64,000 bases of DNA from Candidatus Zhuqueibacterota bacterium. Its GTDB lineage: Bacteria; Zhuqueibacterota; Zhuqueibacteria; JANLFK01; Oleimicrobiaceae. The stretch lies in assembly GCA_024655945.1 (NCBI GenBank), contig JANLFK010000001.1, positions 588,116 through 652,115 on the forward strand, given 5' to 3'. The notes below the pieces were generated by a model. The model saw nothing but the letters and a program-made list of their open reading frames with translations. It was not told the origin of the DNA and did not search any database. The position numbers and the translations under genes are program-made. This document shows positions 1 to 64,000 of this stretch, one piece after another (the first letter of the stretch is position 1; the number at the start of each line of letters is the position of its first letter).

Positions 1-192
1 GAACCCAGGTTTGAGCACGAACAGCATCGCAAACATCAGGGGCAGAGAGAACGGCAAGAGCGCCCAGAAGCTCTTCGCGATGCCCAGGATAGCCAAGTAA
101 AGAAAGCCCATCACCAGGAACTGGCCAAACCAGGTGTGGAGCACCTTGAACGAGGTGTTAAACCCCGTGCCGAGACGAATTCGCGCCGCCAT
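1..192 (-). CDS. hypothetical membrane protein, N-terminal part only (gene runs off the window start)
   Basis: Minus-strand ATG at 192..190 preceded by AAGGAGG; translation MAARIRLGTGFNTSFKVLHTWFGQFLVMGFLYLAILGIAKSFWALLPFSLPLMFAMLFVLKPGF is hydrophobic and has no stop before the window edge. Not in the ORF track because it is partial. Confidence 0.35.
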   Translation of the reverse strand, partial: MAARIRLGTGFNTSFKVLHTWFGQFLVMGFLYLAILGIAKSFWALLPFSLPLMFAMLFVLKPGF

Positions 193-381
193 ACGTGCCC
201 TCCTTGCAAGTGGGAAGATTTTGCCCTGCTCTAAGATAGCACTTTTCCAGAGATTGTCAAGACAAAAATGCGCTGCGACGGAAGGGTTTGCGGAGGGAGC
301 CAATGGGCAAACAGCCGGGCGGCGTGACTCAGGTGCGCAGGAGGCGGTGTCCAGACGCGCCCCGGCCTGGTGCTGCGCTGG

Positions 382-1161
382 TTACTTTCGGCCGCGCAAC
401 ACCAAATGCCAACCGATGGCTTTGCCCCAGGCCTGCGGAAGAATCATAAACACACGACAGAACACCCGATTGAACAGGAAGGCCTTCACCCCTTTCCGGG
501 TGCTCTTGGCGGGCCGAGGCGGCCGCTCGAGGTAGACCTCCACGTCTTTGAACTGACGCAAAAGTTCCCTGCCCTGTCTCTTGGAGTAGGTCTTGATGAT
601 GGGGGCCTCTGCGTCGGTGTGCTCAATGTTCACCCGAAAGGCCTTGGACAGGAAATAGAGCCAGGAGTACTTGTGGTAAAGGATGGCGACAAACGTCCCC
701 CCTGGGCTGAGCACACGGTGGATCTCGCCGATGGCTCCCTCGGTGTCGTCCACGTGGTGCAGGACCCCTGCCGACCAGACGGCGTCGAAAGAGTCGTTGG
801 CAAAACAGAGCTTCTCGGCATCGCACACCACGACTTGCCCTTCAAGGCCAAAGGTGCGCAAGTGTTGTTTGGCGAGCCTCGCCCCGTTGAGGGTCATATC
901 GATGGCTATTGGCTTCAGGCCAATGGCGGCGAGCTGCCGCAGGTCGGTGCCGGGGCCACAGCCCACCTCCAGCACGCGGCCTCCTGGGTGGAGCTGCCCC
1001 AGCCGACGGATCTCCTCCAGCATGTACCCCATGCGGCTGGGATCGTAGCGAAAGGTACGCAGGTCTTCGAAGAACTCCCGGGTGCCCACCTCGTGCTGGG
1101 CCACCTCGATGTCGTTGACATATGTCTCCCAGTACTGCCGGCTTTCCTTGGAAAAAGCCAC
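382..1161 (-). CDS. class I SAM-dependent methyltransferase (Methyltransf_11-like), paralog B
   Basis: Motif I LEVGCGPGTDL, acidic NDSFDAVW, YRVLSPGG; GTG start at 1161 with GGAGGAG 9 nt upstream. The 459-aa track ORF 382..1761 is an in-frame upstream extension through the neighbouring gene. Clearly paralogous to 1185..1970. Confidence 0.8.
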   Translation of the reverse strand: MAFSKESRQYWETYVNDIEVAQHEVGTREFFEDLRTFRYDPSRMGYMLEEIRRLGQLHPGGRVLEVGCGPGTDLRQLAAIGLKPIAIDMTLNGARLAKQHLRTFGLEGQVVVCDAEKLCFANDSFDAVWSAGVLHHVDDTEGAIGEIHRVLSPGGTFVAILYHKYSWLYFLSKAFRVNIEHTDAEAPIIKTYSKRQGRELLRQFKDVEVYLERPPRPAKSTRKGVKAFLFNRVFCRVFMILPQAWGKAIGWHLVLRGRK

Positions 1162-1184
1162 CGAACTTTCTCCTCCTCTGCCTT

Positions 1185-1970
1185 TCACTTCCTCAGGTCG
1201 ATGTAGATGTGCCAGCCGATGGACCTGGTAAGCCGTCTGGGAAGGGCATTGAAGGCCGGCACAAAAATCGAATTGTACAGGCCGACCAACAGCCCGTGTC
1301 GTTTCACCGTCTTCATGGGAAAGCCGGTCATGTGCATCTTGATGCTCGAGAACTTGCCGAACAGGCGGCGCACATCCCGCCGCGAATGGGTGGCAATCAG
1401 CGGGGCGTCCACTCCCTGCGTCTCGTAGCCGATCCCGGAGACGCGCACCAGCAGATTGTACCAGGACCACTTGTGGTAGAGCATGACCACCGCCTCGCCG
1501 CCGGGACGCAGCACGCGATAAATCTCGTCGATAGCCTTTTGGATGTTTGGCGTGCACATGAGCACGCCGATGCAGATGACCACATCGAAAGAGTTGTCCT
1601 CGAAGGGCAACTCCTCGGCACTGGCCACGCGCACGTCCCCTTTGAGGCCACGGTATTCCAGATATTTGCGGGCCAGCGCCACGCCGCTCTCGGTCAGGTC
1701 CACCGCCGTGACGATGGCCTCGTTGCGCGCGTACTTGATCAAGTCTCTCCCCCACCCGCACCCCACCTCAAGGAGCTTCTTGCCGGCAAAGTCGGCGTGG
1801 CGAGCGTACAGCTCTTCCTCCCGGTATTTGATGTCATAGTAGCGTTCCAGCTCGTCGAAGAACTCCGGCGTGCCAGGCTCTTTGTCGGTCACCTCGATGC
1901 CGATGACATTCTCGTTCCAGTACTTCTTGACCTCTTCGATGGTCACTGGGCCTGGGGCACTAGTGGTCAT
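1185..1970 (-). CDS. class I SAM-dependent methyltransferase (Methyltransf_11-like), paralog A
   Basis: 261-aa ORF; LEVGCGWGRDL, NSFDVVICIGVL, YRVLRPGG; ATG at 1970 with AAGGAG upstream. Confidence 0.85.
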   Translation of the reverse strand: MTTSAPGPVTIEEVKKYWNENVIGIEVTDKEPGTPEFFDELERYYDIKYREEELYARHADFAGKKLLEVGCGWGRDLIKYARNEAIVTAVDLTESGVALARKYLEYRGLKGDVRVASAEELPFEDNSFDVVICIGVLMCTPNIQKAIDEIYRVLRPGGEAVVMLYHKWSWYNLLVRVSGIGYETQGVDAPLIATHSRRDVRRLFGKFSSIKMHMTGFPMKTVKRHGLLVGLYNSIFVPAFNALPRRLTRSIGWHIYIDLRK

Positions 1971-2294
1971 TTTTCTCCTTGCACCTCCGCGCTCGCATTC
2001 GTCCCTCTCGCCGCTCTTGCGGCTCCACTTGCGACGCCCTAAATATACGTCCAGGTAGCTGCTGTGCGGAAGGGCCCTCCAAAGTCGGGAGAACCCCTGC
2101 CAAGAACAGCAAGCCGGTTCCCGGGAAGATTCTCCCGAAATGAAAACCCACGTACTGGCCTCTACGCTCTCTTTGTGTGCCCTGCCCGCCGGGACTCCCG
2201 TGCGCCGGGGAGGTGCCTATGCCCGCACAACTTTTCCCTTGCATTTCTCTGCGAAAGCTGTAACTTAGTCACCCAGGAGGTGCACGAGGAGAGT

Positions 2295-4208
2295 ATGGCA
2301 CACGTCATCATCGGCACGGCCGGACACATCGACCACGGCAAATCGGCTCTGGTCAAGGCACTGACCGGCACGGATCCGGACCGACTCAAAGAGGAGAAGG
2401 AACGGGGTCTGACCATTGACCTCGGCTTTGCCTTCCTGGGCGAGCGGGCGGCGTTCATCGACGTCCCGGGTCACGAGCGTTTTGTCAAGAACATGGTGGC
2501 AGGGGTCAGCACGGTGGACGCCGTGCTGTTCGTGGTGGCGGCAGACGACGGGGTGATGCCGCAGACGCGCGAACATCTGGACATCCTCACCCTGCTCGAA
2601 CTCAAGCGGGGGGTCATTGCCCTCACCAAGATTGACCTGGTCGACAGCGAATGGGTAGCCATGGTGACTGCCGACGTGCGCAATCTGGTGCAGGGCACCT
2701 TCTTACAGGAGGCGCCCATCATTCCGGTGTCGAGCGTCACTGGTGAGGGGATCGCACAGCTACGCCAGGCGTTAGATGAGCTCATCGCCAGCACCCCTTC
2801 GCGCTCCGACCAGGGTGTGTTCTGGCTCCCTGTGGACCGCTCGTTCATCATGAAAGGCTTCGGCACGGTGGTCACCGGCTCGGTGCTGTCGGGCGCGGCA
2901 AAGGTGGGTGACGAACTTGAGCTCCATCCCCAGCGCCGCTTGGTGCGGGTGCGTGGTTTGCAGACGCACGGCCGCGACGTCACGCTCGTGCGCGCAGGGG
3001 ATAGGGCAGCCTTGAACCTGGTTGGCGTTCACAAAGAGGAAGTGCAGCGAGGGGACGTGCTGGCGAGCCCGGGATACTTCACGCCCTCGACCCTGCTGGA
3101 TGTGCGCTTGCGCCTTTTGCCGGCAGCCGGACGCTCCCTGCGCCACAACACGCGCGTCCGCCTGCACGTGGGCACCCGCGAGCTCATGGCTCGGGTTTCC
3201 CTGCTCGAGCACAACGACCTCCCCCCCGGCGGGTCGACGTTCGCCCAGCTCCGCTTGGAGGAAGTCATTACGGCACGCCGCCTGGACCGCTTCGTGATCC
3301 GGCAGTACTCCCCGCCCATGACCATCGGCGGCGGCGTGATTCTGGACGCCAATCCGCGCCCGCATCGGCGCTTCCGCCCGGAGGTGCTGCAGCAGATGGC
3401 CGCCTTGGAGAAGGACACTCCAGAAGAGACGGTGATGGCTTTGCTGCAGGCGCAGCCGCTGCAGCCCCTCTCGCTCGCTCAACTCACCAAGGGGACAGGA
3501 CTTGCCCAGCCGAACGCAGAAGAACTGGTGGGGCGCCTGGTGCAGAACGGCACGCTGCTCAGGCTCGGCTCTGAGCGCCAGCCGACCTACGCCTTGCCTG
3601 GCAGCGTAGTGGCGGTCAAAGAGGCGGCGCTTGCGGAGTTGCGGCGCTACCACGCCCAGTTTCCCCTCAGAGCGGGCATGCCGCGCGCCGAATTGCGCGA
3701 GGCGATCGGCCGTGGGCTGGACCAAACCCTCTTCACCGCCGCACTGGATGAGCTCCGGCACAGCGGCGAGGTCAAGGAGAATGGCGGCCTGGTCGCCCTG
3801 TCCACGCACCGCATCGTGCTCTCCCCTGCCGATCAAGCCCTGCGAGAAGAGCTATTGCAGGCACTCGTCGCGGCACGCTTCTCCCCGCCTAGCACCGAGG
3901 AGCTATCAAGAGCCTTGGGCCGGAGGCGTGAAGACGTGGAACGCGTCCTGGCGGCACTGTACGCCCTGGGCGAAGTGCTCCGCGTAGAGGAAGGCATCTA
4001 CCTGCCGCAAACCCTTGTCGCCGAGGCCCAGAAGCGACTTGCCGACTACTTTGCCACCCACGAGGAAGTGACGGTGAGCGCCTTCCGCGAAATGCTGGGC
4101 ACCAGCCGCCGCTATGCCCTGCCGCTTCTGCTCCACTTCGACGAGCAGGGGTTCACTGAACGCAGGGGGGAGGCGCGTGTTCTGAGGAAGAAAGATGCAG
4201 CCCGATGA
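2295..4208 (+). CDS. selB: selenocysteine-specific translation elongation factor SelB
   Basis: N-terminus [20 protein letters not shown] (G1 P-loop), DVPGHERF (G3), ALTKIDL (G4), long C-terminal winged-helix-type extension; ATG at 2295 with AGGAGG upstream; the track ORF starts earlier at 2064. Confidence 0.9.
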
Positions 4209-4233
4209 GATTTCCGGCGGCCGGGGAACGACC

Positions 4234-5001
4234 ATGAGGTCTTCGCTTCTCCTCCTCACTGCACTTTGCCTGCTGCAGGCAACGCCGGCAGCCTGCCAAA
4301 AGGCCGGGATCTTGTTGCGCGGCCCCGTTGCCCACGGACAGGCCACGCCGCAGCAGGCCGATTCCATAGCCGCAGAGTTGCAGCAGTGCTTAGCGAGCAC
4401 AGGTGTGCTGGAACTGCTGCCGGCAACCACCCCGGGGCTCGAGGGGTCGGCACAGACTTCAGGGCACCAACCCCTCGCCGACGAGGTCATCGAGGGAAAG
4501 CTCACCAGGACAGGTGGCAGTTTTGCCCTGACCCTCACCTCCTCTCTGACTGCCACACGCGCGGTTGAAACATTCCATGGCGAAGCGGCGACTCTGGCTG
4601 AGCTGTGCACTCGGCTTGTGCCCACTTTTGCGCAGCAGGTGGCCGAACGCCACAAGAAGGGGCGGCTCGTCATCCGCATCGAACGTGGCTTCGACATCTA
4701 CCCCATGGATAAATACTTCGGCGTGTCTGACCCGTTCGTGGAGGTGTACGTCGACACGTTGTTGGTGGGCGTTACCCAGGTGCGCCAGGACGAAAAAGAC
4801 CCTGTCTGGGACGAGGAGTTCCTGCTCCCTGCGGTTGAGGCCAAGACGATAACGCTGTTCGTTTTCGACAAGGATGCTCTTGAGCACCGGGAGCTCATTG
4901 GCCGGGTCACTGTGCCCTGGGGCAGGGACGGCGTCTACTCCATCCGGCGCCCCCGTTACGTGCGAGATTTCGGGAAGGTTCAGGTCTCATTCGGTCGCTG
5001 A
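4234..5001 (+). CDS. secreted/lipoprotein-like protein with CsgG/LpoB-like N-domain and C-terminal C2-like domain
   Basis: Signal-like N-terminus MRSSLLLLTALCLLQATPAAC; C-terminal DPFVEVYVD...KDPVWDEEF...FVFDKDALEHRELIGRVTVPW resembles C2 domains; start overlaps the selB stop region (alternative start 4195). Confidence 0.6.
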   Translation: MRSSLLLLTALCLLQATPAACQKAGILLRGPVAHGQATPQQADSIAAELQQCLASTGVLELLPATTPGLEGSAQTSGHQPLADEVIEGKLTRTGGSFALTLTSSLTATRAVETFHGEAATLAELCTRLVPTFAQQVAERHKKGRLVIRIERGFDIYPMDKYFGVSDPFVEVYVDTLLVGVTQVRQDEKDPVWDEEFLLPAVEAKTITLFVFDKDALEHRELIGRVTVPWGRDGVYSIRRPRYVRDFGKVQVSFGR

Positions 5002-5061
5002 CTCCGCCCGATTTTTCCCTTGAGGCTTTGCCCCATTTTGCTTACATTTAACAGGTACCAC

Positions 5062-5157
5062 GGGAATGGATGGGTCCCTGGTGGGCCCCGCGGGCTTCAA
5101 ACCCGTTGTTCCGTGCTGAACAGTGCGGAAGGTGGGTTCGATTCCCACACATTCCCG
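5062..5157 (+). tRNA. selC: tRNA-Sec (selenocysteine tRNA), anticodon UCA
   Basis: 96 nt; 8-bp acceptor stem GGGAATGG/ACATTCCC (one G-A mismatch), 6-bp D stem GGGTCC/GGGCCC, anticodon loop CTTCAAA with UCA at 5097-5099, long variable arm 5109-5130, T arm GTGGG-TTCGATT-CCCAC, discriminator G; directly downstream of selB. Confidence 0.8.
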
Positions 5158-5166
5158 CAACAGGTC

Positions 5167-5193
5167 AGAAAGGACTCCTCGGTGGAGTCCTTT
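5167..5193 (+). terminator. perfect 11-bp hairpin after tRNA-Sec (possible terminator, weak U-tract)
   Basis: GAAAGGACTCC-tcggt-GGAGTCCTTTC, followed by CTGGCTATG (no strong T-run). Confidence 0.35.
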
Positions 5194-5415
5194 CTGGCTA
5201 TGGGCGGAAGCATGGCGGGTGCCCTCAAGAGCCGACTTGCCAACCAGAAGACAAATACCGCGCGACATCTCCTGCAAGGGGGTGTCTGCGAAATACGCAG
5301 GAGCCGTGGGGTCTTGAACCCGGCCCTCGATCTTCTGCAAAAAGTGACGACCGCCGGTAAATTCAAGGAGTCAGTGGAGTAAGGCACGAGGATCGCGAGC
5401 AGCACTGCGGGTAGA

Positions 5416-8400
5416 ATGGACAGCGAGAGCACGTGGGATGGCACACGCGGACCTTGGCGGCGAAGGCCGAGGCTTGTGGTACCTCCCCTTCTGGGGCTTG
5501 TGCACTTTGCGGCGCCACTGCTGTTCTTCTTAGCGGCTCCCACCGTCTTATCAGCAGATGAACTGCAGCAGTACGGCGTAGGTCGCCGCGACACTACCTT
5601 TTACCGCGCCGGGCGCACACTGCACACCGCCGTTTACTACCCTGCCACCAGTTCCGGCAGCGGGGCCCCCCTGAACACCTCCGGAGCACCCTATCCCCTG
5701 CTGGTCTTCGCCATTGGCAAACGCATGCAGGTGGAACACTATCTGAGCTACTACGAACACCTGGCAGCCAGTGGCTATGTGGTGATGGCGCCTCAGTTTC
5801 CGGACGTGGACAGTCCCAGCGCCTACACCTGGAACGAGGACCTGCGCGATTGCATCACCCAGGCGCTGAATGCGCGCACCGTGCCAGGCTCCGTGTTCTA
5901 TCAGGCGATAGATCCCGGCAAGATAGGGCTCTTCGGCCACTCCTTCGGCGGCGGCACTGTGGTCGGCGTGGCCGCCGACGACGGCCGTGTGCGGGTGACC
6001 TGCGCCATCGCGCCCAATAACCCGGGCAACTACTCCTTCAACAAGATGCCCAATGTGCACACGCCCATTCACATACTCGGCGCCGAGCTGGACGCCATCA
6101 ACTCGGTGGAGGCCATCGGGCGCCCGCTCTACGAGCGAGGTAACCCCGACAAGGCCTTATTGGTGGTCAAGGGCGGCAACCACATGCAGTTTTCCGACTA
6201 TACCGGTTTTGACAGCGTGGATACACCCGCGACCATCACCCGCGCCCAGCAGCTGGCCATCACCAAGGAGCACCTGGTCAATCTCTTTGACGCTTACCTG
6301 AAGGGAAGAAGTAGCGCCCGGACACAGCTTTACGGCACCGCGACCCTCACCAAAGACAGCGTCTTTCTCTGGTTTGAAACGCAGGCAGCCAGCGCCTCTC
6401 GCCTGGTGTACGTTTCCGGAAACGGACAGAGCGCTCCCCCTGGACAGCTCACCCTCTTGCCGGTAGTGTTCAAGGTGGTGGATGCCCAAGGGAATGCGCT
6501 GCCCCGTCACACGGTGCACTTTCAAATCACGGCTGGCGGCGGCAGCCTGGCCGGACAGACCTGGCGGGACTTGGAGACCGACGCCGATGGTCTGGTAAGC
6601 ATCTATCCTCGTCTCGGACCCTCTGAAGGGGTGGCCAACAACCTCATCGCGGTGAGCGCGTACAAGGGCACGGCCCATCTCACCGACTCTCCCCAGACTG
6701 TGGCGCTCTCGGGCACGACGCAACCGCTGCGCCGCATTGTCGTGCACAGCGATCCTGCCACGCTCACATACCAAGTGGACAACGTCGCTTACTCCAGCCC
6801 ACAGACATTTCTCTGGCCGACGGGCAGCAGCCACACCGTTTCGGCACCCTCGCCGCAGGGTGAGGCGGCCGGCACGCGATTCGTCTTCTCCTCCTGGAGC
6901 GACGGCGGCGCCCTGTCCCACGCCTACACGGTGCCCGCGCGCGACGACACCCTTGTCGTCACCTTCCGGACCCAGTACCTGCTCACGTTGGCTTCTGCCT
7001 ACGGCGCGCCCACCGGTGGTGGATGGTACGATGCCGGCAGTGTGGCTTCCTTCCGCGTGGATCGTCATGTCCCGGCCGGCCAGGCTAGACGCATGAGCTT
7101 GAGCGGCTGGGTGGGCACTGGCTCCGGTTCCTACTCGGGCCCGGACTCCGCCGCCACCGTGACCATGCACGGGCCTGTCACCGAAACGGCTATCTGGCAC
7201 ACCGAATTTTTCCTCACCACTGCTCAGAACCCGCCTGCAGGGGGCACGGTTTCGCCGGCACCGCCTGGCGCCTGGTACGACAGCAGCGCCACGGTGACGC
7301 TGGTGGCCACGCCTGCTCCCGGCTACGCTTGGGGCAGCTGGTCCGGCACCATCAATAGCACCGTCAACCCTCTATCGTTTGTCATGACAGGGCCCACGGC
7401 AGCCACGGCGAATTTTGTTCGCCTCGCCCTGCTCACCTTTCGCACCGAACCACCTGGCCTGACCGTTGTGGTGGACACGGTCAGCTATGTCATACCGCGC
7501 ACTTTCTCGTGGCTCCCCGGCTCGGTGCACACTGTGTCTGCCACCTCGCCACAGGCAGGGGGCGCTGGGGTGCAATACCTCTTTGACTCGTGGAGCGACG
7601 GCAATCCACGCACGCACAACCTCGTCACACCGGCCCGGGACGACACGCTGGTGGCGCGTTTCCGCACGCAGTTTTTCCTTGCCGTGCAGTCGGCGCATGG
7701 CTCTCCGCGCGGTCAAGGGTGGTATGACAGCGGCGCGCAGGCAGCTTTCAGCGTCACCACCCCCGATTCACAGGCTGGCACGCGCCACCTGTTCCAGCAG
7801 TGGACAGGCGACTTCACGGGCACCTCTCCGTCTGGAACCGTGCTCATGGACCGGCCAAAAACCGTCACCGCCCTGTGGAAGACCCAACATTTGCTCACCG
7901 TGCTCAGTCCGTACTGCACGGCTTCCGGCGCCGGCTGGCACGACGAGGGTAGCCAGGCGCTCTTCCGCGTGCAGCCATGCGTCGTGTACGACAGCGCAGG
8001 CACCAGGCGGGTTTTTGCCGGATGGACCGGAACCGGGCCAGGTTCCTACACCGGCCCAGACAGCACAGGGACGATCGTGGTACAAGGTCCCGTCACCGAG
8101 GTGGCAAGCTGGCAGACTCAGTACCAGTTGACCGTCTCTTCCCCCTACGGCAGTCCTGTCGGCGCAGGTTGGTACCCGGCCGGTGCAACGGCCCATTTCG
8201 CCGTGACCTCGCCTGAAGTGGAAGGCCTGAGGCGCCACGTCTTCCGCCGCTGGAGCGGCCACTTTTCCGGCACTCAGCCGGCCGGGACACTGGTCATGCG
8301 CGGCCCGCGGACGGTCACCGCCGAGTGGGGCGACCAGTTCTACCTCGCCATCACCGCGGAGCCGCCCGAGGGCGGGACGGTGACTCCCCAACCTCCTGGC

Positions 8401-10587
8401 GACTGGTTCGAGGCGGACTCGGTGCTGCTCGTGCACGCCTCCCCTTCACCGGGATTTGCCTTTGGCGGCTGGGACGGGGATCTCAAGGGAAACGCCAACC
8501 CTGCTTCGCTTCTCATCGACCGGCCCAAAGAGGTCAGCGCGCTCTTTGTGCCCATGGGCATGGTGCGCGTCACCTCTGAACCAGAAAACCTGCTGGTCAT
8601 CGTGGATGGCACTTCGTGTCTGACGCCGCACGACTTTGTCTGGCAACCCGGTTCGGTGCACACCGTGGAGGCCGTGTCCCCCCAGCAATATGACCGCCTC
8701 AGGCACACCTTCCAGTTCTGGAACGACGGCGGCGCCCGGACCCACTCTGTGACGGTGACCGGACCGGCCGTGTTCGTCGCCCACTACCAGAAGGAGTTTT
8801 TCGTCGCCACGGCGTGTTCGCCTCCTGAGGGAGGGAGCATTGTGCCGCCGCCACCAGGCGCATGGGTTGCCGAGGGCGAAGCTCTTCTGCTCCAGGCCAC
8901 GGCAAATGGCGCCCAGGGTTACCTTTTCGCCGGCTGGAGCGGCGACCTTGTCGGGACAGACAACCCTGACACTCTGCTCGTCACCGAGCCGAAACAGGTC
9001 ACGGCGAACTTTGTGAAGATCGGGCACACCACGATCGCCACCGTACCCGAAGGCCTCTCTATAATCGTGGACGGCACCCGATACACTGCTCCGCAGGAGT
9101 TCGTCTGGGCCCCGGGGTCCAGTCACCTCATCGCCGTGGAGTCGCCACAGGCTGTGGCACCTGGCCTCCGCTACGTCTTCGAGGAGTGGAGCGACCACGG
9201 CGCTCAGAGCCACACCATCACTGCTTCAAGCGGGGCGTTCTACACCGCTTCCTTCCGGGCGGAGTACGCCGTATCCATCGCCGTCGAGCCGCAAGGAGCT
9301 GGCACGGTGGAGCTGTCACCCCCGGGTGGCTGGTACCAGGAAGGCGCTTCCGTAACCCTGACGGCGAGGCCCGACTCGGCGCAAGGCTATGAGTTCGCCC
9401 GGTGGAGCGGCCATTTGACCGGCAGCGACAACCCTGCGACCTTGGCGGTGGACTGCCCAAAGGCGGTGGTGGCGCACTTTGTGGCATCGGACGTGCTGCC
9501 GCCGCTTCTTGTCTATGTCTATCCCCCTGCCGGTGCCACCTTCGTGCCCACGAACACGGCAATTGATTTAGCTATCAGCGACAATCCTGGCGGACGCGGG
9601 CTCGACGCCAAGTCGGTCGTCGTCAGCGTGAACGGCACCACGGTCGTCAACGGCGGCTCGGTCCTGCCAGGACAGCAGGCCACCTTGCGCGTGCGCGACG
9701 GGCTGGCGACGTTGCATTTCGTGCCGGCTGTGCCACTTGCTCCCCAAAGGCCGGTTGAGGTCCGCGTGCAAGCGGCTGACCTGGCCTCGCGCCCGCACAC
9801 CCTCGACACCACCTTCACCTTCACCCTCGGGCCCTATCCGGTGCTCGTTACGGCCATGGAGACGATTGGCCCGCAGGGCGGCTTTGTAACCGACCCCGTG
9901 CACAAGCTGCAGATCAGCGTTCCTGCCGACGCCCTCTCCGACTCGACCACGATGACAATCGCCGTGGCTCCCAGCCCGCCACCGCTTCCGGACTCGCTTC
10001 TGGCTGTGGGTCCCACGTTCTACCTTGGACCGGACGGCCTGAGCTTCCTTGACTCGGTGACGGTGGCGATGCCCTACACCCAGGCCGACCTGGTGGCAAC
10101 AGGCGCCAATGAGCCATCGGCCATGCCGGTGTACCGCTTCGACACTGCACGTTCCCGGTGGGAGAGACTCCGAGTCGGCCGCGTCTACCGCAATTTCCTC
10201 CTGGTGCCGATGCGCAGCTTCTGCTACCTCCTCTTCTGCGGCCCGCGCGGCACGCAGGTGGTCACGGAACAGGCTCCGCTGCCGGAGGTCTTTGCGCTGC
10301 GCGGGGGCTTCCCCAACCCGTTCAACAGTGGTACCACCTTCGTTCTGGACCTCCCTCATCCCTGCGCGGTGAAATTGACCTTCTACGACGCCTCTGGCAG
10401 GAGAGTGGCGAGTGTCGATGCGGGGGTGCTGCCGGCGGGCAGCCATCGCCTGCCTTGGGAGGCCCGCGATGCCCGGGGAGACGCCTTGCCCACCGGCATC
10501 TACCTTTGCCGCGTGGAGGCAGGGGCGCCCGGTGCGTCTCGTTCCCCAGCCTTCATCGCCACCCGCAAAATCGCCTTAGTGCGCTGA
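5416..10587 (+). CDS. giant surface protein: cutinase/PETase-like alpha/beta hydrolase + Ig-like domain + about 10 InlB-B-like repeats + T9SS type-A C-terminal sorting domain
   Basis: Single 1723-aa ORF; N-terminal hydrophobic signal-like segment; nucleophile elbow GHSFGGG (Ser codon 5941-5943), Asp in GAELDAIN, His in GGNHMQF; repeats of type GGTVSP.PPG.W...VTL.A.P.PGY.F..WSG.....NP..L.M..P..V.A.F; C-terminus GGFPNPFNSGTTFVLDL...GIYLCRV. Confidence 0.85.
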   Translation: MDSESTWDGTRGPWRRRPRLVVPPLLGLVHFAAPLLFFLAAPTVLSADELQQYGVGRRDTTFYRAGRTLHTAVYYPATSSGSGAPLNTSGAPYPLLVFAIGKRMQVEHYLSYYEHLAASGYVVMAPQFPDVDSPSAYTWNEDLRDCITQALNARTVPGSVFYQAIDPGKIGLFGHSFGGGTVVGVAADDGRVRVTCAIAPNNPGNYSFNKMPNVHTPIHILGAELDAINSVEAIGRPLYERGNPDKALLVVKGGNHMQFSDYTGFDSVDTPATITRAQQLAITKEHLVNLFDAYLKGRSSARTQLYGTATLTKDSVFLWFETQAASASRLVYVSGNGQSAPPGQLTLLPVVFKVVDAQGNALPRHTVHFQITAGGGSLAGQTWRDLETDADGLVSIYPRLGPSEGVANNLIAVSAYKGTAHLTDSPQTVALSGTTQPLRRIVVHSDPATLTYQVDNVAYSSPQTFLWPTGSSHTVSAPSPQGEAAGTRFVFSSWSDGGALSHAYTVPARDDTLVVTFRTQYLLTLASAYGAPTGGGWYDAGSVASFRVDRHVPAGQARRMSLSGWVGTGSGSYSGPDSAATVTMHGPVTETAIWHTEFFLTTAQNPPAGGTVSPAPPGAWYDSSATVTLVATPAPGYAWGSWSGTINSTVNPLSFVMTGPTAATANFVRLALLTFRTEPPGLTVVVDTVSYVIPRTFSWLPGSVHTVSATSPQAGGAGVQYLFDSWSDGNPRTHNLVTPARDDTLVARFRTQFFLAVQSAHGSPRGQGWYDSGAQAAFSVTTPDSQAGTRHLFQQWTGDFTGTSPSGTVLMDRPKTVTALWKTQHLLTVLSPYCTASGAGWHDEGSQALFRVQPCVVYDSAGTRRVFAGWTGTGPGSYTGPDSTGTIVVQGPVTEVASWQTQYQLTVSSPYGSPVGAGWYPAGATAHFAVTSPEVEGLRRHVFRRWSGHFSGTQPAGTLVMRGPRTVTAEWGDQFYLAITAEPPEGGTVTPQPPGDWFEADSVLLVHASPSPGFAFGGWDGDLKGNANPASLLIDRPKEVSALFVPMGMVRVTSEPENLLVIVDGTSCLTPHDFVWQPGSVHTVEAVSPQQYDRLRHTFQFWNDGGARTHSVTVTGPAVFVAHYQKEFFVATACSPPEGGSIVPPPPGAWVAEGEALLLQATANGAQGYLFAGWSGDLVGTDNPDTLLVTEPKQVTANFVKIGHTTIATVPEGLSIIVDGTRYTAPQEFVWAPGSSHLIAVESPQAVAPGLRYVFEEWSDHGAQSHTITASSGAFYTASFRAEYAVSIAVEPQGAGTVELSPPGGWYQEGASVTLTARPDSAQGYEFARWSGHLTGSDNPATLAVDCPKAVVAHFVASDVLPPLLVYVYPPAGATFVPTNTAIDLAISDNPGGRGLDAKSVVVSVNGTTVVNGGSVLPGQQATLRVRDGLATLHFVPAVPLAPQRPVEVRVQAADLASRPHTLDTTFTFTLGPYPVLVTAMETIGPQGGFVTDPVHKLQISVPADALSDSTTMTIAVAPSPPPLPDSLLAVGPTFYLGPDGLSFLDSVTVAMPYTQADLVATGANEPSAMPVYRFDTARSRWERLRVGRVYRNFLLVPMRSFCYLLFCGPRGTQVVTEQAPLPEVFALRGGFPNPFNSGTTFVLDLPHPCAVKLTFYDASGRRVASVDAGVLPAGSHRLPWEARDARGDALPTGIYLCRVEAGAPGASRSPAFIATRKIALVR
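6700..9500 (+). repeat. tandem protein-domain repeats (InlB B-repeat-like, with Ig-like spacers) inside the giant CDS
   Basis: Recurring about 70-aa modules with conserved W/G/P positions seen at least 10 times in the translation; the DNA copies are divergent. Confidence 0.6.
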
Positions 10588-11374
10588 GGGGCTGGTAGGC
10601 TTTCCCCATTCGCAAACTGCCGGGTGCCTCGCCGCCGATAACGGCTGACGAGCCTTGTGGCCGTTGTGAGGACCCTCAGTGGCCAAGAAGAACCACAGAT
10701 TGGTACAGATTCCCAAGGATGCGAGCCAACCCCCACTCATGAAGCCCTGAACTGTCGCCACCAGCGGTCCGTCAACCTCCAAGGATTCTAACCGCTGGTC
10801 AGCTCTGACGTTGTCATCGGCGCCTCTCACCGGAGTTCATACAACCACAGCTTGAGGCGGATCTCCACGGAGTGAGCTGAGACAAGATCGCGCAGGCGGC
10901 TGAGCCGTTCGGTCTGCCAATGACCGCGGACTTGGCCGCCGATGTCCGTTGCCGACATTTTGCTGGGCCATATCGCCACGTGCCCGCCGCTCATGACGGA
11001 CCACAGATAGGCACCGATGTTCACTGCCAGAAGACCAGACCGGCAAGAGTCGCTGATTTGCCGCCTCCGGTCGGCGGAGCCCGAGGCCTTGCCGTCGCAA
11101 GGACATGCCGATGAGCTTTCATCCGCTGTCAGCGGTCCAGGAGAACCCGCATTGTGGGAGACGTGGCCACGAGTCTTCGCCGAGCGGGAGAATGGGAGAT
11201 GGTCGCCTATGGCGATACCAGCCCTGGCCCTCGGGCGACGGCCCGCAAGTCCTACCTCCCGTATCAGTGCCCATCAATGATTCATGGTGAAAACCGGGTT
11301 GGCGCCGATCTTGACACGGAGTAATTGACCAAACCATCAGCATCTGGCCTCTCTCCCGCACGCGATTTTTTTTC

Positions 11375-11403
11375 TTGACTTTTCTTTGGAAATTGCTTAT
11401 TAC
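11375..11403 (+). promoter_or_regulatory. sigma-70-like promoter (TTGACT-17-TATTAC) with upstream T-run
   Basis: TTGACT at 11375-11380, 17-nt spacer, TATTAC at 11398-11403; followed by GGAGGAGGA and a GTG at 11432. Confidence 0.35.
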
Positions 11404-11671
11404 GTCAGCACGATAAGGGGAGGAGGACATTGTGAACAATCGGCGCGGGGGAAAACCGCAAAGGTTGGCCGTAGCGTGTGGGAAGCGAACCTGGGAAGTG
11501 GGGGCTGCGAAGATCGGGCCCCTCCGCCTGCTGCGGAGAGGCAATGTACCCCGCGCGTACTTGCTCCGCACTGAGCGGGTGCCGGACACTGCACGGCGCG
11601 CAGAGGTTGCATGTTTCACCGCCAAAGAAAACGACTCGTCGCCTCTTAGGCTCTAACAGGCGCCCTACTCC

Positions 11672-14125
11672 TTGCCGTATTTGTCCTGCTCTGGCCCTCT
11701 TCCGAGGCTCTGCAGGACCCCAAGCTCTTGCCCTACCGACTTGTTCCCGTCAAAGAACTGCCCCCCTCTCCTCACGACCCACGATGCTAACCACGACGGC
11801 TACGATGAGTGCTACCATGCGCGGAGTCTTGGTCCTGCCAAAGCGCTCACTGGGACCATCGAGCAGCGGGACCACAGGGGGAATAGCACAGAGCAGTACA
11901 ACTTCCCTGGTGCAGAGACAGCTTCTCTCAGCTTTGCGGACTTGGTGGGCGACGGCCGCGAGGAACTGGTTGTCTGGCTCCTCCGCAATGACACTGCCTT
12001 TGTGGATATCCGCACCACGGACGACCAGCGGGTGACCCGCTTCCCTGCGCTCACCACCGACGAGCATACCAACCTCGACAACATCGGACGCTGGGATTGC
12101 CCAGGGTTCCTAATCGACAGCCGCGACTTGGACGGGGACGGGCAGAATGACCTGATCTTTCTGGTGCGCACAGGACATGCCGGGTCTCCCCGCGGTCTTT
12201 TCGCTTTCCGGTTTCCAGACGGCGCCATCTTATGGCAGGAGAAGATGGTGGCGTTTCCCACCGCGTCACTCGCCACCGACTTGGAAGGGGACGGGCTGCC
12301 GGAGTATGTACTCGGCACGGACACCCCACAGAATCTAAGGGCGCCAATCAACGGCACGAAGGACGACGTGGCTTACCTAATGGTCTTTGACCATGACGGC
12401 AAAAGACTTTTTAGGAAAGAGCTCGCCGCCAAGGGTACGTTTGTCCGCACCTACCAGTTCCGCGAGCACGCCCAGGGAACGGCGCGGTGCGCAGTCTTGT
12501 GTAACCGGGTCCAGAAGGAAGCACAGGTCCTGCCCAGCGACCTCTTCGAGATGGAATTCCCGCAGCTGGCCCTGCGCCGTCTCTTGCCGCCGCCTCCCTT
12601 CTCCCGCTCGGCCTTCACCATTGCCGACCTCGATGAAGATGGTATCTCCGAAGCCTTGCTCGTTGCCGAAGACTCGAGGGCTCAACTTTACCGCTATAGT
12701 GTCGACAAACGGGTTTTTGTGCCCCAACTGGAACGCAAGGTGCCCGTTCAGGGCATAGATGGTGCAGCCGGCGTCGCGTGCTACGACCTCAACCTGGACG
12801 GTACTAAGGAAGTAGTGTGCGAGACGCTCAGAGGGTTTGTCGTGCTCGACGCGCGGCTAAGGCTCCTCGGAGCAGATGCTGGCCTGGGAGGCCCCTTACT
12901 CATAAGACGGGGGAAAGAGAAGCCCCTGCTGGTAGCCAATCGTAGAGACCGAGAGGGCTCCCTCCTTCTGCGGTTCGAACCAACCCCGCATCTCTGGTGG
13001 AACTGTGCGGCCATCGTGGCGCCCCCATTGGCCGTAGTGGTGGTGCTTGGTCTGCTCACCTGGCACTTCTTGCTTTCGCTCTCCGCCTACTGCAGCCTCC
13101 CTGTGCTTAGCCCTACAGCGAACTGGGTGCGGTTAGACCGCCACCTGCGCCCACGGGAGTGGAGCGGGGCGCTGGCCGAGCGGGTCAACCGGAGCACGAC
13201 CTCAATTTCCTTGGGCGACCTCCTGCCACCGAGCGCCGTGCAGTATGTGCAAGGTTGGCTGAGGGTACATGGTGCCCACAGTGCCGAGAGCGTTCAGGAG
13301 CTCGAACTGCCGGACCGAACGCACGGCCTCTTCATCTTCGAGTGGTACCCCCGGCCTGGGCTAACTCTCTCCGGTGGTGGCGTCCTTCTCTGGCGCCAGC
13401 TCCCCGTCTCCGCGCCGTTCCGCTCCGGGGAGTGGCTCAAACTGACCCGCGGCATGGTCCACGACCTGAACAATCCCCTTTCGGCGGCACTGACACTGCT
13501 GGGACGCCTGCGGCGGGAGTTGCAGCCCACAGTCCAAAATCAGGATCAATGCCAGGAGCACCTCGGAGAGATGGAGAACCAGGTCGTGCAAGCGCGCAAC
13601 ACGGCCCTTCGCTTACCCTCTTTGATGGACTTGGCATCGCACAAGCCACGCCCATGCGATGTGAACGCTCTGGTCGAAGAAGTTTGCAAGCAGTTCCGTG
13701 GCGAGGTGGGGCCGGAGGTACTCTTTCACCTCAACGCTGGCAAGGACCTCCCCCTGGTGCACGTGGCGCACGATGCCTTGCGCATGGCCCTGCGCAACGT
13801 CATCCAGAACGCGGTGGAAGCGGTGGGCAAACGTGGGAACATCTTCCTCACCACCTACCGTGAAAGCAGGCAGCGCCCGGAGAGCAGCCAGTGGGAAGAG
13901 TGGATTGTCATCGAGGTTCTCGACGACGGGCCGGGCATCCCGCCGGACCTTCTGGGCAGGCTGTTTGAGCCTGGTGTGACCACCAAGCCAGGAGGCTCAG
14001 GCGTCGGTCTCGCCATTACCAAGGAGATAATGCAGTCGCTGCAAGGCGACGTGCGCGTCGAGTGCCCAGGGGGGCACGGTACCTCGGTCACGTTGAGCAT
14101 TCCGGTGCGCCACCCTCCCGCCTAA
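11672..14125 (+). CDS. sensor histidine kinase with FG-GAP/VCBS-like beta-propeller sensor domain (N-terminus unresolved)
   Basis: Repeats FADLVGDGREEL, DLDGDGQNDL, DLEGDGLPEY, DLDEDGISE, DLNLDGTKE; hydrophobic segment AAIVAPPLAVVVVLGLLTWHFLL; H-box MVHDLNNPLSA; HATPase_c G-boxes DDGPGIP and GGSGVGL. The track start is the first TTG after a stop; a signal-like segment lies upstream in another frame. Confidence 0.8.
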   Translation: MPYLSCSGPLPRLCRTPSSCPTDLFPSKNCPPLLTTHDANHDGYDECYHARSLGPAKALTGTIEQRDHRGNSTEQYNFPGAETASLSFADLVGDGREELVVWLLRNDTAFVDIRTTDDQRVTRFPALTTDEHTNLDNIGRWDCPGFLIDSRDLDGDGQNDLIFLVRTGHAGSPRGLFAFRFPDGAILWQEKMVAFPTASLATDLEGDGLPEYVLGTDTPQNLRAPINGTKDDVAYLMVFDHDGKRLFRKELAAKGTFVRTYQFREHAQGTARCAVLCNRVQKEAQVLPSDLFEMEFPQLALRRLLPPPPFSRSAFTIADLDEDGISEALLVAEDSRAQLYRYSVDKRVFVPQLERKVPVQGIDGAAGVACYDLNLDGTKEVVCETLRGFVVLDARLRLLGADAGLGGPLLIRRGKEKPLLVANRRDREGSLLLRFEPTPHLWWNCAAIVAPPLAVVVVLGLLTWHFLLSLSAYCSLPVLSPTANWVRLDRHLRPREWSGALAERVNRSTTSISLGDLLPPSAVQYVQGWLRVHGAHSAESVQELELPDRTHGLFIFEWYPRPGLTLSGGGVLLWRQLPVSAPFRSGEWLKLTRGMVHDLNNPLSAALTLLGRLRRELQPTVQNQDQCQEHLGEMENQVVQARNTALRLPSLMDLASHKPRPCDVNALVEEVCKQFRGEVGPEVLFHLNAGKDLPLVHVAHDALRMALRNVIQNAVEAVGKRGNIFLTTYRESRQRPESSQWEEWIVIEVLDDGPGIPPDLLGRLFEPGVTTKPGGSGVGLAITKEIMQSLQGDVRVECPGGHGTSVTLSIPVRHPPA

Positions 14126-14189
14126 GGCACGCTGGCACGCCGGTTGCACTCGCTCCCAGGCCATCTCACAAAAATCGTGGCAGGAGCTC

Positions 14190-15563
14190 ATGGAAGAACC
14201 TATTCGTGTCCTGATCGCTGACGACAACCGCAACCTCCGCCTGCAGCTGCGCGATATCGCCGAGGAAGCGGGTTACCAGGTGGAAGAGGCAGCTGATGGC
14301 GAGGAGGCGATCGGCCGGCTGTCCGATGCCGATTACGACCTGCTGCTCCTCGACCTGCAGATGCCCAAGCTCTCCGGCCTGCAGGTGCTGGAACGTGCCA
14401 AAGGCCTGGCGCACCCCCCGGAAGTGTTGATCGTTACCGACTATGCCACCGTTGACGCTGCCGTAGAGGCGACGCGCTTAGGGGCATTCGACTTTATCGA
14501 GCGTGACGCCGTGGAACGGCGCCTGCCGGTGAGCATGCGCAATGCGCTGCAAAAGCGGCAGATAGAACCTGAGAACCAGCAGCTGCGCAGCCTTCGCGAG
14601 CCTGGCGAACTGCTGGGCACCAGCGCGGTGATGGCTGCCCTGCGCCAGCGCATTGCCCAGGTGGCCAAAAGCGACAGCACCGTGCTCATTCTCGGCGAGA
14701 GCGGCTCAGGCAAGGAGCTGGTGGCACGGGCCCTCCATCAACAGAGCCCGCGCGCCGCCAAGCCGTTTGTCGTGGTCAACTGCAGCGCCCTGAGCGACAC
14801 GCTGTTGGAGAGCGAGCTCTTCGGGCACGTGAAGGGGGCCTTCACGGGTGCCCACTCCGCCAAGAGGGGCATGTTCGAATGTGCCGATTCCGGCACTATC
14901 TTCCTCGATGAGATCGGCGACATGAGTCCGGCTGCCCAGGCAAAGGTCTTGCATGTGTTGGAGTACGGTGACGTGCACAAGGTGGGCTCCTTAGAGAGCA
15001 TTCGCGTGAACGTGCGCGTGCTGGCTGCAACTAATCGCCAGTTGGAACAGGATGTTGCCGAGGGTCGTTTTCGGCCCGACCTCTACCATAGGCTGAAGGT
15101 AGTCGTCTTGCACGTCCCGCCCTTGCGCGAGCACCCGGAGGATATCCCCCTCCTGGCCAACCACTTCTTGCGCACCTTTTGTGAGTTGAACCGCCGCCCA
15201 CCGGCGACTCTCGCCCCTGAAGCGTTGCAACTTCTCTTCCGCTACCATTGGCCCAACAATATCCGCGAGTTGCGCAACCTCATGGAGAGGGTGTGGATCC
15301 TGTGCAGCTCTGAGGTGGTAAACGCCTGGGAGTTAGAGCAGGTGTGGGAAAAAGAAGAGGGGCAGGTACCGGAGTCCCTGTTCCGTGGTCAGATTGTGCC
15401 GCTTGCGGAGGCCTGGCGCCAGTTTGAGCGGGCGTACATCAGGCGGGCCTTGGTCGCCTGCCGGGGCAACGTCAGCGAAACCGCGCGGCTTCTGCAGATC
15501 AACAGGAGTCATTTGCATGTGAAGATGAGGGAGTTGGGGGTGGGGGGCGGGCCAGCGTCGTAA
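14190..15563 (+). CDS. sigma-54-dependent response regulator (NtrC/Fis family: REC + AAA+ + HTH)
   Basis: REC domain LIADDN...LLLLDLQMP; Walker A GESGSGKE; GAFTGA-type sigma-54 interaction motif (GAFTGA); C-terminal HTH; ATG at 14190 with AGGAG upstream. Confidence 0.9.
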   Translation: MEEPIRVLIADDNRNLRLQLRDIAEEAGYQVEEAADGEEAIGRLSDADYDLLLLDLQMPKLSGLQVLERAKGLAHPPEVLIVTDYATVDAAVEATRLGAFDFIERDAVERRLPVSMRNALQKRQIEPENQQLRSLREPGELLGTSAVMAALRQRIAQVAKSDSTVLILGESGSGKELVARALHQQSPRAAKPFVVVNCSALSDTLLESELFGHVKGAFTGAHSAKRGMFECADSGTIFLDEIGDMSPAAQAKVLHVLEYGDVHKVGSLESIRVNVRVLAATNRQLEQDVAEGRFRPDLYHRLKVVVLHVPPLREHPEDIPLLANHFLRTFCELNRRPPATLAPEALQLLFRYHWPNNIRELRNLMERVWILCSSEVVNAWELEQVWEKEEGQVPESLFRGQIVPLAEAWRQFERAYIRRALVACRGNVSETARLLQINRSHLHVKMRELGVGGGPAS

Positions 15564-16797
15564 ATCGGGGTTGGTTTTGCGCTCTGCCTGCCGCAAAAGG
15601 ACAGGAACGTGAGGAAGTCTGTTGGAAAAGCCCAACACAGTGTGGGAAGAATCCTACAGTAGCGTGACGAACTTGCAGTAAGGTGTGGAAAGAGCCCTTT
15701 GCCTCCTTCTCGACTTCGAGGCCAGGAGGAACCAACGAGAGGGCACGAAGATTGCGTTATGCGATTATCGAGCGGCCTCGATGACCACTTCATCCCTTGT
15801 GAGAAGAGGATCCCAGGATCAGCAAAGGGGAACACTCAACGCTGCAGGAGTCGGCGGCGTTAAGCCAGCGGGTTCTCTTTTGGAGCGGGTTGAAGTGCAT
15901 TATTGGAGGGTCGGCGCCTGATGTTACCCCGAACGGGAAAGCGCTACATTGGGCGTTAGAGTTCGTGAACACTGTGTTCATCATGAGAGAAAGAGCCGCT
16001 CGCTGGCTAAGGTACTACGGTTAGCGGTGAAGCCGAGCTATGAACACGGGCGGGCTTTCTTTCCTCGCCCGATCGGACTCCCCGGGAAGGGGAGTGTTGT
16101 TGGACTGATGACAGTAGGGTTGCTGAGGCCACGGACTTTAGACACCCGCGATTGAGAGTAGGAGTACAGGCAAAGATACCTAACTTCGCAGCATGTTAAC
16201 CCTTGTTGGTGTCCTCTGAGATTCGGGTGGTGTGAAACATGGGGAGAGACACAGGCCCCGAAGGGCATCGGTACCGTACGGGAGCGCCTGCGCGACTGAT
16301 CAGTGAGGTCTTCAGATTCCTTAAACAAGTTGGAAGGAGTAGGAGTGAGACTCACGGCCATGCAGGCGCCGAAGCAGGCATGAGGACGTAACCCGGTTAC
16401 GTCGAGAGTTCCTCCCGGCGCTGCTCACTGGGTGGAACGGGGTGGGAAGTCAAGCCATTTAGAGGCCTCGCGACGATGGATGGACGGGCAGGTACGGCTT
16501 GCAGGTAGGTAGGGACCCACCAATGTGGAAAGAGCAGGAATGGGTGGCAACTCTATGTGGCCCCCCTGCGAGAGAAGGATGCTGTAGCTTCTTCACAGGG
16601 GACCGAGCAGTCAAGTTTGTCTATCAGAACGGGGGACATCTTGTGAAGGCTCCACCTCACGGGTGGAGTATACCCCAAAAGCATGGTGGGCCGCTATCCG
16701 CTGGAGCGGTGGATTGAAGCCTTTCGATGTCCTTACCCTGGAGTGATCCAGATGAGAAACGAGCGAAAATAGAATTGTCAGTCTCCATAACGCACTT
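15564..16797. other. ORF-free, purine-skewed 1.2-kb segment: candidate structured noncoding RNA or heavily decayed gene
   Basis: No ORF above about 110 aa in any frame; plus strand rich in G and A; several GNRA-like loops and clean hairpins (e.g. CTCCCC-GGGAA-GGGGAG at 16078-16094); 12-nt exact repeat TGTGGAAAGAGC at 15684-15695 and 16524-16535; composition differs from flanking genes. Confidence 0.25.
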
Positions 16798-18749
16798 GTG
16801 CGAATTGAGAGTACGAGAAGCCCCCGACGTGCCAAACCTTCGGGCTTGGCCTGGGATGGAAGTTACTTGTGGTTGTGCGACATCAGCGAGAACACCGTGT
16901 GGAAGCTTAGCCGAACCGGCCAGGTGGCGGCCAGAATGTTTGTTCCCGGTACTTATCACACTGGTCTGGAATGGGACGGCCATTCTGCGTGGCTGGTGGA
17001 CGGCGAGGCTGAACTCATCTACGAACTGGACGGCTCTGGCAACACTCGGAACTTCTATCTGCCGCCGGGGACCTTTCCCAGGGATATTGCCTGGGACGGC
17101 AGTGATCTTTGGATTGCAGATGCTGACAACGACAGAATCTACAAGTTGAGAGGTCCCATCATGGGGCCTGAGCCGAGGGCTTCGTTCACGGTAACCCCAA
17201 CGTCCGGTTTCCTGGAGACCCTTTTCCTGGTTGACGCTTCCAGTTCACAAGACCAAGTTACTCCCCTCGCGGACCTCGAGGTTCGGTGGGATTGGGAAAA
17301 CGATGGGGCGTACGACACCGAATACTCCAAGGTCAAGACTGCAAACCATCAGTACGCCTCACCGGGAACCAAGACAATTAGGCTTGAGGTCAAGGATACG
17401 GACGGGTATACCGGCACGACAACAAGAAGCGTCTCAGTAAGCGCGAGGGCCCCTCAGGCTTTCAGCCTAGTTTCTCCGCGATCAGGTGATACCGTTAGAA
17501 CGTACCTGCCCTCATTCAAGTGGCGGACCGCGCGAGACGCTGACCCAGGAGATACGGTGCGCTATTTTGTTCAGTATTCGAAAAGCTCCTATTTCTCCAT
17601 CTTCGATACACTCGCAGCAGGCACCGACACCCCTGCTGCCGTACGTGATTCTTTGCAGCAATTACAGAGGTACTATTGGCGGGTGGAAGCGGTGGATCGC
17701 TGGGGAGCAAAGACCCTGAGCTCTCAAAGTTGGAATTTCCTGGTCGCAGACCTCACGCCCCCCTCTTTCACAATCGGTCTCCTGCAGAATCCCATAATCA
17801 CAGAGGATCTCGATCTGTACGCCATCCCCAACGAGACACTGGATCAGCGCGGGGTTCAGTGTACCGCCAACGGGATCCCTGTTCCTATGTCGGAGCTCGA
17901 CGCTGCGCGTCGAATCTATGTTGGTGATTACCAGCTCTCGGGGGAGCGGAAGACTGGTGGTCATCATGAGAGGCAAAGATGCGATATGGGGAAATGAAGG
18001 TGCCGACAGCCTGTCCATCTCGGTGCAGCTAGTCAAAACAGTACAGGGGGGGGACGATCGCTAGTCTCGATGGGGCCTTGCATGCACAGTTCCCCGCTGG
18101 TTGCCTTCCTTACGACGCTTACGTCTTGGTTCTACAAGCGAACCAGGAACCAGGACGGAGGGAAGGCCTCTGTAGAAGGACAATGGAAAGTGACACAGTC
18201 ATCGCCATTGGGACAAGCTACGGAATTGAGCCCGCAGGACTCCGGTTATCCGACTCTGTGCTGTTGGAGGCCAGTTACTCGGAGAGGGCCTTGGCAGACC
18301 TAGATGAGGAGAGACTAGAGCTTGCGATCAGAGAAAGTGACGGCTGGAGATCTCTCGGCGGTGTAGTGGACAAGAAGACTGACAGAGTGACCTTGCTGGT
18401 CGACCAGCTGGGAGAATACCGTCTGCAGTGGAATCAGAAACGTCGGACGTCAGGGAGTTTTCCTTCGCACTTGGTCCTTTTGCCAAACTACCCCAATCCG
18501 TTCAATCCGACCACTACCCTACATTATGGACTGCCTGAGCGATTTTCGGGCTGGGTGGAGCTGGGTATCTACGACGCCGCTGGGCGCGAAGTGTGTTGCC
18601 TGGTGGATGAGCCTCAGAACCCCGGGTATTATTCTGTCGTATGGGACGGGAGGGATAGCTCTGGTCGGCAGGTGCCAAGCGGAGTGTACTGTTGCCGTCT
18701 GCGGGCAAACAGGCTTTCCATTGCAAGAAAGATGATCTTCCTACGCTAA
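16798..18749 (+). pseudogene. T9SS-type surface protein (WDG beta-propeller blades + PKD domain + type-A C-terminal sorting domain), frame-disrupted and lacking an N-terminal signal
   Basis: Frame 1 16798-17997 (GLAWDGSYLWLCD, GLEWDGHSAWLVD, DIAWDGSDLWIAD; PKD-like WDWENDGAYD), switch to frame 2 near 17940-17960, then to frame 0 at the G8 run 18046-18053; frame 0 continues to the sorting domain LLPNYPNPFNPTTTLHY...GVYCCRL ending at 18749. Confidence 0.55.
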
Positions 18750-18778
18750 GTTGCTCAACACAAATGGAGGAATAGCCA

Positions 18779-19459
18779 ATGACAGCCTTCATGCTCAAAC
18801 AGTCGCCTGGACGTGCGGTGTTGATCTGCCTTGTCTGCGTCGTGGCCCTCGCTACCTGCAGCAAAGAGACACCCACGGCACCAAAGAAGGGTCCCGTTAC
18901 ATGGATTGCTGAGGGCTGGAGATACTTCGAGGCGAAGGACTTCGCCGAGGCAGTTAATTGCTTCAGCACTGCACTCAACATGAATCCAAGCGACAGCATC
19001 GCTGCAATCGCGCATTGCGGGTTGGGCTGGAGTCAGGCAAGGCAGCGCGCATACGAGGTAGCTCACAACAATTTCACTTTCTCGGTCCAGAAGGACTCCA
19101 CCACGCCCGGCCCATATGTTGCCGACTCTTACGCCGGCAGGGCTGCAACCTTCTTTCGAATGAACCTCTACAGTGAGGCAATTTCTGACGTGAAGAAGGC
19201 CCTGAGCAGTACCGGCACCTATGAATTCGTTCACGACCGGACAGTGAGATTCACTGACCTTCACTTCTTGATGGCCGAAGCCTACTACCACACTCGTCAG
19301 TACCAAATGGCACAGGAAAAAGTAGACTTCCTTCGTGCCTTGTTTGCTCTTCCTCCGATCAACTGGACTGTAGTCCCCTATATGGTTGATGGTTTGGGGT
19401 ATGGAACTTACCAGGAAGCTCTTCTCAAAGCGATCGAGGGACTTCGGAGCAGAGTGTAG
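18779..19459 (+). CDS. TPR-like repeat lipoprotein
   Basis: ATG at 18779 with GGAGGA upstream; signal peptide with lipobox-like LATCS; helical repeat content; lower GC than flanking genes; TAG stop. Confidence 0.7.
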   Translation: MTAFMLKQSPGRAVLICLVCVVALATCSKETPTAPKKGPVTWIAEGWRYFEAKDFAEAVNCFSTALNMNPSDSIAAIAHCGLGWSQARQRAYEVAHNNFTFSVQKDSTTPGPYVADSYAGRAATFFRMNLYSEAISDVKKALSSTGTYEFVHDRTVRFTDLHFLMAEAYYHTRQYQMAQEKVDFLRALFALPPINWTVVPYMVDGLGYGTYQEALLKAIEGLRSRV

Positions 19460-19843
19460 GTTGTCCTTCCGTAAGTCCAGAAGGGTAAACCCAAACAAGA
19501 CAAGGGGGGAAGGTGAAACGGGACTGGAGGACACAATCGCGGCGTCCGCGGTCACAGTGTGTCCGCGACAAACGGTTCCCCCGCACCTTTTCGATCAACC
19601 TTTGTCGAGCGTCTCGAGTGCGAGATTTGGTCGAGGGAACTCCGTCGGGAAAGGGACCACGTCTGATCGTGACTCAAAGGCCTTGGAATTGAGGCGAATC
19701 CGACCACGAACTAGGTCAACGATCGGAGATGGAGGAGCCCACAAGTGAGAGAACACCAAACTGCGCGTTGTCCGCGGGAATCGGTTTCCACGGTGGGCGC
19801 CCAGAGGACGAAGTCGTCACAACGTAACGTAAAGAGGCAAGCG

Positions 19844-21383
19844 ATGAGAGAACCCAGTGGTCCATTCCGTCTTTTGATCATTTTGCTGGTATTTGTTGGC
19901 ATTGGCGCCCACGCCGGAGAAATCCGCCCCGTGAGCCCGGCCACCGTCCTGGGGCAGGTGGGGGTCGAGTTCGACGTGTATGTGCGTGTGGATCAGGTAA
20001 GCAATCTCTTCGGGGTCAGTTTCGTTTTGACCTTGGACAACGGCTATCTGGAGGCGATTTCCGAAAACCCCGAGTCCTTCATGGGCAGTGACGTGGTATT
20101 TTTGGGCCAGCACAATAATGCCGCCGGCACAGTGGCCATCGGGATTTCCCGCAAAGCTGGGCAGGGAGGCGTCAGCGGCACAGGCAATGTCGCACGGGTG
20201 CGAGAGTTGTGCAAGGGGCCACGCAGGACAGAGTCCTCCGGTTCGGGCTCGCCTCCGTGGAAGCCATCGACCCCTTGGGCGCGTCGATTGTGCTCGCTCC
20301 AGGTGAAGCCACGACTACGCTGTCCAGGTTGGTCACGGTGTGGCCGGGCGATGCTGATGATAACGGCACTGTGAACATCTTCGACATTAACCCGATCGTT
20401 GCCAATCACTGGGGCCGGACGGGGCCGCAGCGGCCCAATGCCTCTGTAAACTGGACGGGCCAGGTATGCCCACCATGGACACCGCCTGACGCAACCTACC
20501 CGACACTAACGGCGACGGCCTGGTGAGCATTTTCGACATTAATGCCGTACCGGTCAACTTCGGCAAGACTCACCCCGGAACCGCCGGGGCCCCACTCCCG
20601 ACACCGGTGGAACCCCAGGTCGTTGCGCTTGGCAAGGAAAGCGGGGTCACCTCACCGCCCATCGCGGCAAAGGGCCCGCAGCAGGTAGACAAGAACCAGG
20701 AATTCTGGGTAGACATCGAGGTTGGAGCCTTAGGCAATCCCGTCACCAACCTCAAGGTGGTCTCTTTCGAACTGACCTACACGAACACTGCCATAGTTGA
20801 CTACCTCAGTTACGAGGTGGGACCTTTCTTGACGGGCGCGATAGCAACCGTGATTCCGGATGACCCCAACGGGAAGGTAAGCGCGTCGGTCTATCGAACC
20901 ACTGGCAGCAACTCCGGCTACGGGGTAGTCTTGCGGCTGAAGTTTCGCACAAGCGCACAGGCCGCAGCGGGGCAGACGGTAAGCTTTGCCTTCGCCCAGG
21001 TGCTAGCCAACAGGGAGGACGGTAGCGTTCAGCCCTTGTCGCCCATTGGTCAGGTGGTCACCATTCAACCTGGCAGCGGCATACGCGCTGACGACTTCAC
21101 GCCCACAGAGTTCGAGCTGGTGCAGAACTACCCCAACCCCTTCAATCCTGGGACGGTCATAGAGTACCGTCTCCCGCAGGCCAGCAGGGTGACGCTGCAA
21201 GTGTACAACTTGGCTGGAGTAAAGGTGGCCTCGCTGCGGGACGGGATGGAGAGTGCGGGTCGTCATTCGGTGGTCTGGGATGGCCGCGACGAAATGGGCA
21301 GGCCTGTTGCAGCGGGGGTATACATGTGCAGGCTGGTGGCCGGAACCTACGACAAGACCATCAGAATGCTGCTGCTCAGGTAG
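19844..21383 (+). pseudogene. cohesin-like / dockerin-like / cohesin-like protein with T9SS type-A sorting domain, carrying two frame disruptions
   Basis: ATG at 19844 (AAAGAGG upstream), signal MREPSGPFRLLIILLVFVGIGAHA; cohesin-like VSFVLTLDNGYLEAI; dockerin repeats GDADDNGTVNIFDINPIV (frame 1) and DTNGDGLVSIFDINAVPV (frame 0); second cohesin-like VVSFELTYTNTAIVDYL; C-terminus LVQNYPNPFNPGTVIEY...GVYMCRL. Reading requires frame 2 -> 1 -> 0. Confidence 0.55.
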
Positions 21384-21420
21384 ACTTGCCCGCAGGGGTA
21401 AGGCATAACTAACCAAATCG

Positions 21421-21460
21421 CGAGCGCCCTGGGGCAAATGCCTCAGGGCGCTCTGCCTTG
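21421..21460. terminator. bidirectional hairpin between convergent genes
   Basis: GAGCGCCCTG...CAGGGCGCTC 10-bp stem (with extra inner pairs) followed by T-containing tails on both strands. Confidence 0.4.
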
Positions 21461-21682
21461 TGTATCGCAGCAAAGCGCGAACGTATGGTCCCCCGTCTCC
21501 AGTCCTTGGGCCGGACGTCGAGCTCGGGCGCTCAGGCCGTTACACGGTCTGTATTATCAGGAGACGGGGCGGTCTCGTTTTGCCCAGGAGGATCAAGGTA
21601 GCCGCCCAGCCACGAGGGCCCACAGCCCTCAACAAGGCACGCCACACCCTTCGTCCCGGGAATCCCACGCCGTCCGCACGCC

Positions 21683-23850
21683 TCACCACCCCACCTCCGC
21701 CACCGCCCGCCAGTGCCGGCCGGGCATGGGGTAGCCGGCGGCCACCTGGTACTGCACGTCGAAGAGGTTGTCCATTCCTGCCCGGAGGTGCCAGGTCACG
21801 CCCCAGAAGGGCACGCGCACGCCCACATTGGCATCGGCCACCGTGTGCGCAGGAAGGCGCCGCGTGTTGGCTTCGTCCGTGTAGCGCGACCCCACATAGG
21901 AGGCAGTGACATGGCCGTAGAACGGGCGACCCTGAAAACCAGCCCGCAACGAGGCCATGTGTTCCGGCCGGTAGATGAGCCGCTTGCCCTGAAGACCAGG
22001 TATGCCACCAGTATCTACCGCCCGCAGATGGCTGTAGTTCGCCTCAAGGATGAGGCGCTGCGCAAACCCCTCCCACTTGAGCCGCAGCTCCTGCCCCGTA
22101 ATCTCCGCCCTGCTCACATTGGCAGGCGACCACTTGTAACTCAGCGGGTCCATCCCCCAGACGATGAGGTCGCGGGCCCAGCGTCGGTACAAGCTGAGCT
22201 CGCCGTGCACGCGTCCGGCAGCCGGCACCCTCACGCTCAGCCCACCATCAATTTCCGTGGTCCGTTCCGGCTTCAGGTTGGGATTGCCCACGGTAAAGGC
22301 GTCCTCCGGCCAGTAGAGGTCGTTGAATGTCGGTGCGCGGAAGGAGCCACCCACATTGCCGCGTATCGCTACGTGGCTGTGCCGCACCCTGCTCAAAATT
22401 ATCCCCACCTTCGGACTGGTGACGAAACCAACCCCCTCGTAGTGGTCGATGCGCGCCGTCGGCAGAAGGTTGGCCTGCCACTCGGGGCGACCGAGCAAGC
22501 CTTTCCAGGCGGCATCGGCCTGGGCAAAGGCGCCGAAAGACTCCCGCGCGTGGGTACCCAACGAGGTACCTCGCGAGCGCTCGTTCAGATAGCTGGCCCC
22601 CAGGGACAGCACCTTGTCCTGTGCCAAGGGCAGGTCACCCTGCAAAGAGGCACCGGCGCTGACGCCTTTGTTGTCGGCATTCGACGGCCAGAAGGGATTG
22701 GGGTCAACATAGCGGGTGGCGAGCTCGTGCCGGAACCCTGTCGCCTGTACGTGCACCTTGCCGCCGAGGCTCGTCTCCACACCCAGCTGCACGCGGCGGC
22801 TGTCGTCGGTCTGCTTTGCCTCGGGACTCGGAAAGGCCAAGGATCCAGGCGCACCCCGCTCGGCATGGGACCACTCGCCGGAAAGGGTGAGGCGTGTGAG
22901 TGGAGAAGACTGCCAGCTCACCTTGCCGAAGAGTTCATCCATGGCAAACGAATTGTTGATGCGCCTGCTCTCCCTTTCCCTGTCCGTGGCTGGGTCCTTG
23001 GTGCGGTAAATAAAGTCGCCGTCGCTGCGGGCGCGGCTTGCGGCCACCAGCAGGCCGACATCGCCCTGCTGGTGACTTGCGCCAAAGTGCGCCGAGCGGC
23101 TGCCCCAAGAGCCCATGCCCGTGGCAAGCGACAGCTGAGGCCTCACTCCTCCCCGCGGCGCGCGTGTGATGATGTTCACCACGCCGGCGGCGGCATCCGC
23201 CCCATAGAGCGAGGAGAGCCCGCTACGCACAAATTCAATGCGCTCCACCGCAGTGAGCGGCAGCAGGCCGAGATCGTACCCCCCGGCTAACGGCGAATTG
23301 AGGCGCGCGCCATCCCAGAGGATGAGCACCTGTTCCGCCGAGGAGCCGCGCACCGACAGCGACTTCATGGCCGCATCCGAGCCATAGCTTTTCACAAAGG
23401 CCCCGGCCACAGGCCGCAAGGCATCAGCCACGGTGCTGCCGTTGACCATCTCTATGTCCGCGGCGGAGACCACCTCCGCCGACACGGGCAACTCCCAGCT
23501 CAGCGATCTGCCACGCTTGCCGGTGACCATCACTTCCTCAAGTTCAATGATGGTCGGCACCAGGCGCACGGACACCTGTTGGGCGCCGCGATCCGCAACG
23601 CGGAGCGTGAGCAGCTGCGGCGCATAGCCCATGTAGGAAACGCGAAGCTGGTACGTTCCTGCCCGCAGCTTGGGAAGCACGAAACGGCCCATTTCGTCGG
23701 TGGCGGCGCCCTGCCCGCCTGGCATAACACTGACGTTGGCGCCGGCGAGCGGTTTGCCGGTGGTGTGGTCCACCACCAGGCCGGTCACTTGCGCAAGGGC
23801 ACTCGAACAAAGGACCGCCACACAGAGGAGCGTCAGGAAAAGCGTCTTTT
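21683..23850 (-). CDS. btuB: TonB-dependent receptor (CarboxypepD_reg-like + plug + beta-barrel), probably cobalamin receptor BtuB-like
   Basis: ATG at 23850 with GGGAGG upstream; signal MKTQKTLFLTLLCVAVLCSSALAQ; plug motifs, C-terminal aromatic AVAEVGW; lies downstream of a cobalamin riboswitch. The btuB assignment is by context. Confidence 0.8.
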
Positions 23851-24421
23851 GCGTCTTCATCTTCGCCTCCCGTGGAACCCGGTTCACTGCTGTCTCTCTC
23901 CTACCTAACACTCCGATGGCCGCCGGCACCAGCAGCGCAAAGATTGCGGTGTTGACGGCGGCGTGGGTCAGGTAGAACACCGCCCCATAGGCGTAGGCTC
24001 CGAGCAAAGCCGGGAGGGTGAGCCGGGTCATCACGAGAAAGCCCACCGTGGTGAGAAAGTCGAAGGTCACCGTGAGGATGAAGCCGCTGGCCGCTAAAAC
24101 CAGCACTTGTGGCCAGTGGATTTTGTGCCGCCGCGCCCTCCTGCCGATCAGCCCCCCCACAAACCCCGCCAGGCCCATCCCCAAGACCTGGCTGACCAGC
24201 AGAGTGACAGAGGAGATGCCGTAGGGGTTGATGGCCGCGTAGAGAAGCTCGCCGACCATGGCCGTGGCCAGTCCTCGCCCGGCACCAAGGAAGGCGCCGG
24301 CGACAAAGGCAGTGGCGGTCACCAGCTCCACGTTGGGCACGCTGCTGAGCAGGTAGCCCAAGGCGACCATCAACCCGGCGAACATGGCCATGCTGGCCAA
24401 AGAAACGGTGCCCGGTCTCAC
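23851..24421 (-). CDS. ECF-transporter S-component-like small membrane protein (possibly cobalamin-specific); 3' end undefined
   Basis: Hydrophobic multi-TM translation MAMFAGLMVALGYLL...LLVPAAIGVLGRR; GTG at 24421 with GAGGAGGAA upstream (alternative ATG 24391); no stop codon before the btuB start, same frame. Confidence 0.55.
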
Positions 24422-24478
24422 GACCTCATTCCTCCTCTGCCATGCGCGAGCACTCCACCACGCGGCGGGCGGCGCCAA

Positions 24479-24514
24479 CAAAAAAACCCTGGCCTCCTCA
24501 AACAGACCAGGGTT
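24479..24514 (-). terminator. intrinsic terminator / riboswitch expression-platform hairpin
   Basis: Minus strand AACCCTGG-14 nt loop-CCAGGGTT followed by TTTTTTT; sits between the riboswitch aptamer and the RBS. Confidence 0.5.
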
Positions 24515-24569
24515 CGCACGTCGCGCACGCTACGCACCGACACCTCACCCGCGGAGGCTCACACGGTGA

Positions 24570-24760
24570 TACCGACTCCGGCAGGTTTCCTGGCTCTCCC
24601 GACCCTGGTCGCCTTCCCATCCAAGCTGCGGACAGTGGCACCGTTGACCAGGGCACCGGCGCATCGACTCATGCGCCCGGGATCACAGTAGCGGGGCTGC
24701 GACGGACTTGCACCGTCTTCCCTTTTCCTCCCCGGCGGGGAGCACCGGAATCTACGCCCA
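24570..24760 (-). promoter_or_regulatory. cobalamin (AdoCbl) riboswitch
   Basis: Minus strand reads AAGGGAAGACGGTGCAAGTCCGTCGCAGCCCCGCTACTGTGA ... GCCACTG ... GGGAAGGC ... AGCCAGGAAACCTGCC, matching the conserved core and B12 box of the cobalamin riboswitch family. Confidence 0.8.
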
Positions 24761-24783
24761 TATCGCCAAAGAGCGACGGTGCA

Positions 24784-24812
24784 AATATAGCACAGCGCGA
24801 AGGCAATTGCAA
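24784..24812 (-). promoter_or_regulatory. sigma-70-like promoter for the riboswitch operon (TTGCAA-17-TATATT)
   Basis: Minus strand TTGCAA (plus 24807-24812), 17-nt spacer, TATATT (plus 24784-24789), about 25 nt upstream of the aptamer. Confidence 0.45.
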
Positions 24813-24936
24813 GGAAAAAATGCTCACGGGCAAGGTTTCCGCGGAAAATTTGTAGCGGCCCGCCAGTTGGAACTTTTCCCTCTCTGAGGAAGTCTGACCA
24901 GCGTCAACGCGTTCGCACAAGTCTGAGGAGGTGGAC

Positions 24937-26412
24937 GTGAAGACGCGCGCAAGAATTTGGCTGGCAACGGTCGTGGTAGGCAGTCTGCTTTCCTGTTCTC
25001 CGAGTCACAGGACTTCCCTGCAGAGCAAGATCGACGAGTACATGCGCCGCATGACTGCCCGCGGGTTTTCCGGGGCGCTCTTGGTGGCCAAAGAGGGCAA
25101 AATCATTTTGGCCAAAGGCTACGGGCTGAGCGATCGCCAACGGGGCGTCCCTGTCACTGCCGCGACGGTCTTCACCGTGGGGTCCATCACCAAGCAGTTC
25201 ACGGCCACGGCCATCCTCAAACTTCAGCAGATGGGGAAGCTGAACGTGCACGATCCCATCACCCGCTTCTTCCCGGATGTCCCGCTGGACAAAGCGGACA
25301 TCACCCTCCATCACCTGCTCACCCACACGGCCGGCTTCCCTGGCGCCATCGGCGACGATTTTGAGCCCATCGGCCGCCAGGAGTTCGTGGCCCTTGCCAT
25401 GCGCACGCCCCTCCTCTTCGCCCCCGGGGAACGATACCACTACTCCAATGTCGGCTACAGCCTGCTGGGGGCGATCATCGAGGAGCTCACAGGGCGACCG
25501 TATGAGCGCTTCCTGCACGAGCACCTTTTCGCACCAGCGGGCATGGCGGAAACCGGCTATGTGCTTCCCTCCTGGAAGGAAGGGCAATTGGCGCACGGGT
25601 ACCGCGGCGCCCGCGATTGGGGAACCCTGCGCGACCATCCGTGGGGCAGCGACGGCCCCTACTGGCACCTGCGCGCGAACGGCGGTATCCTCTCCACGGT
25701 CGGTGACCTTTACAAGTGGCACCTGGCCCTCGAGAGTGACTGCATTCTGCCCGATAGCCTGCGCGCGCTTCTCTCCCACCCTTTCGTGCGCGAAGGCCCT
25801 GATGCCGACTCCTTCTACGGCTACGGCTGGTCGATTTCCACAACGCCCAGGGGAACACGGCTTGTGGCCCACAGTGGCGGCAACGGCATCTTCTCTGCGG
25901 ACTTGCTGCGTTTTCTCGATGAGGGGGTGGCCATCATCTGTCTGGCGAACGGGGCCGGCAAACCGGCCTGGCAGGTGAGCCAGTCGGTGGCACGCATCGT
26001 GTTTGGCGAGCGATATGAGCTGCCCCCGGAGAAGACCGAACTCCTGGATCTTGCCACGCTGGCCAGCTCGCCCATGGGGGCTCACGCCATGGCGCTCTTG
26101 GAAATCCTGGCCCGGGGAGATACCGGCGCCGCCGCCCGAAACTTGAGCGTGCATTTCGCGGAATCCTACTGCCAGCCGGAGAGGCGACAGCGCCTGCTGG
26201 CCTTTGTGCAGCGCGTCGGCAGCAGACAGGCGCCCTTGCGTCTTGTCAAAGCAGAGAAAGTCGGCCCCGCCACCCTCGAGTTCACCGCCCAGTCAGAAAA
26301 GACGGGCGACTGGTGGCTGCTCACGATAGATTTCGAGGAGCAAGCTCCCCACCGCATCGCCGGCATACGGATGCAGGACACGGTGCCGCCAGAAGGCCAG
26401 GAGGAACAGTAA
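24937..26412 (+). CDS. serine hydrolase, beta-lactamase/PBP-like family lipoprotein
   Basis: SxxK motif SITK, YSN motif, HSGG; lipobox LLSC; GTG at 24937 six nt after GGAG (track start 24931). Confidence 0.85.
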   Translation: MKTRARIWLATVVVGSLLSCSPSHRTSLQSKIDEYMRRMTARGFSGALLVAKEGKIILAKGYGLSDRQRGVPVTAATVFTVGSITKQFTATAILKLQQMGKLNVHDPITRFFPDVPLDKADITLHHLLTHTAGFPGAIGDDFEPIGRQEFVALAMRTPLLFAPGERYHYSNVGYSLLGAIIEELTGRPYERFLHEHLFAPAGMAETGYVLPSWKEGQLAHGYRGARDWGTLRDHPWGSDGPYWHLRANGGILSTVGDLYKWHLALESDCILPDSLRALLSHPFVREGPDADSFYGYGWSISTTPRGTRLVAHSGGNGIFSADLLRFLDEGVAIICLANGAGKPAWQVSQSVARIVFGERYELPPEKTELLDLATLASSPMGAHAMALLEILARGDTGAAARNLSVHFAESYCQPERRQRLLAFVQRVGSRQAPLRLVKAEKVGPATLEFTAQSEKTGDWWLLTIDFEEQAPHRIAGIRMQDTVPPEGQEEQ

Positions 26413-26460
26413 GGCGAGCGCGCACGCAGGGTCGCGTCGCTCCTGGCCTTGGGCCTGGGC

Positions 26461-27536
26461 TCAGGGATGCTGCGCTAAGAACTCGGTCACTGCCGTGGCA
26501 AACTCATCTGGCGCATCGGCAAAGAGAAAGTGGCCGGCCTGCGGCATGGTGCGCGGCTCCGCATGAGGGAGCAGTTGCGCGTACGTGGCGGTGGCCGCCT
26601 CCGGCTAAATGTCCATCCCTCCGTGGAGAATGAGCGCCGGTGCGGTGACCCGCTGCAAAGCCGCGCGGTAGTCGTGCTTCTTGCCCATGCTGAGATACTT
26701 CGCCTGCACCATCCAACCGCCGTTGCCGTGGAAGCGAAGCGTGCTGGGCACCGGCATGCCCTTCGCCTTTGCGGCAGCAAGGTAGAACCTGGTGAAACGG
26801 GAGTTCAGGCCGATCATCTCCCCCTCACTGCGCGAGAAGAGGTGCTTGAAATCGAGATACTCCTTGAGGAAAGTAGCATAGTCGCTCTTCAGCTCTGCTG
26901 GCAGGAGCGCGCCCACCTCGTCCAGGAGGTTGCCCTCGCCGGGAAACACGAGGAGCTGCGCCGGTGCAATCAACACCAGGGCACGCACATGTTCGGGAAA
27001 CTCCGCCGCGTACAGGGTGGCGAGAAAGGCGCCGATGGAGTGTCCGACCAGGATCAACCTATCCACGCCCAGGATGCGACGGATGCGTTCGACGTCAGCC
27101 ACCTGCGCACCTATGCCGAGGGCCCTATCGAGGTTGAGCATGTTGCGATAGAGGCTCTTGTCGGATAGCCGATCCACTGGCCGCGTTGAGTTGCCGCAGC
27201 CGCGCTGGTGGTAATAGATAACGCGATACTGCGCCGCCAGCTGATGCAGACCAGGTGGTGGGGGAGGTAGGGATAGCCAGGGCCACCGTGCAACACCAGA
27301 ACCTGCGAGCCAGACCCTTCTTCGAAGAAGAAGAGCTTCACATTCGGCTCAACCAGCCAGAGGTTTGCGCCTGCCGTTTGCGGCGGCGGAGCCAGTGGCG
27401 CCCGCAGGTTCTTTGCCTGCCGCACCATTCCTGGTCGGTACAAAGGCTTTCCGGCGGAAACGACAAAGAGCACCCCAGCAACCACCACTACCACAAGCAC
27501 CCCCGCCAGCAGCACCAGCATTACTCTCTTGGCCAC
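26461..27536 (-). pseudogene. membrane-anchored alpha/beta hydrolase (proline iminopeptidase-like) with one frameshift and one in-frame TAG
   Basis: N-terminal part VLVLHGGPG (track ORF 27111..27536); body LAAQYRVIYYHQRGCGNS...LVGHSIGAFLA...ILHGGMDI in another frame (switch at a C5 run near 27260-27264); TAG at 26607..26605; conserved C-terminus PEAATATYAQLLPHAEPRTMPQAGHFLFADAPDEFATAVTEFLAQHP continues in frame to TGA at 26461. Confidence 0.6.
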
Positions 27537-27548
27537 GGTTTCTCCTCC

Positions 27549-29384
27549 TCAATCCACAAAGCTCCAGTTGACGCCCCAGGCAAAAAAGCGCGTGGGCATG
27601 GGATATCCCCAGGTGGTCTGGTACGCGCGCCCAAGAAGGTTTTCCATCCTCACCCAGATGACGGCGTTGTGCATGATCCGCGCCCTGGCTTCGGCGCCAG
27701 GGACGGCCACTGGTGGCAGCCTGTGCTCGCTCTCCGCGTCCCACCGCTGGCCAAGGAGCTGGCAGAAGAGTTGCGCGGTGACCTCGAGGTCGGAGTTGAA
27801 CAGGGAAAGGCCGTAACCTGCGGCCAGCCAGCCGTGCCAACTCGGCAGTTGCGGTAGGCGTTCGTCGCCAAGCACGGGGGACTGCGCCACGACCCAGCAG
27901 CGCAGGAAGGAACGCTTGACCGGCTCCCCGAAGAGGCTCGCCATCACTCCGGCCGACCGATGCCTTCCGGCCGCTTGCGTGAACAAGAGCGAGTCCCCTG
28001 AGGCTCCAAAACGCGCGTCTATCTCCCGTGCGCCGTGCCGCACAAAGCCGCCGACGTAGAACGCCGCGTGAGGGCCCTGGGACGACATGCCTGCCACCAC
28101 TCTGTGCACAGCCCACGGGCGAAGGCCCTGAGTGCCCCACACGCGCTGCCGGCCGTATCGCTCGGCAAAGCTGGGAAAAAAGACCTCGCGGCTGCCGTGC
28201 ACCTCCACCCAGGAATTTGTGCTCAGGCGCCGGACAACCTGGAGGGACGGGGCAAGAAAGAAGCGCGTATCCTGGCGCGCCATACCATCGCAAAGGAGCT
28301 GGAGGTGCCAGGACTTGCCAGGTTCGCTGCGCAAGCCGCACCGCAGGCTCCCCTCCACGTCCGTGTGGCCGGCCATAACCTCACTCTCCACCTGGGCATA
28401 GCGCACAAAGGCGCCCACGAGGCCGGCAGCCTTCTGCCCGCCCACGCTCGCCGATGACGCTAAGGTGAGGACATGGCTTTCTTCCTGCCAGCGCAGCCGC
28501 AATGGGTAGTCGTGAAACTCGCGCCGCAGGTCTGTGTGCACGATGCTTGCCGCGACGTCAACAGGGCGCCCAAGGGTGCCCCGCAGCGTGAGCGCGTGGT
28601 CTATCCTGCGATCTTTGCGCACCGGGTGGACCGCCATGCGCAGGGCGAGTTGGCGTTGGTCCGGCGTTTCCTCTGTCTGCGACTTTGTGAGGAGGGCCAC
28701 ATAGTTTGCCGAGCAGTTGTCCGCCAGTGCCGCGCTTGCGGTTGCCCTGATCCTTTGTGCATCATACTCCTGCCGCAGGGCAAAGCCCTCGAAGCCAGAG
28801 AGCAGGGCACCCGCCAACACGTCGGCCTTGGGGCTCACCTTCATGCCAAGGGCGACGTCCACGGCGTGTACGCCCCAGTCGCCGTTCTCATAGCCGACAT
28901 GGGAAAGTGGCCGCTGCCCGGTGTGACGGCGCGCTGTGCAGGAAAGCGTCCCCCCTGCCAGACCACGGGGCGTTCCCCACCCGGCAGCCGTGGCCTCGAG
29001 GCGGATCGCCGACAGCCAGTAGGTGGGAAGCATGTGCACATCAGCCGTGCCGGAGATGGGGTCGCGGAGGTCTAATCCGTCCACGAAGAGACCGGTCTCC
29101 CGCGGCGTACTCCCCAGCGCGGAAAAGGTCAGCCACTGGCCGGGTGCCCCTCTGTCGTGGAGAAAGATGAAAGGCAGCTCGGTCAGGACCTGTGCAGGCC
29201 TGGGGCGCAAGAGCGCCACCCCCTCGAGCGAGAGCGGCTGCCGCATCGGCAGGCTGTCCTGGGAAGCCACGGTCCCGGCCGCCCCACCCTGGGCTCCAGA
29301 ATCGGCAGACCACCCCAGCACCAGCAGTGTCACCAGAGCCCACAACGGCACGGTCCACATGGGCATTTGGACGCGGCTCATCAT
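27549..29384 (-). CDS. TonB-dependent receptor-like outer-membrane protein (plug + barrel)
   Basis: ATG at 29384 with AAGGGGAG upstream; signal MMSRVQMPMWTVPLWALVTLLVLGWSADSGAQ; plug-like GLFVDGLDLRDPISGTADVHMLP; C-terminus FAWGVNWSFVD. Confidence 0.65.
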   Translation of the reverse strand: MMSRVQMPMWTVPLWALVTLLVLGWSADSGAQGGAAGTVASQDSLPMRQPLSLEGVALLRPRPAQVLTELPFIFLHDRGAPGQWLTFSALGSTPRETGLFVDGLDLRDPISGTADVHMLPTYWLSAIRLEATAAGWGTPRGLAGGTLSCTARRHTGQRPLSHVGYENGDWGVHAVDVALGMKVSPKADVLAGALLSGFEGFALRQEYDAQRIRATASAALADNCSANYVALLTKSQTEETPDQRQLALRMAVHPVRKDRRIDHALTLRGTLGRPVDVAASIVHTDLRREFHDYPLRLRWQEESHVLTLASSASVGGQKAAGLVGAFVRYAQVESEVMAGHTDVEGSLRCGLRSEPGKSWHLQLLCDGMARQDTRFFLAPSLQVVRRLSTNSWVEVHGSREVFFPSFAERYGRQRVWGTQGLRPWAVHRVVAGMSSQGPHAAFYVGGFVRHGAREIDARFGASGDSLLFTQAAGRHRSAGVMASLFGEPVKRSFLRCWVVAQSPVLGDERLPQLPSWHGWLAAGYGLSLFNSDLEVTAQLFCQLLGQRWDAESEHRLPPVAVPGAEARARIMHNAVIWVRMENLLGRAYQTTWGYPMPTRFFAWGVNWSFVD

Positions 29385-30430
29385 GCGCGCTCCCCTTTTG
29401 GCGAAGTGGCAAGCTGCCCGCATGCCGCTTGGATGTCGTCCCCCTTGCTACAGCGCACGATGACCGGCGCCTTCAAGGGTGCTAGCCCCTGCCGAAATGC
29501 CTCAATGCGCGCGGCGGTCGGCCGGCGGAAGAGCTCATCGGTGGGATTGTAGGGGATGAGGTTCACCTTGCAGGGCACCTGCTTCAGCAAGTCGCGCAGA
29601 CGCTTAGCGTCCTCGGCCGAGTCGTTTACCCCTGCCAAGAGCACGTACTCGAAGGTCGGTCTGCGACCTGAGCGGCGGTGGTAGAAAATCACCGCGTTGA
29701 GGAGCTCCTGCAGCGGATAGCGCTCTGCCACCGGCATGAGCGCCCGGCGTTGTTCGTCAGTGGTGGCATTGAGGGAAATCGCCAGCTTGAAGCGGTGCCC
29801 CTCTTCGGCCAGCCTCATGATCCCGGGCACCCAGCCAGCGGTGGAAATGACGATGCGCCGATGGCCGATGGCTATGCCGCGCTCATGGCGCACAAGCTCG
29901 CAGGCAGCAATCACCTTATCATAGTTGAGCAGCGGCTCGCCCATGCCCATGAGCACCAGGTTGCTCACCTCCTCCCCGACCTCGCGCTCGACGAGCAGCA
30001 CCTGGTCAACAATCTCCCCTGCCGACAGGTTGCGACGGAAACCCAGGCGTCCGGTGGCGCAGAAACGGCACCCTAAGGCGCAACCGACCTGCGTGGAAAC
30101 ACAGAGGGTGTGGCGCCCTGCCTCGCGAATGTACACGCTTTCGATGCGCTCGCCATCGCCGAGCTCGAACAAGAACTTGCGCGTGCCTCCGTCCCGTGAG
30201 GATACCACCGCCACAATCTTCAGGAGGCCAATCTCGGCAACTTCGGCCAGGCGCAGCCGCAAAGGCTTAGAGATGTCGGTCATTTCGGCAAAGTCGCGCG
30301 CTCGCTTGTTGTAGAGCCAAGCGAACAGCTGCCGCCCGCGGAAAGGCTTCTCGCCTATGCTGGAGGCAAACTGCTCCAGCTCCTCCATGCTCATGCCGAC
30401 AAGTTGTCTCTTGCCTGGCTCAGTCTCCAT
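29381..30430 (-). CDS. rlmN: 23S rRNA (adenine2503-C2)-methyltransferase RlmN (radical SAM)
   Basis: CX3CX2C radical-SAM motif GCALGCRFCATG, LVLMGMGEPLLNYD, 349 aa; 4-bp overlap with the downstream gene. Confidence 0.9.
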   Translation of the reverse strand: METEPGKRQLVGMSMEELEQFASSIGEKPFRGRQLFAWLYNKRARDFAEMTDISKPLRLRLAEVAEIGLLKIVAVVSSRDGGTRKFLFELGDGERIESVYIREAGRHTLCVSTQVGCALGCRFCATGRLGFRRNLSAGEIVDQVLLVEREVGEEVSNLVLMGMGEPLLNYDKVIAACELVRHERGIAIGHRRIVISTAGWVPGIMRLAEEGHRFKLAISLNATTDEQRRALMPVAERYPLQELLNAVIFYHRRSGRRPTFEYVLLAGVNDSAEDAKRLRDLLKQVPCKVNLIPYNPTDELFRRPTAARIEAFRQGLAPLKAPVIVRCSKGDDIQAACGQLATSPKGERA

Positions 30431-30505
30431 CAGCAGTTCCTCTCAGTCCCGCAATTGCTCAGGGGCAAATTTACGCAAATGGCGTGGCCTGCGCAAGGAA
30501 AAACG

Positions 30506-30534
30506 TTGACAATTGCGGCGAAAAATGATAACTT
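30506..30534 (+). promoter_or_regulatory. sigma-70-like promoter upstream of the MoxR operon (TTGACA-17-TAACTT, extended TG)
   Basis: TTGACA at 30506-30511, spacer 17 nt, TGATAACTT at 30526-30534; 36 nt upstream of the ATG at 30570. Confidence 0.35.
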
Positions 30535-30569
30535 AAACGAGCCCTATGACGACATGCGAAGGAGAACCT

Positions 30570-31574
30570 ATGGCCCTTGCGCAACCCCAAAAAGGCGACT
30601 TGGAGATTGTCGAGCAGCTTAAGGAAGCGCACGACCGCATTACTAGAGAAATTGGCAAGGTCATTGTCGGTCAGCGGCAGGTCATCGACGAGCTGCTGAT
30701 TTCGTTGCTGTCGCGCGGGCACTGCCTGCTCATCGGCGTGCCCGGCTTAGCCAAGACGCTGCTCATCAGCACGCTGGCGCGGGTGCTGAACCTGTCCTTT
30801 TCGCGTATCCAGTTCACCCCGGACCTGATGCCCTCCGACATCACCGGCACCGAAGTTATTGAGGAGGACGTGAGCACGGGGCGGAAGACCTTCAAGTTCG
30901 TGCGCGGACCGGTATTTGCCAACATCGTGCTGGCCGACGAGGTGAACCGGACGCCGCCCAAGACGCAGGCGGCCCTGCTGCAAGCCATGCAGGAGCACGA
31001 GGTCTCGGTGGCCGGGCAAACCTACAAGCTCGATGAACCCTTCTTCGTGCTTGCCACCCAGAACCCCATCGAGCAAGAGGGTACCTATCCGCTGCCGGAG
31101 GCGCAGCTTGACCGGTTTATGTTCAGCCTGTGGGTCGACTATCCCGCCGCCGAGGAGGAGGAGCAGATTGTACGTTCCACCACCAGTGCCTACGCCGCGC
31201 AACTGCACAAGGTTCTGGAGGCGCAGGAAATTGTTGCCCTGCAGGACCTGGTGCGGCGCGTGCCGGTGGCCGATGCGGTGATTCACTATGCAGTCGAGCT
31301 GGTGCGCAAGACTCGCCCCAACCACGACGGCGCGCCGCAGTTTATTCGCGACTGGATTAGCTGGGGAGCGGGACCGCGCGCCTCCCAATACCTCATCCTC
31401 GGCGCCAAGACGCGCGCCATCCTGGACGGTCGGCCTACCCCGGACATTGCCGACGTGCGGGCGGTGACCCTGCCCGTGCTCCGCCATCGCCTGGTGACCA
31501 ATTTCAACGCCGAGGCCGATGGCGTAGGCACCGAGGAGATTATCCGCCGCCTTCTGGACACCACCGGAGCATGA
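30570..31574 (+). CDS. MoxR-family AAA+ ATPase
   Basis: Walker A GVPGLAKT, Walker B ADEVNR, sensor VLATQNP; ATG at 30570 with AAGGAG six nt upstream. Confidence 0.9.
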
Positions 31575-32488
31575 CCACGATGCCGCGCGCGGCGCAAGAC
31601 TACCGCCGATTCCTGCAGCCAGAAGTGGTGTCTAAGCTGGCGTCGATGGACCTGCGCGCCCGCCTTGTGGTGGAAGGCTTTATCGCCGGCCTGCACCGCA
31701 GCCCGTACCACGGCTTCAGCGTAGAGTTCGCCGAGTACCGCCAGTACATGCCCGGCGACGAGGTCAAGCACATCGACTGGAAGGTCTACGGCCGCACCGA
31801 CCGCTTCTACGTCAAGGAATTCGAGGAAGAGACTAACCTCAAGTGCTATCTGCTCCTGGACGCCTCTGGCTCCATGGGCTATGCCTCCGGGCCGCTCACC
31901 AAGCTGCAATACGCCAGCTACTTAGCAGCCGCCCTCACCTACCTGATGCTCCAGCAACGGGACGCTGTCGGGCTGGTGACTTTTGACCAGAAGATTCGCA
32001 CCTTTGTGCCGCCGCGCTCGGTGTCCAGCTACCTGCACGTGATTCTACGCCAGTTGGACCGGATGCGCAGCCGCAGCAGAACCAACGTGGCCGCCACACT
32101 CCATGAGTTGGCCGAGAGGATCAAGCGCCGCGGCCTCATCATCCTCTTCTCTGACCTATTCGACGAGCCCAGCGAAGTGCTGGCTGGCCTGCAGCACTTT
32201 CGCCACCGCAAACACGAGGTCATCGTCTTTCACATTCTCGACCCGCTGGAACGCACGTTTAGCTTCCGGCAGGACGGCCTTTTCAAAGACCTCGAGACGG
32301 ACGAGACCATCAGCACCCAGCCGTGGCACATCCGCGGGGAGTATCGGGCGCTGGTGGAGCAGTTCCTCGACACCTACCGCCGCGGCTGCCGCCAGCATCG
32401 CATCGACTATGTGCTGATGGACACGGCCGCCTCGTACGACCGCGCCCTCTTGCAGTACTTGCTGAAACGACAGCGCGTGGGCGGCTGA
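31571..32488 (+). CDS. DUF58 domain protein (MoxR partner, vWA-like)
   Basis: Start overlaps the MoxR stop (ATGA); motifs [25 protein letters not shown]. Confidence 0.85.
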
Positions 32489-32534
32489 TAGAAAACCGCA
32501 CGGCCGGGACAGTCTGCAACCGCTGGTGAAACCC

Positions 32535-35471
32535 ATGAGCAGCAAGACCGTGGACGACATCCTCAATGCATTGAATGCCGAACAACGCGAAGCGGTGACC
32601 TTCGGCGAGGGACCCCTGATGGTGGTGGCCGGTGCAGGCACTGGCAAGACGCGCGTCATCACGCATCGCATTGCCTACCTGATCGCCACCAAGCAGGCCC
32701 GTCCGGAGGAGATCTTGGCGCTCACCTTCACCGACAAGGCCGCCGCGGAGATGGAAGAGCGCGTGGACGTGCTGGTGCCCTATGGCTTTGCCAATGTGTG
32801 GATCAGCACCTTCCACTCCTTCGGCGACCACCTGCTGCGCCAATACGCCTTTGAGTTGGGTCTACCTCCCGACTTTCAAGTCCTTGCCGAAGCAGAGCAG
32901 AACATCTTCTTCTGCCAGCACCTTTTCGCCTATCCGCTGGATTTCTACCGGCCGCTGGGCAACCCGACCCGTTTCCTCTCCGCGCTCCTCTCGCTGTTCA
33001 GCCGAGCAAAGGACGAAGACGTCAGCCCTGAAGAGTATCTGGCCTACGCCGAACGGCTGCAGAGCGAGGCTGCGGCCCATCCAGAGGACGGCGAGCTTCA
33101 GGAGGAGGCGGCGCGGCAGATGGAGCTGGCGCGCACCTATGCCTGTCATCAGCGCCTGTTGGCCGAAAATGGCAAAATCGACTTTGGCGACCAGGTGAGC
33201 CTCGCCCTCAAACTGCTGCGCGAGCGTCCTGCCGTGCTACGAGAATTACGGCAGCGCTACCGGTACATCCTGGTGGATGAGTTTCAGGACACCAACTATG
33301 CGCAGTTTGTGCTCCTGCAACTTCTGGCCGGGTCGCACGGCAACATCACCGTGGTGGCCGACGATGACCAGTCCATCTACAAGTTCCGGGGTGCGGCAAT
33401 CAGCAACGTCATCAATTTCTTGCGCACCTACCCCGACGCCCGCCTGGTGGTGCTGAGGGAGAACTATCGCTCCACCCAGCAGATTCTGGATGCGGCCTAT
33501 CGCCTCATCAGCCACAACAACCCCGAGCGCCTGGAGGTGCAGCGCGGCATCAGCAAGCAGCTGCGGGCGCAGCGCGCCGGCGGGCCTGCAGTCATGCACC
33601 GCCATTTCGACAGCCTCTCCACTGAAGCAGACGCGGTGGCGAGCATCATCGAGCAGAAGATGCAGGCAGGTGGTTACTGCTATCGCGACTTTGCCATTCT
33701 CGTGCGCGCCAACAACCACGCCGATCCCTTCCTGCGCTCGCTGAACATGAAGGGCATCCCATACCAGTTCAGCGGTAGCCGTGGGCTCTACAGCCGCGAA
33801 GAGGTGCGCCTGCTGACCCACTTCTTGCGCACCCTGAGCAATCCCGACGATGTGGTGAGCCTTTTCCACTTAGCGCAATCTGAGGTGTACCAGTTCCCGC
33901 CTGTGGAGTTGGCGCGCTGCAACAGCTATGCTCATGCCAGGAACCTGTCGCTCTTCCAGGTCTTTGAGAGCCTGCCACGGCTCGCCGACCTGGTCGTCTC
34001 TCCGGAGGCGCAGGCCACCGCCGCCAAGATTGTGGAGAACACGCACAAATTCTTGGAATTTGCTCGCACGAATAACGCCGGCGTGGTGCTGTACCGATTT
34101 CTGACCGACAGCGGTCTGTTGAAACGGCTGACCAGCGCGCAGACCGTGGACGCAGAGGTGCAGCTTCTCAACATCGCGCGCTTTTTCGAGATTGTGCGCA
34201 GCTTCTGCGCCATGGCCACCGAGGACCGCGTCCAGGAGTTCGTCACGCACTTGGACGCCCTCATCGAGGCGGGCGACGACCCGCCCACCGCGCAGGCCGA
34301 CACCGACTTGGACGCCGTGAACGTGCTCACAGTGCACAAGGCCAAGGGGTTGGAGTTCCGCGCCGTGTTTCTGGTGGGACTGGTGCAGGACCATTTCCCG
34401 ACGCGCGCCAGGTCGGAGGCCCTCGCCTTGCCCAAGGAGTTGATCAAAGACATTGTGCCGGAAGGGGACGTGCACTTGCAGGAGGAGCGCCGCCTCTTCT
34501 TCGTCGGCATGACGCGCGCCAAGGAAGAGCTCTACCTCACCAGCGCACGCGACTATGGCGGCAAGCGCCCGCGCAAAATCAGCCAGTTCGTGCTGGAGGC
34601 CTTGGACACCGTGCGCGCCGACGACAGCTACGAGCGCCCATCTCCCATAGAGGTGATCCAGCGCCACGCACCAGCAGCGCAGACCACTCCCGACTTGGCC
34701 GCGCCCATCCCCGAGGACCAGCTCCTCACCATAAGCCATAGGCAGATTGACGACTACATTACCTGCCCGCTCAAGTACAAGTACATCCACGTGCTGCGCG
34801 TGCCTCTGTTGCCGCACCACACCATCGTCTACGGGCAAGCCATTCACAAGGCCATCGAGCAGTACCATCGGCGCAAGGTGGCCGGCCAGCCGGTGACCCT
34901 GCAAGACCTGCACGAGGCGTTTCGCAGCGCCTGGAGTAGCCAGGGGTTCTTGTCGCGAGAGCACGAGGAGCAACGGTTCGCCGCCGGCCTCAAGGCCCTA
35001 GAGCTCTTCTTCCACCAGGAGGAGGAAAACGGTTGCACGCCGGCCCTGGTGGAACAGGAGTTCAGCTTCATCCTGGACAACGACCGGGTAACGGGCCGCT
35101 GGGACCGAGTGGACGTTCGCGATGGGGCCGTGTACATCGTCGACTTCAAGTCGTCGGCAGTGCAGGACCAGGACAAGGCCAACGAAGAGGCAAGAAAGAG
35201 CCTGCAGCTGGGGATCTACGCCTTGGGCTATCGCGAAGTGAACGCCCGCACTCCAGATTTCATCGAGCACCGCTACGTGGAGAGCGGGATCACCGGGCGA
35301 GCTGCCGTGACCGACAAGTTGCTGGCCAAGGCCACCGAGAAGATTAAGATTGCAGCCCGCGGCATTCGGCAGCGGCACTACACCGCCCAGCCGGACGAGT
35401 ACACCTGCCCCTACTGCGCCTACAGCCAGATCTGTCCGGCCACGTCGAGCAGTTACCTCATCACCGAGTGA
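32535..35471 (+). CDS. UvrD/PcrA-family SF1 helicase fused to C-terminal Cas4/RecB-like PD-(D/E)xK nuclease with a Cys cluster
   Basis: Walker A AGAGTGKT, helicase motifs LTFT, VDEFQDT, YRST; C-terminal ITCPLKYKY ... YIVDFKSS ... CPYCAYSQICP (four Cys, Fe-S-type). Confidence 0.85.
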   Translation: MSSKTVDDILNALNAEQREAVTFGEGPLMVVAGAGTGKTRVITHRIAYLIATKQARPEEILALTFTDKAAAEMEERVDVLVPYGFANVWISTFHSFGDHLLRQYAFELGLPPDFQVLAEAEQNIFFCQHLFAYPLDFYRPLGNPTRFLSALLSLFSRAKDEDVSPEEYLAYAERLQSEAAAHPEDGELQEEAARQMELARTYACHQRLLAENGKIDFGDQVSLALKLLRERPAVLRELRQRYRYILVDEFQDTNYAQFVLLQLLAGSHGNITVVADDDQSIYKFRGAAISNVINFLRTYPDARLVVLRENYRSTQQILDAAYRLISHNNPERLEVQRGISKQLRAQRAGGPAVMHRHFDSLSTEADAVASIIEQKMQAGGYCYRDFAILVRANNHADPFLRSLNMKGIPYQFSGSRGLYSREEVRLLTHFLRTLSNPDDVVSLFHLAQSEVYQFPPVELARCNSYAHARNLSLFQVFESLPRLADLVVSPEAQATAAKIVENTHKFLEFARTNNAGVVLYRFLTDSGLLKRLTSAQTVDAEVQLLNIARFFEIVRSFCAMATEDRVQEFVTHLDALIEAGDDPPTAQADTDLDAVNVLTVHKAKGLEFRAVFLVGLVQDHFPTRARSEALALPKELIKDIVPEGDVHLQEERRLFFVGMTRAKEELYLTSARDYGGKRPRKISQFVLEALDTVRADDSYERPSPIEVIQRHAPAAQTTPDLAAPIPEDQLLTISHRQIDDYITCPLKYKYIHVLRVPLLPHHTIVYGQAIHKAIEQYHRRKVAGQPVTLQDLHEAFRSAWSSQGFLSREHEEQRFAAGLKALELFFHQEEENGCTPALVEQEFSFILDNDRVTGRWDRVDVRDGAVYIVDFKSSAVQDQDKANEEARKSLQLGIYALGYREVNARTPDFIEHRYVESGITGRAAVTDKLLAKATEKIKIAARGIRQRHYTAQPDEYTCPYCAYSQICPATSSSYLITE

Positions 35472-35476
35472 GGATC

Positions 35477-36514
35477 ATGTCCACCGCTTCCCTGCTCCTT
35501 TTTGCCGCCATGACGCTGGCCGTCATCGCCACCTTGGGCATCATGCACGCACGCCAGGAGCGGCGCTGGCGGGAATTCGAGAAGCGCCACCCGGATGCCC
35601 CCGCCTTGAGCGTCATTACCCAGTGGCTGCAGGACATGCGCGGCAGCTTAGAACGGAGCACGGCGGTCATGCAGCAGCAGATGCAGGCCACCCAGCGCAG
35701 CATCGCCGAGCGCCTGGATGCCGCGGCCCAGGCGCTGAGCATGGTGCATCACGACTTGGGGCAGATGCAAGAAATCGGCCGGCAGATGCGGGAGTTTCAG
35801 GACTTTTTCCGTTCCCCCAAGCTGCGCGGCAATATCGGCGAGCAGGTATTGCGCGAGCTACTGGAGCAGGTGCTCCCCCGCGCCTGCTTTCGCTTGCAGC
35901 ATCGCTTTGCCAACGGGCAGGTGGTGGACGCAGTCATCGTCAGCGACAAAGGGCTGATCCCCATCGACGCCAAGTTTCCGCTGGAAGACTACCGACAGAT
36001 GCGCGCTGCCCGCAGCGAAGACGAACGCGCCGTGTTTGCGCGGAACTTTGTACGCACCATCCGCCGCCACATCGACACCATCAGCGAAAAGTACATCGCC
36101 CCTGCCGAGGGGACGGTCGATTTTGCACTCATGTACGTGCCTTCCGAGGTCGTCTACTACGAGATCATCGCCGGCGACTACTCCCTGCTGGCGCATGCGC
36201 AGCAGCGGCGCGTGGTGGTGGTCTCGCCCAACAGCTTCTACCTCTTTCTCCACGTGGTGCTGATGGGCTTAGAAGGACAGCGCATCGAGGAGACTGCGCG
36301 ACGCATCCTCCAGGCCCTGGACGCGCTCCGCCACGATGCCGGACGCCTTGGCGAGGGTTTGCGCCTGCTCAATACGCACGTCAACAACGCTCGCGCCGCC
36401 CTGGAGCGGGTCAACAACGACTTTGCGCTACTCACCAGCAAGATCGAGGGAATGCGCCAGTTGCGCCCGGGGGAGGATCATGCACAAGCCAAGCTGCCTG
36501 GCGAGGGCGTGTGA
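35477..36514 (+). CDS. rmuC: DNA recombination protein RmuC
   Basis: N-terminal TM, coiled coil, RmuC-type core GLIPIDAKFPLEDY, VVVVSPNSFYLFL; ATG at 35477 six nt after the helicase stop. Confidence 0.85.
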   Translation: MSTASLLLFAAMTLAVIATLGIMHARQERRWREFEKRHPDAPALSVITQWLQDMRGSLERSTAVMQQQMQATQRSIAERLDAAAQALSMVHHDLGQMQEIGRQMREFQDFFRSPKLRGNIGEQVLRELLEQVLPRACFRLQHRFANGQVVDAVIVSDKGLIPIDAKFPLEDYRQMRAARSEDERAVFARNFVRTIRRHIDTISEKYIAPAEGTVDFALMYVPSEVVYYEIIAGDYSLLAHAQQRRVVVVSPNSFYLFLHVVLMGLEGQRIEETARRILQALDALRHDAGRLGEGLRLLNTHVNNARAALERVNNDFALLTSKIEGMRQLRPGEDHAQAKLPGEGV

Positions 36515-36564
36515 GCCGCTCCTGGACAGGGGCCGCGCGGTAGCCGGTTCACGGAAAAAGAAAA

Positions 36565-36584
36565 GCCCGTCGCTGCCGACGGGC
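36565..36584. terminator. bidirectional rho-independent terminator
   Basis: GCCCGTCG-ctgc-CGACGGGC; the minus strand follows with TTTTCTTTTTCC, the plus strand with a weaker T-rich tail; between convergent rmuC and the small secreted-protein gene. Confidence 0.55.
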
Positions 36585-36610
36585 TCATTGTTCTCGGTTG
36601 AGGATGTTGC

Positions 36611-37027
36611 TCAGCGGAACATCGCCTTGATGCTCCCCCAGGTGTGGCGGACGCTGGAAATTTGCGGCGACACCGACACCACCTTGTCGTAATACGCAAA
36701 GCTGCCGTCGAAATCGACCAGCTTCAAGCGATAGTAATAGGTGTTGCCGGTGGACTTGAAGACCGTGCGATCCTCGTAGGCATAGTCCCGCGGCGAGGAA
36801 GAATTTCCCGCCGCCTCGACGAAGACAATCGCCTGGAAGCTCTTGCCATCCAGGCCACGTTCGATTTCAAAACCCTTGAGATTGGACTCGGCAGCAGTAG
36901 TCCAGCGGAGGGTGACCTTGTTCAGCCCAGGCTCCGCCTCGAAGCGGGAGATGACCGCACCCCCCAAAAGGGCCCTTAGCGAGCCAAATGTGACCAGCAC
37001 AACTATCGCGACTCGGCTCATACCCAC
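36611..37027 (-). CDS. small secreted beta-sandwich-like protein (hypothetical)
   Basis: Signal MSRVAIVVLVTFGSLRALLGGA; beta-rich translation with Fn3-like pattern; start at GTG 37027 or ATG 37021. Confidence 0.5.
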   Translation of the reverse strand: MGMSRVAIVVLVTFGSLRALLGGAVISRFEAEPGLNKVTLRWTTAAESNLKGFEIERGLDGKSFQAIVFVEAAGNSSSPRDYAYEDRTVFKSTGNTYYYRLKLVDFDGSFAYYDKVVSVSPQISSVRHTWGSIKAMFR

Positions 37028-37157
37028 CTTGCGGTCTGTGTTCTACCTTGAAGCACGCCTAAAGATAATCATTTTCCTGAAAAATGCAAGTCTTTTTTTT
37101 GCGATTTTTTTCGGTTGTGAGGGGCGGTTTCCTGGGGCGACCTGCCAGAGAAACCGG

Positions 37158-37186
37158 TTGACAGAGAGCAGACGATTACCTATATT
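37158..37186 (+). promoter_or_regulatory. near-consensus sigma-70 promoter (TTGACA-17-TATATT) for the sigma factor gene
   Basis: TTGACA at 37158-37163, 17-nt spacer, TATATT at 37181-37186; upstream A/T-rich tract. Confidence 0.5.
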
Positions 37187-37228
37187 TCGAGCAGGCTGCA
37201 AAGCATGGCTCACTAACGGCAGGTTCCG

Positions 37229-38086
37229 ATGCCATCCTCCAAGAAACGCCGCGATCGCGCGGAGGGCCATTCCTTGGACAGGTATCTCCGGGAGATCGCG
37301 CGGGAACCTCTCCTTTCTCCCAGCGAGGAGGTGGAGCTTGCGCGCCTGGCGCGGCAAGGCGATACCGCGGCCTTGGAGCGTTTGACCAAGGCGAACCTTC
37401 GCTTTGTGGTCAGCGTCGCCAAGCAATTTCAGAACCAAGGTCTGGCGTTGGGCGACCTCATCAACGAAGGCAATTTGGGGCTCATCAAGGCGGCGACGCG
37501 CTTTGACGAGACCCGAGGGTTCCGCTTCATTTCCTATGCGGTGTGGTGGATCCGGCAGGCGATACTGCAGGCCCTTGCCGAGCAATCGCGCGTTGTGCGT
37601 CTGCCGCTGAACCGTGTGGGTGCGCTGACCCGCATCGGCAAAGCGTTCTCCGCGCTGGAACAGGAGTACGAGCGCGAACCTTCGCCGCAAGAGGTGGCCG
37701 GGGTCTTGGAGATGAGCCCTGTGGATGTGACTGACGCCCTCCGCTTCGCCGGCCGCCACGTCTCGCTCAGCGCCCCTTACTTCGCCGACGACGGCACCTT
37801 GCTTCTCGATACCATTCCCAACCCGGACATCCCTGCTCCGGACTCACCGTTGGTCGAGAAGTCCTTGCAAGAAGAGATCGAGGCTGCCCTTTCCCGGCTC
37901 ACTGCCCGCGAAGCGGAAATCATCCGCCTCTACTATGGCTTAGACCAGGAACCCGCGCTCACCCTGGAGGAAATCGGCACCAGGCTCGGCTTGACCAGGG
38001 AGCGCGTGCGGCAGATCAAAGAAAAGGCACTTCGCAAGTTGCGCCGCTTTGCCAAAGGAAGAGGATTGCGTTCCTACCTGGGCTGA
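37229..38086 (+). CDS. RNA polymerase sigma factor, sigma-70 family (regions 2-4; short primary-like form)
   Basis: Region 2 [28 protein letters not shown]; region 4 [15 protein letters not shown]...[27 protein letters not shown]. Confidence 0.9.
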
Positions 38087-38170
38087 ACAAAGCCGGGGAA
38101 GGGTCTGCACGCCGTCCCACGCCCGCCAACACAGGTCGCGAAATCTTTTTACACGAATGAAATTTTTTTC

Positions 38171-38199
38171 TTGACAAATGGTGTTTCTTTTATTAAATT
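38171..38199 (+). promoter_or_regulatory. sigma-70-like promoter (TTGACA-17-TAAATT) upstream of the M23 peptidase gene
   Basis: TTGACA at 38171-38176 after a T7 run, 17-nt spacer, TAAATT at 38194-38199. Confidence 0.4.
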
Positions 38200-38309
38200 G
38201 CAGCACACCCTTTGTTCTGCACCCGCTTTCACCCAGGAGAGTGCCTGGGCAGGGGCCACAACAGCTCTTGCCAGGCGGAGGAAACGAGAGGAGACCGAAG
38301 GAAGCACAC

Positions 38310-39230
38310 ATGCGCGGAAAATCGATCAAGTTGATCTACTTCTCCCTGGGGGGGTCAGAGGTGAGGGAGATCAACCTCGGATGGAGACACGCAGTGCTCC
38401 TGGGGGTTTCTGCTGTGGCGATGATAGGCGTGGTAGTGGTGGGTGTGCTGACGTTGTTTACGGACTTTTTTCAGGACGCTCGCCTCAAGAGCCTGGCAAG
38501 CGCGAACATGGCCCTCAACATCCGCTTGGCCGACATGGGCGCGCAGATCGACCGCATCCAGTCCAAGATTGTGGAGCTGGAGAAGAAAGACAACGACATG
38601 CGCATCTTCGTCGATCTGGACACCCTGGGTAGTGGCGTGAGAGCAGCGGGCGTGGGCGGCTTCACCAAGAGCATAGACTATCCCGAGCCTCCTGCCGGCT
38701 CGCCGCTGGCGACCACAGAGAGCTCCAAAACGTTGCTCGACGAGCTTGAGCGGCGCCTGCAGCTGCTGAAGACCAGCCGCGAGCAAATCGAAGCAAAGTG
38801 GCAGAGCAAGCAAGACCTTTACAACCACACCCCTTCCATTCCGCCGGTGGAAAACTACCGCATCACCGACACCTTTGGCATGCGCCGGCACCCGTTCACC
38901 GGCCGGCGGACGATGCACGAGGGTTTGGACTTTGCCGCCCACCGAGGCGAGCCGGTCTATGCCACTGCTGATGGCGTGGTTATTTCGGCGGTAGACAGGT
39001 TCAGACCCAACAATGGCTACGGCAAGGAGGTCATCGTTGACCACGGCTACGGTAAGCAGACGCGGTATGCGCACCTCTCCAAGGTGCTGGTGAGGCAAGG
39101 GCAACGCGTTTCCCGTTGGGATGTCATCGGTCTTCTTGGCGACACCGGTCAGGCCACCGGACCCCATGTGCACTATGAGGTCTTGGTGGAAGGAAAACCG
39201 GTCAATCCGAAGGACTTTATCTTAGAATAG
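38310..39230 (+). CDS. M23/LytM-family metallopeptidase with N-terminal TM and coiled coil
   Basis: HxxxD (MHEGLDF) and HxH (GPHVHYEV) catalytic motifs; ATG at 38310 with AAGGAAG upstream. Confidence 0.85.
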   Translation: MRGKSIKLIYFSLGGSEVREINLGWRHAVLLGVSAVAMIGVVVVGVLTLFTDFFQDARLKSLASANMALNIRLADMGAQIDRIQSKIVELEKKDNDMRIFVDLDTLGSGVRAAGVGGFTKSIDYPEPPAGSPLATTESSKTLLDELERRLQLLKTSREQIEAKWQSKQDLYNHTPSIPPVENYRITDTFGMRRHPFTGRRTMHEGLDFAAHRGEPVYATADGVVISAVDRFRPNNGYGKEVIVDHGYGKQTRYAHLSKVLVRQGQRVSRWDVIGLLGDTGQATGPHVHYEVLVEGKPVNPKDFILE

Positions 39231-39264
39231 ACGCGCGCAATCCGTGTGTCCAGGAAGAGCACAA

Positions 39265-39298
39265 GGCCCACCGCTCAGGGTGGGCTTTTTTTCTACCC
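39265..39298 (+). terminator. rho-independent terminator after the M23 peptidase gene
   Basis: GGCCCACC-gctca-GGGTGGGC followed by TTTTTTTC. Confidence 0.6.
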
Positions 39299-39388
39299 GG
39301 TCGTCCTGGGCCTGGCAAGGTGCGCAGCCCCGAAAAGCAGGCACATCACCTGCACCGTCGGCAGAAAGGCTGGCGATACTGAGGCGCC

Positions 39389-40474
39389 ATGAAACGACGG
39401 AGCGCACGACCCTTTGCAAAACTCGGCCTGTTATCCATCTGCCTGGCAATGACCCTTGGGGGAATGGTGCTCCTGCGGGCCCCACAGGCTCTGCTCGCAG
39501 ACGACCCCATCGGGCCAGCCCCTCCCGACCCTCTCGTCCTGCGTGGCATCGAGCTCACCGTCAACCACCACTACCAAGAGGCGCAAAGCTGCTTTGACTC
39601 CTTGGCCAACTCCTTGCCCGACCACCCGGCTGGCCCTTTTTTCAAGGCGGCGGTGCTCCATTCAAGGATGTTGGACTATGAATCGGACCGGGGCACTGCA
39701 GAGTTCGCCCGCCTCGTGCAGGAGGCCATTGCTTCTGCCAGCCGTCGCCTGCACCAGAATCCTTCGGATGCGTGGTGCCTTTTCTTCCGTGGAGCCGCAT
39801 ACGGCTATCGGGCGTTCCACGCCGCACGCCAGGGACAATACCTCGCGGCCTTTCACGATGGGCAACTTTCCGTGCAGGACTTGGAGAAGGCAGTGACGCT
39901 CGACTCGTCGCTGGCCGATGCCTACCTCGGCATCGGCAGCTACAAGTACTGGCGTGGCAAGCTTCTCCGCTACTTAAGCTGGCTTCCCTTTGTGCCCGAT
40001 GAGCGTGAGGAGGGAATTCGCCTCATCCGCCTGGCCATTGCGAAGGGGCGGTACTGCTACCTGACCGGTCTCAACGATTTGGCATGGGTCCTCATCGATG
40101 CGGGCAGGTTTGACGAGGCAGCGCAGGCTGCACAGAGGGGGTTAGCGTCCTACCCGGAGAGCCGCTTCTTCTTGTGGCCGCTTGCCGAGGCCTACTTCGC
40201 CAAGCAGGACTACCCCGCGGCGGTGCACTGGTACGAATGCCTGTTGGCGTCCGTGCTACGGGCGCCGGAGAACAATCACTACAACGAAATCATATGCCGC
40301 CTGAAGTTGGCCCGCGCCTATTGTGCCTTGGGCCAGGCCGACAAGGCGCGCATGCACGCCACCACGGTCCTCAGCCTGAAGTTAGAAAAGGAGATTGCGC
40401 AGCGGGCGAAAAAGAAGCTGGCGCTGGCCAGGGAGATACTCGAACGCTGCGGTCCTCCCGCAGATGCTCCATGA
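39389..40474 (+). CDS. TPR-repeat protein with signal peptide
   Basis: Signal MKRRSARPFAKLGLLSICLAMTLGGMVLL; repeated helical A/Y/L-rich TPR-like units. Confidence 0.75.
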   Translation: MKRRSARPFAKLGLLSICLAMTLGGMVLLRAPQALLADDPIGPAPPDPLVLRGIELTVNHHYQEAQSCFDSLANSLPDHPAGPFFKAAVLHSRMLDYESDRGTAEFARLVQEAIASASRRLHQNPSDAWCLFFRGAAYGYRAFHAARQGQYLAAFHDGQLSVQDLEKAVTLDSSLADAYLGIGSYKYWRGKLLRYLSWLPFVPDEREEGIRLIRLAIAKGRYCYLTGLNDLAWVLIDAGRFDEAAQAAQRGLASYPESRFFLWPLAEAYFAKQDYPAAVHWYECLLASVLRAPENNHYNEIICRLKLARAYCALGQADKARMHATTVLSLKLEKEIAQRAKKKLALAREILERCGPPADAP

Positions 40475-40504
40475 CGCTCCTCAGACCCAGCCCCCGTGGA
40501 GTCC

Positions 40505-40876
40505 TCAGAAACTGTAGCGTATGCCCACCTGGTTAACTGGCTTGCCCACAAAGGTGCCGTGCACACGTTGGTAGTTGACGGCCACTTTCCCCACCACGTA
40601 TTTCAGCACGCCGGCTTCTAGATAGTAGTCGGTGGCGTAGCCGGGAGTGAGATGCCGATTGAAATCCGCGGTGAACTCCACCTGGAACCACCACTTGAGC
40701 TTGACCTGATTGATGGACACAATCTGCAGGGTGTTGCCAGCGCTGGCGCCGGAATCGAACGCGTTCTTGTACAGGGACACATCGTTCACCAGTGGGCAAA
40801 AACCCACCAGCTTTTCGCCTGCCCCGGCCAGACCGACCAAGAAAAAGAGCAGAAGACCGCACGCCAAGATGCGCAT
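40505..40876 (-). CDS. small outer-membrane beta-barrel-like protein (hypothetical)
   Basis: Signal MRILACGLLLFFLVGLAGAG; alternating beta pattern; C-terminal ...GIRYSF; GAGGAG RBS. Confidence 0.5.
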   Translation of the reverse strand: MRILACGLLLFFLVGLAGAGEKLVGFCPLVNDVSLYKNAFDSGASAGNTLQIVSINQVKLKWWFQVEFTADFNRHLTPGYATDYYLEAGVLKYVVGKVAVNYQRVHGTFVGKPVNQVGIRYSF

Positions 40877-40942
40877 GTTGGGCTCCTCGCAGTCTGCGAA
40901 GCTAACGGTAACGCAAAGTCGAGACGAGCGGTGCCAGCGCGC

Positions 40943-41842
40943 TCAGATGCCGGTCACTATGGCACCGCCGTGCACTTTGTAGGCGAAGGCCATGCGCGGG
41001 GTATTGAAGGCCCAGCCGAGCTGTCCTCGCGGGTTGATGGCGATGGCGCCCCCCAGTCCTTGCACCTTCCTGCCGAGAATGGCAACCCCTTCGGCCACCG
41101 CCTCCCTGCTGTCGAAGCCGGCTCCCATGAGGTCGCAGATGGTCTTGGCGAGGACGACGCGCATGATCGCCTCGCCCCAGCCGCTGGCTGACACCGCCCC
41201 TGTGGCATCGTCGGCGTAGGTGCCGCAGCCGATGAGGGCCGAGTCGCCCACTCTGCCGGGCAGTTTGAGGGGCGTGCCGCCGGTGGAGGTGGCTGCTGCC
41301 AAGTGCCCATGCCAGTCGATGGCTACCGCACCGACGGTCCCGCGCGGCTGACTCGCAAAGAAATCGCGGGTTGACAACGAGTCCTGGTTGCGCAGGCGCC
41401 GATAGCGTTCCTGCTCCCGCGCCACTACCAGTTCCTCTGGCGAGCAGAGGGCCATTCCCTGGTTGGCGGCAAAATGCCATGCCCCCTCACCCACCACCAG
41501 GACGTGCTGGCTGTACTCCATGACCGCTCGCGCGAGCATGATTGGGTTCCGCACGAAGCGTACCGCAGCCACCGCTCCCGCCCGCAAAGTCGCGCCGTCC
41601 ATGAGCATGGCGTCTAACTCCACCTCGCCAGCGGCATTGAGCGCCGCACCATAGCCCGCGTCAAAGGTCGGATCGTCTTCCATGAGCGCCACTGCCGCCT
41701 GGACTGCATCCAAGGCACTCCCCCCACCATCGAGCACAGCCCATCCTGCGGCAACGGCCTTGCGACACCCCTCACGATGCGCTTCAACGGCATCGTCGGG
41801 GATGTCCCATGCACCTCCATGTACGATGATCGCCGGTTTCAC
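40943..41842 (-). CDS. isoaspartyl peptidase / L-asparaginase (Ntn hydrolase, plant-type)
   Basis: Autoprocessing-site nucleophile context GTVGAVAID, HGGAWD, GGTPLKLPGRVGDSALIGCGTYADD; GTG at 41842 six nt after AAGGAG. Confidence 0.85.
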   Translation of the reverse strand: MKPAIIVHGGAWDIPDDAVEAHREGCRKAVAAGWAVLDGGGSALDAVQAAVALMEDDPTFDAGYGAALNAAGEVELDAMLMDGATLRAGAVAAVRFVRNPIMLARAVMEYSQHVLVVGEGAWHFAANQGMALCSPEELVVAREQERYRRLRNQDSLSTRDFFASQPRGTVGAVAIDWHGHLAAATSTGGTPLKLPGRVGDSALIGCGTYADDATGAVSASGWGEAIMRVVLAKTICDLMGAGFDSREAVAEGVAILGRKVQGLGGAIAINPRGQLGWAFNTPRMAFAYKVHGGAIVTGI

Positions 41843-41991
41843 CTCTTGCTCCTTGCACCCATAACTATCGCCGGCTCTATTGAGCACCAACGGCTCTCCT
41901 CAGCCGCCGGAGGACCGAGTCGCGAACCCCCCAGGGAGCATTCTCGCCGATCCGAGGCGGCCTGTACAGTGAGCCGGCCCAAGAGAAGGCT

Positions 41992-42348
41992 TCACCCCCT
42001 CGCTCCGGGCCCCACTTTGAACACCAACGTGGCCACCAATTCGATAAGCAGGGCATACACGGCACCCATCACCACGATGGCAAAAGCGGTGCCCGTGCCC
42101 ATTTGCGGCGCCTCGAGGAAAAAGGCTGCCAACGGCAGACTAAAGATCGCCCCCAGCACCAGCGCGTGCAGCCACCACCGCAAACGCAGCCTGCTTATGC
42201 CCAAACCGAAGCCCATCACCGTCCTGCCGAGGATGACGGCAAGCGCAGCGGAGGTGCTCACCAACGGGTTCTTGGCGCTTATCAGGCCCCAGCAGACTAC
42301 GCCGAACACCAGACCCAGCAGCGTGCACAGGATAAGGCGCTTGTCCAC
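41992..42348 (-). CDS. small integral membrane protein (hypothetical)
   Basis: 118 aa, three to four predicted TM helices. Confidence 0.5.
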   Translation of the reverse strand: MDKRLILCTLLGLVFGVVCWGLISAKNPLVSTSAALAVILGRTVMGFGLGISRLRLRWWLHALVLGAIFSLPLAAFFLEAPQMGTGTAFAIVVMGAVYALLIELVATLVFKVGPGARG

Positions 42349-42373
42349 TGCTCCTCCCTTCGTCTGTCACCTT

Positions 42374-43849
42374 TCAGGATTTTTCTGGAAAGAGCTTGGC
42401 CAGGCTCGCCTTGCTTGGCGGCGGGGTCAGCAGGCTCACCACCACCAGACCAAGGAAAGAGGCCAGAAACGCCGGATATATGCTGGGAATGCCCCACGGG
42501 TCGCCACCTTTGAGCACCGAGGGAAAGGCGTAAGGAATCACCACCTCGAGAACCAGCGCCACCACTGCCCCTGCCACGATGGAGGTCACGCCGCCCGCCT
42601 TGGTGGCACGTTTCCACGCCAGTGCTGCGATCAGCGCCGGCGTAATGGCCACACCGTACATGGTGTAGGCAAAGTAGGAATACTTGAGCACCGAAATGGG
42701 CAGATGGAGGACCGTGGGGACAAAGATCATTAGGAACGCGCACAAGCCTAAGATGACAATGAAGGTCTTTTGCAGAGCAACCATCCGCTTTTGCTCTGCC
42801 TGCGGGTTGAGAAAACGCTGATAGATGTCGCGCATGATGCTGGTAGTCGGCGAGAGCAGGTAGTTCATGCCCGTGGAGATGACGACGGCACACGCTGCTG
42901 CCAAGAGGAAAAGTCCCACGGGTGCCGGCACCATGTGCCGGGCCGCCTGCAGCACCACCGAGGCAGGATCGATCCCCTTGCCCCAGAAATAGGCCGCGCC
43001 GTAGATGGCAATCACCACCACCACGGTCTCCACCACGATCGTGCCCAGAATCCAGAAGACCACCGCCTTGCGCGCCTCCCTTGCGCTGCCGGCACTGTAG
43101 AATTTCTGGTACATGCTTTGGACCCCGAGCAACAGGAGCATGGTGGCAAGGCAGTAGCTGAGCGCCTTCAGGACAGGGTACTGGCCAAAGTCAGGAGAAA
43201 AGACCGCCATGTGCCCTGGTGGGAGCGTCTGGGCGGCGGCTTTCCATCCTCCGGCGGCGGCCACGGTGAAGGGTGTCGCCACGCAGCAAGCCAGCACAAT
43301 GATGATGCCGTTCGGCAGGTCGGTGTGAGCCACCGCCACCATGCCGCCCAAGGCGACAAAAAGAATCACAAAGCCGGCGGCCAGCGCCTGGCCCACCTCC
43401 ACGCTCACTCTCCCATCAGTGATCACGTTGAGAATGTAACCACCCGCCCGGAACTGGTAGGAGACGATGGTCGTGAAGGCGATGATGAGGGCAATCGCCC
43501 CGAACAGGCGGGCAAACTTGCCATAGCGCTCCTCCAAGATGTCGCCCACCGTGTACTGCCCGAACGTGCGGATTTTGCCGGCAAGGAAGTAGATGATCGC
43601 AATGCCCACCCACGCTCCGGCAGGCAGCCAGAGCGAACTCCATCCCGCCTTGTATGCATACTCGGCGCCGGCAATGAAGGTGCCGGAACCGATCCAGGTA
43701 CAGACCAGGGTAAAGACCATCTTCGTGGTGTTTAGGCTACGCCCGGCCACCATCATGTCGTCCTGCGTCTTCACCCGCCCTGCCCGGTAGAAGTTGAGCA
43801 CAGTCAGCACCAGCAGATAGCCCAAGATGACGTACAGATACCAGACCAT
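42374..43849 (-). CDS. sodium:solute symporter family transporter
   Basis: 491 aa, multi-TM, SSF-type N-terminal region GRSLNTTKMVFTLVCTWIGSGTFIAGAE; ATG at 43849 with GGGAGGG upstream. Confidence 0.85.
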   Translation of the reverse strand: MVWYLYVILGYLLVLTVLNFYRAGRVKTQDDMMVAGRSLNTTKMVFTLVCTWIGSGTFIAGAEYAYKAGWSSLWLPAGAWVGIAIIYFLAGKIRTFGQYTVGDILEERYGKFARLFGAIALIIAFTTIVSYQFRAGGYILNVITDGRVSVEVGQALAAGFVILFVALGGMVAVAHTDLPNGIIIVLACCVATPFTVAAAGGWKAAAQTLPPGHMAVFSPDFGQYPVLKALSYCLATMLLLLGVQSMYQKFYSAGSAREARKAVVFWILGTIVVETVVVVIAIYGAAYFWGKGIDPASVVLQAARHMVPAPVGLFLLAAACAVVISTGMNYLLSPTTSIMRDIYQRFLNPQAEQKRMVALQKTFIVILGLCAFLMIFVPTVLHLPISVLKYSYFAYTMYGVAITPALIAALAWKRATKAGGVTSIVAGAVVALVLEVVIPYAFPSVLKGGDPWGIPSIYPAFLASFLGLVVVSLLTPPPSKASLAKLFPEKS

Positions 43850-43924
43850 GCCATGCCCTCCCGTTGCGTTACCTTCCTCTGTTCCTTGCTAAGACTGCCG
43901 GACCACGCACTGCGCGCTGGTCGT

Positions 43925-46414
43925 TCAGCGGATGAGCACCATCTTGCGCCACTCCACGCCTTCTTCGCCCACCAGCCGATAGAGATAGACTCCCGCGGCC
44001 AATGTCGCCCCGTCGAACCGCACCCGATGCGGCCCTGCGCTCATTCTCTGGTCCAGCACGGTGCACACCTGTGCCCCAAGCGGGTTGAACACATCCAGGC
44101 GTACTCTGCTCTCGTGGGGCAGTTCAAAACAGATCTCTGTGACCGGATTGAAAGGGTTCGGGTAGTTTTGGTGGAGGCGGAAAGCCTTGGGCAACGCTCC
44201 TTCGCGCGGGGCCTCCACAGCGGTCTGCAGGTAGTGGGCAGTAAAGTCGTCGAAGTAGAGCACGCCGGCGTCCTTGCGATTGTCGTCGGTCTCCGCCAAG
44301 TAGATGCGCTTCCAGGTAATTGGAAAAGTGAGAACCGCCGCGGGGTTACTCCAGTGCACAATCACGCTGTCCATGGACACGCGCAGGTAGCGCCAAGTGC
44401 CAGACCAATTGATGCCAGGCGATGCCGGGGTAAAGTTCACCAAGAACTTTTCGCCATCGGCGTCGGCAAACTCCCCGCGCAGCCAGTGACCTTTGCCATC
44501 GCCATACACGTGCACGCCCACCGCAGTAGGTGTCCCCGAGAGCGGAATCGAGCATTCCATGTACAGAGCGCTCGTCCCCCCAGTGGCCAGGGAATAGGTG
44601 AGCTTTCCGGAGGTAGGCGGGGAGAAGATGACGGCGCTATCAAGCGTCAGACTGCAGGCCGGCAGGTTGACCCGCACGCCGGTCAGACTCCAGCGCGCAA
44701 GAGAGCTAAAGTCGTCCACCACTACGTCCGTGGGAAGGCCAACGTAGACGGCGGCAGAGCCTACCACGCTTCGATACGCCGCCCTAATCTCGCCCTCCCC
44801 CGGTTTCACCGCAGTGAAGACTCCTGTGGCGCTGACGGTGCCCACCTCTCCCACCACCGACCAGTGGTAATCGGTGGCCAGCAGACTGATCTGACTGCCG
44901 AAGCTGTCGTTGGCCCGTGCGGTGATAGTTTGCGTTTGACCAACTTGCAGCACCACCGGATTGGGCGTCAGGGTAATGGCTGCCACCCTGGTGATGCGCA
45001 CCATGGCCGAGTCGCGTGCCACGCCCGCAGTGGCGTAGACGTACCCAGAGGTATCGTGCAGTCCGGCCACAAACGTGCCTTGGGCGTTGATGCTCCCTAT
45101 CCACGGATCGCAGCTCCAGGCCACGGTGCCGGCCGGCAGGCTGAGCGGGTTATAGAACTCGTCAAACCCTTGCACGGTAAAGCGCAGCGTCCCTTCAGAG
45201 AGGACAAAGGCCTCCCGTGGCGAGATGCGCAGCACGCGCAGTGGTCCGGTAGGGGCGTTGCTCACCACCAGCAGCGCGTTTGCTACCGGCCGCTCCGTGC
45301 CATCCGAAGGGCTATTCACCACGCGGCCGCGCACGACCATGGTGGTGGAGCCGCCGCCATCCAAGTTCACCGCCTGATGCACACCCCATTCCCGCATGTA
45401 CGCGGCGAGCTCAAAAAGGGACATCCCCACGCTGTACCCGGCCTGACGGCCATCCACGGTGACAAAGAACAGCTTCGTAGAGTCGGCAGAAAAGCCCACT
45501 GCCGTTCGCGGATGGCGATCGTAAGCAAAGTTCTTGTTGGTGAGCCCCTCCTGGTCCCATTCCACCGAGACGGCCCCGTCGCGAATGATGCGCGGCACGC
45601 CACCGACTAACTCGACAATCCGCTTGCGCGTGGGGGGCAAGCGCAGCACCACGGCCACGGTATCCCCCACGAAAACATGGGCATTCAGAAAGGCGCTCGC
45701 CTGTCCGTGGCCAGAAAGAACGACGCCGTTCCTCGGAATGGCCGCATTCCCGTGGCCAGCCGCCATGATGCTATCCTTGGTGGTGGCAACCAGCCACACC
45801 GTATCGTTGACCGCGAAATCGCTGCCCAGATACTGCGCCACGACTTCGGTACCCCAGTAGTTCGTGCGGGTGTTGTTCCCGTAGAAGGAGTTGTAGATGA
45901 TGAGCTCGTCGGTATCTCTGCTTTCGTTGACGCCGTTCACCGCTGCTTGTCCCTTCTTGCTGATGAGGGTGCCGGCAAAGGTGACGATATCGATGAGCGG
46001 GCGGCGCTCGTCAGTGTAGGCAAAGACCGAGCGGCTAATCGGCCGCTTGATGAGCACGCCTCTCACCACCTGCGCCCCAATGGGGGTGCCGTCGGTTTCC
46101 CAAAAGTCGGCGTTCATGGCGCCAACCACCTTGTGCCCCTCGCGGTCGCTGCGGGCAGCCATGGCCGAGGTCAACTCCCGCCCTCCGGAGAGCAGGTCGT
46201 TGGACTTGACGCTTTCGATGGCCACCCACGGGTTGGTCAGATCGATTTCCAGCACATGGAAGTGCCATGGGCCAGCCTCCCGGTATTCGTGGTGGTGCAC
46301 CACGCCCGGGCCCACTGGCACACTCTCCTTCCAATCCGCTACGGCGATGCCGCAGAAGGCTGCCAAGGCCACAATGAGCAGCAAGAGCAGTTTCTTCGGG
46401 ATTCGGGAATTCAT
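43925..46414 (-). CDS. phosphodiester-glycosidase-like (NAGPA/DUF2233-type) surface protein with Ig-like domains and T9SS type-A sorting domain
   Basis: Signal MNSRIPKKLLLLLIVALAAF; GAMNADFWETDG and NLDGGGSTTM motifs; Big_2-like segments; C-terminus LHQNYPNPFNPVTEICFEL...GVYLYRL; ATG at 46414 with AAGGAGC upstream. Confidence 0.8.
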   Translation of the reverse strand: MNSRIPKKLLLLLIVALAAFCGIAVADWKESVPVGPGVVHHHEYREAGPWHFHVLEIDLTNPWVAIESVKSNDLLSGGRELTSAMAARSDREGHKVVGAMNADFWETDGTPIGAQVVRGVLIKRPISRSVFAYTDERRPLIDIVTFAGTLISKKGQAAVNGVNESRDTDELIIYNSFYGNNTRTNYWGTEVVAQYLGSDFAVNDTVWLVATTKDSIMAAGHGNAAIPRNGVVLSGHGQASAFLNAHVFVGDTVAVVLRLPPTRKRIVELVGGVPRIIRDGAVSVEWDQEGLTNKNFAYDRHPRTAVGFSADSTKLFFVTVDGRQAGYSVGMSLFELAAYMREWGVHQAVNLDGGGSTTMVVRGRVVNSPSDGTERPVANALLVVSNAPTGPLRVLRISPREAFVLSEGTLRFTVQGFDEFYNPLSLPAGTVAWSCDPWIGSINAQGTFVAGLHDTSGYVYATAGVARDSAMVRITRVAAITLTPNPVVLQVGQTQTITARANDSFGSQISLLATDYHWSVVGEVGTVSATGVFTAVKPGEGEIRAAYRSVVGSAAVYVGLPTDVVVDDFSSLARWSLTGVRVNLPACSLTLDSAVIFSPPTSGKLTYSLATGGTSALYMECSIPLSGTPTAVGVHVYGDGKGHWLRGEFADADGEKFLVNFTPASPGINWSGTWRYLRVSMDSVIVHWSNPAAVLTFPITWKRIYLAETDDNRKDAGVLYFDDFTAHYLQTAVEAPREGALPKAFRLHQNYPNPFNPVTEICFELPHESRVRLDVFNPLGAQVCTVLDQRMSAGPHRVRFDGATLAAGVYLYRLVGEEGVEWRKMVLIR

Positions 46415-46454
46415 GGTCACTTGCTCCTTATTCCTCCGTGAACTTGTTATTTCT

Positions 46455-48845
46455 TCAGTACAGCCGTGCCAGACTCAACCCCACCGCCCAGGCCGATCGA
46501 TCCAGCCTCCTGGTCACATCGCATCGCAAAAAGCCCAGGAGCCCGCTGAGAGACAGGCCCAACTCCTGGTGGAACCCTGCCGAGAAATGCCCTTCCCCCT
46601 CCCGAAAAGAGGAATCGCCACGCCATGTCCGGGCCGCGCCGCCGTGCACGAGCAGCCCAATTCCTTGGTCAACCAGCCAGCGCAGGTCAAGAAGCTCGAA
46701 GGGCACCGTGCGGAAGTTGTGTTCCCAAGACAAGCCCAAGTACTTCTTCCCCTCGTACCAGCCGTGCAGCGTGCGCAATCCGCCAAAGGGGCTGAGGAAC
46801 GCCAACCGCCCCTCTATGGTGCCCAAGCGCTGCCTCGGGGCCAAGCCCTCTATCATCCCAGCGACCAGCCTTAGGTCCAACCGATTGGGCAACAAACGGC
46901 GACGCACAAAGGTGCTGGTGGCATAAGCCGCTTCGACCCGATAGCTCGTAAAAGAAAAATCGCTGCCGAACAGGCCGCGCAGGCAGCGCTCTACTTCCAC
47001 CTGCAGGCCCTTATGGCTGGTGACGCTCCAGGCGGAACCAAGCCCTCCGACGGTCAACTTGAACCGCACCGAGCCCAGGCGGCCCTCGTCCACAAGCGGA
47101 TTCGGGTGTTGGCAGCGCCTCGGGCTGAGCAGGGCAAAGTCGGTCTGCTTGGCCGCGGAGCTATGGCGTTCGGCCGCTACGGCCACCTCCATGGCCAAAT
47201 CCCACCGCCGTACCCGGTGGGTCAGCCCCACGGTCGTGCCGGTAAGCCAGAAGTAGTCGAAGTAGTCGGCAGCCCCGAAAAGATTTAGGAGGGAGTTGAA
47301 GACGCGCGGATAGAGGCTGCCGGCCGGCCTGGACGCAGTGTCGTGCAGATGGCGCACCCAGGCCTGGGTGTTCTTCCCTGCCGGCGCGGCGAAAGCCAGT
47401 TGGTAGGACCATTGGCGTAGGCCAGTCTTGTAGCCGCCGCCACCCTGCACCTGCCAGCCCTTCGCTGGGCGAGACTGGTAGACTGCCCCGAGGTGCAGTC
47501 CGTCGACGCGATCGTAGCGCAGGTCGGGGAGCACGCTACCACGGTTGCTTTTCCGCCTGGTCGCCCTGGTCTCAGCGGCTTCGCTGCGCTCAGACCCTTC
47601 CCGTGATTCTGCCCGTACGGAGGCCTTCACCAGCCTGGCCAGCGGCCCCTTCGGACGGAACTGCTGCTGCAGGGTCCATGTGCTGTCCACCCGCTGGTAG
47701 GCCACCAGCTCCGGCTCGGTGAGGGGCACCGCTCTCACCCCGCGCGCCAAGAGCGTGTCCTGCTGAACCACCAACGAGTCAAGGGATACCACGCGTCGCC
47801 TGGCGTAGAGACTATCCGGCAGGGGCACATTGACCTGGTAGTCGGTGAGCCTGGCCAGGCGGTCGTACTTTATCGTCGGGAAGCGAAGGCCCGGCACCCC
47901 AACGCGCACCTCGCCGTGCTCCTGCATGTCCACCGGCAACCAGAACTCCTGCCCGAAGCTGTGAAAATGTTGTCGCAACTGCACCTGCCACTCTTCCACC
48001 GGGAACGGCAACTGCAGGGCATTGCCCGGCTGCAGCTCTGCCCCAACCAAGGCATAGGCAGAGTCCAGAACCGCGAGGGTGCCAGAGAAGCACGGTTGCA
48101 GCTGAGTCTTGGGGCTCACCGCAATGTCGTAGATGATCCCTTGGTCCATCCCCCGGCGCCCCAACAGGACAAACCGATAATGGTCAAGTGCTTCTGGACT
48201 GGTCACGCCCACGAACTTGTTCCCCAAAACCTCGACGTCATCATCGTAAAAGTTGGGAAAACCGACGGCGAAGATCATCGCCTCCTTGGGGACATTGCTC
48301 GTTTGGATACGGGAAGTGACCACCTCGCGCGAGCCTCGCGTGCCGTCCCAAAACAGGCGCGAGGTGCTCTCCAGGATCATGACCATAGCTGTGTCATTGG
48401 AGACCGAGAATCGCGAAAATGCCTCAGCGGCAAAGGTGCGCAGTTTGCCGCGCCACTGCTGTTTGCGCCGGATCACCTCGCGCATGATGGCCACTGCCGG
48501 ATCCTCACTGGTGACCACTACCGGCGGCAATTCCACCACTGTCGGCCGCAAATGGATATCCACAAGCTCCGGCGTAGCGGCAGTGACCACAATGCGCTCA
48601 GAGTGGTACCCGATGTAGCGGACTTGCACAGTGGCAGGCACGTGCGGGATCAGCAGGCTGTACTGGCCCTGGGCATTGCTGGTGGTGCCGCGGTAGGTGC
48701 CCTCAATCCAAACATTCGCCAGGGGGAGCGCCTCTCCTGTGCGGGCGTCGCGGACCGTGCCATGAATGCGGACTTCTTGCGCAAGAGTGTGAGCTTCCCC
48801 CACTGCGAAAAGACAAAACGCTATGAGCGCGTGGAGTCTGCTCAT
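46455..48845 (-). CDS. CarboxypepD_reg-like + DUF5686-type outer-membrane protein
   Basis: Signal MSRLHALIAFCLFAVGEAHTLAQ; N-terminal GTVRDARTGEALPLANVWIEGTYRGTTSNAQGQYSL; about 800 aa beta-rich body. Confidence 0.75.
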   Translation of the reverse strand: MSRLHALIAFCLFAVGEAHTLAQEVRIHGTVRDARTGEALPLANVWIEGTYRGTTSNAQGQYSLLIPHVPATVQVRYIGYHSERIVVTAATPELVDIHLRPTVVELPPVVVTSEDPAVAIMREVIRRKQQWRGKLRTFAAEAFSRFSVSNDTAMVMILESTSRLFWDGTRGSREVVTSRIQTSNVPKEAMIFAVGFPNFYDDDVEVLGNKFVGVTSPEALDHYRFVLLGRRGMDQGIIYDIAVSPKTQLQPCFSGTLAVLDSAYALVGAELQPGNALQLPFPVEEWQVQLRQHFHSFGQEFWLPVDMQEHGEVRVGVPGLRFPTIKYDRLARLTDYQVNVPLPDSLYARRRVVSLDSLVVQQDTLLARGVRAVPLTEPELVAYQRVDSTWTLQQQFRPKGPLARLVKASVRAESREGSERSEAAETRATRRKSNRGSVLPDLRYDRVDGLHLGAVYQSRPAKGWQVQGGGGYKTGLRQWSYQLAFAAPAGKNTQAWVRHLHDTASRPAGSLYPRVFNSLLNLFGAADYFDYFWLTGTTVGLTHRVRRWDLAMEVAVAAERHSSAAKQTDFALLSPRRCQHPNPLVDEGRLGSVRFKLTVGGLGSAWSVTSHKGLQVEVERCLRGLFGSDFSFTSYRVEAAYATSTFVRRRLLPNRLDLRLVAGMIEGLAPRQRLGTIEGRLAFLSPFGGLRTLHGWYEGKKYLGLSWEHNFRTVPFELLDLRWLVDQGIGLLVHGGAARTWRGDSSFREGEGHFSAGFHQELGLSLSGLLGFLRCDVTRRLDRSAWAVGLSLARLY

Positions 48846-48883
48846 TGGCAACTTGCCTCATAATAGCTCAAGAACCGGCAGGC

Positions 48884-48917
48884 CGGCATTGGCCTGTACG
48901 GGCGCACAGGCCAATGC
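48884..48917. terminator. perfect 13-bp inverted repeat hairpin (likely terminator of the minus-strand four-helix-bundle gene)
   Basis: GGCATTGGCCTGT-acgggcgc-ACAGGCCAATGCC. Confidence 0.4.
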
Positions 48918-48960
48918 CACACCGACCCGAGAGCAGCGCTTTGCATCTTGACGGAAGCGA

Positions 48961-49344
48961 TTACTGCTGGCCGCGATTCTGCTGGGGCCGCGCCGAGCGC
49001 ACCAGGCGACTCAGCATCCGGCCCACCTCCTCGCCGAGATTCCAGAGCGCCTCAAACTCCTTGAGCAATCCCAAGTCGCGCGCCAGGATGAGGTAGTAGC
49101 GGGCACGCTCCAAGGCTGACAGGCTCTCGCTGTAGAGGCGCAGCTTTTCCGGCTGGATCCTGCAGCGGAACCCTGCGGCAATGTTGGCCGGCACGGCGGC
49201 AATCGCCTTGCGCAGCTCCGCAGCCAGGCCGTCGCGTTCTTCCTTGGGGAATTTCTTCGTGGCTCTGAATATCTCCAAAGTGAGTTGGTGGCTCCTTTGC
49301 CACACAACCAGGTCGTGGAAAGTAATCCTCTTTTCTTGTTCCAT
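48961..49344 (-). CDS. four-helix-bundle protein (23S rRNA intervening-sequence protein family)
   Basis: MEQEKRITFHDLVVWQRSHQLTLEIFRATKKFPKEERDGLAAELRKAIAAVPANIAAGF...; start at internal ATG 49344. Confidence 0.7.
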   Translation of the reverse strand: MEQEKRITFHDLVVWQRSHQLTLEIFRATKKFPKEERDGLAAELRKAIAAVPANIAAGFRCRIQPEKLRLYSESLSALERARYYLILARDLGLLKEFEALWNLGEEVGRMLSRLVRSARPQQNRGQQ

Positions 49345-49387
49345 GCTTGTTGCCTTTCGGTTGAGGAGGCCCCCGCAGAAGCTTCCG

Positions 49388-51385
49388 CTACCGCGGGTAG
49401 CCCGCGTAGCGCAGCATCTGGCCCAGGAAATCACAAGGATAGGTCACCATGACATCTATGGGCTTGCCATTCGCGTCGGTGACCAGGGACAACTCAGGAT
49501 TCACGTAGGCAGTGTAGGTGGGCAAGTCGAGCTTGGCAAAACGCGCCACTACCTCATCGCGCAGCACAGGATCGAGAGAGCTGCCGTAGGTGGTGACTAG
49601 CGCCCGGGCCGCCTGATAGTCCCCTTGCGCCTTGATGCGCATGATCTCGGCCAAGAGGCGCCCCACGCCGGCATGCATCGCCGCATAGTGCCTCACGCGC
49701 AAGTAGCTCTTCCCCCCTTTGCGCTCCAAGGCGATGGCGTCGGTGGTGGCACGCAGGTAGCTGACGATCAAGTGGGCGGCGCGGTCGTGGTCCTCTTCGA
49801 TGGTCGTGGCGTGCGGGTACAGGCGGAGCAGGGTCAGGTCATCGCGCGCATAGTCGTCGTAGGCAGCCTTGCCGACTTCCTCAGAATTGCTCACCAGGCC
49901 GATCTCCACCAGCTTGGGGTCGAAGATGTTCCACAGTGCCATTAGGTCCGCGCGGGCCTCCTCCAGCGTCGAGTAGTACTCCCTGAGAAAGTCGGAGGGG
50001 TCCCTGCCCAGAGCCGGGTCTGCTTTGCCACTGCCATGGCCGACCACTTCGTGCAGCGCCAGGCAGGCGTCGGCCGCCTGGTCTCCCCACTTCTTGGCGC
50101 GTCGCAGTTCGCCGCTTGTGGCGCAGAACTCACGCAGCAAGGCTTCCGATTGGGCACGGCGCCGCGCGGCAATCATGTTCTGCAAGGTGATGCTCTTGCT
50201 GCCATGTTGCTCGCGGATCCACTGCTCATTGGGCAAGTTGATGCCCGCCCAGCCGATAGGTCCTTGATCCCCGGTCTGCGTGAGCACCTTGATGGCACTT
50301 GCTACCGGCGGGTGCACGCCCTGCTTCTTGAAAGCTTCGTCCCAAGGCGCACGATCTTCGAAATACTGGGCCGCAGCCGCCAAGGCGCGCATCTTCGCCG
50401 TGGTCTCCTCGTCGACAAAGAAGACGATCCCTTCCCAGGCGCCCTTCACCGCACGCGCGTCAAGGTAGGTCTCCACAAAGCCATTGATGGTATCCACGAG
50501 CGGGTCGTCGCGCACCCATAGCAGGTAAAAGTTGTAGAACTCCCGGACGTCGCCGGTCCGGTAGTAGGCGATCAGGTGCCGCAACGCCTGACGTTGTGCT
50601 CCCTCCGCCACGGCCTCTGCCCGCTCCAAATGGGAAACGACCGCCGCCAACTCGGCAGCATAGCGTCCAGGCGGAATGCTGTCGGTGCCAACCCGGTAGA
50701 CCTCCTCCACCAACTGTCCATCTCTCTTCACCAGGCGAGAGTTGAGCGGGTAGCGCTCGGCAAACCGCTCCACCTCGGCCAGCGTGACGCCTTCGTACAG
50801 GTTGTTGGCGCTGGCGGTCAGGATGTCCTGACCAGGTCCCGGCGTCTTGTTGGTCTTGAAAGGCTCATAAGCCGGGTCAAAGATGGTTGGGCGCAGGCGT
50901 TCTATCAGTGCCTCCAACGATTCGCCCTCTGCACCCTGGATCGAGGCGCCATTGCGCACGGCGATGCGCGCGGCGGCAAGCAGCTCCTCGGGGGTAAAGT
51001 CGGGCACGAACTTGGCAAACGACCGGCTGTAGTAGTGGCCATTGTTGATCCACACCAGCTTGGCATAATGCACGATGCGATCCAAGAGCGGCTGCTCGAT
51101 GCCCTGCGGGTGGAGGATGATCTGCTCGAGCATGCGGCGGATCTCCAGGGCGTGGCGGTGATTCTGGTCGTACATGATGTCGCGCCCGGCGATGGCCGCC
51201 TCACAGAGGTGGTAGGCGAGCACTTTCTGCTGCAGGGGCAGACGCTCGAATCCGTCCGCATACATCTGCACGATCTGCGTGTTCCCCACCCGTTCGAGGA
51301 AATAGCGGCGTTGGTTGCCCCCACACGCCACGAGGAGCACCGCCAACACGATGGCGCCTAACGAGTACGTCGCTTTGCCAGCCAA
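49388..51385 (-). CDS. dipeptidyl-peptidase III-like M49 zinc metallopeptidase, lipoprotein
   Basis: HEVVGHGSG (HExxGH) and EEARAD second zinc-binding motif; lipobox LLVACGG; TTG start at 51385 with GGGAGGAAGC upstream. Confidence 0.8.
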   Translation of the reverse strand: MAGKATYSLGAIVLAVLLVACGGNQRRYFLERVGNTQIVQMYADGFERLPLQQKVLAYHLCEAAIAGRDIMYDQNHRHALEIRRMLEQIILHPQGIEQPLLDRIVHYAKLVWINNGHYYSRSFAKFVPDFTPEELLAAARIAVRNGASIQGAEGESLEALIERLRPTIFDPAYEPFKTNKTPGPGQDILTASANNLYEGVTLAEVERFAERYPLNSRLVKRDGQLVEEVYRVGTDSIPPGRYAAELAAVVSHLERAEAVAEGAQRQALRHLIAYYRTGDVREFYNFYLLWVRDDPLVDTINGFVETYLDARAVKGAWEGIVFFVDEETTAKMRALAAAAQYFEDRAPWDEAFKKQGVHPPVASAIKVLTQTGDQGPIGWAGINLPNEQWIREQHGSKSITLQNMIAARRRAQSEALLREFCATSGELRRAKKWGDQAADACLALHEVVGHGSGKADPALGRDPSDFLREYYSTLEEARADLMALWNIFDPKLVEIGLVSNSEEVGKAAYDDYARDDLTLLRLYPHATTIEEDHDRAAHLIVSYLRATTDAIALERKGGKSYLRVRHYAAMHAGVGRLLAEIMRIKAQGDYQAARALVTTYGSSLDPVLRDEVVARFAKLDLPTYTAYVNPELSLVTDANGKPIDVMVTYPCDFLGQMLRYAGYPR

Positions 51386-51938
51386 GCTTCCTCCCTGGTC
51401 CAGTCAAACTTTCCAACAAGCGGCAGGGTAAGATACGCAATCCACAGTGCAAAAGCAACGAATTTTTCGCGCCAGGTCCGCGCAACAGGTGCCACAAGCC
51501 TCGCAGCGACCGGCCAAGGGTCGACAGACAACATGAAGAACCTTTCCCGTGCCCCCGTGCAACAAAGATCTCGGGTTTGCGGCCGGAGACTGCCGGTGCG
51601 CCGTGCCGACGCCCACGCGGGCTGGTCATCATGCTACAGGTGCAGCCTCCCTTGCGCATGTGGACTGCGAGCAGGGTTCCTCACCGGCTCATGCGCCGGA
51701 GCCCCGGCGAGGAGCCTCCTGCGTTGACCTCTCTGGTCACCCCGTTGTCTTTCTCTCGCTCCCTTTTGGATTGGCGGAGGCCCCACACCTCCGTATGGTG
51801 AGGACGGCAACGACCGTTCCTGCGACCCCTGAGGAGGGCAAGGAGCTCCCAGGCGCGGCAGCCGCCAGATCCATGCAGTGCTTGCCCCTAACAAAAAAGC
51901 CCTCCCGCAATATGTGGGAGGGCTCGACGTTAGGCACC

Positions 51939-52997
51939 TTATGCCTTGCTGACCTTCTTGGGCAGCTCGTCGATCCACTTGGTCAAAGCATCGTACTTGA
52001 TCTTGGCCACTTTATAGACCAAGTTGTCGTACTGCACAAACATGAAGTAGCCTTTGTCCTTCTCAAACTCGCGGCCGAACACGACGTTGTAGCGCGAAGG
52101 ATCATTCTGCTTCGTGAAGACCATGAAAAGGCTGGGCCGGTCAAACTGGTAGCGGCTCTGCTTGCCCAGGTCGGCCAGGGTGTTGCCAATTCGGTCGACC
52201 ACTTCCTGCGCGTAAACATAGGTCACGTCGCCCAGGAATCTATCCACTTCTTTTTGGTCGATCTTGAGCTGCCGTCCGCCGCGGACCAACACCCATTCGT
52301 ACTCCTTCCTGCTCGCCGAGTCCGAGCTGGCGGAGGCGGCCTTTTGCACGCGGCGGATGACCACCTCTTTCCCGCCGCTGGCCATGGCTACCAGCTCGAG
52401 GTCCTTCTTCTCCAGCTTCACCGCGGTGAGGTCCACAAAGGAGTTGTCATTAAAGCGCGACAGAGTATCCAACTCGCCGTAGATGGCCAAGCTGGAGAGT
52501 ATGTTCTTGTCCACGGCATAAATCTTCTCGCGATTGGCGAAACGGACAAAGCCGGTGTTGTAGTCGTCACCCCGCTTGCCGATAATCAGGTTGGCCAAGG
52601 GTTTCTGCGCAGCGTCCTTGAGGATCAAGTGCACGCCCTGGTCGTCCCCGACCTGGAAGGTCGCAAAGTGCTTGGGGTCAGCGGCCCTCACCCTGCCGGT
52701 CATCTCCAGTAGGTCGTCGATGATGCGGTTGACGCTGTACTCGCGCGCCTTGGCGTTGAGCCTGGTGGGAATGTACCACTGCTTATCCTTTTTCACAAAC
52801 TCCATGCGGATCTCGCCACCGGGGGTCTGCTTGTACACCTCGATGGCCTGCACATCGTCGCGGCCCACGCCGATGACCACACTCTGCTGCAGTTCATCAA
52901 CGTTGACCGTCTTCATGCGCGGCTTGGTCACGAAAAATAGCAGCAGCAGCGCGCAGAAGACGCCACCCAGGATGTAGAGTTGCTTTTCCTTCATCAT
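51939..52997 (-). CDS. DUF4340 domain protein (GldG-associated)
   Basis: ATG at 52997 with GAGGGAAG upstream; N-terminal TM MMKEKQLYILGGVFCALLLLFFV; last gene of the gldA-F-G operon. Confidence 0.75.
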   Translation of the reverse strand: MMKEKQLYILGGVFCALLLLFFVTKPRMKTVNVDELQQSVVIGVGRDDVQAIEVYKQTPGGEIRMEFVKKDKQWYIPTRLNAKAREYSVNRIIDDLLEMTGRVRAADPKHFATFQVGDDQGVHLILKDAAQKPLANLIIGKRGDDYNTGFVRFANREKIYAVDKNILSSLAIYGELDTLSRFNDNSFVDLTAVKLEKKDLELVAMASGGKEVVIRRVQKAASASSDSASRKEYEWVLVRGGRQLKIDQKEVDRFLGDVTYVYAQEVVDRIGNTLADLGKQSRYQFDRPSLFMVFTKQNDPSRYNVVFGREFEKDKGYFMFVQYDNLVYKVAKIKYDALTKWIDELPKKVSKA

Positions 52998-53049
52998 AGC
53001 GCTTCCCTCATTGCTTACTGGCACGTTCCCTGGGGCGCCAGCCCATGCC

Positions 53050-54825
53050 TCACTTCATCTTCCGCCGCATGGTGAGCACCACGCCGAGCGCCACAAAGCA
53101 GAGAGCCGGGAACCAGACGACGAAGAACTTGGCCAGCGACTTGCCAAAGGCGCTGGTCTCTTTGATGCGCCGCGCTTCGATGTTCTTGGCGCGGATGTGA
53201 ATGAGCTCATCGCCAAGCGTCAAGGCATCCACACTGTTCAGCAAGAGCGCCTTGTGGCTGTCCACGGCACGGAGCACGTCATCCTTGAACATGTTGCTGC
53301 AGCCGTAGGCGATGATCTTGGTCGGGGCGCCCGGTCCGGTAATGAGCGGCGCAGCCGTGCTGTCCACCCCAGAACCTTCGCTGGACCACTTCGGAGGCGG
53401 CTGGTCAAGGTAGCGAGCGCTGAAGGTTCCCTCAATCAGCACGCCGAGCGGCTGCCGCCGCAAAAAGTCGCCGGAGGCCGGCTCGGAGGTGTCCACAGGC
53501 CGATAACCCAGGCTCTCTGTAGTCCAACTATGGTTGCTTGAGGTAAAAAGTACGGTCGCCTTGAGATGGTCCTTTTCCAAGATCTCGTTGTACAGGTTCA
53601 GCCGGTTGCCGTACATGTAGAACAGCTCGGTGATCTTGTTGGCCACCGATACACGGCTGTTGATGTTCTCCTGGTTGACCTTGATGATGACCGGCTTGCT
53701 CACCGGCTCGTAGCTCTGCTCCTGGATCTGGAAGATACCCATGCGTCGGGTGCGGTAGGTAGGCACCTGGACGAAGGCGGCGCTGCGGTCCATGAAGATC
53801 TTGGTGTCGATCTCAAAGCCATAGTTCTTCGTTAGGCTGTTGATGTTGATGCGGGTAGGCATGGCCTGCACATCGAATCCCCCAGATGCGCCGCCGCGGG
53901 CGGGGTAGATCTGGTAGTTGTACGTCTGCCCCGCTAACACCAACCGCACGCCCTTGTGCACCAGCCGGTCGATTTCGTAGAGCTGCCGTTCGGTGAGCGG
54001 TTCGTCCACCATCATCACCATCGTCTGGATGTCGCCGGGGATGGTGTCATCCTTGGTGATGTTGGTGCGAACCACGTCATAGCCGGCGTTGCGCAGCAGC
54101 TCGACTGCCATGCTGTAGGCATCAGGCGGCGACTGTTGGAACTGGCGGTACTGCGGAGGAGTCTCGGGCTGGTCCGGGAAGAACCCCACCTTAGGCCGCT
54201 TGGTGGCAGTCAGCTTGTAGATGCGGGAGACGATCTCATATTCCAAGCTGCCGAACATCTCCGGCCGCACTTGCTCGATCACATCTTCCTTGCGGTCCAG
54301 GTAGGATAGGACAAGCGACGAGTAGATACGTTTGACGGCAAATTCGTCGCGCTCGGCGCTCTGCACGCCAAATGGCCCCACCCCCTTTTCCGCCAGTCGC
54401 TCGGCAATGCGTTTGCGCGGCGCGGGTTTGCTGGCTTGGCCCTTCTCCTCCTTCTCTTTGGCGCGGCGTTCCTCGTATGCTTCGCGCTCCTCCTCAGCAG
54501 AGGGGTCGAACACCTTGTAGGTGACCCTCCCCTTGGAGGCCAACTTCAGCTCCTCAAGCTTGTCGATGACGTCCCGCTCCAAGTTCTTCCACTTGGTCGG
54601 CATCTTCTCCGACGAGGAGACGTAGTAGGTGATTTCGATGGGCGCTTCTAACCGCGACAAAATCTTCTCCACCGAGGGCGAAAGTTTGTAGACCTGCTCG
54701 GCAGTCAGGTCGAAGCGACCGAGGTTGAGATTGTCGAAAACCATGATGACCAACAGGGCGATGCCCAAGAGCAGCCCTGAGCCGATCAAGAAGGTCCTAA
54801 TGAAGAGCTTGCGTAGGTTCTTCAT
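53050..54825 (-). CDS. gldG: GldG-family ABC transporter auxiliary component
   Basis: 591 aa, N- and C-terminal TM anchors, GldG-like periplasmic body; directly downstream of the permease gene. Confidence 0.85.
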   Translation of the reverse strand: MKNLRKLFIRTFLIGSGLLLGIALLVIMVFDNLNLGRFDLTAEQVYKLSPSVEKILSRLEAPIEITYYVSSSEKMPTKWKNLERDVIDKLEELKLASKGRVTYKVFDPSAEEEREAYEERRAKEKEEKGQASKPAPRKRIAERLAEKGVGPFGVQSAERDEFAVKRIYSSLVLSYLDRKEDVIEQVRPEMFGSLEYEIVSRIYKLTATKRPKVGFFPDQPETPPQYRQFQQSPPDAYSMAVELLRNAGYDVVRTNITKDDTIPGDIQTMVMMVDEPLTERQLYEIDRLVHKGVRLVLAGQTYNYQIYPARGGASGGFDVQAMPTRININSLTKNYGFEIDTKIFMDRSAAFVQVPTYRTRRMGIFQIQEQSYEPVSKPVIIKVNQENINSRVSVANKITELFYMYGNRLNLYNEILEKDHLKATVLFTSSNHSWTTESLGYRPVDTSEPASGDFLRRQPLGVLIEGTFSARYLDQPPPKWSSEGSGVDSTAAPLITGPGAPTKIIAYGCSNMFKDDVLRAVDSHKALLLNSVDALTLGDELIHIRAKNIEARRIKETSAFGKSLAKFFVVWFPALCFVALGVVLTMRRKMK

Positions 54826-54827
54826 GG

Positions 54828-55556
54828 CTAATACTTTCTCCCATCCAGGTACTTGATGTTCAACGTGATGAACAGAGCACTCAAGGAGAGGAAGTAAACG
54901 AGGCTGCGGACGTCAATCACGCCGCGAGCGATGTCGTTAAAGTGCCGGGTGACGCCCACGTAGCTGTACAAGAAATCGCCGAGACCAGGGAACCACCCGT
55001 CGATGACCATCGGCACGTACTGCCAGCCAATGAGGGCAAAGAACCCGCACACCAGGCTGGTAATAATCAGCGAAACGATCTGGTCGGCAAAGAAGCCGGA
55101 GATGAAGATGCCGACCGCCAAGTAGAAGGCGCCCAAGAGCACCGCGCCGAAGTAGCCACCGATGATGGGCCCAAAGTCCGGCTTGCCCAGGAACAGCAGC
55201 ATGATGGGAATCGCCAGCGTGCCAGCCAGCGCCACCAGGTAGAAGGCAAGGCCGGCCAAGTACTTGCCCAGCACCACGTGCTCGGCCTTCATGGGCAGCG
55301 TGAGCAGCAGTTCGATGGTGCCCAGCTTCTTCTCCTCAGACCACAGGCGCATGCAGATGGCCGGGATGAAGATCAGCGCCAAGGTCACCGGCAGCGCCGA
55401 GAAGAACGCGCGCATGTCGGCGTTGCCGAAGAAGAAGAAGTGAAACATGTACAAGCCGCAGTTGAGCACGATGAAGATGATGCTGAACACGTAAGCTATG
55501 GGTGAATAGAAGTAGGCGGCGAACTCCCGTTTGAAAATGATCCAGATGTCTTTCAT
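54828..55556 (-). CDS. gldF: ABC-2 type transporter permease (GldF-like)
   Basis: 242 aa, six TM helices, MKDIWIIFKREFAAYFYSPIAYVF. Confidence 0.85.
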   Translation of the reverse strand: MKDIWIIFKREFAAYFYSPIAYVFSIIFIVLNCGLYMFHFFFFGNADMRAFFSALPVTLALIFIPAICMRLWSEEKKLGTIELLLTLPMKAEHVVLGKYLAGLAFYLVALAGTLAIPIMLLFLGKPDFGPIIGGYFGAVLLGAFYLAVGIFISGFFADQIVSLIITSLVCGFFALIGWQYVPMVIDGWFPGLGDFLYSYVGVTRHFNDIARGVIDVRSLVYFLSLSALFITLNIKYLDGRKY

Positions 55557-55571
55557 GTCTCGCCTCCCTTC

Positions 55572-56549
55572 TTACGCCTGAGCTTGCTTTCCAGGCTGCC
55601 CGGCGCGCTCCTCTGCGCCGCCGCCTTGGGTGAGAAGGATGAACGAGTCCTCCAGCGACAGCTTCTCCGGATGGAACTCCAGAATGTCCCACTGGGCCTC
55701 ACGAATGACGCGGTTCAAATCCGCGATGAGGTCCTTGCCCGCGTCGTAAGAGAGGGTGCAGCGCGTCACGCCTCGCTCCCCACCGTCGCGGAAGGTGACG
55801 TCCAGGAGATTGTCCAGCCCCTTCAGGCGCTGCTCCACCTCCTTGCGCGGCGCTTTCACCGCCAAGGACAACGACGTGCGCGTTGCCAGCTTGTTGCGCA
55901 GCTCCTCGAAATTGCCGTCGGCCACCAGCCTGCCCTGGTTGATTACCAACACGCGATCCGCAACTGTGGCCACCTCCGGCAAGATGTGCGTGCTGAGGAT
56001 AATCGTCTTGTCGTGTGCCAACTTCTTGACCAGATTGCGGATGCCGATGATTTGCAGCGGGTCAAGACCCGAGGTGGGCTCGTCCAGAATCAGAACATCT
56101 GGGTCATGGATGAGCGCCTGGGCGAGGCAAGTGCGCTGGCGAAAACCTTTCGACAGCACGCCGATCTTGCGCTTGAGCACCGACTCCAGGCCGCAGGCCT
56201 CAATTACCCACGCCATGCGCTCGTTCAGCTTGCCGTTCAGGTGCCTGGCCTCGCCAATGAAGCGGAGGTACTCGGAGACCAACATGTCGGCGTACAGCGG
56301 CACTGTCTCCGGCAGGTACCCGATGATGCGGCGCACATCGTAGGGGTTTTCCAGCACGTCGTAGCCCCCCACCCGTGCCGTCCCCGAGGTGGGGGCCGTG
56401 TAGGTAGTGATAATCTTCATTGCCGTGGTCTTCCCGGCACCGTTCGGCCCCACAAAACCCACGATCTCACCCTTCTTGATCGTGCAGGTCACATCCTCGA
56501 GGGCAGTGGTCAAGCCGTACCGCTTGGTGAGGTTCTGCAGTTCGATCAT
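55572..56549 (-). CDS. gldA: ABC transporter ATP-binding protein (GldA-like)
   Basis: Walker A GPNGAGKTT, signature LSKGFRQR, Walker B VLILDEPTSGLD. Confidence 0.9.
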   Translation of the reverse strand: MIELQNLTKRYGLTTALEDVTCTIKKGEIVGFVGPNGAGKTTAMKIITTYTAPTSGTARVGGYDVLENPYDVRRIIGYLPETVPLYADMLVSEYLRFIGEARHLNGKLNERMAWVIEACGLESVLKRKIGVLSKGFRQRTCLAQALIHDPDVLILDEPTSGLDPLQIIGIRNLVKKLAHDKTIILSTHILPEVATVADRVLVINQGRLVADGNFEELRNKLATRTSLSLAVKAPRKEVEQRLKGLDNLLDVTFRDGGERGVTRCTLSYDAGKDLIADLNRVIREAQWDILEFHPEKLSLEDSFILLTQGGGAEERAGQPGKQAQA

Positions 56550-56664
56550 GGCTATCCCTCTGTTTTGACCTCCACTATGCCCACTGAAAACTCAATTCGC
56601 CGAATTGAACGAGAAAAAAGCCTTTGGAGTTCCGGCGAAATTCGCATAGATTTTCGCGCTGGCT

Positions 56665-56693
56665 TATATACAAAATTTCCGTCTTTTCGTCAA
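56665..56693 (-). promoter_or_regulatory. sigma-70-like promoter for the gldA operon (TTGACG-17-TATATA)
   Basis: Minus strand TTGACG (plus 56688-56693), 17-nt spacer, TATATA (plus 56665-56670). Confidence 0.45.
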
Positions 56694-57024
56694 CCGAAAA
56701 GTGAGCTGGCAGGGAAGGAGCTGCGGGGAGTGTGGGAAGGCAGACGGTCGCCACCCCCAAGCGGCGACGGTGATCGCCTATGACGGACGGAGCTATCGGC
56801 CAGGGTTTCCCAGCAAGCGCCGGCGGAGAGCCTCCGGCGCCAACCTCGTGCACGAGGATGGACTCAGGCTGGTCTGCACCGCCCGTGTGGCGAAGAGGCG
56901 TGCCTTCGCCGGCCTGATCTGGCCGCCATGACGCCGTGTGGCACTCGCCTTTTGCTCCGATCATACCTGCTGCTCTCGCATGACGCTGGAGGCGCAAGCC
57001 AGTACCCCCATTCCGAGGTCACTC

Positions 57025-58083
57025 ATGCCAAGACAAACTTTGCAGGCCCAAAAAGTCCCGCGTCTGCTCAGTACCTTGAGGCACTCCACTCATCCGGCCA
57101 GGACCTGCCCCACTGCGCTGGCGGGCTTGCTTTTCTGGGGGCTTTTGCCAGGGACGAGCACCGCACAGAGTTGGAGCACGACTGGCAGAGTCGTTGGCTT
57201 TGAGACCGGAGCCACCATCTCGCTTGGCGCTTACAAGGCATACGCCAGCGCCTTTGTGAATCTTGCGCGAAGGCAGGGCACACCAGTCTTCCTTACCGGA
57301 AATGAGGGGCGCATTTACGCCTATTTGGGCAGGCGGCTCCTTTCCCCTAAGTACCTGGTGGTGCAGGCCACCCTCTACCCGCTGGCGACCCTCAGCAGCT
57401 ACGCGGAGACCTACCATCCGCGGCAGTTCGACCGCCTCGAAGTAGCAGGCTTCAACGTCTTGCGCTCCCTCGGCTCTGGCAGCGAGGAACCGTACGCGCT
57501 TTCCCTGCTGGTTGGCAACATCGCGTTCCTCGGTTACTACGAGCATGCGGAGGGCTCTGTGCGGGTTCGCCAGGCCGGTTCAGCGCTCGCCGGCCTGTTG
57601 CTCTCCACCGGCCACTGGCACATCCACGACAACATCCGTGTGAACGACCGCTGGTGGCAGGCGGAGCTGATCCTCAAAGGCACCTCAAGCCGCCCCGGCC
57701 TGGAGAAGCTGGAATGGAACTTTCGCGGCGGGGTGAAACTGCACGGCAATCACCTTGCCCCGGACGCTGTCGCCTTCGCCCTGTTTCGCGACGATGTTCA
57801 CTGGCAGGCACGTGGCTTTTCCCTCCTAGCCAACAGCCAAATCGCCTACGAGGTACGCTTCCCTCTTGACGAGCAAGACCAGGCCATGCCGTTTGTTGTC
57901 AGGCACCTGTTCAGATACGGGAAAAAGTTCCCACTGCGCATGGGGGGCAAGCGGATGGTCCCGCAACTCGGCGGCGGGGTCTTGTGGGAGTGGGTGCGAA
58001 GTTACGACCGCCAGGCACGACGGTTCCAGCCACACGGGGCCGGACAGTGGGTTTGGCTCATCCAGCCCACCGTCTCGTTTTGA
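57025..58083 (+). CDS. hypothetical outer-membrane beta-barrel-like protein
   Basis: ATG at 57025; signal MPRQTLQAQKVPRLLSTLRHSTHPARTCPTALAGLLFWGLLPGTSTAQS; C-terminal ...IQPTVSF. Confidence 0.55.
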   Translation: MPRQTLQAQKVPRLLSTLRHSTHPARTCPTALAGLLFWGLLPGTSTAQSWSTTGRVVGFETGATISLGAYKAYASAFVNLARRQGTPVFLTGNEGRIYAYLGRRLLSPKYLVVQATLYPLATLSSYAETYHPRQFDRLEVAGFNVLRSLGSGSEEPYALSLLVGNIAFLGYYEHAEGSVRVRQAGSALAGLLLSTGHWHIHDNIRVNDRWWQAELILKGTSSRPGLEKLEWNFRGGVKLHGNHLAPDAVAFALFRDDVHWQARGFSLLANSQIAYEVRFPLDEQDQAMPFVVRHLFRYGKKFPLRMGGKRMVPQLGGGVLWEWVRSYDRQARRFQPHGAGQWVWLIQPTVSF

Positions 58084-58126
58084 CAGTGGCGGCGCTCAGG
58101 CCGCGACCTTCTCCGACGGCCCCGCC

Positions 58127-59527
58127 TCAGGGACGGGTCATCCTCAGGTCGTCGTAGAACTGCACCGACGTGCCAGAGGCAAAGTCCTGCGCCGCCAAGA
58201 CCAGTGCGTCCCACTGCTCGCCAGAGAGGTAGAACATGGAGGCCTTCTGTTCGCCGTCCACAAAGACGTTGCCATGCGGGTAGACCAGCTCCACGCGCAC
58301 TGTGTACCAGGTCAGGGGCTCGTAGGGTTGCAGCTCCGTGCGCTGGTCTTTTCTGGCGGCGTAAATGTGGCCATCTTCAGCGAATTCTATCCAATCGACA
58401 AAGGCGCCCCCTCCGGCAGCGCCACGGTTGAATAGGCCCACGACAGCCCCGCTGCCACCCTCTTGCAGCAACACGCTCACCTGGATGGTGAGGCTGTCTG
58501 CACGCCGCAGCGGCAAGAGGTCGCGCCTCGGGTGGCCCGGGGATGATTCCTGGCGAAAGCTCTGCGCGCCACTAAAGGCATAGGCTCTGCTCACGCCGCC
58601 GCCTACTCCCGGCGCCAGCACTTCCCACCCCCCAGCGGATGGGTAGGCGCCCACGGCGTACGTTTCAAAGTCCTCGGCCGCCAGCAGCGTAGCCAGCGCA
58701 ATCGTAACCTGCGCCATGGCAGTGTCGCCTTCGAACACCGCGAGCACGGCTTCCTGGCCAGTGGCCTGCAGCCCCGCCAGGAAGAGGCCGGTGTCGTCAA
58801 TGCTCCCGGCGATGCCTGGCTGCACGGACCAGACTGCGTGCTTGGTCACATCCACCTCTCGACCATCGGAGTAGTACGCAGTGCAGCGGAAGCGCTGGCT
58901 CAGGCCGTTCTTCAGGGGAGCAAAGTACGGACGCACCTCTAGCCAATAGAGCTGCGGCCCCACATCCCAGACCTGCACCGCGGCGCGGGCAGGTTCTCCT
59001 TCCCGCACCATGACCTCGCCTTCGCCCCAGTAGCGAATACTGTCGCCTTCGATCATGCCCACGCAGAGGTAGTTCAGCCCAACCACCCCTGTGACGGTCC
59101 CCTTGGCATAGTCCCCCTCGATGCTCAACGCCTGGTCGGCGACCACTCGGAAAAAGTCGCCAAGCAGCTTGCGCCATTCGGCCCAATACTTCAGGTCTCC
59201 TGGCCAGCTGTCGCGCGCGTGCACATATTTGTGGTACTCTTCCGACTCGAAGTGCTGCGACGCACTGTCATAGGCAGAAACGTCCAGGACCATCGCCCTG
59301 ACGATGTCCACCTTCTCCTGGCCAGTCCTTTTGGCGAGAGGTTGTGCCGGCGCAGAGGGCCGCTCCGGGACTTTGCCGATATGCGGTGCGCCTGCCGGGT
59401 CAAAGACAAAGCGCAGCGTGATGCTCGGCTCGCCTCCGTCACTGGTCGGCTGCTTGCTGCACTGCAAGGAGAGCATGAGGCTGCCCGCCGCAAGCAGGCA
59501 CGCGCCTATCGTCAATCTCGTCATCAT
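58127..59527 (-). CDS. lipoprotein with Ig-like (Big_2-type) and lectin-like regions (hypothetical)
   Basis: ATG at 59527 with AAGAGG upstream; lipobox MMTRLTIGACLLAAGSLMLSLQC; Big_2-like FRCTAYYSDGREVDVTKHAVWSV. Confidence 0.65.
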   Translation of the reverse strand: MMTRLTIGACLLAAGSLMLSLQCSKQPTSDGGEPSITLRFVFDPAGAPHIGKVPERPSAPAQPLAKRTGQEKVDIVRAMVLDVSAYDSASQHFESEEYHKYVHARDSWPGDLKYWAEWRKLLGDFFRVVADQALSIEGDYAKGTVTGVVGLNYLCVGMIEGDSIRYWGEGEVMVREGEPARAAVQVWDVGPQLYWLEVRPYFAPLKNGLSQRFRCTAYYSDGREVDVTKHAVWSVQPGIAGSIDDTGLFLAGLQATGQEAVLAVFEGDTAMAQVTIALATLLAAEDFETYAVGAYPSAGGWEVLAPGVGGGVSRAYAFSGAQSFRQESSPGHPRRDLLPLRRADSLTIQVSVLLQEGGSGAVVGLFNRGAAGGGAFVDWIEFAEDGHIYAARKDQRTELQPYEPLTWYTVRVELVYPHGNVFVDGEQKASMFYLSGEQWDALVLAAQDFASGTSVQFYDDLRMTRP

Positions 59528-59555
59528 GGAGAACCTCTTTCTTTCCCCCAAGGGG

Positions 59556-60680
59556 TCACAAAAAGTATCGGAACAAGGCATCCACCACAAAGCCTGTCAG
59601 ATGTGCTTTCTTCGGGCCGCTCTTGAGATTCCCGGTGTAGTAGCGGATGCCCAGGTCGCCGTCGATTTTGCTCCCCAATCTCAGCAGAGCGCCGCCGCCC
59701 AGGCCAACCAGGAGTGCGGAGCCGGTGCCATACTCATTGTCGCCGTACGCCTTCAGGTCCACCAGTGCCTTCGGGCGCGTGCCCTGCGCAGCGCCGAAGA
59801 GCATTTGCGAGGAGAACTCGAACTCGTTCCCGTTGCTGTTCTTGCGCTCCTCGGCAAACAGATCACCAATCCCTGTCTTGTTGCGGCCCTTCAGCCGCTC
59901 GCGCAACGTGAGGAGCAGATCGAAGGAACCCGGGCGTGCGAGCAGGCCGCCCTGGATGAGCAGACGGTTGCCGCTCTTGAACACCACCTGGCCTGCCCCC
60001 CTGTCTTTGCCATAGATGCTGTACACCAGGTCGGTGGTCAGGCGGGCGTCGTTGCCGAACAGGGTCAGGGCGCGATCGATGCCCGCCGACAGCGTCAGTT
60101 CGCCGCCAGGCTTGTACTCATAGTCCATCCCGTGGAACGGGCGGAAGGCACCTTTTGCTAAGTAACTGGCTCCTGCCCCCAAAACAAAGTCACCGAGCTC
60201 CGCCGCAGTGGCCAATCCCACATGGAGATCGAGGCCCTGGCCCATGTTGGGCACGCGGAAGCCTAAGGCATGCAACGCCAGCACGTTGGAAACGTTGAAC
60301 TCCTCTGCAGTAAGCGAGTGCCTGCCCGTGGGAAAGTTTGCGCCAAAGGTGAACAAGAAACGGCCATTCGGCGTCCAGTAGTGGCCGCTGATGCGCGTGT
60401 CGGAAAGCCCACCCAACTGGTTAGCGGCGACCGTGGTCAGCTTGGAAAAAGCTGGCGCCGTCGCCACCACCACCCGCATGCGCTCGTTGACCGGATACAC
60501 GAAGCTCACCGGTAAAGCGACCTGATTGACCTTGTTAGTACCAGCCGTCCACCACTGGCCAGTCACTCCCGCTCCCAAGGATACCCGGCTCTGCAGCCTG
60601 CTCAGCAGCGCTTGGGCCCGAGAAGCCCCAGGCATTAGCGCGCCGAGCAGCAGAATGTAAACAAGGGCGTCACGCTTCAT
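59556..60680 (-). CDS. porin-like outer-membrane beta-barrel protein
   Basis: ATG at 60680 with GAGGTG upstream; signal MKRDALVYILLLGALMPGASRAQA; Gly/aromatic-rich beta pattern; C-terminal ...ALFRYFL. Confidence 0.65.
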   Translation of the reverse strand: MKRDALVYILLLGALMPGASRAQALLSRLQSRVSLGAGVTGQWWTAGTNKVNQVALPVSFVYPVNERMRVVVATAPAFSKLTTVAANQLGGLSDTRISGHYWTPNGRFLFTFGANFPTGRHSLTAEEFNVSNVLALHALGFRVPNMGQGLDLHVGLATAAELGDFVLGAGASYLAKGAFRPFHGMDYEYKPGGELTLSAGIDRALTLFGNDARLTTDLVYSIYGKDRGAGQVVFKSGNRLLIQGGLLARPGSFDLLLTLRERLKGRNKTGIGDLFAEERKNSNGNEFEFSSQMLFGAAQGTRPKALVDLKAYGDNEYGTGSALLVGLGGGALLRLGSKIDGDLGIRYYTGNLKSGPKKAHLTGFVVDALFRYFL

Positions 60681-60706
60681 TTCAGCACCTCGCCACCGGT
60701 ATCTGT

Positions 60707-62020
60707 TCACTTGGGAATAGGAACCACCACTTCGATGCTGGCGCCAGAACCAAAGCTCGACTGGCTCTGCTCCTGCAGGGGTTGTCGCGCATCGACACCG
60801 GGCACAAATCCGGCGCTGAGCTGTTGCTGCGTCTGCTGCAGCCGGTCCAGAGTCGACGGTTTGAGCGCCTCGGCCACTGCCGGAGGTGGCTCGAGGGTCT
60901 TCTTCAGCTCCTGGATGTCCTGGCTGCCCACTTGCATCGCCTCCACCTGGGCTACCGCAGCGTTGGCAGCCTTGAACCTGGGGTCAAGTTCGGCTGCCTG
61001 TGCGTAGGCCTCCCGCGCAGCGTCACACATGCCACGATCTTCATAGTCCAGGCCCTTGCAGTAGGCCAAGAAGGCGAGCATGTTCTCCGTGGGGATGAGC
61101 AGGATCGCATCACGCTCTTCCTGGCTCAAGGGCACGCCGATTTGGTCGAGGATGCGGAAGACCAGCGCCTTCTCCATGCGGAAAAAGTCCTGCACAGAAC
61201 CGCTGATGCGGCGCGGGCCACTGATGGTGCGGCTCCTGGTGTCCACCAGGGCTGCCTCGATGCGCAGCTGCTCCCCTTCGAGGCCCAAGAATCCGCCCTG
61301 CACGACTTTGGCCACGCCCAGCAGGCGGCCCAGCCGCGGCGCAGTGGTTTCGTCGACCAGGCCAGTCATGCCCAGGACAATCTCCTCGAGCAAGGCCTGC
61401 ATCCTGGCCCGTTCGATGACGCGCAGCGCCTTCGCCTTGGACAGGTCGGTGATGAGCATCTCGGCTATGCCCTTCTCCAACGGGTCGAGCTCCTCGGGAC
61501 CGCCCAACCGGGCGAAGTTCAGCACAGCCACCGCATTGTGCGGGATGCGCACGGTATCAAGGGCTGCCTCATTGGCCAAGGCCTGCCGCGCCTGCTCGGC
61601 CAAGCGCCGCCGCAGCAGCACCTGCAGTCGCCCTTCCAAGGCGCGCCTCATCTGGCTCATGCCGCCCACGCGCGTGTACCGCCGGTACATGTCGATGGCC
61701 CCATCCAGGTCGCCGGTCAATTCGTACGCGGAGCCAAGGTAAAAGAGCGTGCGCGCGTCGGTGGAATCCAGCCGGAACGCCCTCCTCAGCACCGAGATCG
61801 CCGCGGCATAGTCCTCCTTGCCATAGAGGGCAATCCCTGTGTCGCGGAGAACAAGTGGGTCTGCGCGTCGCTGCTCTAAGGCGATGGCTAAGTGAAGGAG
61901 GGCAGCGTCGTAGTTTTGGCGGCGTAACTCGCTCTTCGCCTGGCCGTAGTGGGAAGCAGCGCATCCCATGAGGACCAGGCTCAGGCCCAAGGCAAAGCTC
62001 AGAACAAGACTTCTCCGCAC
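60707..62020 (-). CDS. lipoprotein with TPR repeats and CsgG/LpoB-like (TolB-N-like) domain
   Basis: GTG at 62020 six nt after AGGAGGAA; lipobox SLVLMGCAAS; TPR region; domain VAVLNF...GIAEMLITDLSKAKALRVIERARMQALLEE...GRLLGVAKVVQG; paralogous to 62057..62758. Confidence 0.7.
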   Translation of the reverse strand: MRRSLVLSFALGLSLVLMGCAASHYGQAKSELRRQNYDAALLHLAIALEQRRADPLVLRDTGIALYGKEDYAAAISVLRRAFRLDSTDARTLFYLGSAYELTGDLDGAIDMYRRYTRVGGMSQMRRALEGRLQVLLRRRLAEQARQALANEAALDTVRIPHNAVAVLNFARLGGPEELDPLEKGIAEMLITDLSKAKALRVIERARMQALLEEIVLGMTGLVDETTAPRLGRLLGVAKVVQGGFLGLEGEQLRIEAALVDTRSRTISGPRRISGSVQDFFRMEKALVFRILDQIGVPLSQEERDAILLIPTENMLAFLAYCKGLDYEDRGMCDAAREAYAQAAELDPRFKAANAAVAQVEAMQVGSQDIQELKKTLEPPPAVAEALKPSTLDRLQQTQQQLSAGFVPGVDARQPLQEQSQSSFGSGASIEVVVPIPK

Positions 62021-62056
62021 GAGGATTTCCTCCTGTGCCAATGGGCGCCAGGCCCG

Positions 62057-62758
62057 CTACTTGAGATGCACTTGGATCTGCATCAGGCGTTGCTTAGCTT
62101 GCGCGAAGGAAGGGCTCACGGCAAGGGCTTTGCGGTACATCTTGTAAGCCTCAAGAGGCTGGCCGCTGTCCTCAAATTCCAGCCCCTTGGCGTACAGGAC
62201 AGCCGCTTCAAAGGAAGCCTCGCCACTTTCCTCCAGCCGCGCGCGGTCCTCCTTGGTGAGCGCTACATCCAGGTCACGGACAATCTTCTCCGTGAGTCGC
62301 TTGACCATGTCGAACAGCTTGTCGACCTTGCCGGTCTCTTCTTCAGCCTTTATGGTCAAGCCGGTCTCCACTTCCACGATCCGGGCGTCGATGCGCATCT
62401 TTCCGCCGAACATGTGCACATAGCTGCCCAACAAGAGGTGCTTCGCTCCCAACAGGCGACCCACCTGCACCGCGCTCTTTTCGTCGATGAGGCCGGCCTG
62501 GGGCAACTTCATCTCTTCTAAGAGCTGCTGCAGCTGCGCGCGCTCAATCACCTGCAAGGCACGTACCTTGGCAAGCTCGGTGATGAACATGTCGGCCAAG
62601 CCCTTGCTCAGCGCAGCCACCTCGTCCTTCTGCGCCAAGCTGTTGTTCTGGAAGTAAAGCACCGCAAGGGTCTTCGCTTGTTGGGCACCTAAGGGGATGG
62701 CAGCAGTGACAAGAAGAATAGTCAACAGGAGTGCCAAGAGTCGTTTCGAAGCGCACAT
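62057..62758 (-). CDS. lipoprotein with CsgG/LpoB-like (TolB-N-like) domain and C-terminal TPR-like helices
   Basis: ATG at 62758 six nt after GGGAGG; signal MCASKRLLALLLTILLVTAAIPLGAQQ; LAVLYFQNNS...GLADMFITELAKVRALQVIERAQLQQLLEE...GRLLGAKHLLLGS. Confidence 0.7.
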   Translation of the reverse strand: MCASKRLLALLLTILLVTAAIPLGAQQAKTLAVLYFQNNSLAQKDEVAALSKGLADMFITELAKVRALQVIERAQLQQLLEEMKLPQAGLIDEKSAVQVGRLLGAKHLLLGSYVHMFGGKMRIDARIVEVETGLTIKAEEETGKVDKLFDMVKRLTEKIVRDLDVALTKEDRARLEESGEASFEAAVLYAKGLEFEDSGQPLEAYKMYRKALAVSPSFAQAKQRLMQIQVHLK

Positions 62759-63102
62759 AGTCAACCTCCCATTGGCTTGCAGGAACGGGTGGCTCCACCG
62801 GCAGAAAAAAGCAGGAGGCCCGGCTCAGCCTCTCAGCCGTCGTCCATCTGCCACTTTCCGTCCAATGCTAAGCAATTTGGCGGACAAATACAAGGATTTT
62901 CTGTTGGCCGTGCGAAAAACGGGGCATTGAGGAGCACCGAACTCTCGATCGCGGGCGAATGCCTGCCCCTGGCTTGTGCAGCCAGAAGCGAAAAGACCAC
63001 GTTCTCTTGCCTCGACTCTGGGCTATGCCCGGCTGTCCCCGGGAGGTTTGGCTGCACACCAGGCTGCAGGTTCGCGCCCGCAGCGGCGTGGGAGCGGCGC
63101 GA

Positions 63103-64000
63103 CTAATAGAGCTGCAGGTACTTCTGCACCTCCCAGGGGGTCACCTGCGCCCTGAAGTCTTCCCATTCGCGGGACTTGATATCCAAGTAGCGCTCGAAGA
63201 GGTGCTGCCCAAGAACCTTCAGAGAGAGCTCGTCTTTCTGCAACTCCTGCAGCGCCTCGTACAGCGAACTGGGCAGGAGCTCGATCTGCTTCGCCTTCAG
63301 GCCCTCTTCGTCAAAGAGGTACACATTCTCCTCCACCGGCTCTGGGGGCTGCCACTTGTTGCGAATGCCATCCAGGCCGGCCTCGAGCATGAAGGCAAGG
63401 GCCAGATAGGGATTGCAACTGGGGTCAGGGCAGCGCAACTCGATGCGCGCCGACTGCTTGCGGTCGTGAAACCATTTCGGCACCCGAATCAGCGCCGAGC
63501 GATTGATCCGCGCCCAGGTCACGTAGACCGGCGCCTCGTAACCGGACACCAGGCGCTTGTAGGAATTCACCGTCGGGCACAGCACCGCACACATCGCTCG
63601 GATGTGCTTGATGATGCCCGCCATGAAGTGATAGGCCAGCGGCGACAGGTTGTAGGGGTCGTCCGCATGGTAGAAGGCGTTTAGGCCCGACTTGAAGTCA
63701 AAAAGGCTCTGGTGCGTGTGCATGCCGTTGCCTGGCGCGCCGAACAGAGGCTTGGGCATGAAGGTGGCGTCCAGGTTGTACCGCTGGGCGATCTTTTTCA
63801 CCGTGTACTTTAACGTGAGGATGCGATCGGCCGTCTCTAAGGCGTTGCCGTAGAGGAAGTCTATCTCGTACTGCCCGCTCCCGACCTCGTGGTGAGAGGC
63901 CTCCACCGGGATGCCGAAGCTGTGCAGCGCGCCGAGGATTTCGCGCATCACGAAGTAACCCTCATGCGAGGAAAAGTCAAAGTAACTCCCCTCGTCGATG
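63103..64000 (-). CDS. glnA: glutamine synthetase, C-terminal catalytic part (gene continues beyond the window end)
   Basis: HHEVGSGQYEIDF, FMPKPLFGAPGNGMHTHQSL, RVPKWFHDRKQSARIELRCPDPSCNPYLA; the reading frame stays open to position 64000. Confidence 0.9.
   Translation of the reverse strand, partial: IDEGSYFDFSSHEGYFVMREILGALHSFGIPVEASHHEVGSGQYEIDFLYGNALETADRILTLKYTVKKIAQRYNLDATFMPKPLFGAPGNGMHTHQSLFDFKSGLNAFYHADDPYNLSPLAYHFMAGIIKHIRAMCAVLCPTVNSYKRLVSGYEAPVYVTWARINRSALIRVPKWFHDRKQSARIELRCPDPSCNPYLALAFMLEAGLDGIRNKWQPPEPVEENVYLFDEEGLKAKQIELLPSSLYEALQELQKDELSLKVLGQHLFERYLDIKSREWEDFRAQVTPWEVQKYLQLY

What the first reader, a model, noticed from the sequence alone, without database searches (positions are those of the whole stretch)
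19844..21383. Cohesin-like and dockerin-like modules in a T9SS-sorted protein
The translation contains two cohesin-like beta-sandwich segments flanking a two-repeat dockerin-like calcium-binding motif (GDADDNGTVNIFDINPIV and DTNGDGLVSIFDINAVPV), then an NYPNPFNP sorting domain. Cohesin-dockerin pairing is the assembly principle of cellulosomes; linking it to T9SS surface anchoring suggests a surface protein-protein docking scaffold. The gene needs two frame corrections to read through.
Basis: inference. Interest (0 to 1): 0.45.

Follow-up and report, generated by a model that had tools for sequence, protein, structure and literature searches.

The report
Broken cohesin-dockerin-cohesin surface protein gene
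This is an interrupted copy of a very common but unstudied kind of bacterial surface protein that carries two cohesin modules, one dockerin module and a type IX secretion tail; the domain calls are right, but the gene is an ordinary family member and is probably dead here.

Summary
Window 19844-21383 (+) reads, over three frames, as signal peptide, cohesin, dockerin-like module, cohesin, T9SS type A tail. Pfam Cohesin passes its cut-off for the first module. The second module aligns to the first by profile comparison (99.9%) and its AlphaFold model matches solved cohesins. TIGR04183 passes. Pfam Dockerin_1 fails its cut-off for this copy (13.7-19.4 bits against 22.9), although both calcium loops are canonical and all 40 homologous modules hit that model.

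The gene is not unusual. The same cassette ends hundreds of proteins from KSB1, Calditrichota, Ignavibacteriota and related phyla, usually behind a variable passenger domain. Of 233 relatives, 178 have exactly this order. A T9SS-anchored cohesin scaffold has already been proposed for Cloacimonadota.

Two features are particular to this copy. It is the only hybrid of the two cohesin subtypes among the 178. It also carries two frame breaks, which recur in an identical JGI contig. The window's six gene lesions fall in only three genes, which favours real pseudogenes over random assembly errors, though homopolymer miscalls are not excluded. No partner cohesin or dockerin gene lies in the window, and cohesin-dockerin binding is inferred, not shown.

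The parts
19844..19912 (+). Start codon and Sec-type signal peptide (MREPSGPFRLLIILLVFVGIGAHA, then GE)
   Evidence: Read directly from the sequence: basic n-region, hydrophobic core, AHA before the likely cleavage site. No signal-peptide predictor was run.
19919..20337 (+). Cohesin module 1, subtype A (GISRKAGQGGVSG motif), interrupted by frame break 1
   Evidence: Pfam PF00963 covers aa 31-128 at 34.7 bits, cut-off 24.1. The subtype-A profile A3 hits the solved cohesins 4UMS, 2XDH, 1TYJ and 2Y3N_A at E 3e-4 to 5e-3.
20203..20206 (+). Frame break 1 (frame mod3=2 to mod3=1)
   Evidence: Six-frame reading and tblastn with intact homologues. It lies in the strand NVARVR/VVQGATQ, with 4 nt missing relative to homologues (or 1 nt plus one codon). 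It is not on a homopolymer.
20338..20573 (+). Dockerin-like module. The VWPGD junction is followed by Ca loop and helix 1 (20347-20400), a conserved Trp-rich insert (20401-20501) and Ca loop and helix 2 (20502-20555), ending in NFGKTH.
   Evidence: Pfam Dockerin_1 is below cut-off for this copy (13.7 and 19.4 bits against 22.9). All 40 of 40 homologous modules hit Dockerin_1. The A4 profile's best PDB match is dockerin 2Y3N_B at E 4.7e-6. The AlphaFold model of homologue P0006 (70% identical in this module) has pLDDT 88-97 here, with helices directly after both loops.
20499..20501 (+). Frame break 2 (frame mod3=1 to mod3=0) at a CCC run
   Evidence: Adding one C restores ...ATYPDTNGDGLVSIFDIN.
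20574..20642 (+). Pro/Ala-rich flexible linker
   Evidence: pLDDT is below 50 for aa 1-39 of the 286-aa ORF model. The equivalent linker in the P0006 model (aa 405-418) is also low-confidence.
20643..21077 (+). Cohesin module 2, subtype B (YTNTAIVDY ... GKVSASVY motifs)
   Evidence: No Pfam hit on its own. hhalign of subtype B against subtype A gives 99.9%, E 1.3e-34. The AlphaFold model has pLDDT above 90, and Foldseek finds 2VO8 (TM 0.85), 2XDH (0.83), 3UL4_A (0.82), 5NRM_A (0.81) and 1AOH (0.80).
21126..21383 (+). T9SS type A C-terminal sorting domain (NYPNPFNP ... MLLLR) and stop codon
   Evidence: NCBIfam TIGR04183 scores 31.2 bits, cut-off 23. Pfam FlgD_ig scores 40.8 bits, cut-off 27. 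The model shows a beta-sandwich with pLDDT above 90.
21422..21453 (.). Perfect 10-bp inverted repeat (GAGCGCCCTG ... CAGGGCGCTC) between the convergent gene ends; a possible terminator hairpin without a T tract
   Evidence: Read from the sequence and folded with ViennaRNA. The consensus terminator scan did not call it.

Best explanation
The region is an interrupted, probably recently inactivated, copy of a widespread family of type IX secretion cargo proteins from FCB-group candidate phyla. The organism is related to KSB1 and Zhuqueibacterota.

The family is defined by a fixed C-terminal cassette: cohesin, dockerin-like module, cohesin, type A sorting domain. In most members a variable passenger domain sits in front of it. 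This copy has no passenger, only a signal peptide and the cassette.

In intact members the likely sequence of events is as follows.
1. Sec export through the signal peptide.
2. Passage across the outer membrane by the T9SS, guided by the C-terminal domain.
3. Removal of that domain and attachment to the cell surface.
4. Calcium-dependent pairing of the dockerin-like module with cohesins of the matching subtype, on the same or on neighbouring cassette proteins, so that differently equipped surface proteins are held together.

The module identities, their order and the family distribution are shown here. Secretion, anchoring and cohesin-dockerin binding are inferred.

In the sequence as it stands no such protein can be made. 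The first fragment has the signal peptide but ends inside cohesin 1. The 286-aa fragment with cohesin 2 and the sorting tail has no signal peptide.
For: Module identity rests, as detailed under parts.

Family:
- 642 homologues at E<=1e-3, many annotated with PF00963, PF00404 and PF18962/PF13860.
- A cassette profile finds 74,792 cluster representatives at E<=1e-30. The best 150 (all E<=1e-148) match almost always at their C-terminus.
- Local HMMs find exactly Coh-Doc-Coh-CTD in 178 of 233 relatives. The CTD ends within 4 residues of the C-terminus, and the passenger is 0-1975 aa (median 392).

Subtype matching: 152 proteins are A/A (137 with a Q-type dockerin, 15 untyped) and 25 are B/B (23 with an IF-type dockerin, 2 untyped). 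The two dockerin repeats always carry the same helix residues within a subtype.

Interruption:
- There are two frame breaks.
- The same 286-aa ORF is on record under two NCBI accessions and in a JGI contig that is 100% identical over 20,861 bp.
- The window's six lesions (five frameshifts and one in-frame TAG) sit two each in three accessory genes. Random placement does that in 0.5% of trials.
- The neighbouring T9SS cargo gene also lacks its 5' third.

Recency: this copy keeps all 19 columns that are invariant among the 60 aligned sequences.

Organism: the RlmN encoded in the window is 95% identical to a 'Calditrichaeota' MAG, 76% to Ca. Oleimicrobiaceae (Zhuqueibacterota) and about 58% to KSB1. 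One NCBI record calls the source KSB1.
Against: - No binding experiment or complex model supports cohesin-dockerin pairing.
- The dockerin fails the Pfam cut-off in this copy, and its repeats start 51 residues apart instead of about 33.
- No T9SS machinery gene and no partner dockerin or cohesin gene is in the window.
- Subtype matching rests on only two subfamilies, so it may reflect common descent rather than co-adaptation.
- Three of the five frameshifts lie on G5, G8 and G5 runs, and the contigs are very long (632-762 kb). That would also fit homopolymer miscalls in a long-read assembly.
- The identical JGI contig may come from the same reads, so it is not an independent confirmation.
- I did not prove that every other gene in the window is free of lesions.
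Confidence: 0.55

Rival explanations
1. The gene is intact in the organism, and both frame breaks are consensus errors of the assembly (missed bases), as are the other frameshifts in the window. The protein would then be a functional 513-aa surface protein.
For: - Three of the five frameshifts in the window lie exactly on G5, G8 and G5 homopolymers, and break 2 is in a CCC run.
- The contigs are 632-762 kb long, which suggests long reads.
- All family-invariant residues are kept in all three frames.
- The alignment to homologues is colinear across both junctions.
Against: - The lesions cluster two per gene in three accessory genes, while about 50 kb of other coding sequence, including ORFs of 1723, 981 and 932 codons, stays open. 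Random placement gives this pattern in 0.5% of trials.
- One lesion is an in-frame TAG, not an indel.
- The upstream gene lacks its 5' part.
- Break 1 is not on a homopolymer and lacks 4 nt relative to homologues.
- The breaks recur in the records of three assemblies.
Confidence: 0.35
2. The cohesin-like and dockerin-like modules do not pair with each other. They would form a calcium-stiffened stalk of beta-sandwiches that merely spaces passenger domains away from the outer membrane, as Ig-like domains do in front of the sorting tail of Bacteroidota T9SS cargo.
For: - The cassette always sits directly in front of the CTD and behind very different passengers.
- In the model of homologue P0006, cohesin 1 runs into the dockerin without any low-confidence linker, across the invariant VWPGD junction, as expected for a rigid unit.
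- The dockerin differs from canonical ones by a conserved insert of about 20 residues.
Against: - A plain spacer would not need both repeats to keep the same helix residues, nor the dockerin subtype to match both cohesin subtypes.
- Non-cellulosomal cohesin-dockerin pairs such as that of Archaeoglobus fulgidus do bind (PMC12484212, PMC9705933), and its cohesin 2XDH is among the best structural matches.
- Passenger-less members like this one would have nothing to space.
Confidence: 0.25
3. The protein is a scaffoldin of a true cellulosome-like polysaccharide-degrading complex. It would recruit dockerin-tagged glycoside hydrolases to the cell surface.
For: - It has cohesin and dockerin homology and a surface-anchoring tail.
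- A comparable proposal exists for Ca. Stygibacter (PMC8542988).
- Some family members carry BACON, CBM_4_9 or F5/8 type C domains as passengers.
Against: - This protein has no carbohydrate-binding module and only two cohesins.
- No dockerin-bearing enzyme or glycoside hydrolase cluster is in the window. The neighbours are a TPR lipoprotein, a B12-riboswitch-controlled TonB receptor and a PKD/T9SS pseudogene.
- Passengers in the family are very diverse (Kelch, VWA, beta-helix, CARDB, PKD) rather than mainly glycoside hydrolases.
Confidence: 0.1
4. The three frames are joined by programmed ribosomal frameshifting.
For: Only that the reading frame continues colinearly across both junctions.
Against: - All homologues retrieved are encoded in a single frame.
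- Two separate +1 events would be needed.
- No conserved slippery site was seen at either junction.
- The same kind of break occurs in unrelated neighbouring genes.
Confidence: 0.01

Closest known systems
Clostridial cellulosomal type I cohesin-dockerin pairs (e.g. C. thermocellum CipA cohesin 1AOH, Xyn10B dockerin complex 1OHZ, OlpA complex 3UL4)
   Same: - Module 2 has the same cohesin beta-sandwich fold (TM 0.80-0.82).
- The dockerin has two calcium loops with D/N at positions 1, 3, 5, 9 and 12, each followed by a helix.
- The two repeats are near-duplicates of each other. From background knowledge, that is the sequence signature of the dual binding mode.
   Different: - Cohesins and dockerin sit on one polypeptide in a fixed Coh-Doc-Coh order.
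- The dockerin repeats start 51 rather than about 33 residues apart, because of a conserved Trp-rich insert.
- Anchoring is by a T9SS tail in a diderm, not by SLH or sortase in a Gram-positive.
- There is no CBM, and sequence identity to solved cohesins is only 11-18%.
Non-cellulosomal cohesin and dockerin modules (Peer et al. 2009, cited in PMC8542988; Archaeoglobus fulgidus cohesin 2XDH; Clostridium perfringens GH84C/GH33 cohesins 2W1N, 2JH2, 2VO8)
   Same: - The modules occur outside cellulosomes, in organisms that are not known to be cellulolytic.
- These are among the best structural matches (2VO8 TM 0.85, 2XDH 0.83), and 2XDH is also a sequence-profile match.
- The A. fulgidus pair binds and is used as a tool (PMC12484212).
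   Different: The phyla differ, the T9SS tail is present here, the Coh-Doc-Coh order is stereotyped, and the dockerin carries the insert.
Scaffoldin-like protein of Ca. [quoted passage not shown]
   Same: It has cohesins on a protein with a T9SS-type C-terminal domain, proposed to attach a cohesin-dockerin complex to the cell's own surface in an FCB-related candidate phylum.
   Different: That protein has 3,755 aa, many tandem cohesins and CBM2/CBM3 modules, and the dockerins are on separate enzymes. Here a 513-aa protein has two cohesins flanking its own dockerin, with no CBM.
T9SS type A cargo of Bacteroidota (TIGR04183 tail; e.g. gingipains with an Ig-like domain before the CTD)
   Same: It has an N-terminal signal peptide, a C-terminal sorting domain of about 80 aa with a beta-sandwich fold, and beta-sandwich modules directly before the tail.
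   Different: The tail is the NYPNPFNP / FlgD_ig-like flavour typical of KSB1, Calditrichota, Zixibacteria and Latescibacterota. It scores below the Pfam Por_Secre_tail cut-off (16.3 against 27).

Membership tests
Cohesin (Pfam PF00963) | Sequence match to the family model above the curated cut-off | tested here: met
   Module 1 scores 34.7 bits against a cut-off of 24.1. Module 2 alone has no Pfam hit. It is tied to module 1 by hhalign at 99.9%, E 1.3e-34, and 2 of the 11 subtype-B modules hit PF00963 (best 4e-7).
Cohesin (Pfam PF00963) | Nine-stranded flattened beta-sandwich (jelly-roll) fold | tested here: met
   This was tested for module 2 only. The AlphaFold model has pLDDT above 90. Foldseek matches cohesins with TM 0.80-0.85 and rmsd 2.0-2.9 A. 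Module 1 of this window was not modelled, because it is split by the frame break.
Cohesin (Pfam PF00963) | Binds a dockerin | not testable with these tools
   No complex prediction or experiment was available.
Dockerin type I (Pfam PF00404) | Sequence match to the family model above the curated cut-off | tested here: not met
   This copy scores 13.7 bits in the whole protein and 19.4 bits for the isolated module, against a cut-off of 22.9. All 40 of 40 homologous modules hit the model at E<=1, best 7e-10.
Dockerin type I (Pfam PF00404) | Two EF-hand-like calcium loops with D/N/S at positions 1, 3, 5, 9 and 12, each followed by a helix | tested here: met
   Loop 1 is D-A-D-D-N-G-T-V-N-I-F-D and loop 2 is D-T-N-G-D-G-L-V-S-I-F-D, read from the sequence. 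In the model of homologue P0006, helices 340-347 and 391-397 follow the loops. This is inferred for the window copy, which is 70% identical in this module.
Dockerin type I (Pfam PF00404) | Two repeats of about 22 residues with a short linker, giving a module of about 60-70 residues | tested here: not met
   In this copy the repeat starts are 51 residues apart, and 50-52 in most relatives. The canonical spacing of about 33 is from background knowledge. A conserved insert (W..TGP.R.NAS..W.GQ...PW.P..ATY) lengthens the module to about 80 residues.
Dockerin type I (Pfam PF00404) | Calcium-dependent binding to a cohesin | not testable with these tools
   No experiment was possible. The only indirect evidence is that the dockerin subtype matches the cohesin subtypes.
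T9SS type A sorting domain (NCBIfam TIGR04183) | Match above the curated cut-off, at the extreme C-terminus | tested here: met
   It scores 31.2 bits against a cut-off of 23, over aa 430-509 of 513. Pfam Por_Secre_tail scores only 16.3 against 27, and FlgD_ig scores 40.8 against 27.
T9SS type A sorting domain (NCBIfam TIGR04183) | N-terminal Sec signal peptide on the same polypeptide | tested here: inconclusive
   A signal peptide is present at 19844-19912 by reading. In the sequence as assembled it is separated from the tail by two frame breaks.
T9SS type A sorting domain (NCBIfam TIGR04183) | T9SS machinery encoded in the genome | not tested
   No core T9SS gene lies in the 64 kb. Three or four other genes in the window end in the same kind of tail. 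The rest of the genome could not be fetched.
Cellulosome (scaffoldin plus dockerin-tagged glycoside hydrolases) | Carbohydrate-binding module on the scaffoldin, and dockerin-bearing enzymes as partners | tested here: not met
   The protein has no CBM. The dockerin-loop pattern occurs nowhere else in the window. A genome-wide partner search was not possible.
Coh-Doc-Coh-CTD cassette family (unnamed; defined here) | Module order cohesin, dockerin with insert, cohesin, terminal CTD, with the invariant VWPGD junction | tested here: met
   Local HMMs give Coh-doc-Coh-ctd for the corrected protein and for 177 relatives. V166, W167, P168, G169 and D170 are invariant in 60 sequences.
Coh-Doc-Coh-CTD cassette family (unnamed; defined here) | Both cohesins of the same subtype, matched to the dockerin subtype | tested here: not met
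   This copy is A / IF-type dockerin / B. It is the only hybrid among 178: 152 are A/A and 25 are B/B.

The most novel reading that the evidence does not exclude
The Coh-Doc-Coh-CTD cassette may be a self-scaffolding assembly device. Each T9SS cargo protein would carry two receptor sites (the cohesins) and one ligand (a symmetric dockerin with a family-specific insert). Proteins with the same cassette subtype would then chain or branch into a multi-protein coat on the outer membrane without any dedicated scaffoldin. This would be a cellulosome-like principle used by many FCB candidate phyla for very diverse passenger domains. On this reading the window's hybrid A/IF/B copy is a recombinant whose parts no longer match, which could explain why it is decaying.
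Probability: 0.2. Interest if true: 0.6.

Novelty: new member of a known kind. Interest (0 to 1): 0.28.

Why it matters
For this window it matters little. The gene is one interrupted copy of a family that public annotation already labels as cohesin, dockerin or T9SS sorting-domain proteins.

The family itself is worth a look. A stereotyped cohesin-dockerin-cohesin cassette sits in front of the T9SS tail of very many proteins in poorly known phyla, including KSB1, Calditrichota, Ignavibacteriota and Latescibacterota. It comes in two strictly matched subtypes, and nobody appears to have tested what it binds. If the modules pair, this would be a general way for these bacteria to build surface protein assemblies, and a source of new orthogonal cohesin-dockerin pairs for protein engineering.

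Tried and rejected
I therefore modelled the 286-aa window ORF and the homologue P0006 instead.
- Foldseek of the full-length P0006 model against PDB returned only generic multi-domain beta-sandwich chains. It said nothing about the dockerin or about domain packing.
- The look-up of contigs encoding P0001 found nothing.
- Peer et al. 2009 is not held in the library.
- The Zhuqueibacterota paper mentions none of cohesin, dockerin or T9SS.
- The promoter and terminator scan around the gene was at chance level.
- The 1.2-kb ORF-less stretch 15564-16790 gave no Rfam, Pfam or tblastn signal.
- I first argued that frameshifts were confined to the low-GC stretch 15.4-21.4 kb. I dropped that argument when the alpha/beta hydrolase at 26.4-27.5 kb also proved broken.
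- Programmed frameshifting was considered and rejected, because homologues are single-frame.
- Misassembly between two paralogues as the source of the A/B hybrid was considered. The A-to-IF switch at about 20338 does not coincide with either frame break, and an identical sequence is present in a second contig record. It remains possible.
Full report
**1. What is in the sequence**

The gene at 19844-21383 (+) reads in three frames. They are mod3=2 from ATG 19844 to about 20203, mod3=1 from about 20206 to 20499, and mod3=0 from 20502 to the stop at 21381-21383. tblastn with three intact homologues gives colinear matches in exactly these frames, skipping one homologue residue at each junction. 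Junction 2 is one base missing from a CCC run. Junction 1, in the strand NVARVR/VVQGATQ, lacks 4 nt relative to homologues (or 1 nt plus one codon) and is not on a homopolymer.

A dockerin-loop pattern matches nowhere else in the six-frame translation of the window. The frame-corrected product has 513 aa and starts with a Sec-type signal peptide.

**2. Module identities**

- *Cohesin 1.* Pfam Cohesin matches aa 31-128 at 34.7 bits, cut-off 24.1.
- *Sorting tail.* NCBIfam TIGR04183 (T9SS type A sorting domain) matches aa 430-509 at 31.2 bits, cut-off 23. Pfam FlgD_ig also passes, while Por_Secre_tail does not.
- *Dockerin-like module.* Dockerin_1 is below its cut-off: 13.7 bits in the whole protein and 19.4 bits for the module alone, against 22.9. 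Both loops nevertheless have the canonical D/N/S pattern at positions 1, 3, 5, 9 and 12. All 40 homologous modules hit Dockerin_1 (best 7e-10). The family profile's best solved match is the dockerin 2Y3N_B (E 4.7e-6). In the AlphaFold model of homologue P0006, which is 70% identical in this module, the region is confident (pLDDT 88-97) and has a helix directly after each loop. The module differs from canonical dockerins in spacing: the repeats start 51 residues apart instead of about 33, because of a conserved Trp-rich insert.
- *Cohesin 2.* The second cohesin-like segment has no Pfam hit. It aligns over its full length to the first type by profile-profile comparison (99.9%, E 1.3e-34). Its AlphaFold model (pLDDT above 90) matches solved cohesins at TM 0.80-0.85, including the non-cellulosomal cohesins of Archaeoglobus fulgidus and Clostridium perfringens.

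**3. The family**

The corrected protein has 642 homologues at E<=1e-3. Many cover 90-98% of it and carry precomputed Cohesin, Dockerin_1 and T9SS-tail hits. Their source names include Calditrichaeota, KSB1, Ignavibacteria and Melioribacteraceae. A profile of the cassette finds 74,792 representatives at E<=1e-30 among 1.84 billion. The best 150, all at E<=1e-148, are matched almost always at their C-terminus, in proteins of 417-2990 aa.

I built local HMMs of the four modules and ran them on 233 relatives.
- 178 of the 233 have exactly cohesin-dockerin-cohesin-CTD.
- The CTD ends within 4 residues of the C-terminus.
- The part in front of the cassette is 0-1975 aa long, median 392. It carries domains such as BACON, CARDB, Kelch, VWA, beta-helix and PKD.

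The cassette is therefore a generic C-terminal unit of T9SS cargo in these phyla. The window protein is a passenger-less member.

**4. Subtypes**

There are two cohesin subtypes: A, with the GISRKAGQGGVSG motif, and B, with the YTNTAI...GKVSASVY motifs. There are also two dockerin subtypes, with helix residues NQADVLPIGL (Q type) or NIFDIN (IF type). Within a subtype both repeats carry the same helix residues.

Among the 178 cassette proteins, 152 are A/A (137 with a Q-type dockerin, 15 untyped) and 25 are B/B (23 with an IF-type dockerin, 2 untyped). One is a hybrid, A / IF-type dockerin / B, and it is the window protein. The matching is what specific cohesin-dockerin recognition within or between cassettes would predict. 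With only two subfamilies it may also simply reflect descent.

In the P0006 model, cohesin 1 runs into the dockerin without a floppy linker, across the invariant VWPGD junction. A low-confidence linker separates the dockerin from cohesin 2. No information on domain packing could be obtained.

**5. Are the frame breaks real?**

The window holds at least three interrupted genes.
- The target has two frameshifts.
- The neighbouring PKD/T9SS cargo gene at 16789-18746 has two frameshifts, on G5 and G8 runs, and also lacks the N-terminal part found in homologues.
- An alpha/beta hydrolase at about 26420-27540 (-) has a frameshift near a G5 run and an in-frame TAG. The stitched protein matches Abhydrolase_1 over 3-245 of 245 positions.

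All other genes examined are open and match their families over full length. They include SelB, RlmN, MoxR, a UvrD-like helicase-nuclease, RmuC, a sigma factor, a 1723-aa ORF and a TonB receptor. Six lesions falling in at most three of about 38 genes happens in 0.5% of random placements. That pattern fits pseudogenes that keep accumulating damage better than it fits independent consensus errors.

The same 286-aa ORF is on record under two NCBI accessions. A JGI contig of 631,779 bp is 100% identical to window 10523-31383, with the same broken genes. Whether these records rest on independent reads is unknown.

Against this, homopolymer positions and very long contigs would also fit long-read miscalls. 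I put real lesions at about 0.6 and artefact at about 0.35. If the lesions are real, inactivation is recent, because every family-invariant residue is still in place.

**6. Context**

The gene lies at the edge of a GC dip, 0.54-0.57 at 15.4-19.9 kb against 0.62-0.66 around it. Upstream are the broken PKD/T9SS gene and a TPR lipoprotein. The gene is convergent with a TonB-dependent receptor that sits under a cobalamin riboswitch. No T9SS machinery, glycoside hydrolase cluster or further cohesin or dockerin gene is in the window.

The organism belongs to the FCB group near KSB1 and Zhuqueibacterota.

**7. Comparison with what is known**

Cohesin and dockerin modules outside cellulosomes are long known (Peer et al. 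2009, cited in PMC8542988), and the A. fulgidus pair binds (PMC12484212). A cohesin scaffoldin attached through a T9SS C-terminal domain was proposed for Ca. Stygibacter (PMC8542988). Public annotation already names relatives as cohesin, dockerin or T9SS sorting-domain proteins.

I found no paper on the specific Coh-Doc-Coh-CTD cassette in the searches run.

**8. Verdict**

The gene is a new member of a known kind, chimeric and probably dead in this genome. Interest is low to moderate. The family-level question of what the cassette binds is the part worth following.

Noticed in passing
window 16789-18746 (+), with 15564-16790 upstream: The neighbouring T9SS cargo gene (PKD domain plus NYPNPFNP tail) is split over frames mod3=1, 2 and 0. 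The junctions lie on a G5 run (17940-17944) and a G8 run (about 18046-18053). It also lacks the first ~125-330 residues found in homologues P0241 and P0242. The 1.2 kb in front of it has no ORF above 108 aa and no Pfam, Rfam or tblastn signal, and it shows a strong positive GC skew.
   Followed up: yes
window about 26420-27540 (-): An alpha/beta hydrolase gene (HGGPG ... GHSIG ... GH motifs, with a membrane anchor) carries a frameshift near a G5 run (about 27257) and an in-frame TAG at 26605-26607. The stitched protein matches Abhydrolase_1 over 3-245 of 245 positions at 114.6 bits, against 61.5 bits for the ORF alone.
   Followed up: yes
window 21683-24764 (-): A cobalamin riboswitch (24563-24764, 99 bits) precedes one 932-codon ORF. 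In that ORF an ECF-transporter-like membrane part (aa 28-186) and a complete CarboxypepD_reg + Plug + TonB-dependent barrel receptor, which has its own signal peptide starting MKTQKTLFL, are in the same frame with no stop between them. In the identical JGI contig the receptor is called alone (902 aa). This could be a fusion, read-through or a lost stop codon.
   Followed up: partly
window 15400-19900: GC content drops to 0.54-0.57 here, against 0.62-0.66 in the flanks. Codon-position GC periodicity is weak over the PKD/T9SS pseudogene, the TPR lipoprotein gene and the start of the target gene. This may be foreign or decaying DNA.
   Followed up: partly
window 2064-5158 (+): A SelB gene (2064-4208) is followed by a 268-aa ORF with a C2 domain (Pfam C2, E 3.5e-13, unusual in bacteria) and then tRNA-Sec (5062-5158, anticodon TCA).
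   Followed up: no
window 5416-10587 (+): A 1723-aa ORF combines a PETase-like / dienelactone-hydrolase-like esterase domain, four Flg_new_2 (InlB B-repeat-like) domains, a ZU5 domain and a FlgD_ig-type C-terminal tail. It is a large putative T9SS-sorted esterase.
   Followed up: no
window 43925-46420 (-): An 831-aa protein has a NAGPA phosphodiester glycosidase domain, a Big_2 domain and a NYPNPFNP sorting tail. It is another T9SS cargo gene, and this one is intact.
   Followed up: no
window 51939-56549 (-) and 60707-62764 (-): There is a gldA/gldF/gldG-like ABC transporter set with a DUF4340 gene. Further on are two adjacent CsgG-like lipoprotein genes, one of them fused to TPR repeats.
   Followed up: no
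family proteins P0021, P0063, P0065, P0067 (relatives, not in the window): In a subset of relatives the first calcium loop of the dockerin is interrupted by an extra segment (DTNDPFDPLNVVNQAD), so loop 1 may not bind calcium in the usual way. Two other relatives have the doubled order Coh-Doc-Coh-Doc-Coh-CTD.
   Followed up: no

What the first reader, a model, noticed from the sequence alone, without database searches (positions are those of the whole stretch)
23830..23880. ECF-S-like membrane protein ORF runs in frame into the BtuB-like receptor gene with no stop codon
The six-frame track gives one 932-aa ORF (21683-24481) because the small multi-TM protein reads ...GVLGRRETAVNRVPREAK directly into MKTQKT..., the receptor start, which has its own GGGAGG RBS and signal peptide. 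A shifted frame has a TGA at the expected end (...GERQQ*), pointing to a 1-nt indel; the alternative is a real translational fusion, which would be topologically odd.
Basis: seen in the sequence. Interest (0 to 1): 0.4.

Follow-up and report, generated by a model that had tools for sequence, protein, structure and literature searches.

The report
Inner-membrane B12 transporter fused to outer-membrane receptor
One B12-riboswitch-controlled gene encodes both a small inner-membrane vitamin transporter and the outer-membrane B12 receptor, joined through the receptor's own signal peptide; the fusion is conserved in related bacteria, so it is not a sequencing error.

Summary
On the minus strand an ECF-S/CbrT-like six-helix membrane protein (GTG 24421) reads without a stop into a BtuB-like TonB-dependent receptor (ATG 23860, stop 21683).

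Five further orthologues, 67-86% identical and from independent assemblies, have the same in-frame junction. The linker length is identical, the internal Met is invariant and every one has an AxA|Q signal-peptidase site. All are preceded by a cobalamin riboswitch. The closest unfused relative (L092) has a stop plus a 45-nt spacer at this position.

Unrelated lineages fuse the same small domain to other outer-membrane barrels; one KSB1 cluster has 40 members of which the 12 full-length ones listed are 848-874 aa.

The topology is not odd. The small domain ends in the cytoplasm, so the receptor's signal peptide inserts in-to-out as in a normal precursor.

Best model: a polyprotein cut by signal peptidase I into a 7-helix inner-membrane B12 transporter and a mature receptor. 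A conserved Shine-Dalgarno/ATG probably also allows separate receptor translation. Cleavage and transport are inferred, not shown. I found no description of this architecture in the literature searched.

The parts
24784..24812 (-). Sigma-70-like promoter candidate (TTGCAA-17-TATATT, with TG) upstream of the riboswitch
   Evidence: Consensus scan only, 9/12 matches. Not otherwise tested.
24563..24764 (-). Cobalamin riboswitch aptamer (RF00174)
   Evidence: 99.2 bits against a gathering score of 31.5, E 1.8e-24, full model 1-189. The same riboswitch precedes every fused orthologue.
24478..24515 (-). Intrinsic-terminator-like hairpin plus T-run; the likely expression platform of the riboswitch
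   Evidence: 12-pair stem GAACCCTGG...CCAGGGTTT followed by TTTTGTT. The TTG 'start' of the 932-aa ORF lies inside it.
24419..24437 (-). Shine-Dalgarno GAGGAGGA (24437-24430) and the likely GTG start (24421-24419) of the fused ORF
   Evidence: Read from the sequence. The N-terminal residues RPGT[IV]SLA are conserved in P0012-P0014, with RRETISLA in P0015.
21683..24421 (-). Whole fused ORF: 912 codons plus stop
   Evidence: P0011 is 100% identical and was called by JGI as 902 aa from ATG 24391.
23903..24421 (-). ECF-S / CbrT-like six-helix inner-membrane domain (aa 1-173)
   Evidence: PF12822 at 28.5 bits, just under its 30.7 cut-off. The family profile hits CbrT 6FNP_A at E 7.9e-7. The AF2 model has six helices, and the top 22 Foldseek PDB hits are all ECF S-components, with target-normalised TM-score up to 0.74. 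Substitution pattern by codon position is 0.21/0.12/0.45 differences per site, as expected under purifying selection.
23861..23902 (-). 14-aa basic linker RRETAVNRVPREAK (aa 174-187) with no stop codon
   Evidence: Its length is identical in all six orthologues and amino-acid identity is only 46%. AF2 pLDDT is below 50, so it is probably disordered.
23866..23871 (-). Internal Shine-Dalgarno GGGAGG, 5 nt before the receptor ATG
   Evidence: GGAGG is invariant in six orthologues (GGGAGG in five, AGGAGG in one). The SD-ATG block shows 0.21 differences per site at third codon positions, against 0.45-0.57 in the flanks.
23858..23860 (-). Internal ATG (Met188), the ancestral receptor start
   Evidence: Invariant in all fused orthologues and in the unfused P0018.
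23792..23860 (-). Sec-type signal peptide MKTQKTLFLTLLCVAVLCSSALA|Q (aa 188-210), which becomes helix 7 in the fused precursor
   Evidence: n/h/c anatomy is visible by inspection. AxA|Q is conserved in all six (ALA, AFA, ARA, ARA, AQA, ADA). It has the same 23-aa design as the unfused P0018. AF2 predicts a helix at 185-209.
23525..23788 (-). CarboxypepD_reg-like N-terminal extension of the receptor
   Evidence: PF13715 at 1.9e-19 and PF13620 at 9.2e-16.
23519..23545 (-). TonB-box-like segment ELEEVMVTG (aa 293-301)
   Evidence: E295-T300 are invariant in the alignment. The assignment as a TonB box rests on my knowledge of SusC/CarboxypepD_reg-type receptors.
23180..23494 (-). Plug domain
   Evidence: PF07715 at 1.7e-20, covering 4-107 of 107 profile positions.
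21764..22915 (-). TonB-dependent receptor beta-barrel, ending in a C-terminal Trp
   Evidence: PF00593 at 3.2e-39. The best NCBIfam hit is TonB-B12 TIGR01779, 194 bits, below its cut-off. The best PDB hits are E. coli BtuB at 1e-26 and Bacteroides BtuB1.

Best explanation
This is a genuine, conserved gene fusion, probably a 'two-membrane polyprotein'.

What is shown:
- One cobalamin-riboswitch-controlled ORF encodes (i) an ECF-S/CbrT-like six-helix inner-membrane domain, (ii) a 14-aa basic linker, (iii) the receptor's own Sec signal peptide and (iv) a complete BtuB-like TonB-dependent receptor.
- The fusion is real and under selection.
- The N-terminal domain has the S-component fold.
- The operon is B12-regulated.

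What is inferred:
- The S-like domain ends in the cytoplasm, so the signal peptide inserts in-to-out as a seventh helix.
- Signal peptidase I cuts after the conserved AxA (ALA|Q). That releases the mature receptor (about 702 aa) into the periplasm for BAM-dependent insertion into the outer membrane.
- A protein of about 210 aa and 7 helices stays in the inner membrane and carries B12 across it, either alone like BtuM or BioY, or with an ECF module encoded elsewhere.
- The Shine-Dalgarno and ATG in front of the signal peptide are conserved at the nucleotide level. The receptor is therefore probably also made on its own, which would give more receptor than transporter.

The fusion arose from a tightly linked small-gene/receptor pair by loss of the stop and spacer.
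For: Conservation of the fusion:
- Six orthologues (window/P0011, P0012, P0013, P0014=L006, P0015, P0016), 67-100% identical, come from different projects and assemblers. P0016 was seen in three samples. All have one ORF of 902-924 aa, an equal-length linker and an invariant Met188.
- Frames +1 and +2 carry 3-6 stops around every junction.
- The small domain shows coding-type substitution (codon positions 1/2/3 = 0.21/0.12/0.45 differences per site, 77% aa identity), so it is not decaying.

Origin:
- The nearest unfused relative, L092, has small gene - TAA - 45 nt with AAGGAGG - ATG receptor.

The same kind of fusion elsewhere:
- 28 of the 150 best 50%-cluster representatives of the small domain, besides P0016, are 766-927 aa with the domain at the N-terminus, followed by a short basic stretch and a hydrophobic segment. 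In many a small-residue (AxA-like) motif follows. 27 of the 28 have no Met there.
- Of the 10 scanned, seven have ECF-S Pfam hits, five of those also have Plug, and two of those also have the TonB barrel.
- The P0027 cluster has 40 members; the 12 full-length ones listed are 848-874 aa (three others are partial), several from KSB1 MAGs.
- The partner type differs. The window clade has a BtuB-like receptor and the others a divergent TBDR, so the fusions are independent.

Topology and fold:
- K/R-rich loops at aa 93-105 and 166-193.
- AF2 gives six helices, a disordered linker and then another helix.
- The top Foldseek hits are all S-components.

Link to B12:
- RF00174 lies upstream of every fused orthologue and of unfused small genes in L007, L008, L032, L038 and L040.
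- The family profile hits CbrT and the receptor hits BtuB.

Internal start:
- The SD-ATG block is conserved, including third codon positions.
Against: - There is no protein-level evidence. Cleavage of the internal signal peptide, the fate of the 7-helix product and B12 transport are all inferred.
- No signal-peptide predictor was available; the AxA assignment is by inspection.
- The window's small domain scores just below Pfam's PF12822 cut-off (28.5 against 30.7 bits).
- Conservation of 'RE.xM' could reflect a protein-level requirement of the signal peptide's n-region rather than a start site.
- The three closest stand-alone homologues (L001, L004, L005) have no cobalamin riboswitch, so the family's substrate may not be uniform.
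- Whether the genome has an ECF module is unknown. None is in the 64-kb window.
- The fraction of fused cluster representatives may be inflated if the clustering picks the longest member as representative.
Confidence: 0.72

Rival explanations
1. Sequencing or assembly error: a 1-nt indel near 23861-23905 removed the small gene's stop.
For: Out-of-frame stops lie close by: TGA 23886-23884, TAG 23907-23905 and the TGA of ATGA at 23859-23857. Stand-alone homologues are 165-211 aa. In L001 the two genes are separated by TAG-cc-ATG.
Against: The same in-frame junction, with different nucleotides, occurs in five other orthologous sequences from independent assemblies. One of them was recovered in three samples. 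No indel separates any of them in the linker.
Confidence: 0.01
2. Tolerated stop-loss. The functional receptor comes only from the internal SD/ATG, and the read-through fusion product is a useless by-product that is degraded.
For: The internal SD and ATG are conserved at the nucleotide level. The unfused ancestor-like state exists in L092.
Against: Without a stop, the small domain can only be made as part of the fusion. Yet it is under clear purifying selection and keeps all family-invariant residues. The linker has kept its exact length across about 33% amino-acid divergence. Of the 28 fused representatives outside this clade, 27 have no Met before the hydrophobic segment and are therefore obligate fusions.
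Confidence: 0.08
3. The fusion is translated but not cleaved. A single polypeptide is anchored in the inner membrane and carries its barrel in the outer membrane, as a trans-envelope tether.
For: Nothing in the sequence forbids it outright. In the X- and Y-type fusions a long A/P/S/D-rich linker follows the hydrophobic segment and could span the periplasm.
Against: In the window clade the CarboxypepD_reg domain begins two residues after the AxA site, so there is no spacer. The hydrophobic stretch from the last basic residue to the cleavage site is only 18 aa, typical of a cleaved signal peptide. It is the same 23-aa design as in the unfused P0018. AxA|Q is conserved 6 of 6.
Confidence: 0.07
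4. Programmed +1 or -1 frameshifting, or another recoding event, ends the small protein at an out-of-frame stop such as the TGA of ATGA.
For: ATGA (TGA in the +1 frame overlapping the receptor start) is present in four of the six distinct orthologues: window, L086, L088 and L089. L090 and L091 carry the same protein as L089.
Against: L087 and L006 have ATGG, so no such stop. No out-of-frame stop position is common to all six. No slippery motif was noted on reading the junction sequences (not searched for systematically). No conserved RNA structure was found around the junction: -5 kcal/mol, 0 covarying pairs.
Confidence: 0.02

Closest known systems
BtuM with BtuB in Proteobacteria (BtuM of Thiobacillus denitrificans; Rempel et al. 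2018, PMC6072759)
   Same: A small S-component-like inner-membrane protein of about 20 kDa, genomically linked to the outer-membrane B12 receptor in diderm bacteria. It is thought to move B12 across the inner membrane without an ECF module.
   Different: The family profile, searched against the PDB chain sequences at E <= 10, returned only 6FNP_A and one weak unrelated hit, so it found no similarity to BtuM (entry 6FFV, from my memory). The family has no invariant cysteine, whereas BtuM binds cobalt through a cysteine. Here the two proteins are one ORF; the BtuM paper describes co-localisation with the gene for BtuB and its text contains no mention of a gene fusion.
CbrT, the cobalamin S-component of ECF-CbrT (Lactobacillus delbrueckii; PDB 6FNP chain A, deposited name only 'Membrane protein'). 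Identification of 6FNP as ECF-CbrT is from my knowledge; ECF-CbrT is named as a B12 ECF transporter in PMC6072759.
   Same: It is the only solved structure the family profile hits by sequence (E 7.9e-7 over 171 of 179 profile positions). The PNV-x-x-VT and H-x3-N motifs are shared. Both are linked to B12.
   Different: CbrT belongs to monoderm Firmicutes, works with EcfAA'T, is a separate gene and has no outer-membrane partner (my knowledge). Identity is low. An ECF module is not seen near any locus here.
BtuB (E. coli 1NQE and others; Bacteroides BtuB1 8BLW)
   Same: The C-terminal 702 aa have Plug plus a 22-strand-type barrel. BtuB entries are the best PDB and NCBIfam matches, and a cobalamin riboswitch lies upstream.
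   Different: The score is far below the TIGR01779 equivalog cut-off (194 against 599.7 bits). The receptor carries a CarboxypepD_reg N-terminal extension. It is translated in frame with an inner-membrane protein.
FbcH cytochrome b-c1 polyprotein of Bradyrhizobium japonicum (my own knowledge: Thony-Meyer, Hennecke and co-workers, about 1989-1991; not retrievable in the paper library)
   Same: A multi-helix inner-membrane protein is followed in the same ORF by an internal signal peptide that signal peptidase cuts, giving two mature proteins.
   Different: Both FbcH products stay at the inner membrane in one complex. Here the second product would go to the outer membrane.
X-type ECF-S/TBDR fusions in KSB1 and other lineages (for example RKY80562.1, RKY88658.1 and MCD6166532.1, the last annotated 'ECF transporter S component', 855 aa)
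   Same: The same N-terminal family, the same basic stretch plus hydrophobic segment, often followed by small residues, and then a TonB-dependent barrel.
   Different: The partner is a different, divergent TBDR with only about 30-50 bits to the window's receptor. There is no internal Met or SD and the linker is very short. A long TonB-box-rich spacer follows the signal peptide. This is an independent fusion event.

Membership tests
ECF transporter S-component (PF12822 / PF07155 superfamily) | Six-helix S-component fold | tested here: met
   AF2 (pLDDT 77) gives six helices. Foldseek PDB ranks 1-22 are all S-components (PanT, FolT, RibU, ThiT, BioY), with probability 0.77-1.00 and target-normalised TM-score up to 0.74.
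ECF transporter S-component (PF12822 / PF07155 superfamily) | Pfam gathering score reached | tested here: inconclusive
   The window domain scores 28.5 bits against the 30.7 cut-off (E 1.9e-6). Relatives pass, for example P0028 at 43.0 bits on PF12822 and 46.4 bits on PF07155.
ECF transporter S-component (PF12822 / PF07155 superfamily) | Works with an EcfA/A'/T energising module | not testable with these tools
   No ABC signature plus Walker A ORF is in the 64-kb window, and none appears in the listed neighbours of homologous loci. The whole genome could not be searched.
CbrT (cobalamin S-component) | Sequence similarity to CbrT | tested here: met
   The profile hits 6FNP_A at E 7.9e-7 with nearly full-length alignment. 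The similarity is weak, at superfamily to subfamily level.
CbrT (cobalamin S-component) | Cobalamin-linked regulation or context | tested here: met
   RF00174 lies upstream in the window, in all fused orthologues and in five unfused loci. It is absent in L001, L004 and L005.
CbrT (cobalamin S-component) | Binds or transports cobalamin | not testable with these tools
   Needs a growth-rescue or binding assay.
BtuM | Sequence similarity to BtuM | tested here: not met
   The profile search of all PDB chains at E <= 10 found only 6FNP_A and one spurious hit. That BtuM is in that library as entry 6FFV is from my memory.
BtuM | Conserved cysteine ligand to cobalt | tested here: not met
   No Cys is among the invariant or nearly invariant columns of the family. 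The BtuM requirement is taken from PMC6072759.
TonB-dependent receptor / BtuB | Plug plus beta-barrel plus TonB-box-like segment | tested here: met
   PF07715 at 1.7e-20 and PF00593 at 3.2e-39. ELEEVMVTG is invariant.
TonB-dependent receptor / BtuB | BtuB equivalog score (TIGR01779 / NF007926) | tested here: not met
   194 bits against a 599.7 cut-off, and 131 against 836. BtuB is nevertheless the top hit in NCBIfam and the PDB.
Cobalamin riboswitch RF00174 | Covariance-model score above gathering | tested here: met
   99.2 bits against 31.5.
Sec type I signal peptide, used internally (FbcH-like polyprotein) | n/h/c regions with small residues at -3 and -1, preceded by a cytoplasmic segment | tested here: met
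   MKTQK / TLFLTLLCVAVLCSS / ALA|Q. AxA|Q is present in 6 of 6 orthologues. The basic linker and the K/R-rich loops follow the positive-inside rule. This was done by inspection only, without a dedicated predictor.
Sec type I signal peptide, used internally (FbcH-like polyprotein) | Actual cleavage into two mature proteins | not testable with these tools
   Needs proteomics or tagged expression.

The most novel reading that the evidence does not exclude
The fusion is not only a processed polyprotein. It would physically couple the two membranes, in either of two ways.

- The precursor stays uncleaved for some time or permanently. In the X and Y types, the long TonB-box-rich spacer would then span the periplasm.
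- Alternatively, co-translational SRP targeting by the S-like domain places the receptor and its inner-membrane transporter at the same envelope site.

Either way the result would be a dedicated trans-envelope B12 uptake unit built from one polypeptide. It would have evolved several times independently.
Probability: 0.08. Interest if true: 0.9.

Novelty: new variant of a known kind. Interest (0 to 1): 0.6.

Why it matters
- **Two membranes, one ORF.** A single reading frame that feeds one protein to the inner membrane and another to the outer membrane through an internal signal peptide is very unusual for bacteria. I know of no described case that involves a TonB-dependent receptor.

- **Evidence of a functional pairing.** The fusion recurs with three different barrel partners. 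That is strong 'Rosetta-stone' evidence that this uncharacterised CbrT-like family is the inner-membrane partner of outer-membrane B12 receptors in KSB1/Zhuqueibacterota and related uncultured diderms. According to the BtuM paper, BtuCDF is predicted in only about 50% of Cbl-auxotrophic bacteria, and many Gram-negative auxotrophs lack it while still encoding BtuB.

- **Annotation.** These ORFs are currently named 'TonB-dependent receptor', 'outer membrane cobalamin receptor', 'ECF transporter S component' or 'hypothetical'. Metabolic reconstructions therefore miss one of the two functions.

- **Quality control.** This is a case where an apparent missing stop should not be 'corrected' as a frameshift.

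Tried and rejected
- **Indel artefact.** Rejected on the orthologue comparison.
- **Programmed frameshift to the TGA of ATGA.** That stop is missing in L087 and L006.
- **SD-sequestering or other conserved RNA structure at the junction.** RNAalifold gave -5 kcal/mol and no covariation.
- **Exact look-ups of the 912-aa and 725-aa products.** Both failed because JGI called the ORF from ATG 24391. The record was recovered through P0011.
- **Cobalamin riboswitch in the closest stand-alone homologues L001, L004 and L005.** None found.
- **BtuM membership.** No sequence hit and no conserved Cys.
- **Literature searches.** Searches for an S-component/TBDR fusion, for internal-signal-peptide polyproteins in bacteria and for FbcH returned nothing relevant. 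The Zhuqueibacterota paper does not mention B12 or TonB.
- **ECF-module ATPase in the window.** Not found. This says nothing about the rest of the genome.
- **First NCBIfam call.** It failed on a coordinate slip and was repeated correctly.
Full report
**What is in the window**

On the minus strand there is a two-part transport locus under one leader.
- A promoter-like site lies at 24812-24784.
- A full-length cobalamin riboswitch follows at 24764-24563 (RF00174, 99.2 bits against a gathering score of 31.5).
- A terminator-like hairpin with a T-run lies at 24515-24478.
- A strong Shine-Dalgarno (GAGGAGGA, 24437-24430) and GTG 24421 come next.
- From there a single ORF runs to the stop at 21685-21683.

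The mechanical 932-aa ORF begins at a TTG inside the terminator T-run. The biological start is most likely GTG 24421 (912 aa), because the residues after it are conserved in orthologues. JGI called ATG 24391 (902 aa).

Pfam finds an ECF S-component match at the N-terminus (PF12822, 28.5 bits, just under the 30.7 cut-off). After that come CarboxypepD_reg, Plug and the TonB-dependent barrel.

**The observation**

The junction reads ...VLGRRETAVNRVPREAK-MKTQKTLFLTLLCVAVLCSSALA|QVTG... with no stop. GGGAGG lies 5 nt before the internal ATG (23860-23858).

**Is it an error?**

No.
- A scan of GTDB species representatives gave L006, a MAG (accession JBBIKH01) that is 67% identical at the protein level. 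It has a 938-aa ORF with the same continuity.
- A search of the large protein collection returned the window's own product (P0011) and five further fused proteins: P0012 (86%), P0013 (69%), P0014 (=L006), P0015 (67%, on a 505-kb contig) and P0016 (67%, identical in three independent runs).
- In all six the linker is exactly 14 residues and Met188 is invariant. The signal peptide ends in AxA|Q (ALA, AFA, ARA, ARA, AQA, ADA).
- The nucleotides differ, so this is not one error copied. The other two frames carry 3-6 stops around each junction.
- All six loci have the cobalamin riboswitch upstream. L088-L091 share the divergent beta-lactamase-family neighbour with the window.
- The small domain evolves like a coding sequence under purifying selection: 0.21/0.12/0.45 differences per site at codon positions 1/2/3, and 77% amino-acid identity.

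**Where it came from**

The closest unfused relative of the receptor is P0018 (46% identity, locus L092). There the small gene ends ...TRGSSRV-TAA, followed by 45 nt containing AAGGAGG and then the receptor ATG. The window clade is that arrangement with the stop and spacer lost and the SD and ATG kept.

More distant genomes show other arrangements.
- L008 and L040 have riboswitch, small gene, and a tightly abutting or overlapping divergent 'X-type' TBDR, followed by the BtuB-like 'B-type' receptor. In L008 that receptor has a second riboswitch of its own.
- In L001 the junction is TAG-cc-ATG.

**The same kind of fusion elsewhere**

- A phmmer search with the 187-aa domain against 1.84 billion cluster representatives gave 399 hits. 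Among the best 150, P0016 plus 28 others are 766-927 aa with the domain at the N-terminus.
- Each of these continues with a short basic stretch and a 12-aa hydrophobic core. In many, small residues (AxA-like) follow. 27 of the 28 have no Met in between, so they are obligate fusions.
- Of the 10 scanned with Pfam, seven have ECF-S hits, five of those also have Plug and two of those also have the TonB barrel.
- By BLAST, 13 of the 28 C-terminal halves score best against the X-type partner, one (P0126) hits X and B about equally weakly, three hit the X-type partner only weakly (33-34 bits), and 11 match nothing ('Y-type').
- The P0027 cluster alone has 40 members. The 12 full-length ones listed are 848-874 aa (three others are partial), several from KSB1 MAGs.
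- A rough NJ tree scatters the fused state, with about 13 parsimony changes. The six B-type proteins form one clade.

Fusion of this domain to an outer-membrane barrel has therefore happened repeatedly, and the window represents a separate, B-type event.

One caveat applies. Cluster representatives may be biased towards long sequences, so 29 of 150 is not a frequency.

**What the N-terminal domain is**

- The family profile hits one solved structure by sequence: 6FNP chain A. I identify this as CbrT, the cobalamin S-component, from my own knowledge. The hit has E 7.9e-7 and shares the PNVxxVT and Hx3N motifs.
- AlphaFold2 on a 16-sequence alignment (pLDDT 77) gives six helices, a disordered linker (177-189), a helix at 185-209 and then beta strands.
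- Foldseek against the PDB puts only ECF S-components in ranks 1-22.
- BtuM is not detectably related, and the family has no conserved cysteine.

**Topology and mechanism (inference)**

The K/R-rich loop at 93-105 and the K/R-rich linker at 166-193 place the C-terminus of helix 6 in the cytoplasm, as does the known S-component topology. The next hydrophobic segment then crosses in-to-out exactly like an ordinary signal peptide and presents ALA|Q at the periplasmic face.

Only 18 residues separate the last basic residue from the cleavage site. The peptide has the same 23-aa design as in the unfused P0018. It therefore looks like a cleaved signal peptide rather than a stable anchor.

Cleavage would release a normal mature receptor, whose CarboxypepD_reg domain starts at +2. 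It would leave a 7-helix protein of about 210 aa in the inner membrane.

The block ACGGGAGGnnnnnATG is conserved even at third codon positions (0.21 differences per site against 0.45-0.57 in the flanks). This suggests the receptor's own start site is still used, so that the receptor can exceed the transporter in amount. No conserved RNA structure surrounds it.

**Comparison with known systems and novelty**

- Functionally this resembles the BtuM/BtuB and CbrT systems.
- Mechanistically it resembles the FbcH cytochrome b-c1 polyprotein (from my own knowledge).
- I found no paper describing an S-component/TonB-dependent-receptor fusion.
- Database names for these proteins are 'TonB-dependent receptor', 'outer membrane cobalamin receptor', 'ECF transporter S component' or 'hypothetical'.

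I rate it a new variant of known kinds, of moderate to high interest. The ORF fusion is essentially certain. Processing, internal initiation and B12 transport are well-motivated inferences that need experiments.

The organism belongs to Ca. Zhuqueibacterota (formerly KSB1), family Oleimicrobiaceae or near it. This follows from the names on the closest relatives.

Noticed in passing
P0062, P0080, P0114, P0130, P0172 and other fused representatives (residues ~200-330): After the internal signal peptide, the X- and Y-type fusions carry a long A/P/S/D-rich spacer with TonB-box-like D[ST][LIVM]x[VILA] motifs, repeated in some of them. In each group 12 were seen against about 1 expected from shuffles.
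   Followed up: partly
P0084, P0105, P0114, P0130, P0141, P0156, P0172 (C-terminal ~600 aa): 'Y-type' fusion partners have no BLAST similarity to the X- or B-type receptors. The three scanned with Pfam (P0084, P0114, P0156) have no hit. Several share a motif GW[QHR]RP[LI]W.PF. They may be a very divergent or new outer-membrane barrel family.
   Followed up: partly
L007 1-161 and 2733-2863; L008 5-197 and 2784-2980; L032 39-196 and 2723-2910: Each locus has two cobalamin riboswitches. In L008 the first precedes the small gene and an X-type TBDR, and the second precedes the B-type BtuB-like receptor. L007 and L032 have the same spacing but their ORFs were not read.
   Followed up: partly
L001 1250-2635: In this stand-alone homologue the small gene directly follows panB (pantoate transferase) and has no cobalamin riboswitch. 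The substrate of the family may not be B12 everywhere.
   Followed up: no
window 24931-26412 (+): A beta-lactamase-family (PF00144) gene is divergently transcribed from the riboswitch promoter region. It is syntenic in L088-L091.
   Followed up: no
window 20523-21383 (+): A secreted protein with a FlgD_ig / T9SS-type C-terminal tail is convergent with the fused ORF. Further FlgD_ig-tailed genes lie near the orthologous loci.
   Followed up: no
window 21713-23290 (+): A 525-aa ORF lies antisense to the receptor gene. It is most likely a shadow ORF of high-GC coding DNA rather than a gene.
   Followed up: no
L008 5256-6509; L040 7088-8230: A conserved P-loop protein (N-terminus ...VHI.[AS]FKSIR.[ML][ST][LF]PLDP[KR]ITVLIGPNESGKTN...) follows the B-type receptor in both distant loci.
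   Followed up: no
P0164 residues ~172-186: In this Y-type fusion the internal hydrophobic segment ends in LVAC, which resembles a lipobox. It may be a lipoprotein-type internal signal rather than a signal peptidase I site.
   Followed up: no

What the first reader, a model, noticed from the sequence alone, without database searches (positions are those of the whole stretch)
24479..24812. Complete cobalamin riboswitch leader (promoter, aptamer, terminator) in front of an ECF-S-like gene and a BtuB-like receptor
On the minus strand the leader contains the conserved cobalamin-riboswitch core (AGGGAAGACGGTGCAAGTCCG...GCAGCCCCGCTACTGTGA), GCCACTG, GGGAAGGC and the B12 box AGCCAGGAAACCTGCC. A TTGCAA-17-TATATT promoter precedes it, and a hairpin plus U7 attenuator sits about 58 nt before the GAGGAGG RBS. 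This is unannotated in an ORF-only view and identifies the two downstream genes as a B12-uptake operon.
Basis: partly seen in the sequence, partly recalled or inferred. Interest (0 to 1): 0.6.

Follow-up and report, generated by a model that had tools for sequence, protein, structure and literature searches.

The report
B12 riboswitch before fused transporter-receptor gene
A textbook vitamin-B12-sensing RNA switch is really there, but the "two genes" behind it are one reading frame that joins an inner-membrane B12 transporter subunit to an outer-membrane B12 receptor through an internal export signal, an architecture that recurs in many uncultured bacteria and that I could not find described.

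Summary
Window 24764..24563 (minus strand) is a full-length cobalamin riboswitch aptamer (RF00174, 99.2 bits against a gathering score of 31.5, E 1.4e-23). It is preceded by the only sigma-70-like promoter in 2 kb and followed by a 12-bp hairpin plus U7 terminator.

Promoter, aptamer, a P13-like hairpin and the terminator are nearly invariant in four other lineages whose coding sequence is about half diverged at synonymous sites. This is an ordinary transcriptional OFF switch.

The interpretation needs one correction. There are not two downstream genes but one 912-codon ORF (24421..21683). A CbrT-like ECF S-component domain runs in frame, with no stop, through a 15-residue basic linker into a signal peptide (ALA|Q) and a CarbopepD_reg/Plug/barrel BtuB-like receptor.

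The fusion is not an artefact:
- the identical protein is in three assemblies;
- 67-86% identical homologues keep the frame;
- 22 of the top 150 family representatives (50% identity clusters) are fused in the same order, most without an internal start codon.

I infer a polyprotein whose internal signal peptide is cut by signal peptidase. This step is not shown. About half of the related genomic loci carry the same riboswitch, which ties the family to B12.

The parts
24784..24812 (-). Sigma-70-like promoter: -35 TTGCAA (24812..24807), 17-nt spacer, extended -10 TGnTATATT (-10 hexamer at 24789..24784). The predicted transcription start is near 24777.
   Evidence: the only such site in 2 kb, against 0.2 expected. 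Both hexamers are conserved in five lineages.
24563..24764 (-). Cobalamin riboswitch aptamer (RF00174), the long form with a P6 extension. It includes the L5 loop (CCCGC at 24695..24691) and the B12 box (24595..24580).
   Evidence: 99.2 bits, E 1.4e-23, full model. for motif positions. for conservation.
24535..24568 (-). P13-like hairpin CACCG...CGGUG with inner stem GCCUC/GAGGU and loop CGCGGGU. The loop's GCGGG (24552..24548) is complementary to the L5 CCCGC, making a kissing-loop candidate.
   Evidence: All 34 nucleotides are identical in the five lineages, apart from a one-base insertion in L061. Hairpin -13.6 kcal/mol and L5:L13 duplex -10.7 kcal/mol. Architecture as in PMC10327014.
24480..24515 (-). 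Intrinsic terminator: 5' arm GAACCCUGGUCU, 3' arm AGGCCAGGGUUU, U7 at 24486..24480. The GGAGGCC at 24497..24491 is invariant even though GGA lies in the loop.
   Evidence: 12 pairs. (-20.1 kcal/mol); conserved, with an A-to-G change on the 3' arm that keeps pairing as G-U; all eight long-aptamer relatives have a terminator.
24602..24654 (-). Aptamer helix seg1 GCCCUGGUC (24654..24646) paired with seg2 GACCAGGGU (24610..24602). Seg2 is also perfectly complementary to the terminator 5' arm (seg3, 24513..24505), giving antiterminator candidate A.
   Evidence: seg1:seg2 -18.6, seg2:seg3 -19.2, seg3:seg4 -20.2 kcal/mol.
24431..24437 (-). Shine-Dalgarno sequence GAGGAGG, 9 nt before the GTG start codon.
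   Evidence: An SD-like GGAG is conserved in the relatives and the GTG is invariant.
21683..24421 (-). Single fused ORF of 912 codons (GTG at 24421 to the stop at 21685..21683).
   Evidence: The exact protein is on record as MCR4437900.1 and MDH7559089.1, and in JGI.
23906..24421 (-). CbrT-like ECF S-component domain (residues 1-172, six transmembrane helices, VPNVELVTAT motif).
   Evidence: PF12822 29.0 bits against a cut-off of 30.7. The family profile hits only PDB 6fnp_A, ECF-CbrT, at E 9e-7. AlphaFold2 pLDDT 89.4. Top Foldseek hits are all ECF S-components. pN/pS about 0.28.
23861..23905 (-). In-frame 15-codon basic linker GRRETAVNRVPREAK with no stop codon. It contains an internal Shine-Dalgarno sequence GGGAGG (23871..23866).
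   Evidence: constant length, variable sequence, and GGAGG conserved 7-8 nt before the ATG in five lineages.
23792..23860 (-). Internal signal peptide MKTQKTLFLTLLCVAVLCSSALA (residues 188-210), with the predicted signal peptidase I site ALA|Q211. The ATG at 23860 is a possible second start.
   Evidence: AxA-Q is conserved, and the stand-alone homologues P0019 and P0020 begin here; mean hydropathy 3.0.
21686..23791 (-). BtuB-like TonB-dependent receptor: CarbopepD_reg (residues 212-299), Plug (310-414), beta-barrel (503-886).
   Evidence: Pfam E 1.9e-19, 1.7e-20 and 3.4e-39. The best NCBIfam hit is TIGR01779 TonB-B12 at 193 bits, below its cut-off. JGI names it 'outer membrane cobalamin receptor'.

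Best explanation
A canonical long-form (P6-extension) cobalamin riboswitch works as a transcriptional OFF switch. Transcription starts near 24777. When a corrinoid is bound, the aptamer folds, the L5 loop kisses the loop of the near-invariant P13 hairpin, and the downstream 12-bp hairpin plus U7 terminates transcription near 24480. Without ligand, an alternative pairing holds one arm of the terminator and RNA polymerase reads on. There are two candidates for that pairing: aptamer strand GACCAGGGU with the terminator 5' arm, or the P13 5' strand GAGCCUCC with the invariant GGAGGCC.

The message encodes one 912-residue precursor. Its N-terminal part is a CbrT-like ECF S-component with six helices and both ends in the cytoplasm. 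A basic cytoplasmic linker follows, then a signal peptide that inserts as a seventh helix and exports the rest of the chain.

I infer that signal peptidase I cuts after ALA210. This would leave the S-component in the inner membrane and release a BtuB-like TonB-dependent receptor for insertion into the outer membrane. One B12-repressed gene would then supply both membrane steps of B12 uptake in fixed proportion. A conserved internal Shine-Dalgarno sequence and ATG (23860) probably allow extra receptor to be made on its own.

Shown: the aptamer, the terminator, the conservation, the fused frame and how widely it recurs, the fold, and the link between the family and the riboswitch. Inferred: ligand response, which antiterminator is used, cleavage, the substrate, and whether the S-component works alone.
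For: RNA:
- RF00174 at 99.2 bits, full length, with a promoter and terminator.
- The leader is nearly invariant in five lineages even though synonymous divergence in the coding sequence is 0.55-0.62.
- L5 CCCGC and L13 GCGGG are complementary, and three near-isoenergetic, mutually exclusive helices exist.
- GGAGG in the terminator loop is invariant while the rest of the loop varies.
- The design matches the mutationally dissected P. megaterium metE switch (PMC10327014).
- All eight long-aptamer relatives have a terminator.

Protein:
- There is one ORF with ECF_trnsprt, CarbopepD_reg, Plug and barrel domains.
- The identical protein is in 2 NCBI assemblies and 1 JGI assembly.
- Fused homologues at 67-86% identity have an indel-free linker, and one of them was recovered from three independent read sets.
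- 22 of the top 150 family representatives are 766-933 aa with the S-domain first. Their Plug and barrel domains are confirmed, and each has a basic linker, a hydrophobic segment and a small-residue motif at the junction.
- In about two thirds of them (14 of 20 scored outside the window's own clade) there is no Met in the junction region scanned before the hydrophobic core (from two residues before the linker to two residues into the core).
- A 40-member KSB1 cluster is fused throughout.

B12 link:
- The family profile hits only ECF-CbrT (6FNP) among solved structures (PMC5997447).
- 24 related genomic loci carry RF00174 directly upstream.
Against: There is no experimental or transcript data. 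Thermodynamic folding always favours the terminator, so the ON state rests on kinetic arguments, and the two antiterminator candidates cannot be told apart by covariation because the five sequences are too conserved.

Cleavage of the internal signal peptide is predicted from sequence only. The conserved internal SD and ATG in this clade mean the receptor could come mostly from independent initiation, which would make the read-through less important here.

About half of the family's loci lack a riboswitch, so the substrate is not proven for every member. The S-domain scores just below Pfam's threshold, and the receptor scores far below the BtuB equivalog cut-offs.
Confidence: 0.72

Rival explanations
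1. The fusion is an artefact. Really there are two genes, and a sequencing or assembly error or a strain-specific lost stop codon joined them.
For: Out-of-frame stops lie within 0-8 codons of the junction in nearly every lineage, so a single-base error could create or destroy the fusion. Most family members (about 85% of the top 150) are separate genes, often only 0-3 nt apart or overlapping.
Against: The identical fused protein is in three assemblies. The frame is kept in five lineages with pS about 0.6 and no linker indel. P0017 was assembled identically from three read sets. There are 22 fused representative clusters and a 40-member fused KSB1 cluster. Other clades have junctions with no separate start codon.
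Confidence: 0.03
2. The signal-like helix is not cleaved. The protein stays as one polypeptide, with the S-component in the inner membrane covalently tethered across the periplasm to the barrel in the outer membrane, forming a trans-envelope B12 conduit.
For: Several fused family members have 80-100 residue stretches rich in Pro, Ala, Thr, Ser and Asp right after the hydrophobic segment (P0067, P0166, P0036). These are long enough to span a periplasm, as the TonB linker does. In this window a folded CarbopepD_reg domain sits between the helix and the plug.
Against: In the window's clade the c-region is a canonical, conserved AxA|Q motif (ALA, AFA, ARA, AQA, ADA). It lies at exactly the position where stand-alone homologues have their own signal peptide (P0019, P0020). 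Signal peptidase I acts on such sites whatever lies upstream (established knowledge). Assembly of a barrel tethered to the inner membrane by BAM has no precedent.
Confidence: 0.15
3. In this clade the read-through is a tolerated by-product. The functional receptor is made from the internal SD and ATG (23860), and the S-domain simply lacks its own stop codon.
For: GGAGG 7-8 nt before the ATG is conserved at nucleotide level in all five lineages, even through an Arg-to-Gln codon change. The signal peptide begins with Met in all six proteins of this clade.
Against: Ribosomes that start at the GTG must still translate into the receptor, so fused precursor is made in any case. Other clades have no such internal start yet keep the fusion. 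The linker keeps its length over large divergence.
Confidence: 0.15
4. The riboswitch acts mainly on translation (or acts on both levels) rather than by transcription termination.
For: The P13 5' strand CCUCC is also complementary to the GGAGG of the true Shine-Dalgarno sequence. The short-aptamer relatives lack terminators and probably regulate translation.
Against: A strong hairpin (-20 kcal/mol) plus U7 lies 42 nt upstream of the SD. It is conserved in five lineages, and a terminator is present in all eight long-aptamer relatives. The SD sequence itself varies between lineages.
Confidence: 0.1
5. The S-like domain carries something other than cobalamin, such as a precursor like cobinamide or an unrelated vitamin.
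For: About half of the family's loci have no riboswitch. One locus sits 10 nt after panB. The top Foldseek hit is PanT. No invariant Cys of the BtuM type is present.
Against: The only solved structure found by sequence is CbrT. 24 loci have RF00174 immediately upstream. Here the fused partner's nearest family is TonB-B12.
Confidence: 0.1

Closest known systems
Transcriptional corrinoid riboswitches with an L5-L13 kissing loop (P. megaterium metE; PMC10327014) and the E. coli btuB riboswitch
   Same: The RF00174 core, the B12 box, an L5 loop close to the UCCCG consensus, a P13 hairpin whose loop complements L5, and a downstream terminator. As with E. coli btuB, it controls a B12 receptor.
   Different: The antiterminator is not identifiable by simple analogy: pairing of the P13 3' side with the terminator 5' arm is weak (-8 kcal/mol). 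Two other pairings are stronger. E. coli btuB is controlled at the translational level. None of this is unusual for the class.
BtuM, the solitary S-component-like B12 transporter that co-localises with btuB in Proteobacteria (PMC6072759)
   Same: A small ECF-S-fold inner-membrane protein genetically coupled to an outer-membrane B12 receptor in a diderm. This makes it the nearest functional analogue.
   Different: There is no detectable sequence relationship: 6FFV was not hit at E<=10. There is no invariant cysteine. Here the coupling is covalent (one ORF), not merely neighbouring genes. The taxa differ (KSB1 and FCB-group candidate phyla).
CbrT, the cobalamin-specific S-component of ECF-CbrT from Lactobacillus delbrueckii (PDB 6FNP; PMC5997447)
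   Same: It is the only solved structure matched by the family profile (E 9e-7, full length), including the [VI]PNV motif after helix 1. Both are linked to B12.
   Different: CbrT works with an EcfAA'T module in a monoderm. Whether these organisms have such a module was not tested. The similarity is distant.
Cytochrome b-c1 polyprotein FbcH of Bradyrhizobium japonicum, cleaved at an internal signal peptide (from my own knowledge; not retrieved)
   Same: A polytopic inner-membrane protein is followed in one ORF by an internal signal peptide and an exported partner, and signal peptidase separates the two.
   Different: The partners there are subunits of one inner-membrane complex. Here the exported part would go on to the outer membrane. 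Cleavage is not demonstrated here.
SusC/RagA-like TonB-dependent receptors with an N-terminal CarboxypepD_reg domain (FCB group)
   Same: The mature receptor part has the order CarbopepD_reg, Plug, barrel, and TIGR04056 gives a partial hit.
   Different: Its best family is TonB-B12, and it is preceded by a whole membrane protein in the same frame.

Membership tests
Cobalamin riboswitch (Rfam RF00174) | Covariance-model score at or above the gathering threshold over the full model | tested here: met
   99.2 bits against 31.5, model positions 1-189 of 189, E 1.4e-23
Cobalamin riboswitch (Rfam RF00174) | Conserved core motifs, including the B12 box | tested here: met
   AGCCAGGAAACCUGCC at 24595..24580, with GCCACUG and GGGAAGGC also present
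Cobalamin riboswitch (Rfam RF00174) | L5-L13 kissing loop linking the aptamer to the expression platform | tested here: inconclusive
   Five G-C pairs are possible between CCCGC (24695..24691) and GCGGG (24552..24548), and both are invariant. With no variation there can be no covariation.
Cobalamin riboswitch (Rfam RF00174) | Binds a corrinoid and changes gene expression | not testable with these tools
   Needs in-line probing, a reporter assay or an in vitro transcription assay
Intrinsic-terminator (transcriptional OFF) expression platform | G+C-rich hairpin followed directly by a U-run, upstream of the SD | tested here: met
   12 pairs, -20.1 kcal/mol, U7. Conserved in five lineages. Present in 8 of 8 long-aptamer relatives.
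Intrinsic-terminator (transcriptional OFF) expression platform | A mutually exclusive antiterminator | tested here: inconclusive
   Two candidates (-19.2 and -16.5 kcal/mol). MFE folds always contain the terminator.
ECF transporter S-component (Pfam PF12822) | Pfam gathering score | tested here: not met
   29.0 bits for the isolated domain against a cut-off of 30.7. Several relatives pass.
ECF transporter S-component (Pfam PF12822) | Six-helix S-component fold | tested here: met
   AlphaFold2 pLDDT 89.4, pTM 0.85. The top 20 Foldseek hits are all S-components, with probability 0.82-1.00 and query-normalised TM-score 0.43-0.65.
ECF transporter S-component (Pfam PF12822) | Works with an EcfT/EcfA/EcfA' module | not tested
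No such genes were seen in the neighbourhoods examined.
CbrT (cobalamin S-component) | Sequence homology to characterised CbrT | tested here: met
   The family profile matches 6fnp_A at E 9e-7 over positions 4-173. A single-sequence search found nothing. That chain A is CbrT is inferred from its length and its 'membrane protein' label within the ECF-CbrT entry.
CbrT (cobalamin S-component) | Genomic association with B12 regulation | tested here: met
   RF00174 lies directly upstream in the window and in 24 related loci
BtuM | Sequence homology and a conserved cobalt-ligating cysteine | tested here: not met
   BtuM (6FFV) was not hit at E<=10. There is no invariant Cys in alignment A2.
BtuB (TIGR01779 / NF007926 equivalogs) | Score above the curated equivalog cut-off | tested here: not met
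   193.2 against 599.7 bits, and 129.6 against 836 bits. TIGR01779 is nevertheless the best-scoring family.
TonB-dependent receptor | Plug domain plus a 22-strand barrel domain | tested here: met
   PF07715 at 74 bits and PF00593 at 136 bits
Polyprotein with an internal cleavable signal peptide | Basic n-region, hydrophobic h-region and an AxA c-region after a C-in membrane domain | tested here: met
   The topology comes from the model plus the positive-inside pattern (RRARRHK loop, GRRE...K tail).
Polyprotein with an internal cleavable signal peptide | Actual proteolytic separation of the two parts | not testable with these tools
   Needs protein chemistry

The most novel reading that the evidence does not exclude
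Many uncultured diderm bacteria (KSB1, Eisenbacteria and related candidate phyla) make the inner-membrane and outer-membrane components of vitamin B12 uptake as one polypeptide. It is either processed at an internal signal peptide or, more radically, kept intact as a covalent trans-envelope tether between an S-component and a TonB-dependent barrel. Either way this would be a previously undescribed way of building and coupling a two-membrane transport route, and it would imply that a solitary CbrT-like S-component can work without an ECF module.
Probability: 0.55. Interest if true: 0.75.

Novelty: new variant of a known kind. Interest (0 to 1): 0.55.

Why it matters
The riboswitch itself adds nothing new beyond one more well-conserved example, although it securely marks the downstream gene as B12-regulated.

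The value lies in what it regulates. I know of no described case in which an inner-membrane transporter subunit and an outer-membrane TonB-dependent receptor are encoded as one protein, and limited full-text searches found none.

If the precursor is processed, it would be a bacterial polyprotein that feeds two different membranes. It would also be a natural experiment on stoichiometric coupling of the two uptake steps and on how an outer-membrane protein fares when exported from an internal signal peptide.

The fusion also gives 'guilt by fusion' evidence that this large S-component family (more than 1,000 clusters at 50% identity) works together with TonB-dependent receptors in diderms. That bears on the open question of how B12 crosses the inner membrane in the many bacteria that lack BtuCDF.

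Public databases label these proteins simply as 'TonB-dependent receptor', 'ECF transporter S component' or 'hypothetical protein', so the architecture is currently invisible to users.

Tried and rejected
- A single-sequence phmmer search of the S-domain against PDB found nothing. Only the family profile reached CbrT.
- I looked for a BtuM relationship. There was no hit and no conserved Cys, so I rejected membership.
- The first eight related loci (L001-L008) had no riboswitch at either threshold. This briefly suggested the family was unrelated to B12. The wider genome scan reversed that view.
- I tested whether the usual neighbouring receptor of relatives matches the fused BtuB-like part. It does not. 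It matches the other window ORF, 27549..29423.
- I sought an antiterminator by strict analogy with P. megaterium metE (P13 3' side against the terminator 5' arm). It gives only -8 kcal/mol, so I did not adopt it as the main candidate.
- Whole-leader MFE folding gave z = -1.6 and always contains the terminator, so it says nothing about the ON state.
- An exact look-up of the 912-aa protein's contig failed. The 902-aa start variant worked.
- Literature searches for a described S-component/TonB-receptor fusion found nothing relevant.
- A search for the FbcH precedent did not retrieve it, so that comparison rests on my own knowledge.
- One search was lost to a term that was too short.
- I did not predict the full-length structure, because it could not settle whether cleavage occurs.
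Full report
**1. The observation**

A scan of the whole window against Rfam 15 gives a single riboswitch hit. It is RF00174 (cobalamin) at 24764..24563 on the minus strand, at 99.2 bits against a gathering score of 31.5, with E 1.4e-23. It covers model positions 1-189 of 189 and is not truncated.

The consensus scan finds one sigma-70-like promoter in 23500..25500, against 0.2 expected from shuffles. It is TTGCAA-17-TATATT at 24812..24784 with TG before the -10. The same scan finds a 12-pair hairpin at 24515..24484 followed by a U-run. From the ruler, U7 is at 24486..24480, GAGGAGG at 24437..24431 and GTG at 24421.

The only numerical slip in the finding concerns spacing. The U-run ends 42 nt before the Shine-Dalgarno sequence, not about 58 nt.

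**2. What lies downstream**

The ORF list shows one frame, 21683..24481 on the minus strand. The junction reads ...GVLGRRETAVNRVPREAK-MKTQKTLFLTLLCVAVLCSSALAQ... with no stop codon and with GGGAGG 5 nt before the internal ATG.

Pfam places these domains in the same 912-residue protein:
- ECF_trnsprt at residues 8-166 (29.0 bits for the isolated domain, cut-off 30.7);
- CarbopepD_reg at 212-299;
- Plug at 310-414;
- the TonB barrel at 503-886.

The best NCBIfam hit for the receptor part is TIGR01779 (TonB-B12), at 193 bits against a cut-off of 599.7. So 'BtuB-like' names the nearest family and is not a membership claim.

**3. Is the fusion real?**

The exact 912-residue sequence is in NCBI under two accessions, one of them labelled candidate division KSB1. 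A 902-residue start variant is in a JGI assembly on a 632-kb contig. A search with the whole protein returns five further full-length fused homologues at 67-86% identity, 902-924 aa long.

Aligned, these homologues share several features:
- The linker has constant length but variable sequence.
- Met and the signal peptide follow, ending in AxA|Q.
- The nearest stand-alone receptors (P0019, P0020) begin exactly at that signal peptide.

One fused homologue was assembled identically from three separate read sets.

At DNA level the five lineages differ at more than half of their synonymous sites (pS 0.49-0.62). The S-domain is under purifying selection (pN/pS about 0.28). The 15-codon linker is more relaxed, with pN/pS between 0.4 and 0.7 in seven of eight pairwise comparisons and 1.13 in the eighth. 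It has no indel, even though out-of-frame stops lie within a few codons. GGAGG 7-8 nt before the internal ATG is conserved in all five, and it survives an Arg-to-Gln codon change.

**4. How general is it?**

The S-domain alone has ten word-index relatives, all stand-alone proteins of 165-211 aa. In their loci the gene is followed immediately by a divergent receptor-like gene of about 600 aa. That partner is orthologous to a different ORF in this window, 27549..29423 (E 9e-33), and not to the fused BtuB-like part.

A genome-collection scan with the family profile returned 51 loci from KSB1, Marinimicrobia, Calditrichaeota, Latescibacteria, WOR-3 and unclassified MAGs. Four of them have long fused ORFs, and these show two further junction types that lack an obvious separate start codon.

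An exhaustive profile search of 1.84 billion representatives finds 1140 family members at E<=1e-3 and 491 at E<=1e-10. Among the best 150, 22 are 766-933 aa with the S-domain at the N-terminus. Pfam confirms Plug and/or barrel domains in most of those tested.

The sequences and a simple junction analysis show the same plan in nearly all of them. A net-basic linker is followed by a 12-residue window with mean hydropathy 2.0-3.5 and then a small-residue motif. In 14 of the 20 scored proteins outside the window's own clade there is no Met in the junction region I scanned, which runs from two residues before the linker to two residues into the hydrophobic core.

One such cluster has 40 members from many KSB1 MAGs, all fused apart from those marked partial. 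They are labelled 'hypothetical protein' or 'ECF transporter S component'. Another fused protein comes from Candidatus Eisenbacteria. The architecture is therefore real, recurrent and poorly annotated.

**5. What the membrane domain is**

An 11-sequence alignment shows an invariant [VI]PNVELVTAT motif and no invariant cysteine. Its profile matches only one solved structure at a significant level, 6fnp chain A (E 9e-7, full length). 6FNP is the ECF-CbrT vitamin B12 transporter (PMC5997447). That chain A is CbrT itself is my inference from its length and its label.

AlphaFold2 gives a confident six-helix model (pLDDT 89.4). Its best Foldseek matches are all ECF S-components: PanT, FolT, ThiT, BioY and RibU.

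The basic loop RRARRHK and the basic C-terminal tail fit the N-in, C-in topology known for S-components. The following signal peptide would therefore insert N-in, C-out, which puts ALA|Q at the periplasmic face (inference).

BtuM is the precedent for a solitary S-component acting with BtuB (PMC6072759). It is not detectably related by sequence.

**6. Link to B12 beyond this window**

Rfam scans of the related loci find RF00174 directly upstream of the S-like gene in 24 of them, including the fused loci L009, L010 and L023. The others have none.

The eight loci with long aptamers (188-248 nt) all have a hairpin plus U-run 48-80 nt after the aptamer. The short-aptamer loci (119-146 nt) mostly lack one, and the gene follows closely. 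This suggests transcriptional control in the first group and translational control in the second.

**7. How the switch probably works**

Aligning five leaders shows near-invariance of the promoter hexamers, the aptamer, a hairpin just after P1, the terminator arms and the GTG start.

That hairpin (24568..24535, -13.6 kcal/mol) has the loop CGCGGGU. Its GCGGG is complementary to the L5 CCCGC (-10.7 kcal/mol as a duplex). This is the L5-L13 kissing-loop architecture that was dissected by mutation in P. megaterium metE. In that switch the kissing loop stabilises P13 and lets the terminator form (PMC10327014).

For the ligand-free state I see two candidate pairings:
- The aptamer strand GACCAGGGU (24610..24602) is perfectly complementary to the terminator 5' arm (-19.2 kcal/mol). 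That is nearly isoenergetic with its aptamer partner (-18.6) and with the terminator itself (-20.2).
- The P13 5' strand GAGCCUCC pairs with GGAGGCC (-16.5 kcal/mol). The GGAGG of that element is invariant although part of it lies in the terminator loop, whose other positions vary.

The data cannot decide between them. Equilibrium folds always contain the terminator.

**8. Comparison and novelty**

The riboswitch is a new member of a thoroughly known class. The regulated gene is the interesting part. Functionally it resembles a BtuM/BtuB or CbrT-plus-receptor pair, but the two parts are joined in one frame through an internal signal peptide.

The nearest mechanistic precedent I know is the cytochrome b-c1 polyprotein FbcH of Bradyrhizobium. 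This rests on my own knowledge, because one search did not retrieve it. Full-text searches for a described S-component/TonB-receptor fusion found nothing relevant. The searchable library is incomplete, so this is absence of evidence only.

I rate the whole as a new variant of a known kind, with interest 0.55. The RNA alone would rate about 0.15.

**9. Verdict**

The leader is an ordinary cobalamin OFF riboswitch. Its target is a conserved and apparently undescribed fusion of a CbrT-like inner-membrane S-component with a BtuB-like outer-membrane receptor. Processing, substrate and independence from an ECF module are inferred and need the experiments listed.

Noticed in passing
window 5062..5156 (+): Selenocysteine tRNA (RF01852, 75.2 bits), so the organism uses selenoproteins.
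   Followed up: no
window 27549..29423 (-): A 624-aa ORF with no Pfam hit. It is the orthologue (26% identity, E 9e-33) of the divergent TonB-receptor-like gene that directly follows the S-like gene in relatives. Here it sits alone 3 kb upstream, overlapping an RlmN-like radical SAM gene (29381..30430), with no riboswitch. This suggests the ancestral gene pair was broken up and the S-domain re-partnered.
   Followed up: partly
window 26605..27536 (-): An alpha/beta-hydrolase appears split into two overlapping ORFs (26605..27177 and 27111..27536). A relative (L063) has a single 353-aa gene. This is a likely frameshift, pseudogene or local assembly error.
   Followed up: no
window 18078..18749 and 20523..21383 (+): Proteins ending in FlgD_ig / NYPNPFNP-type C-terminal domains, typical of type IX secretion cargo. 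This fits an FCB-group or KSB1 organism.
   Followed up: no
L023 6350..6539: A second RF00174 aptamer (89 bits) lies immediately after the fused S-component/receptor gene of this Zodletone MAG, so there are two B12-controlled units in tandem.
   Followed up: no
L031-L058 (e.g. L046 3776..3910): About 15 loci have short (119-146 nt) RF00174 aptamers in front of the S-like gene with no U-run terminator. They are probably translational switches of the class lacking the P6 extension, so the same protein family sits behind two riboswitch designs.
   Followed up: partly
P0067, P0166, P0036 (fused family members): Stretches of 80-100 residues rich in Pro, Ala, Thr, Ser and Asp follow the signal-like helix. 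They are long enough to span a periplasm if that helix is not cleaved.
   Followed up: no
L001 1250..2635: In one relative the S-like gene starts 10 nt after panB (ketopantoate hydroxymethyltransferase), with no room for a riboswitch. Not every family member need be B12-specific.
   Followed up: no
window 30546..35471 (+): A MoxR-type AAA ATPase plus DUF58/VWA pair, followed by a 981-aa UvrD/PD-(D/E)XK (AddA-like) helicase-nuclease. These are ordinary housekeeping context.
   Followed up: no
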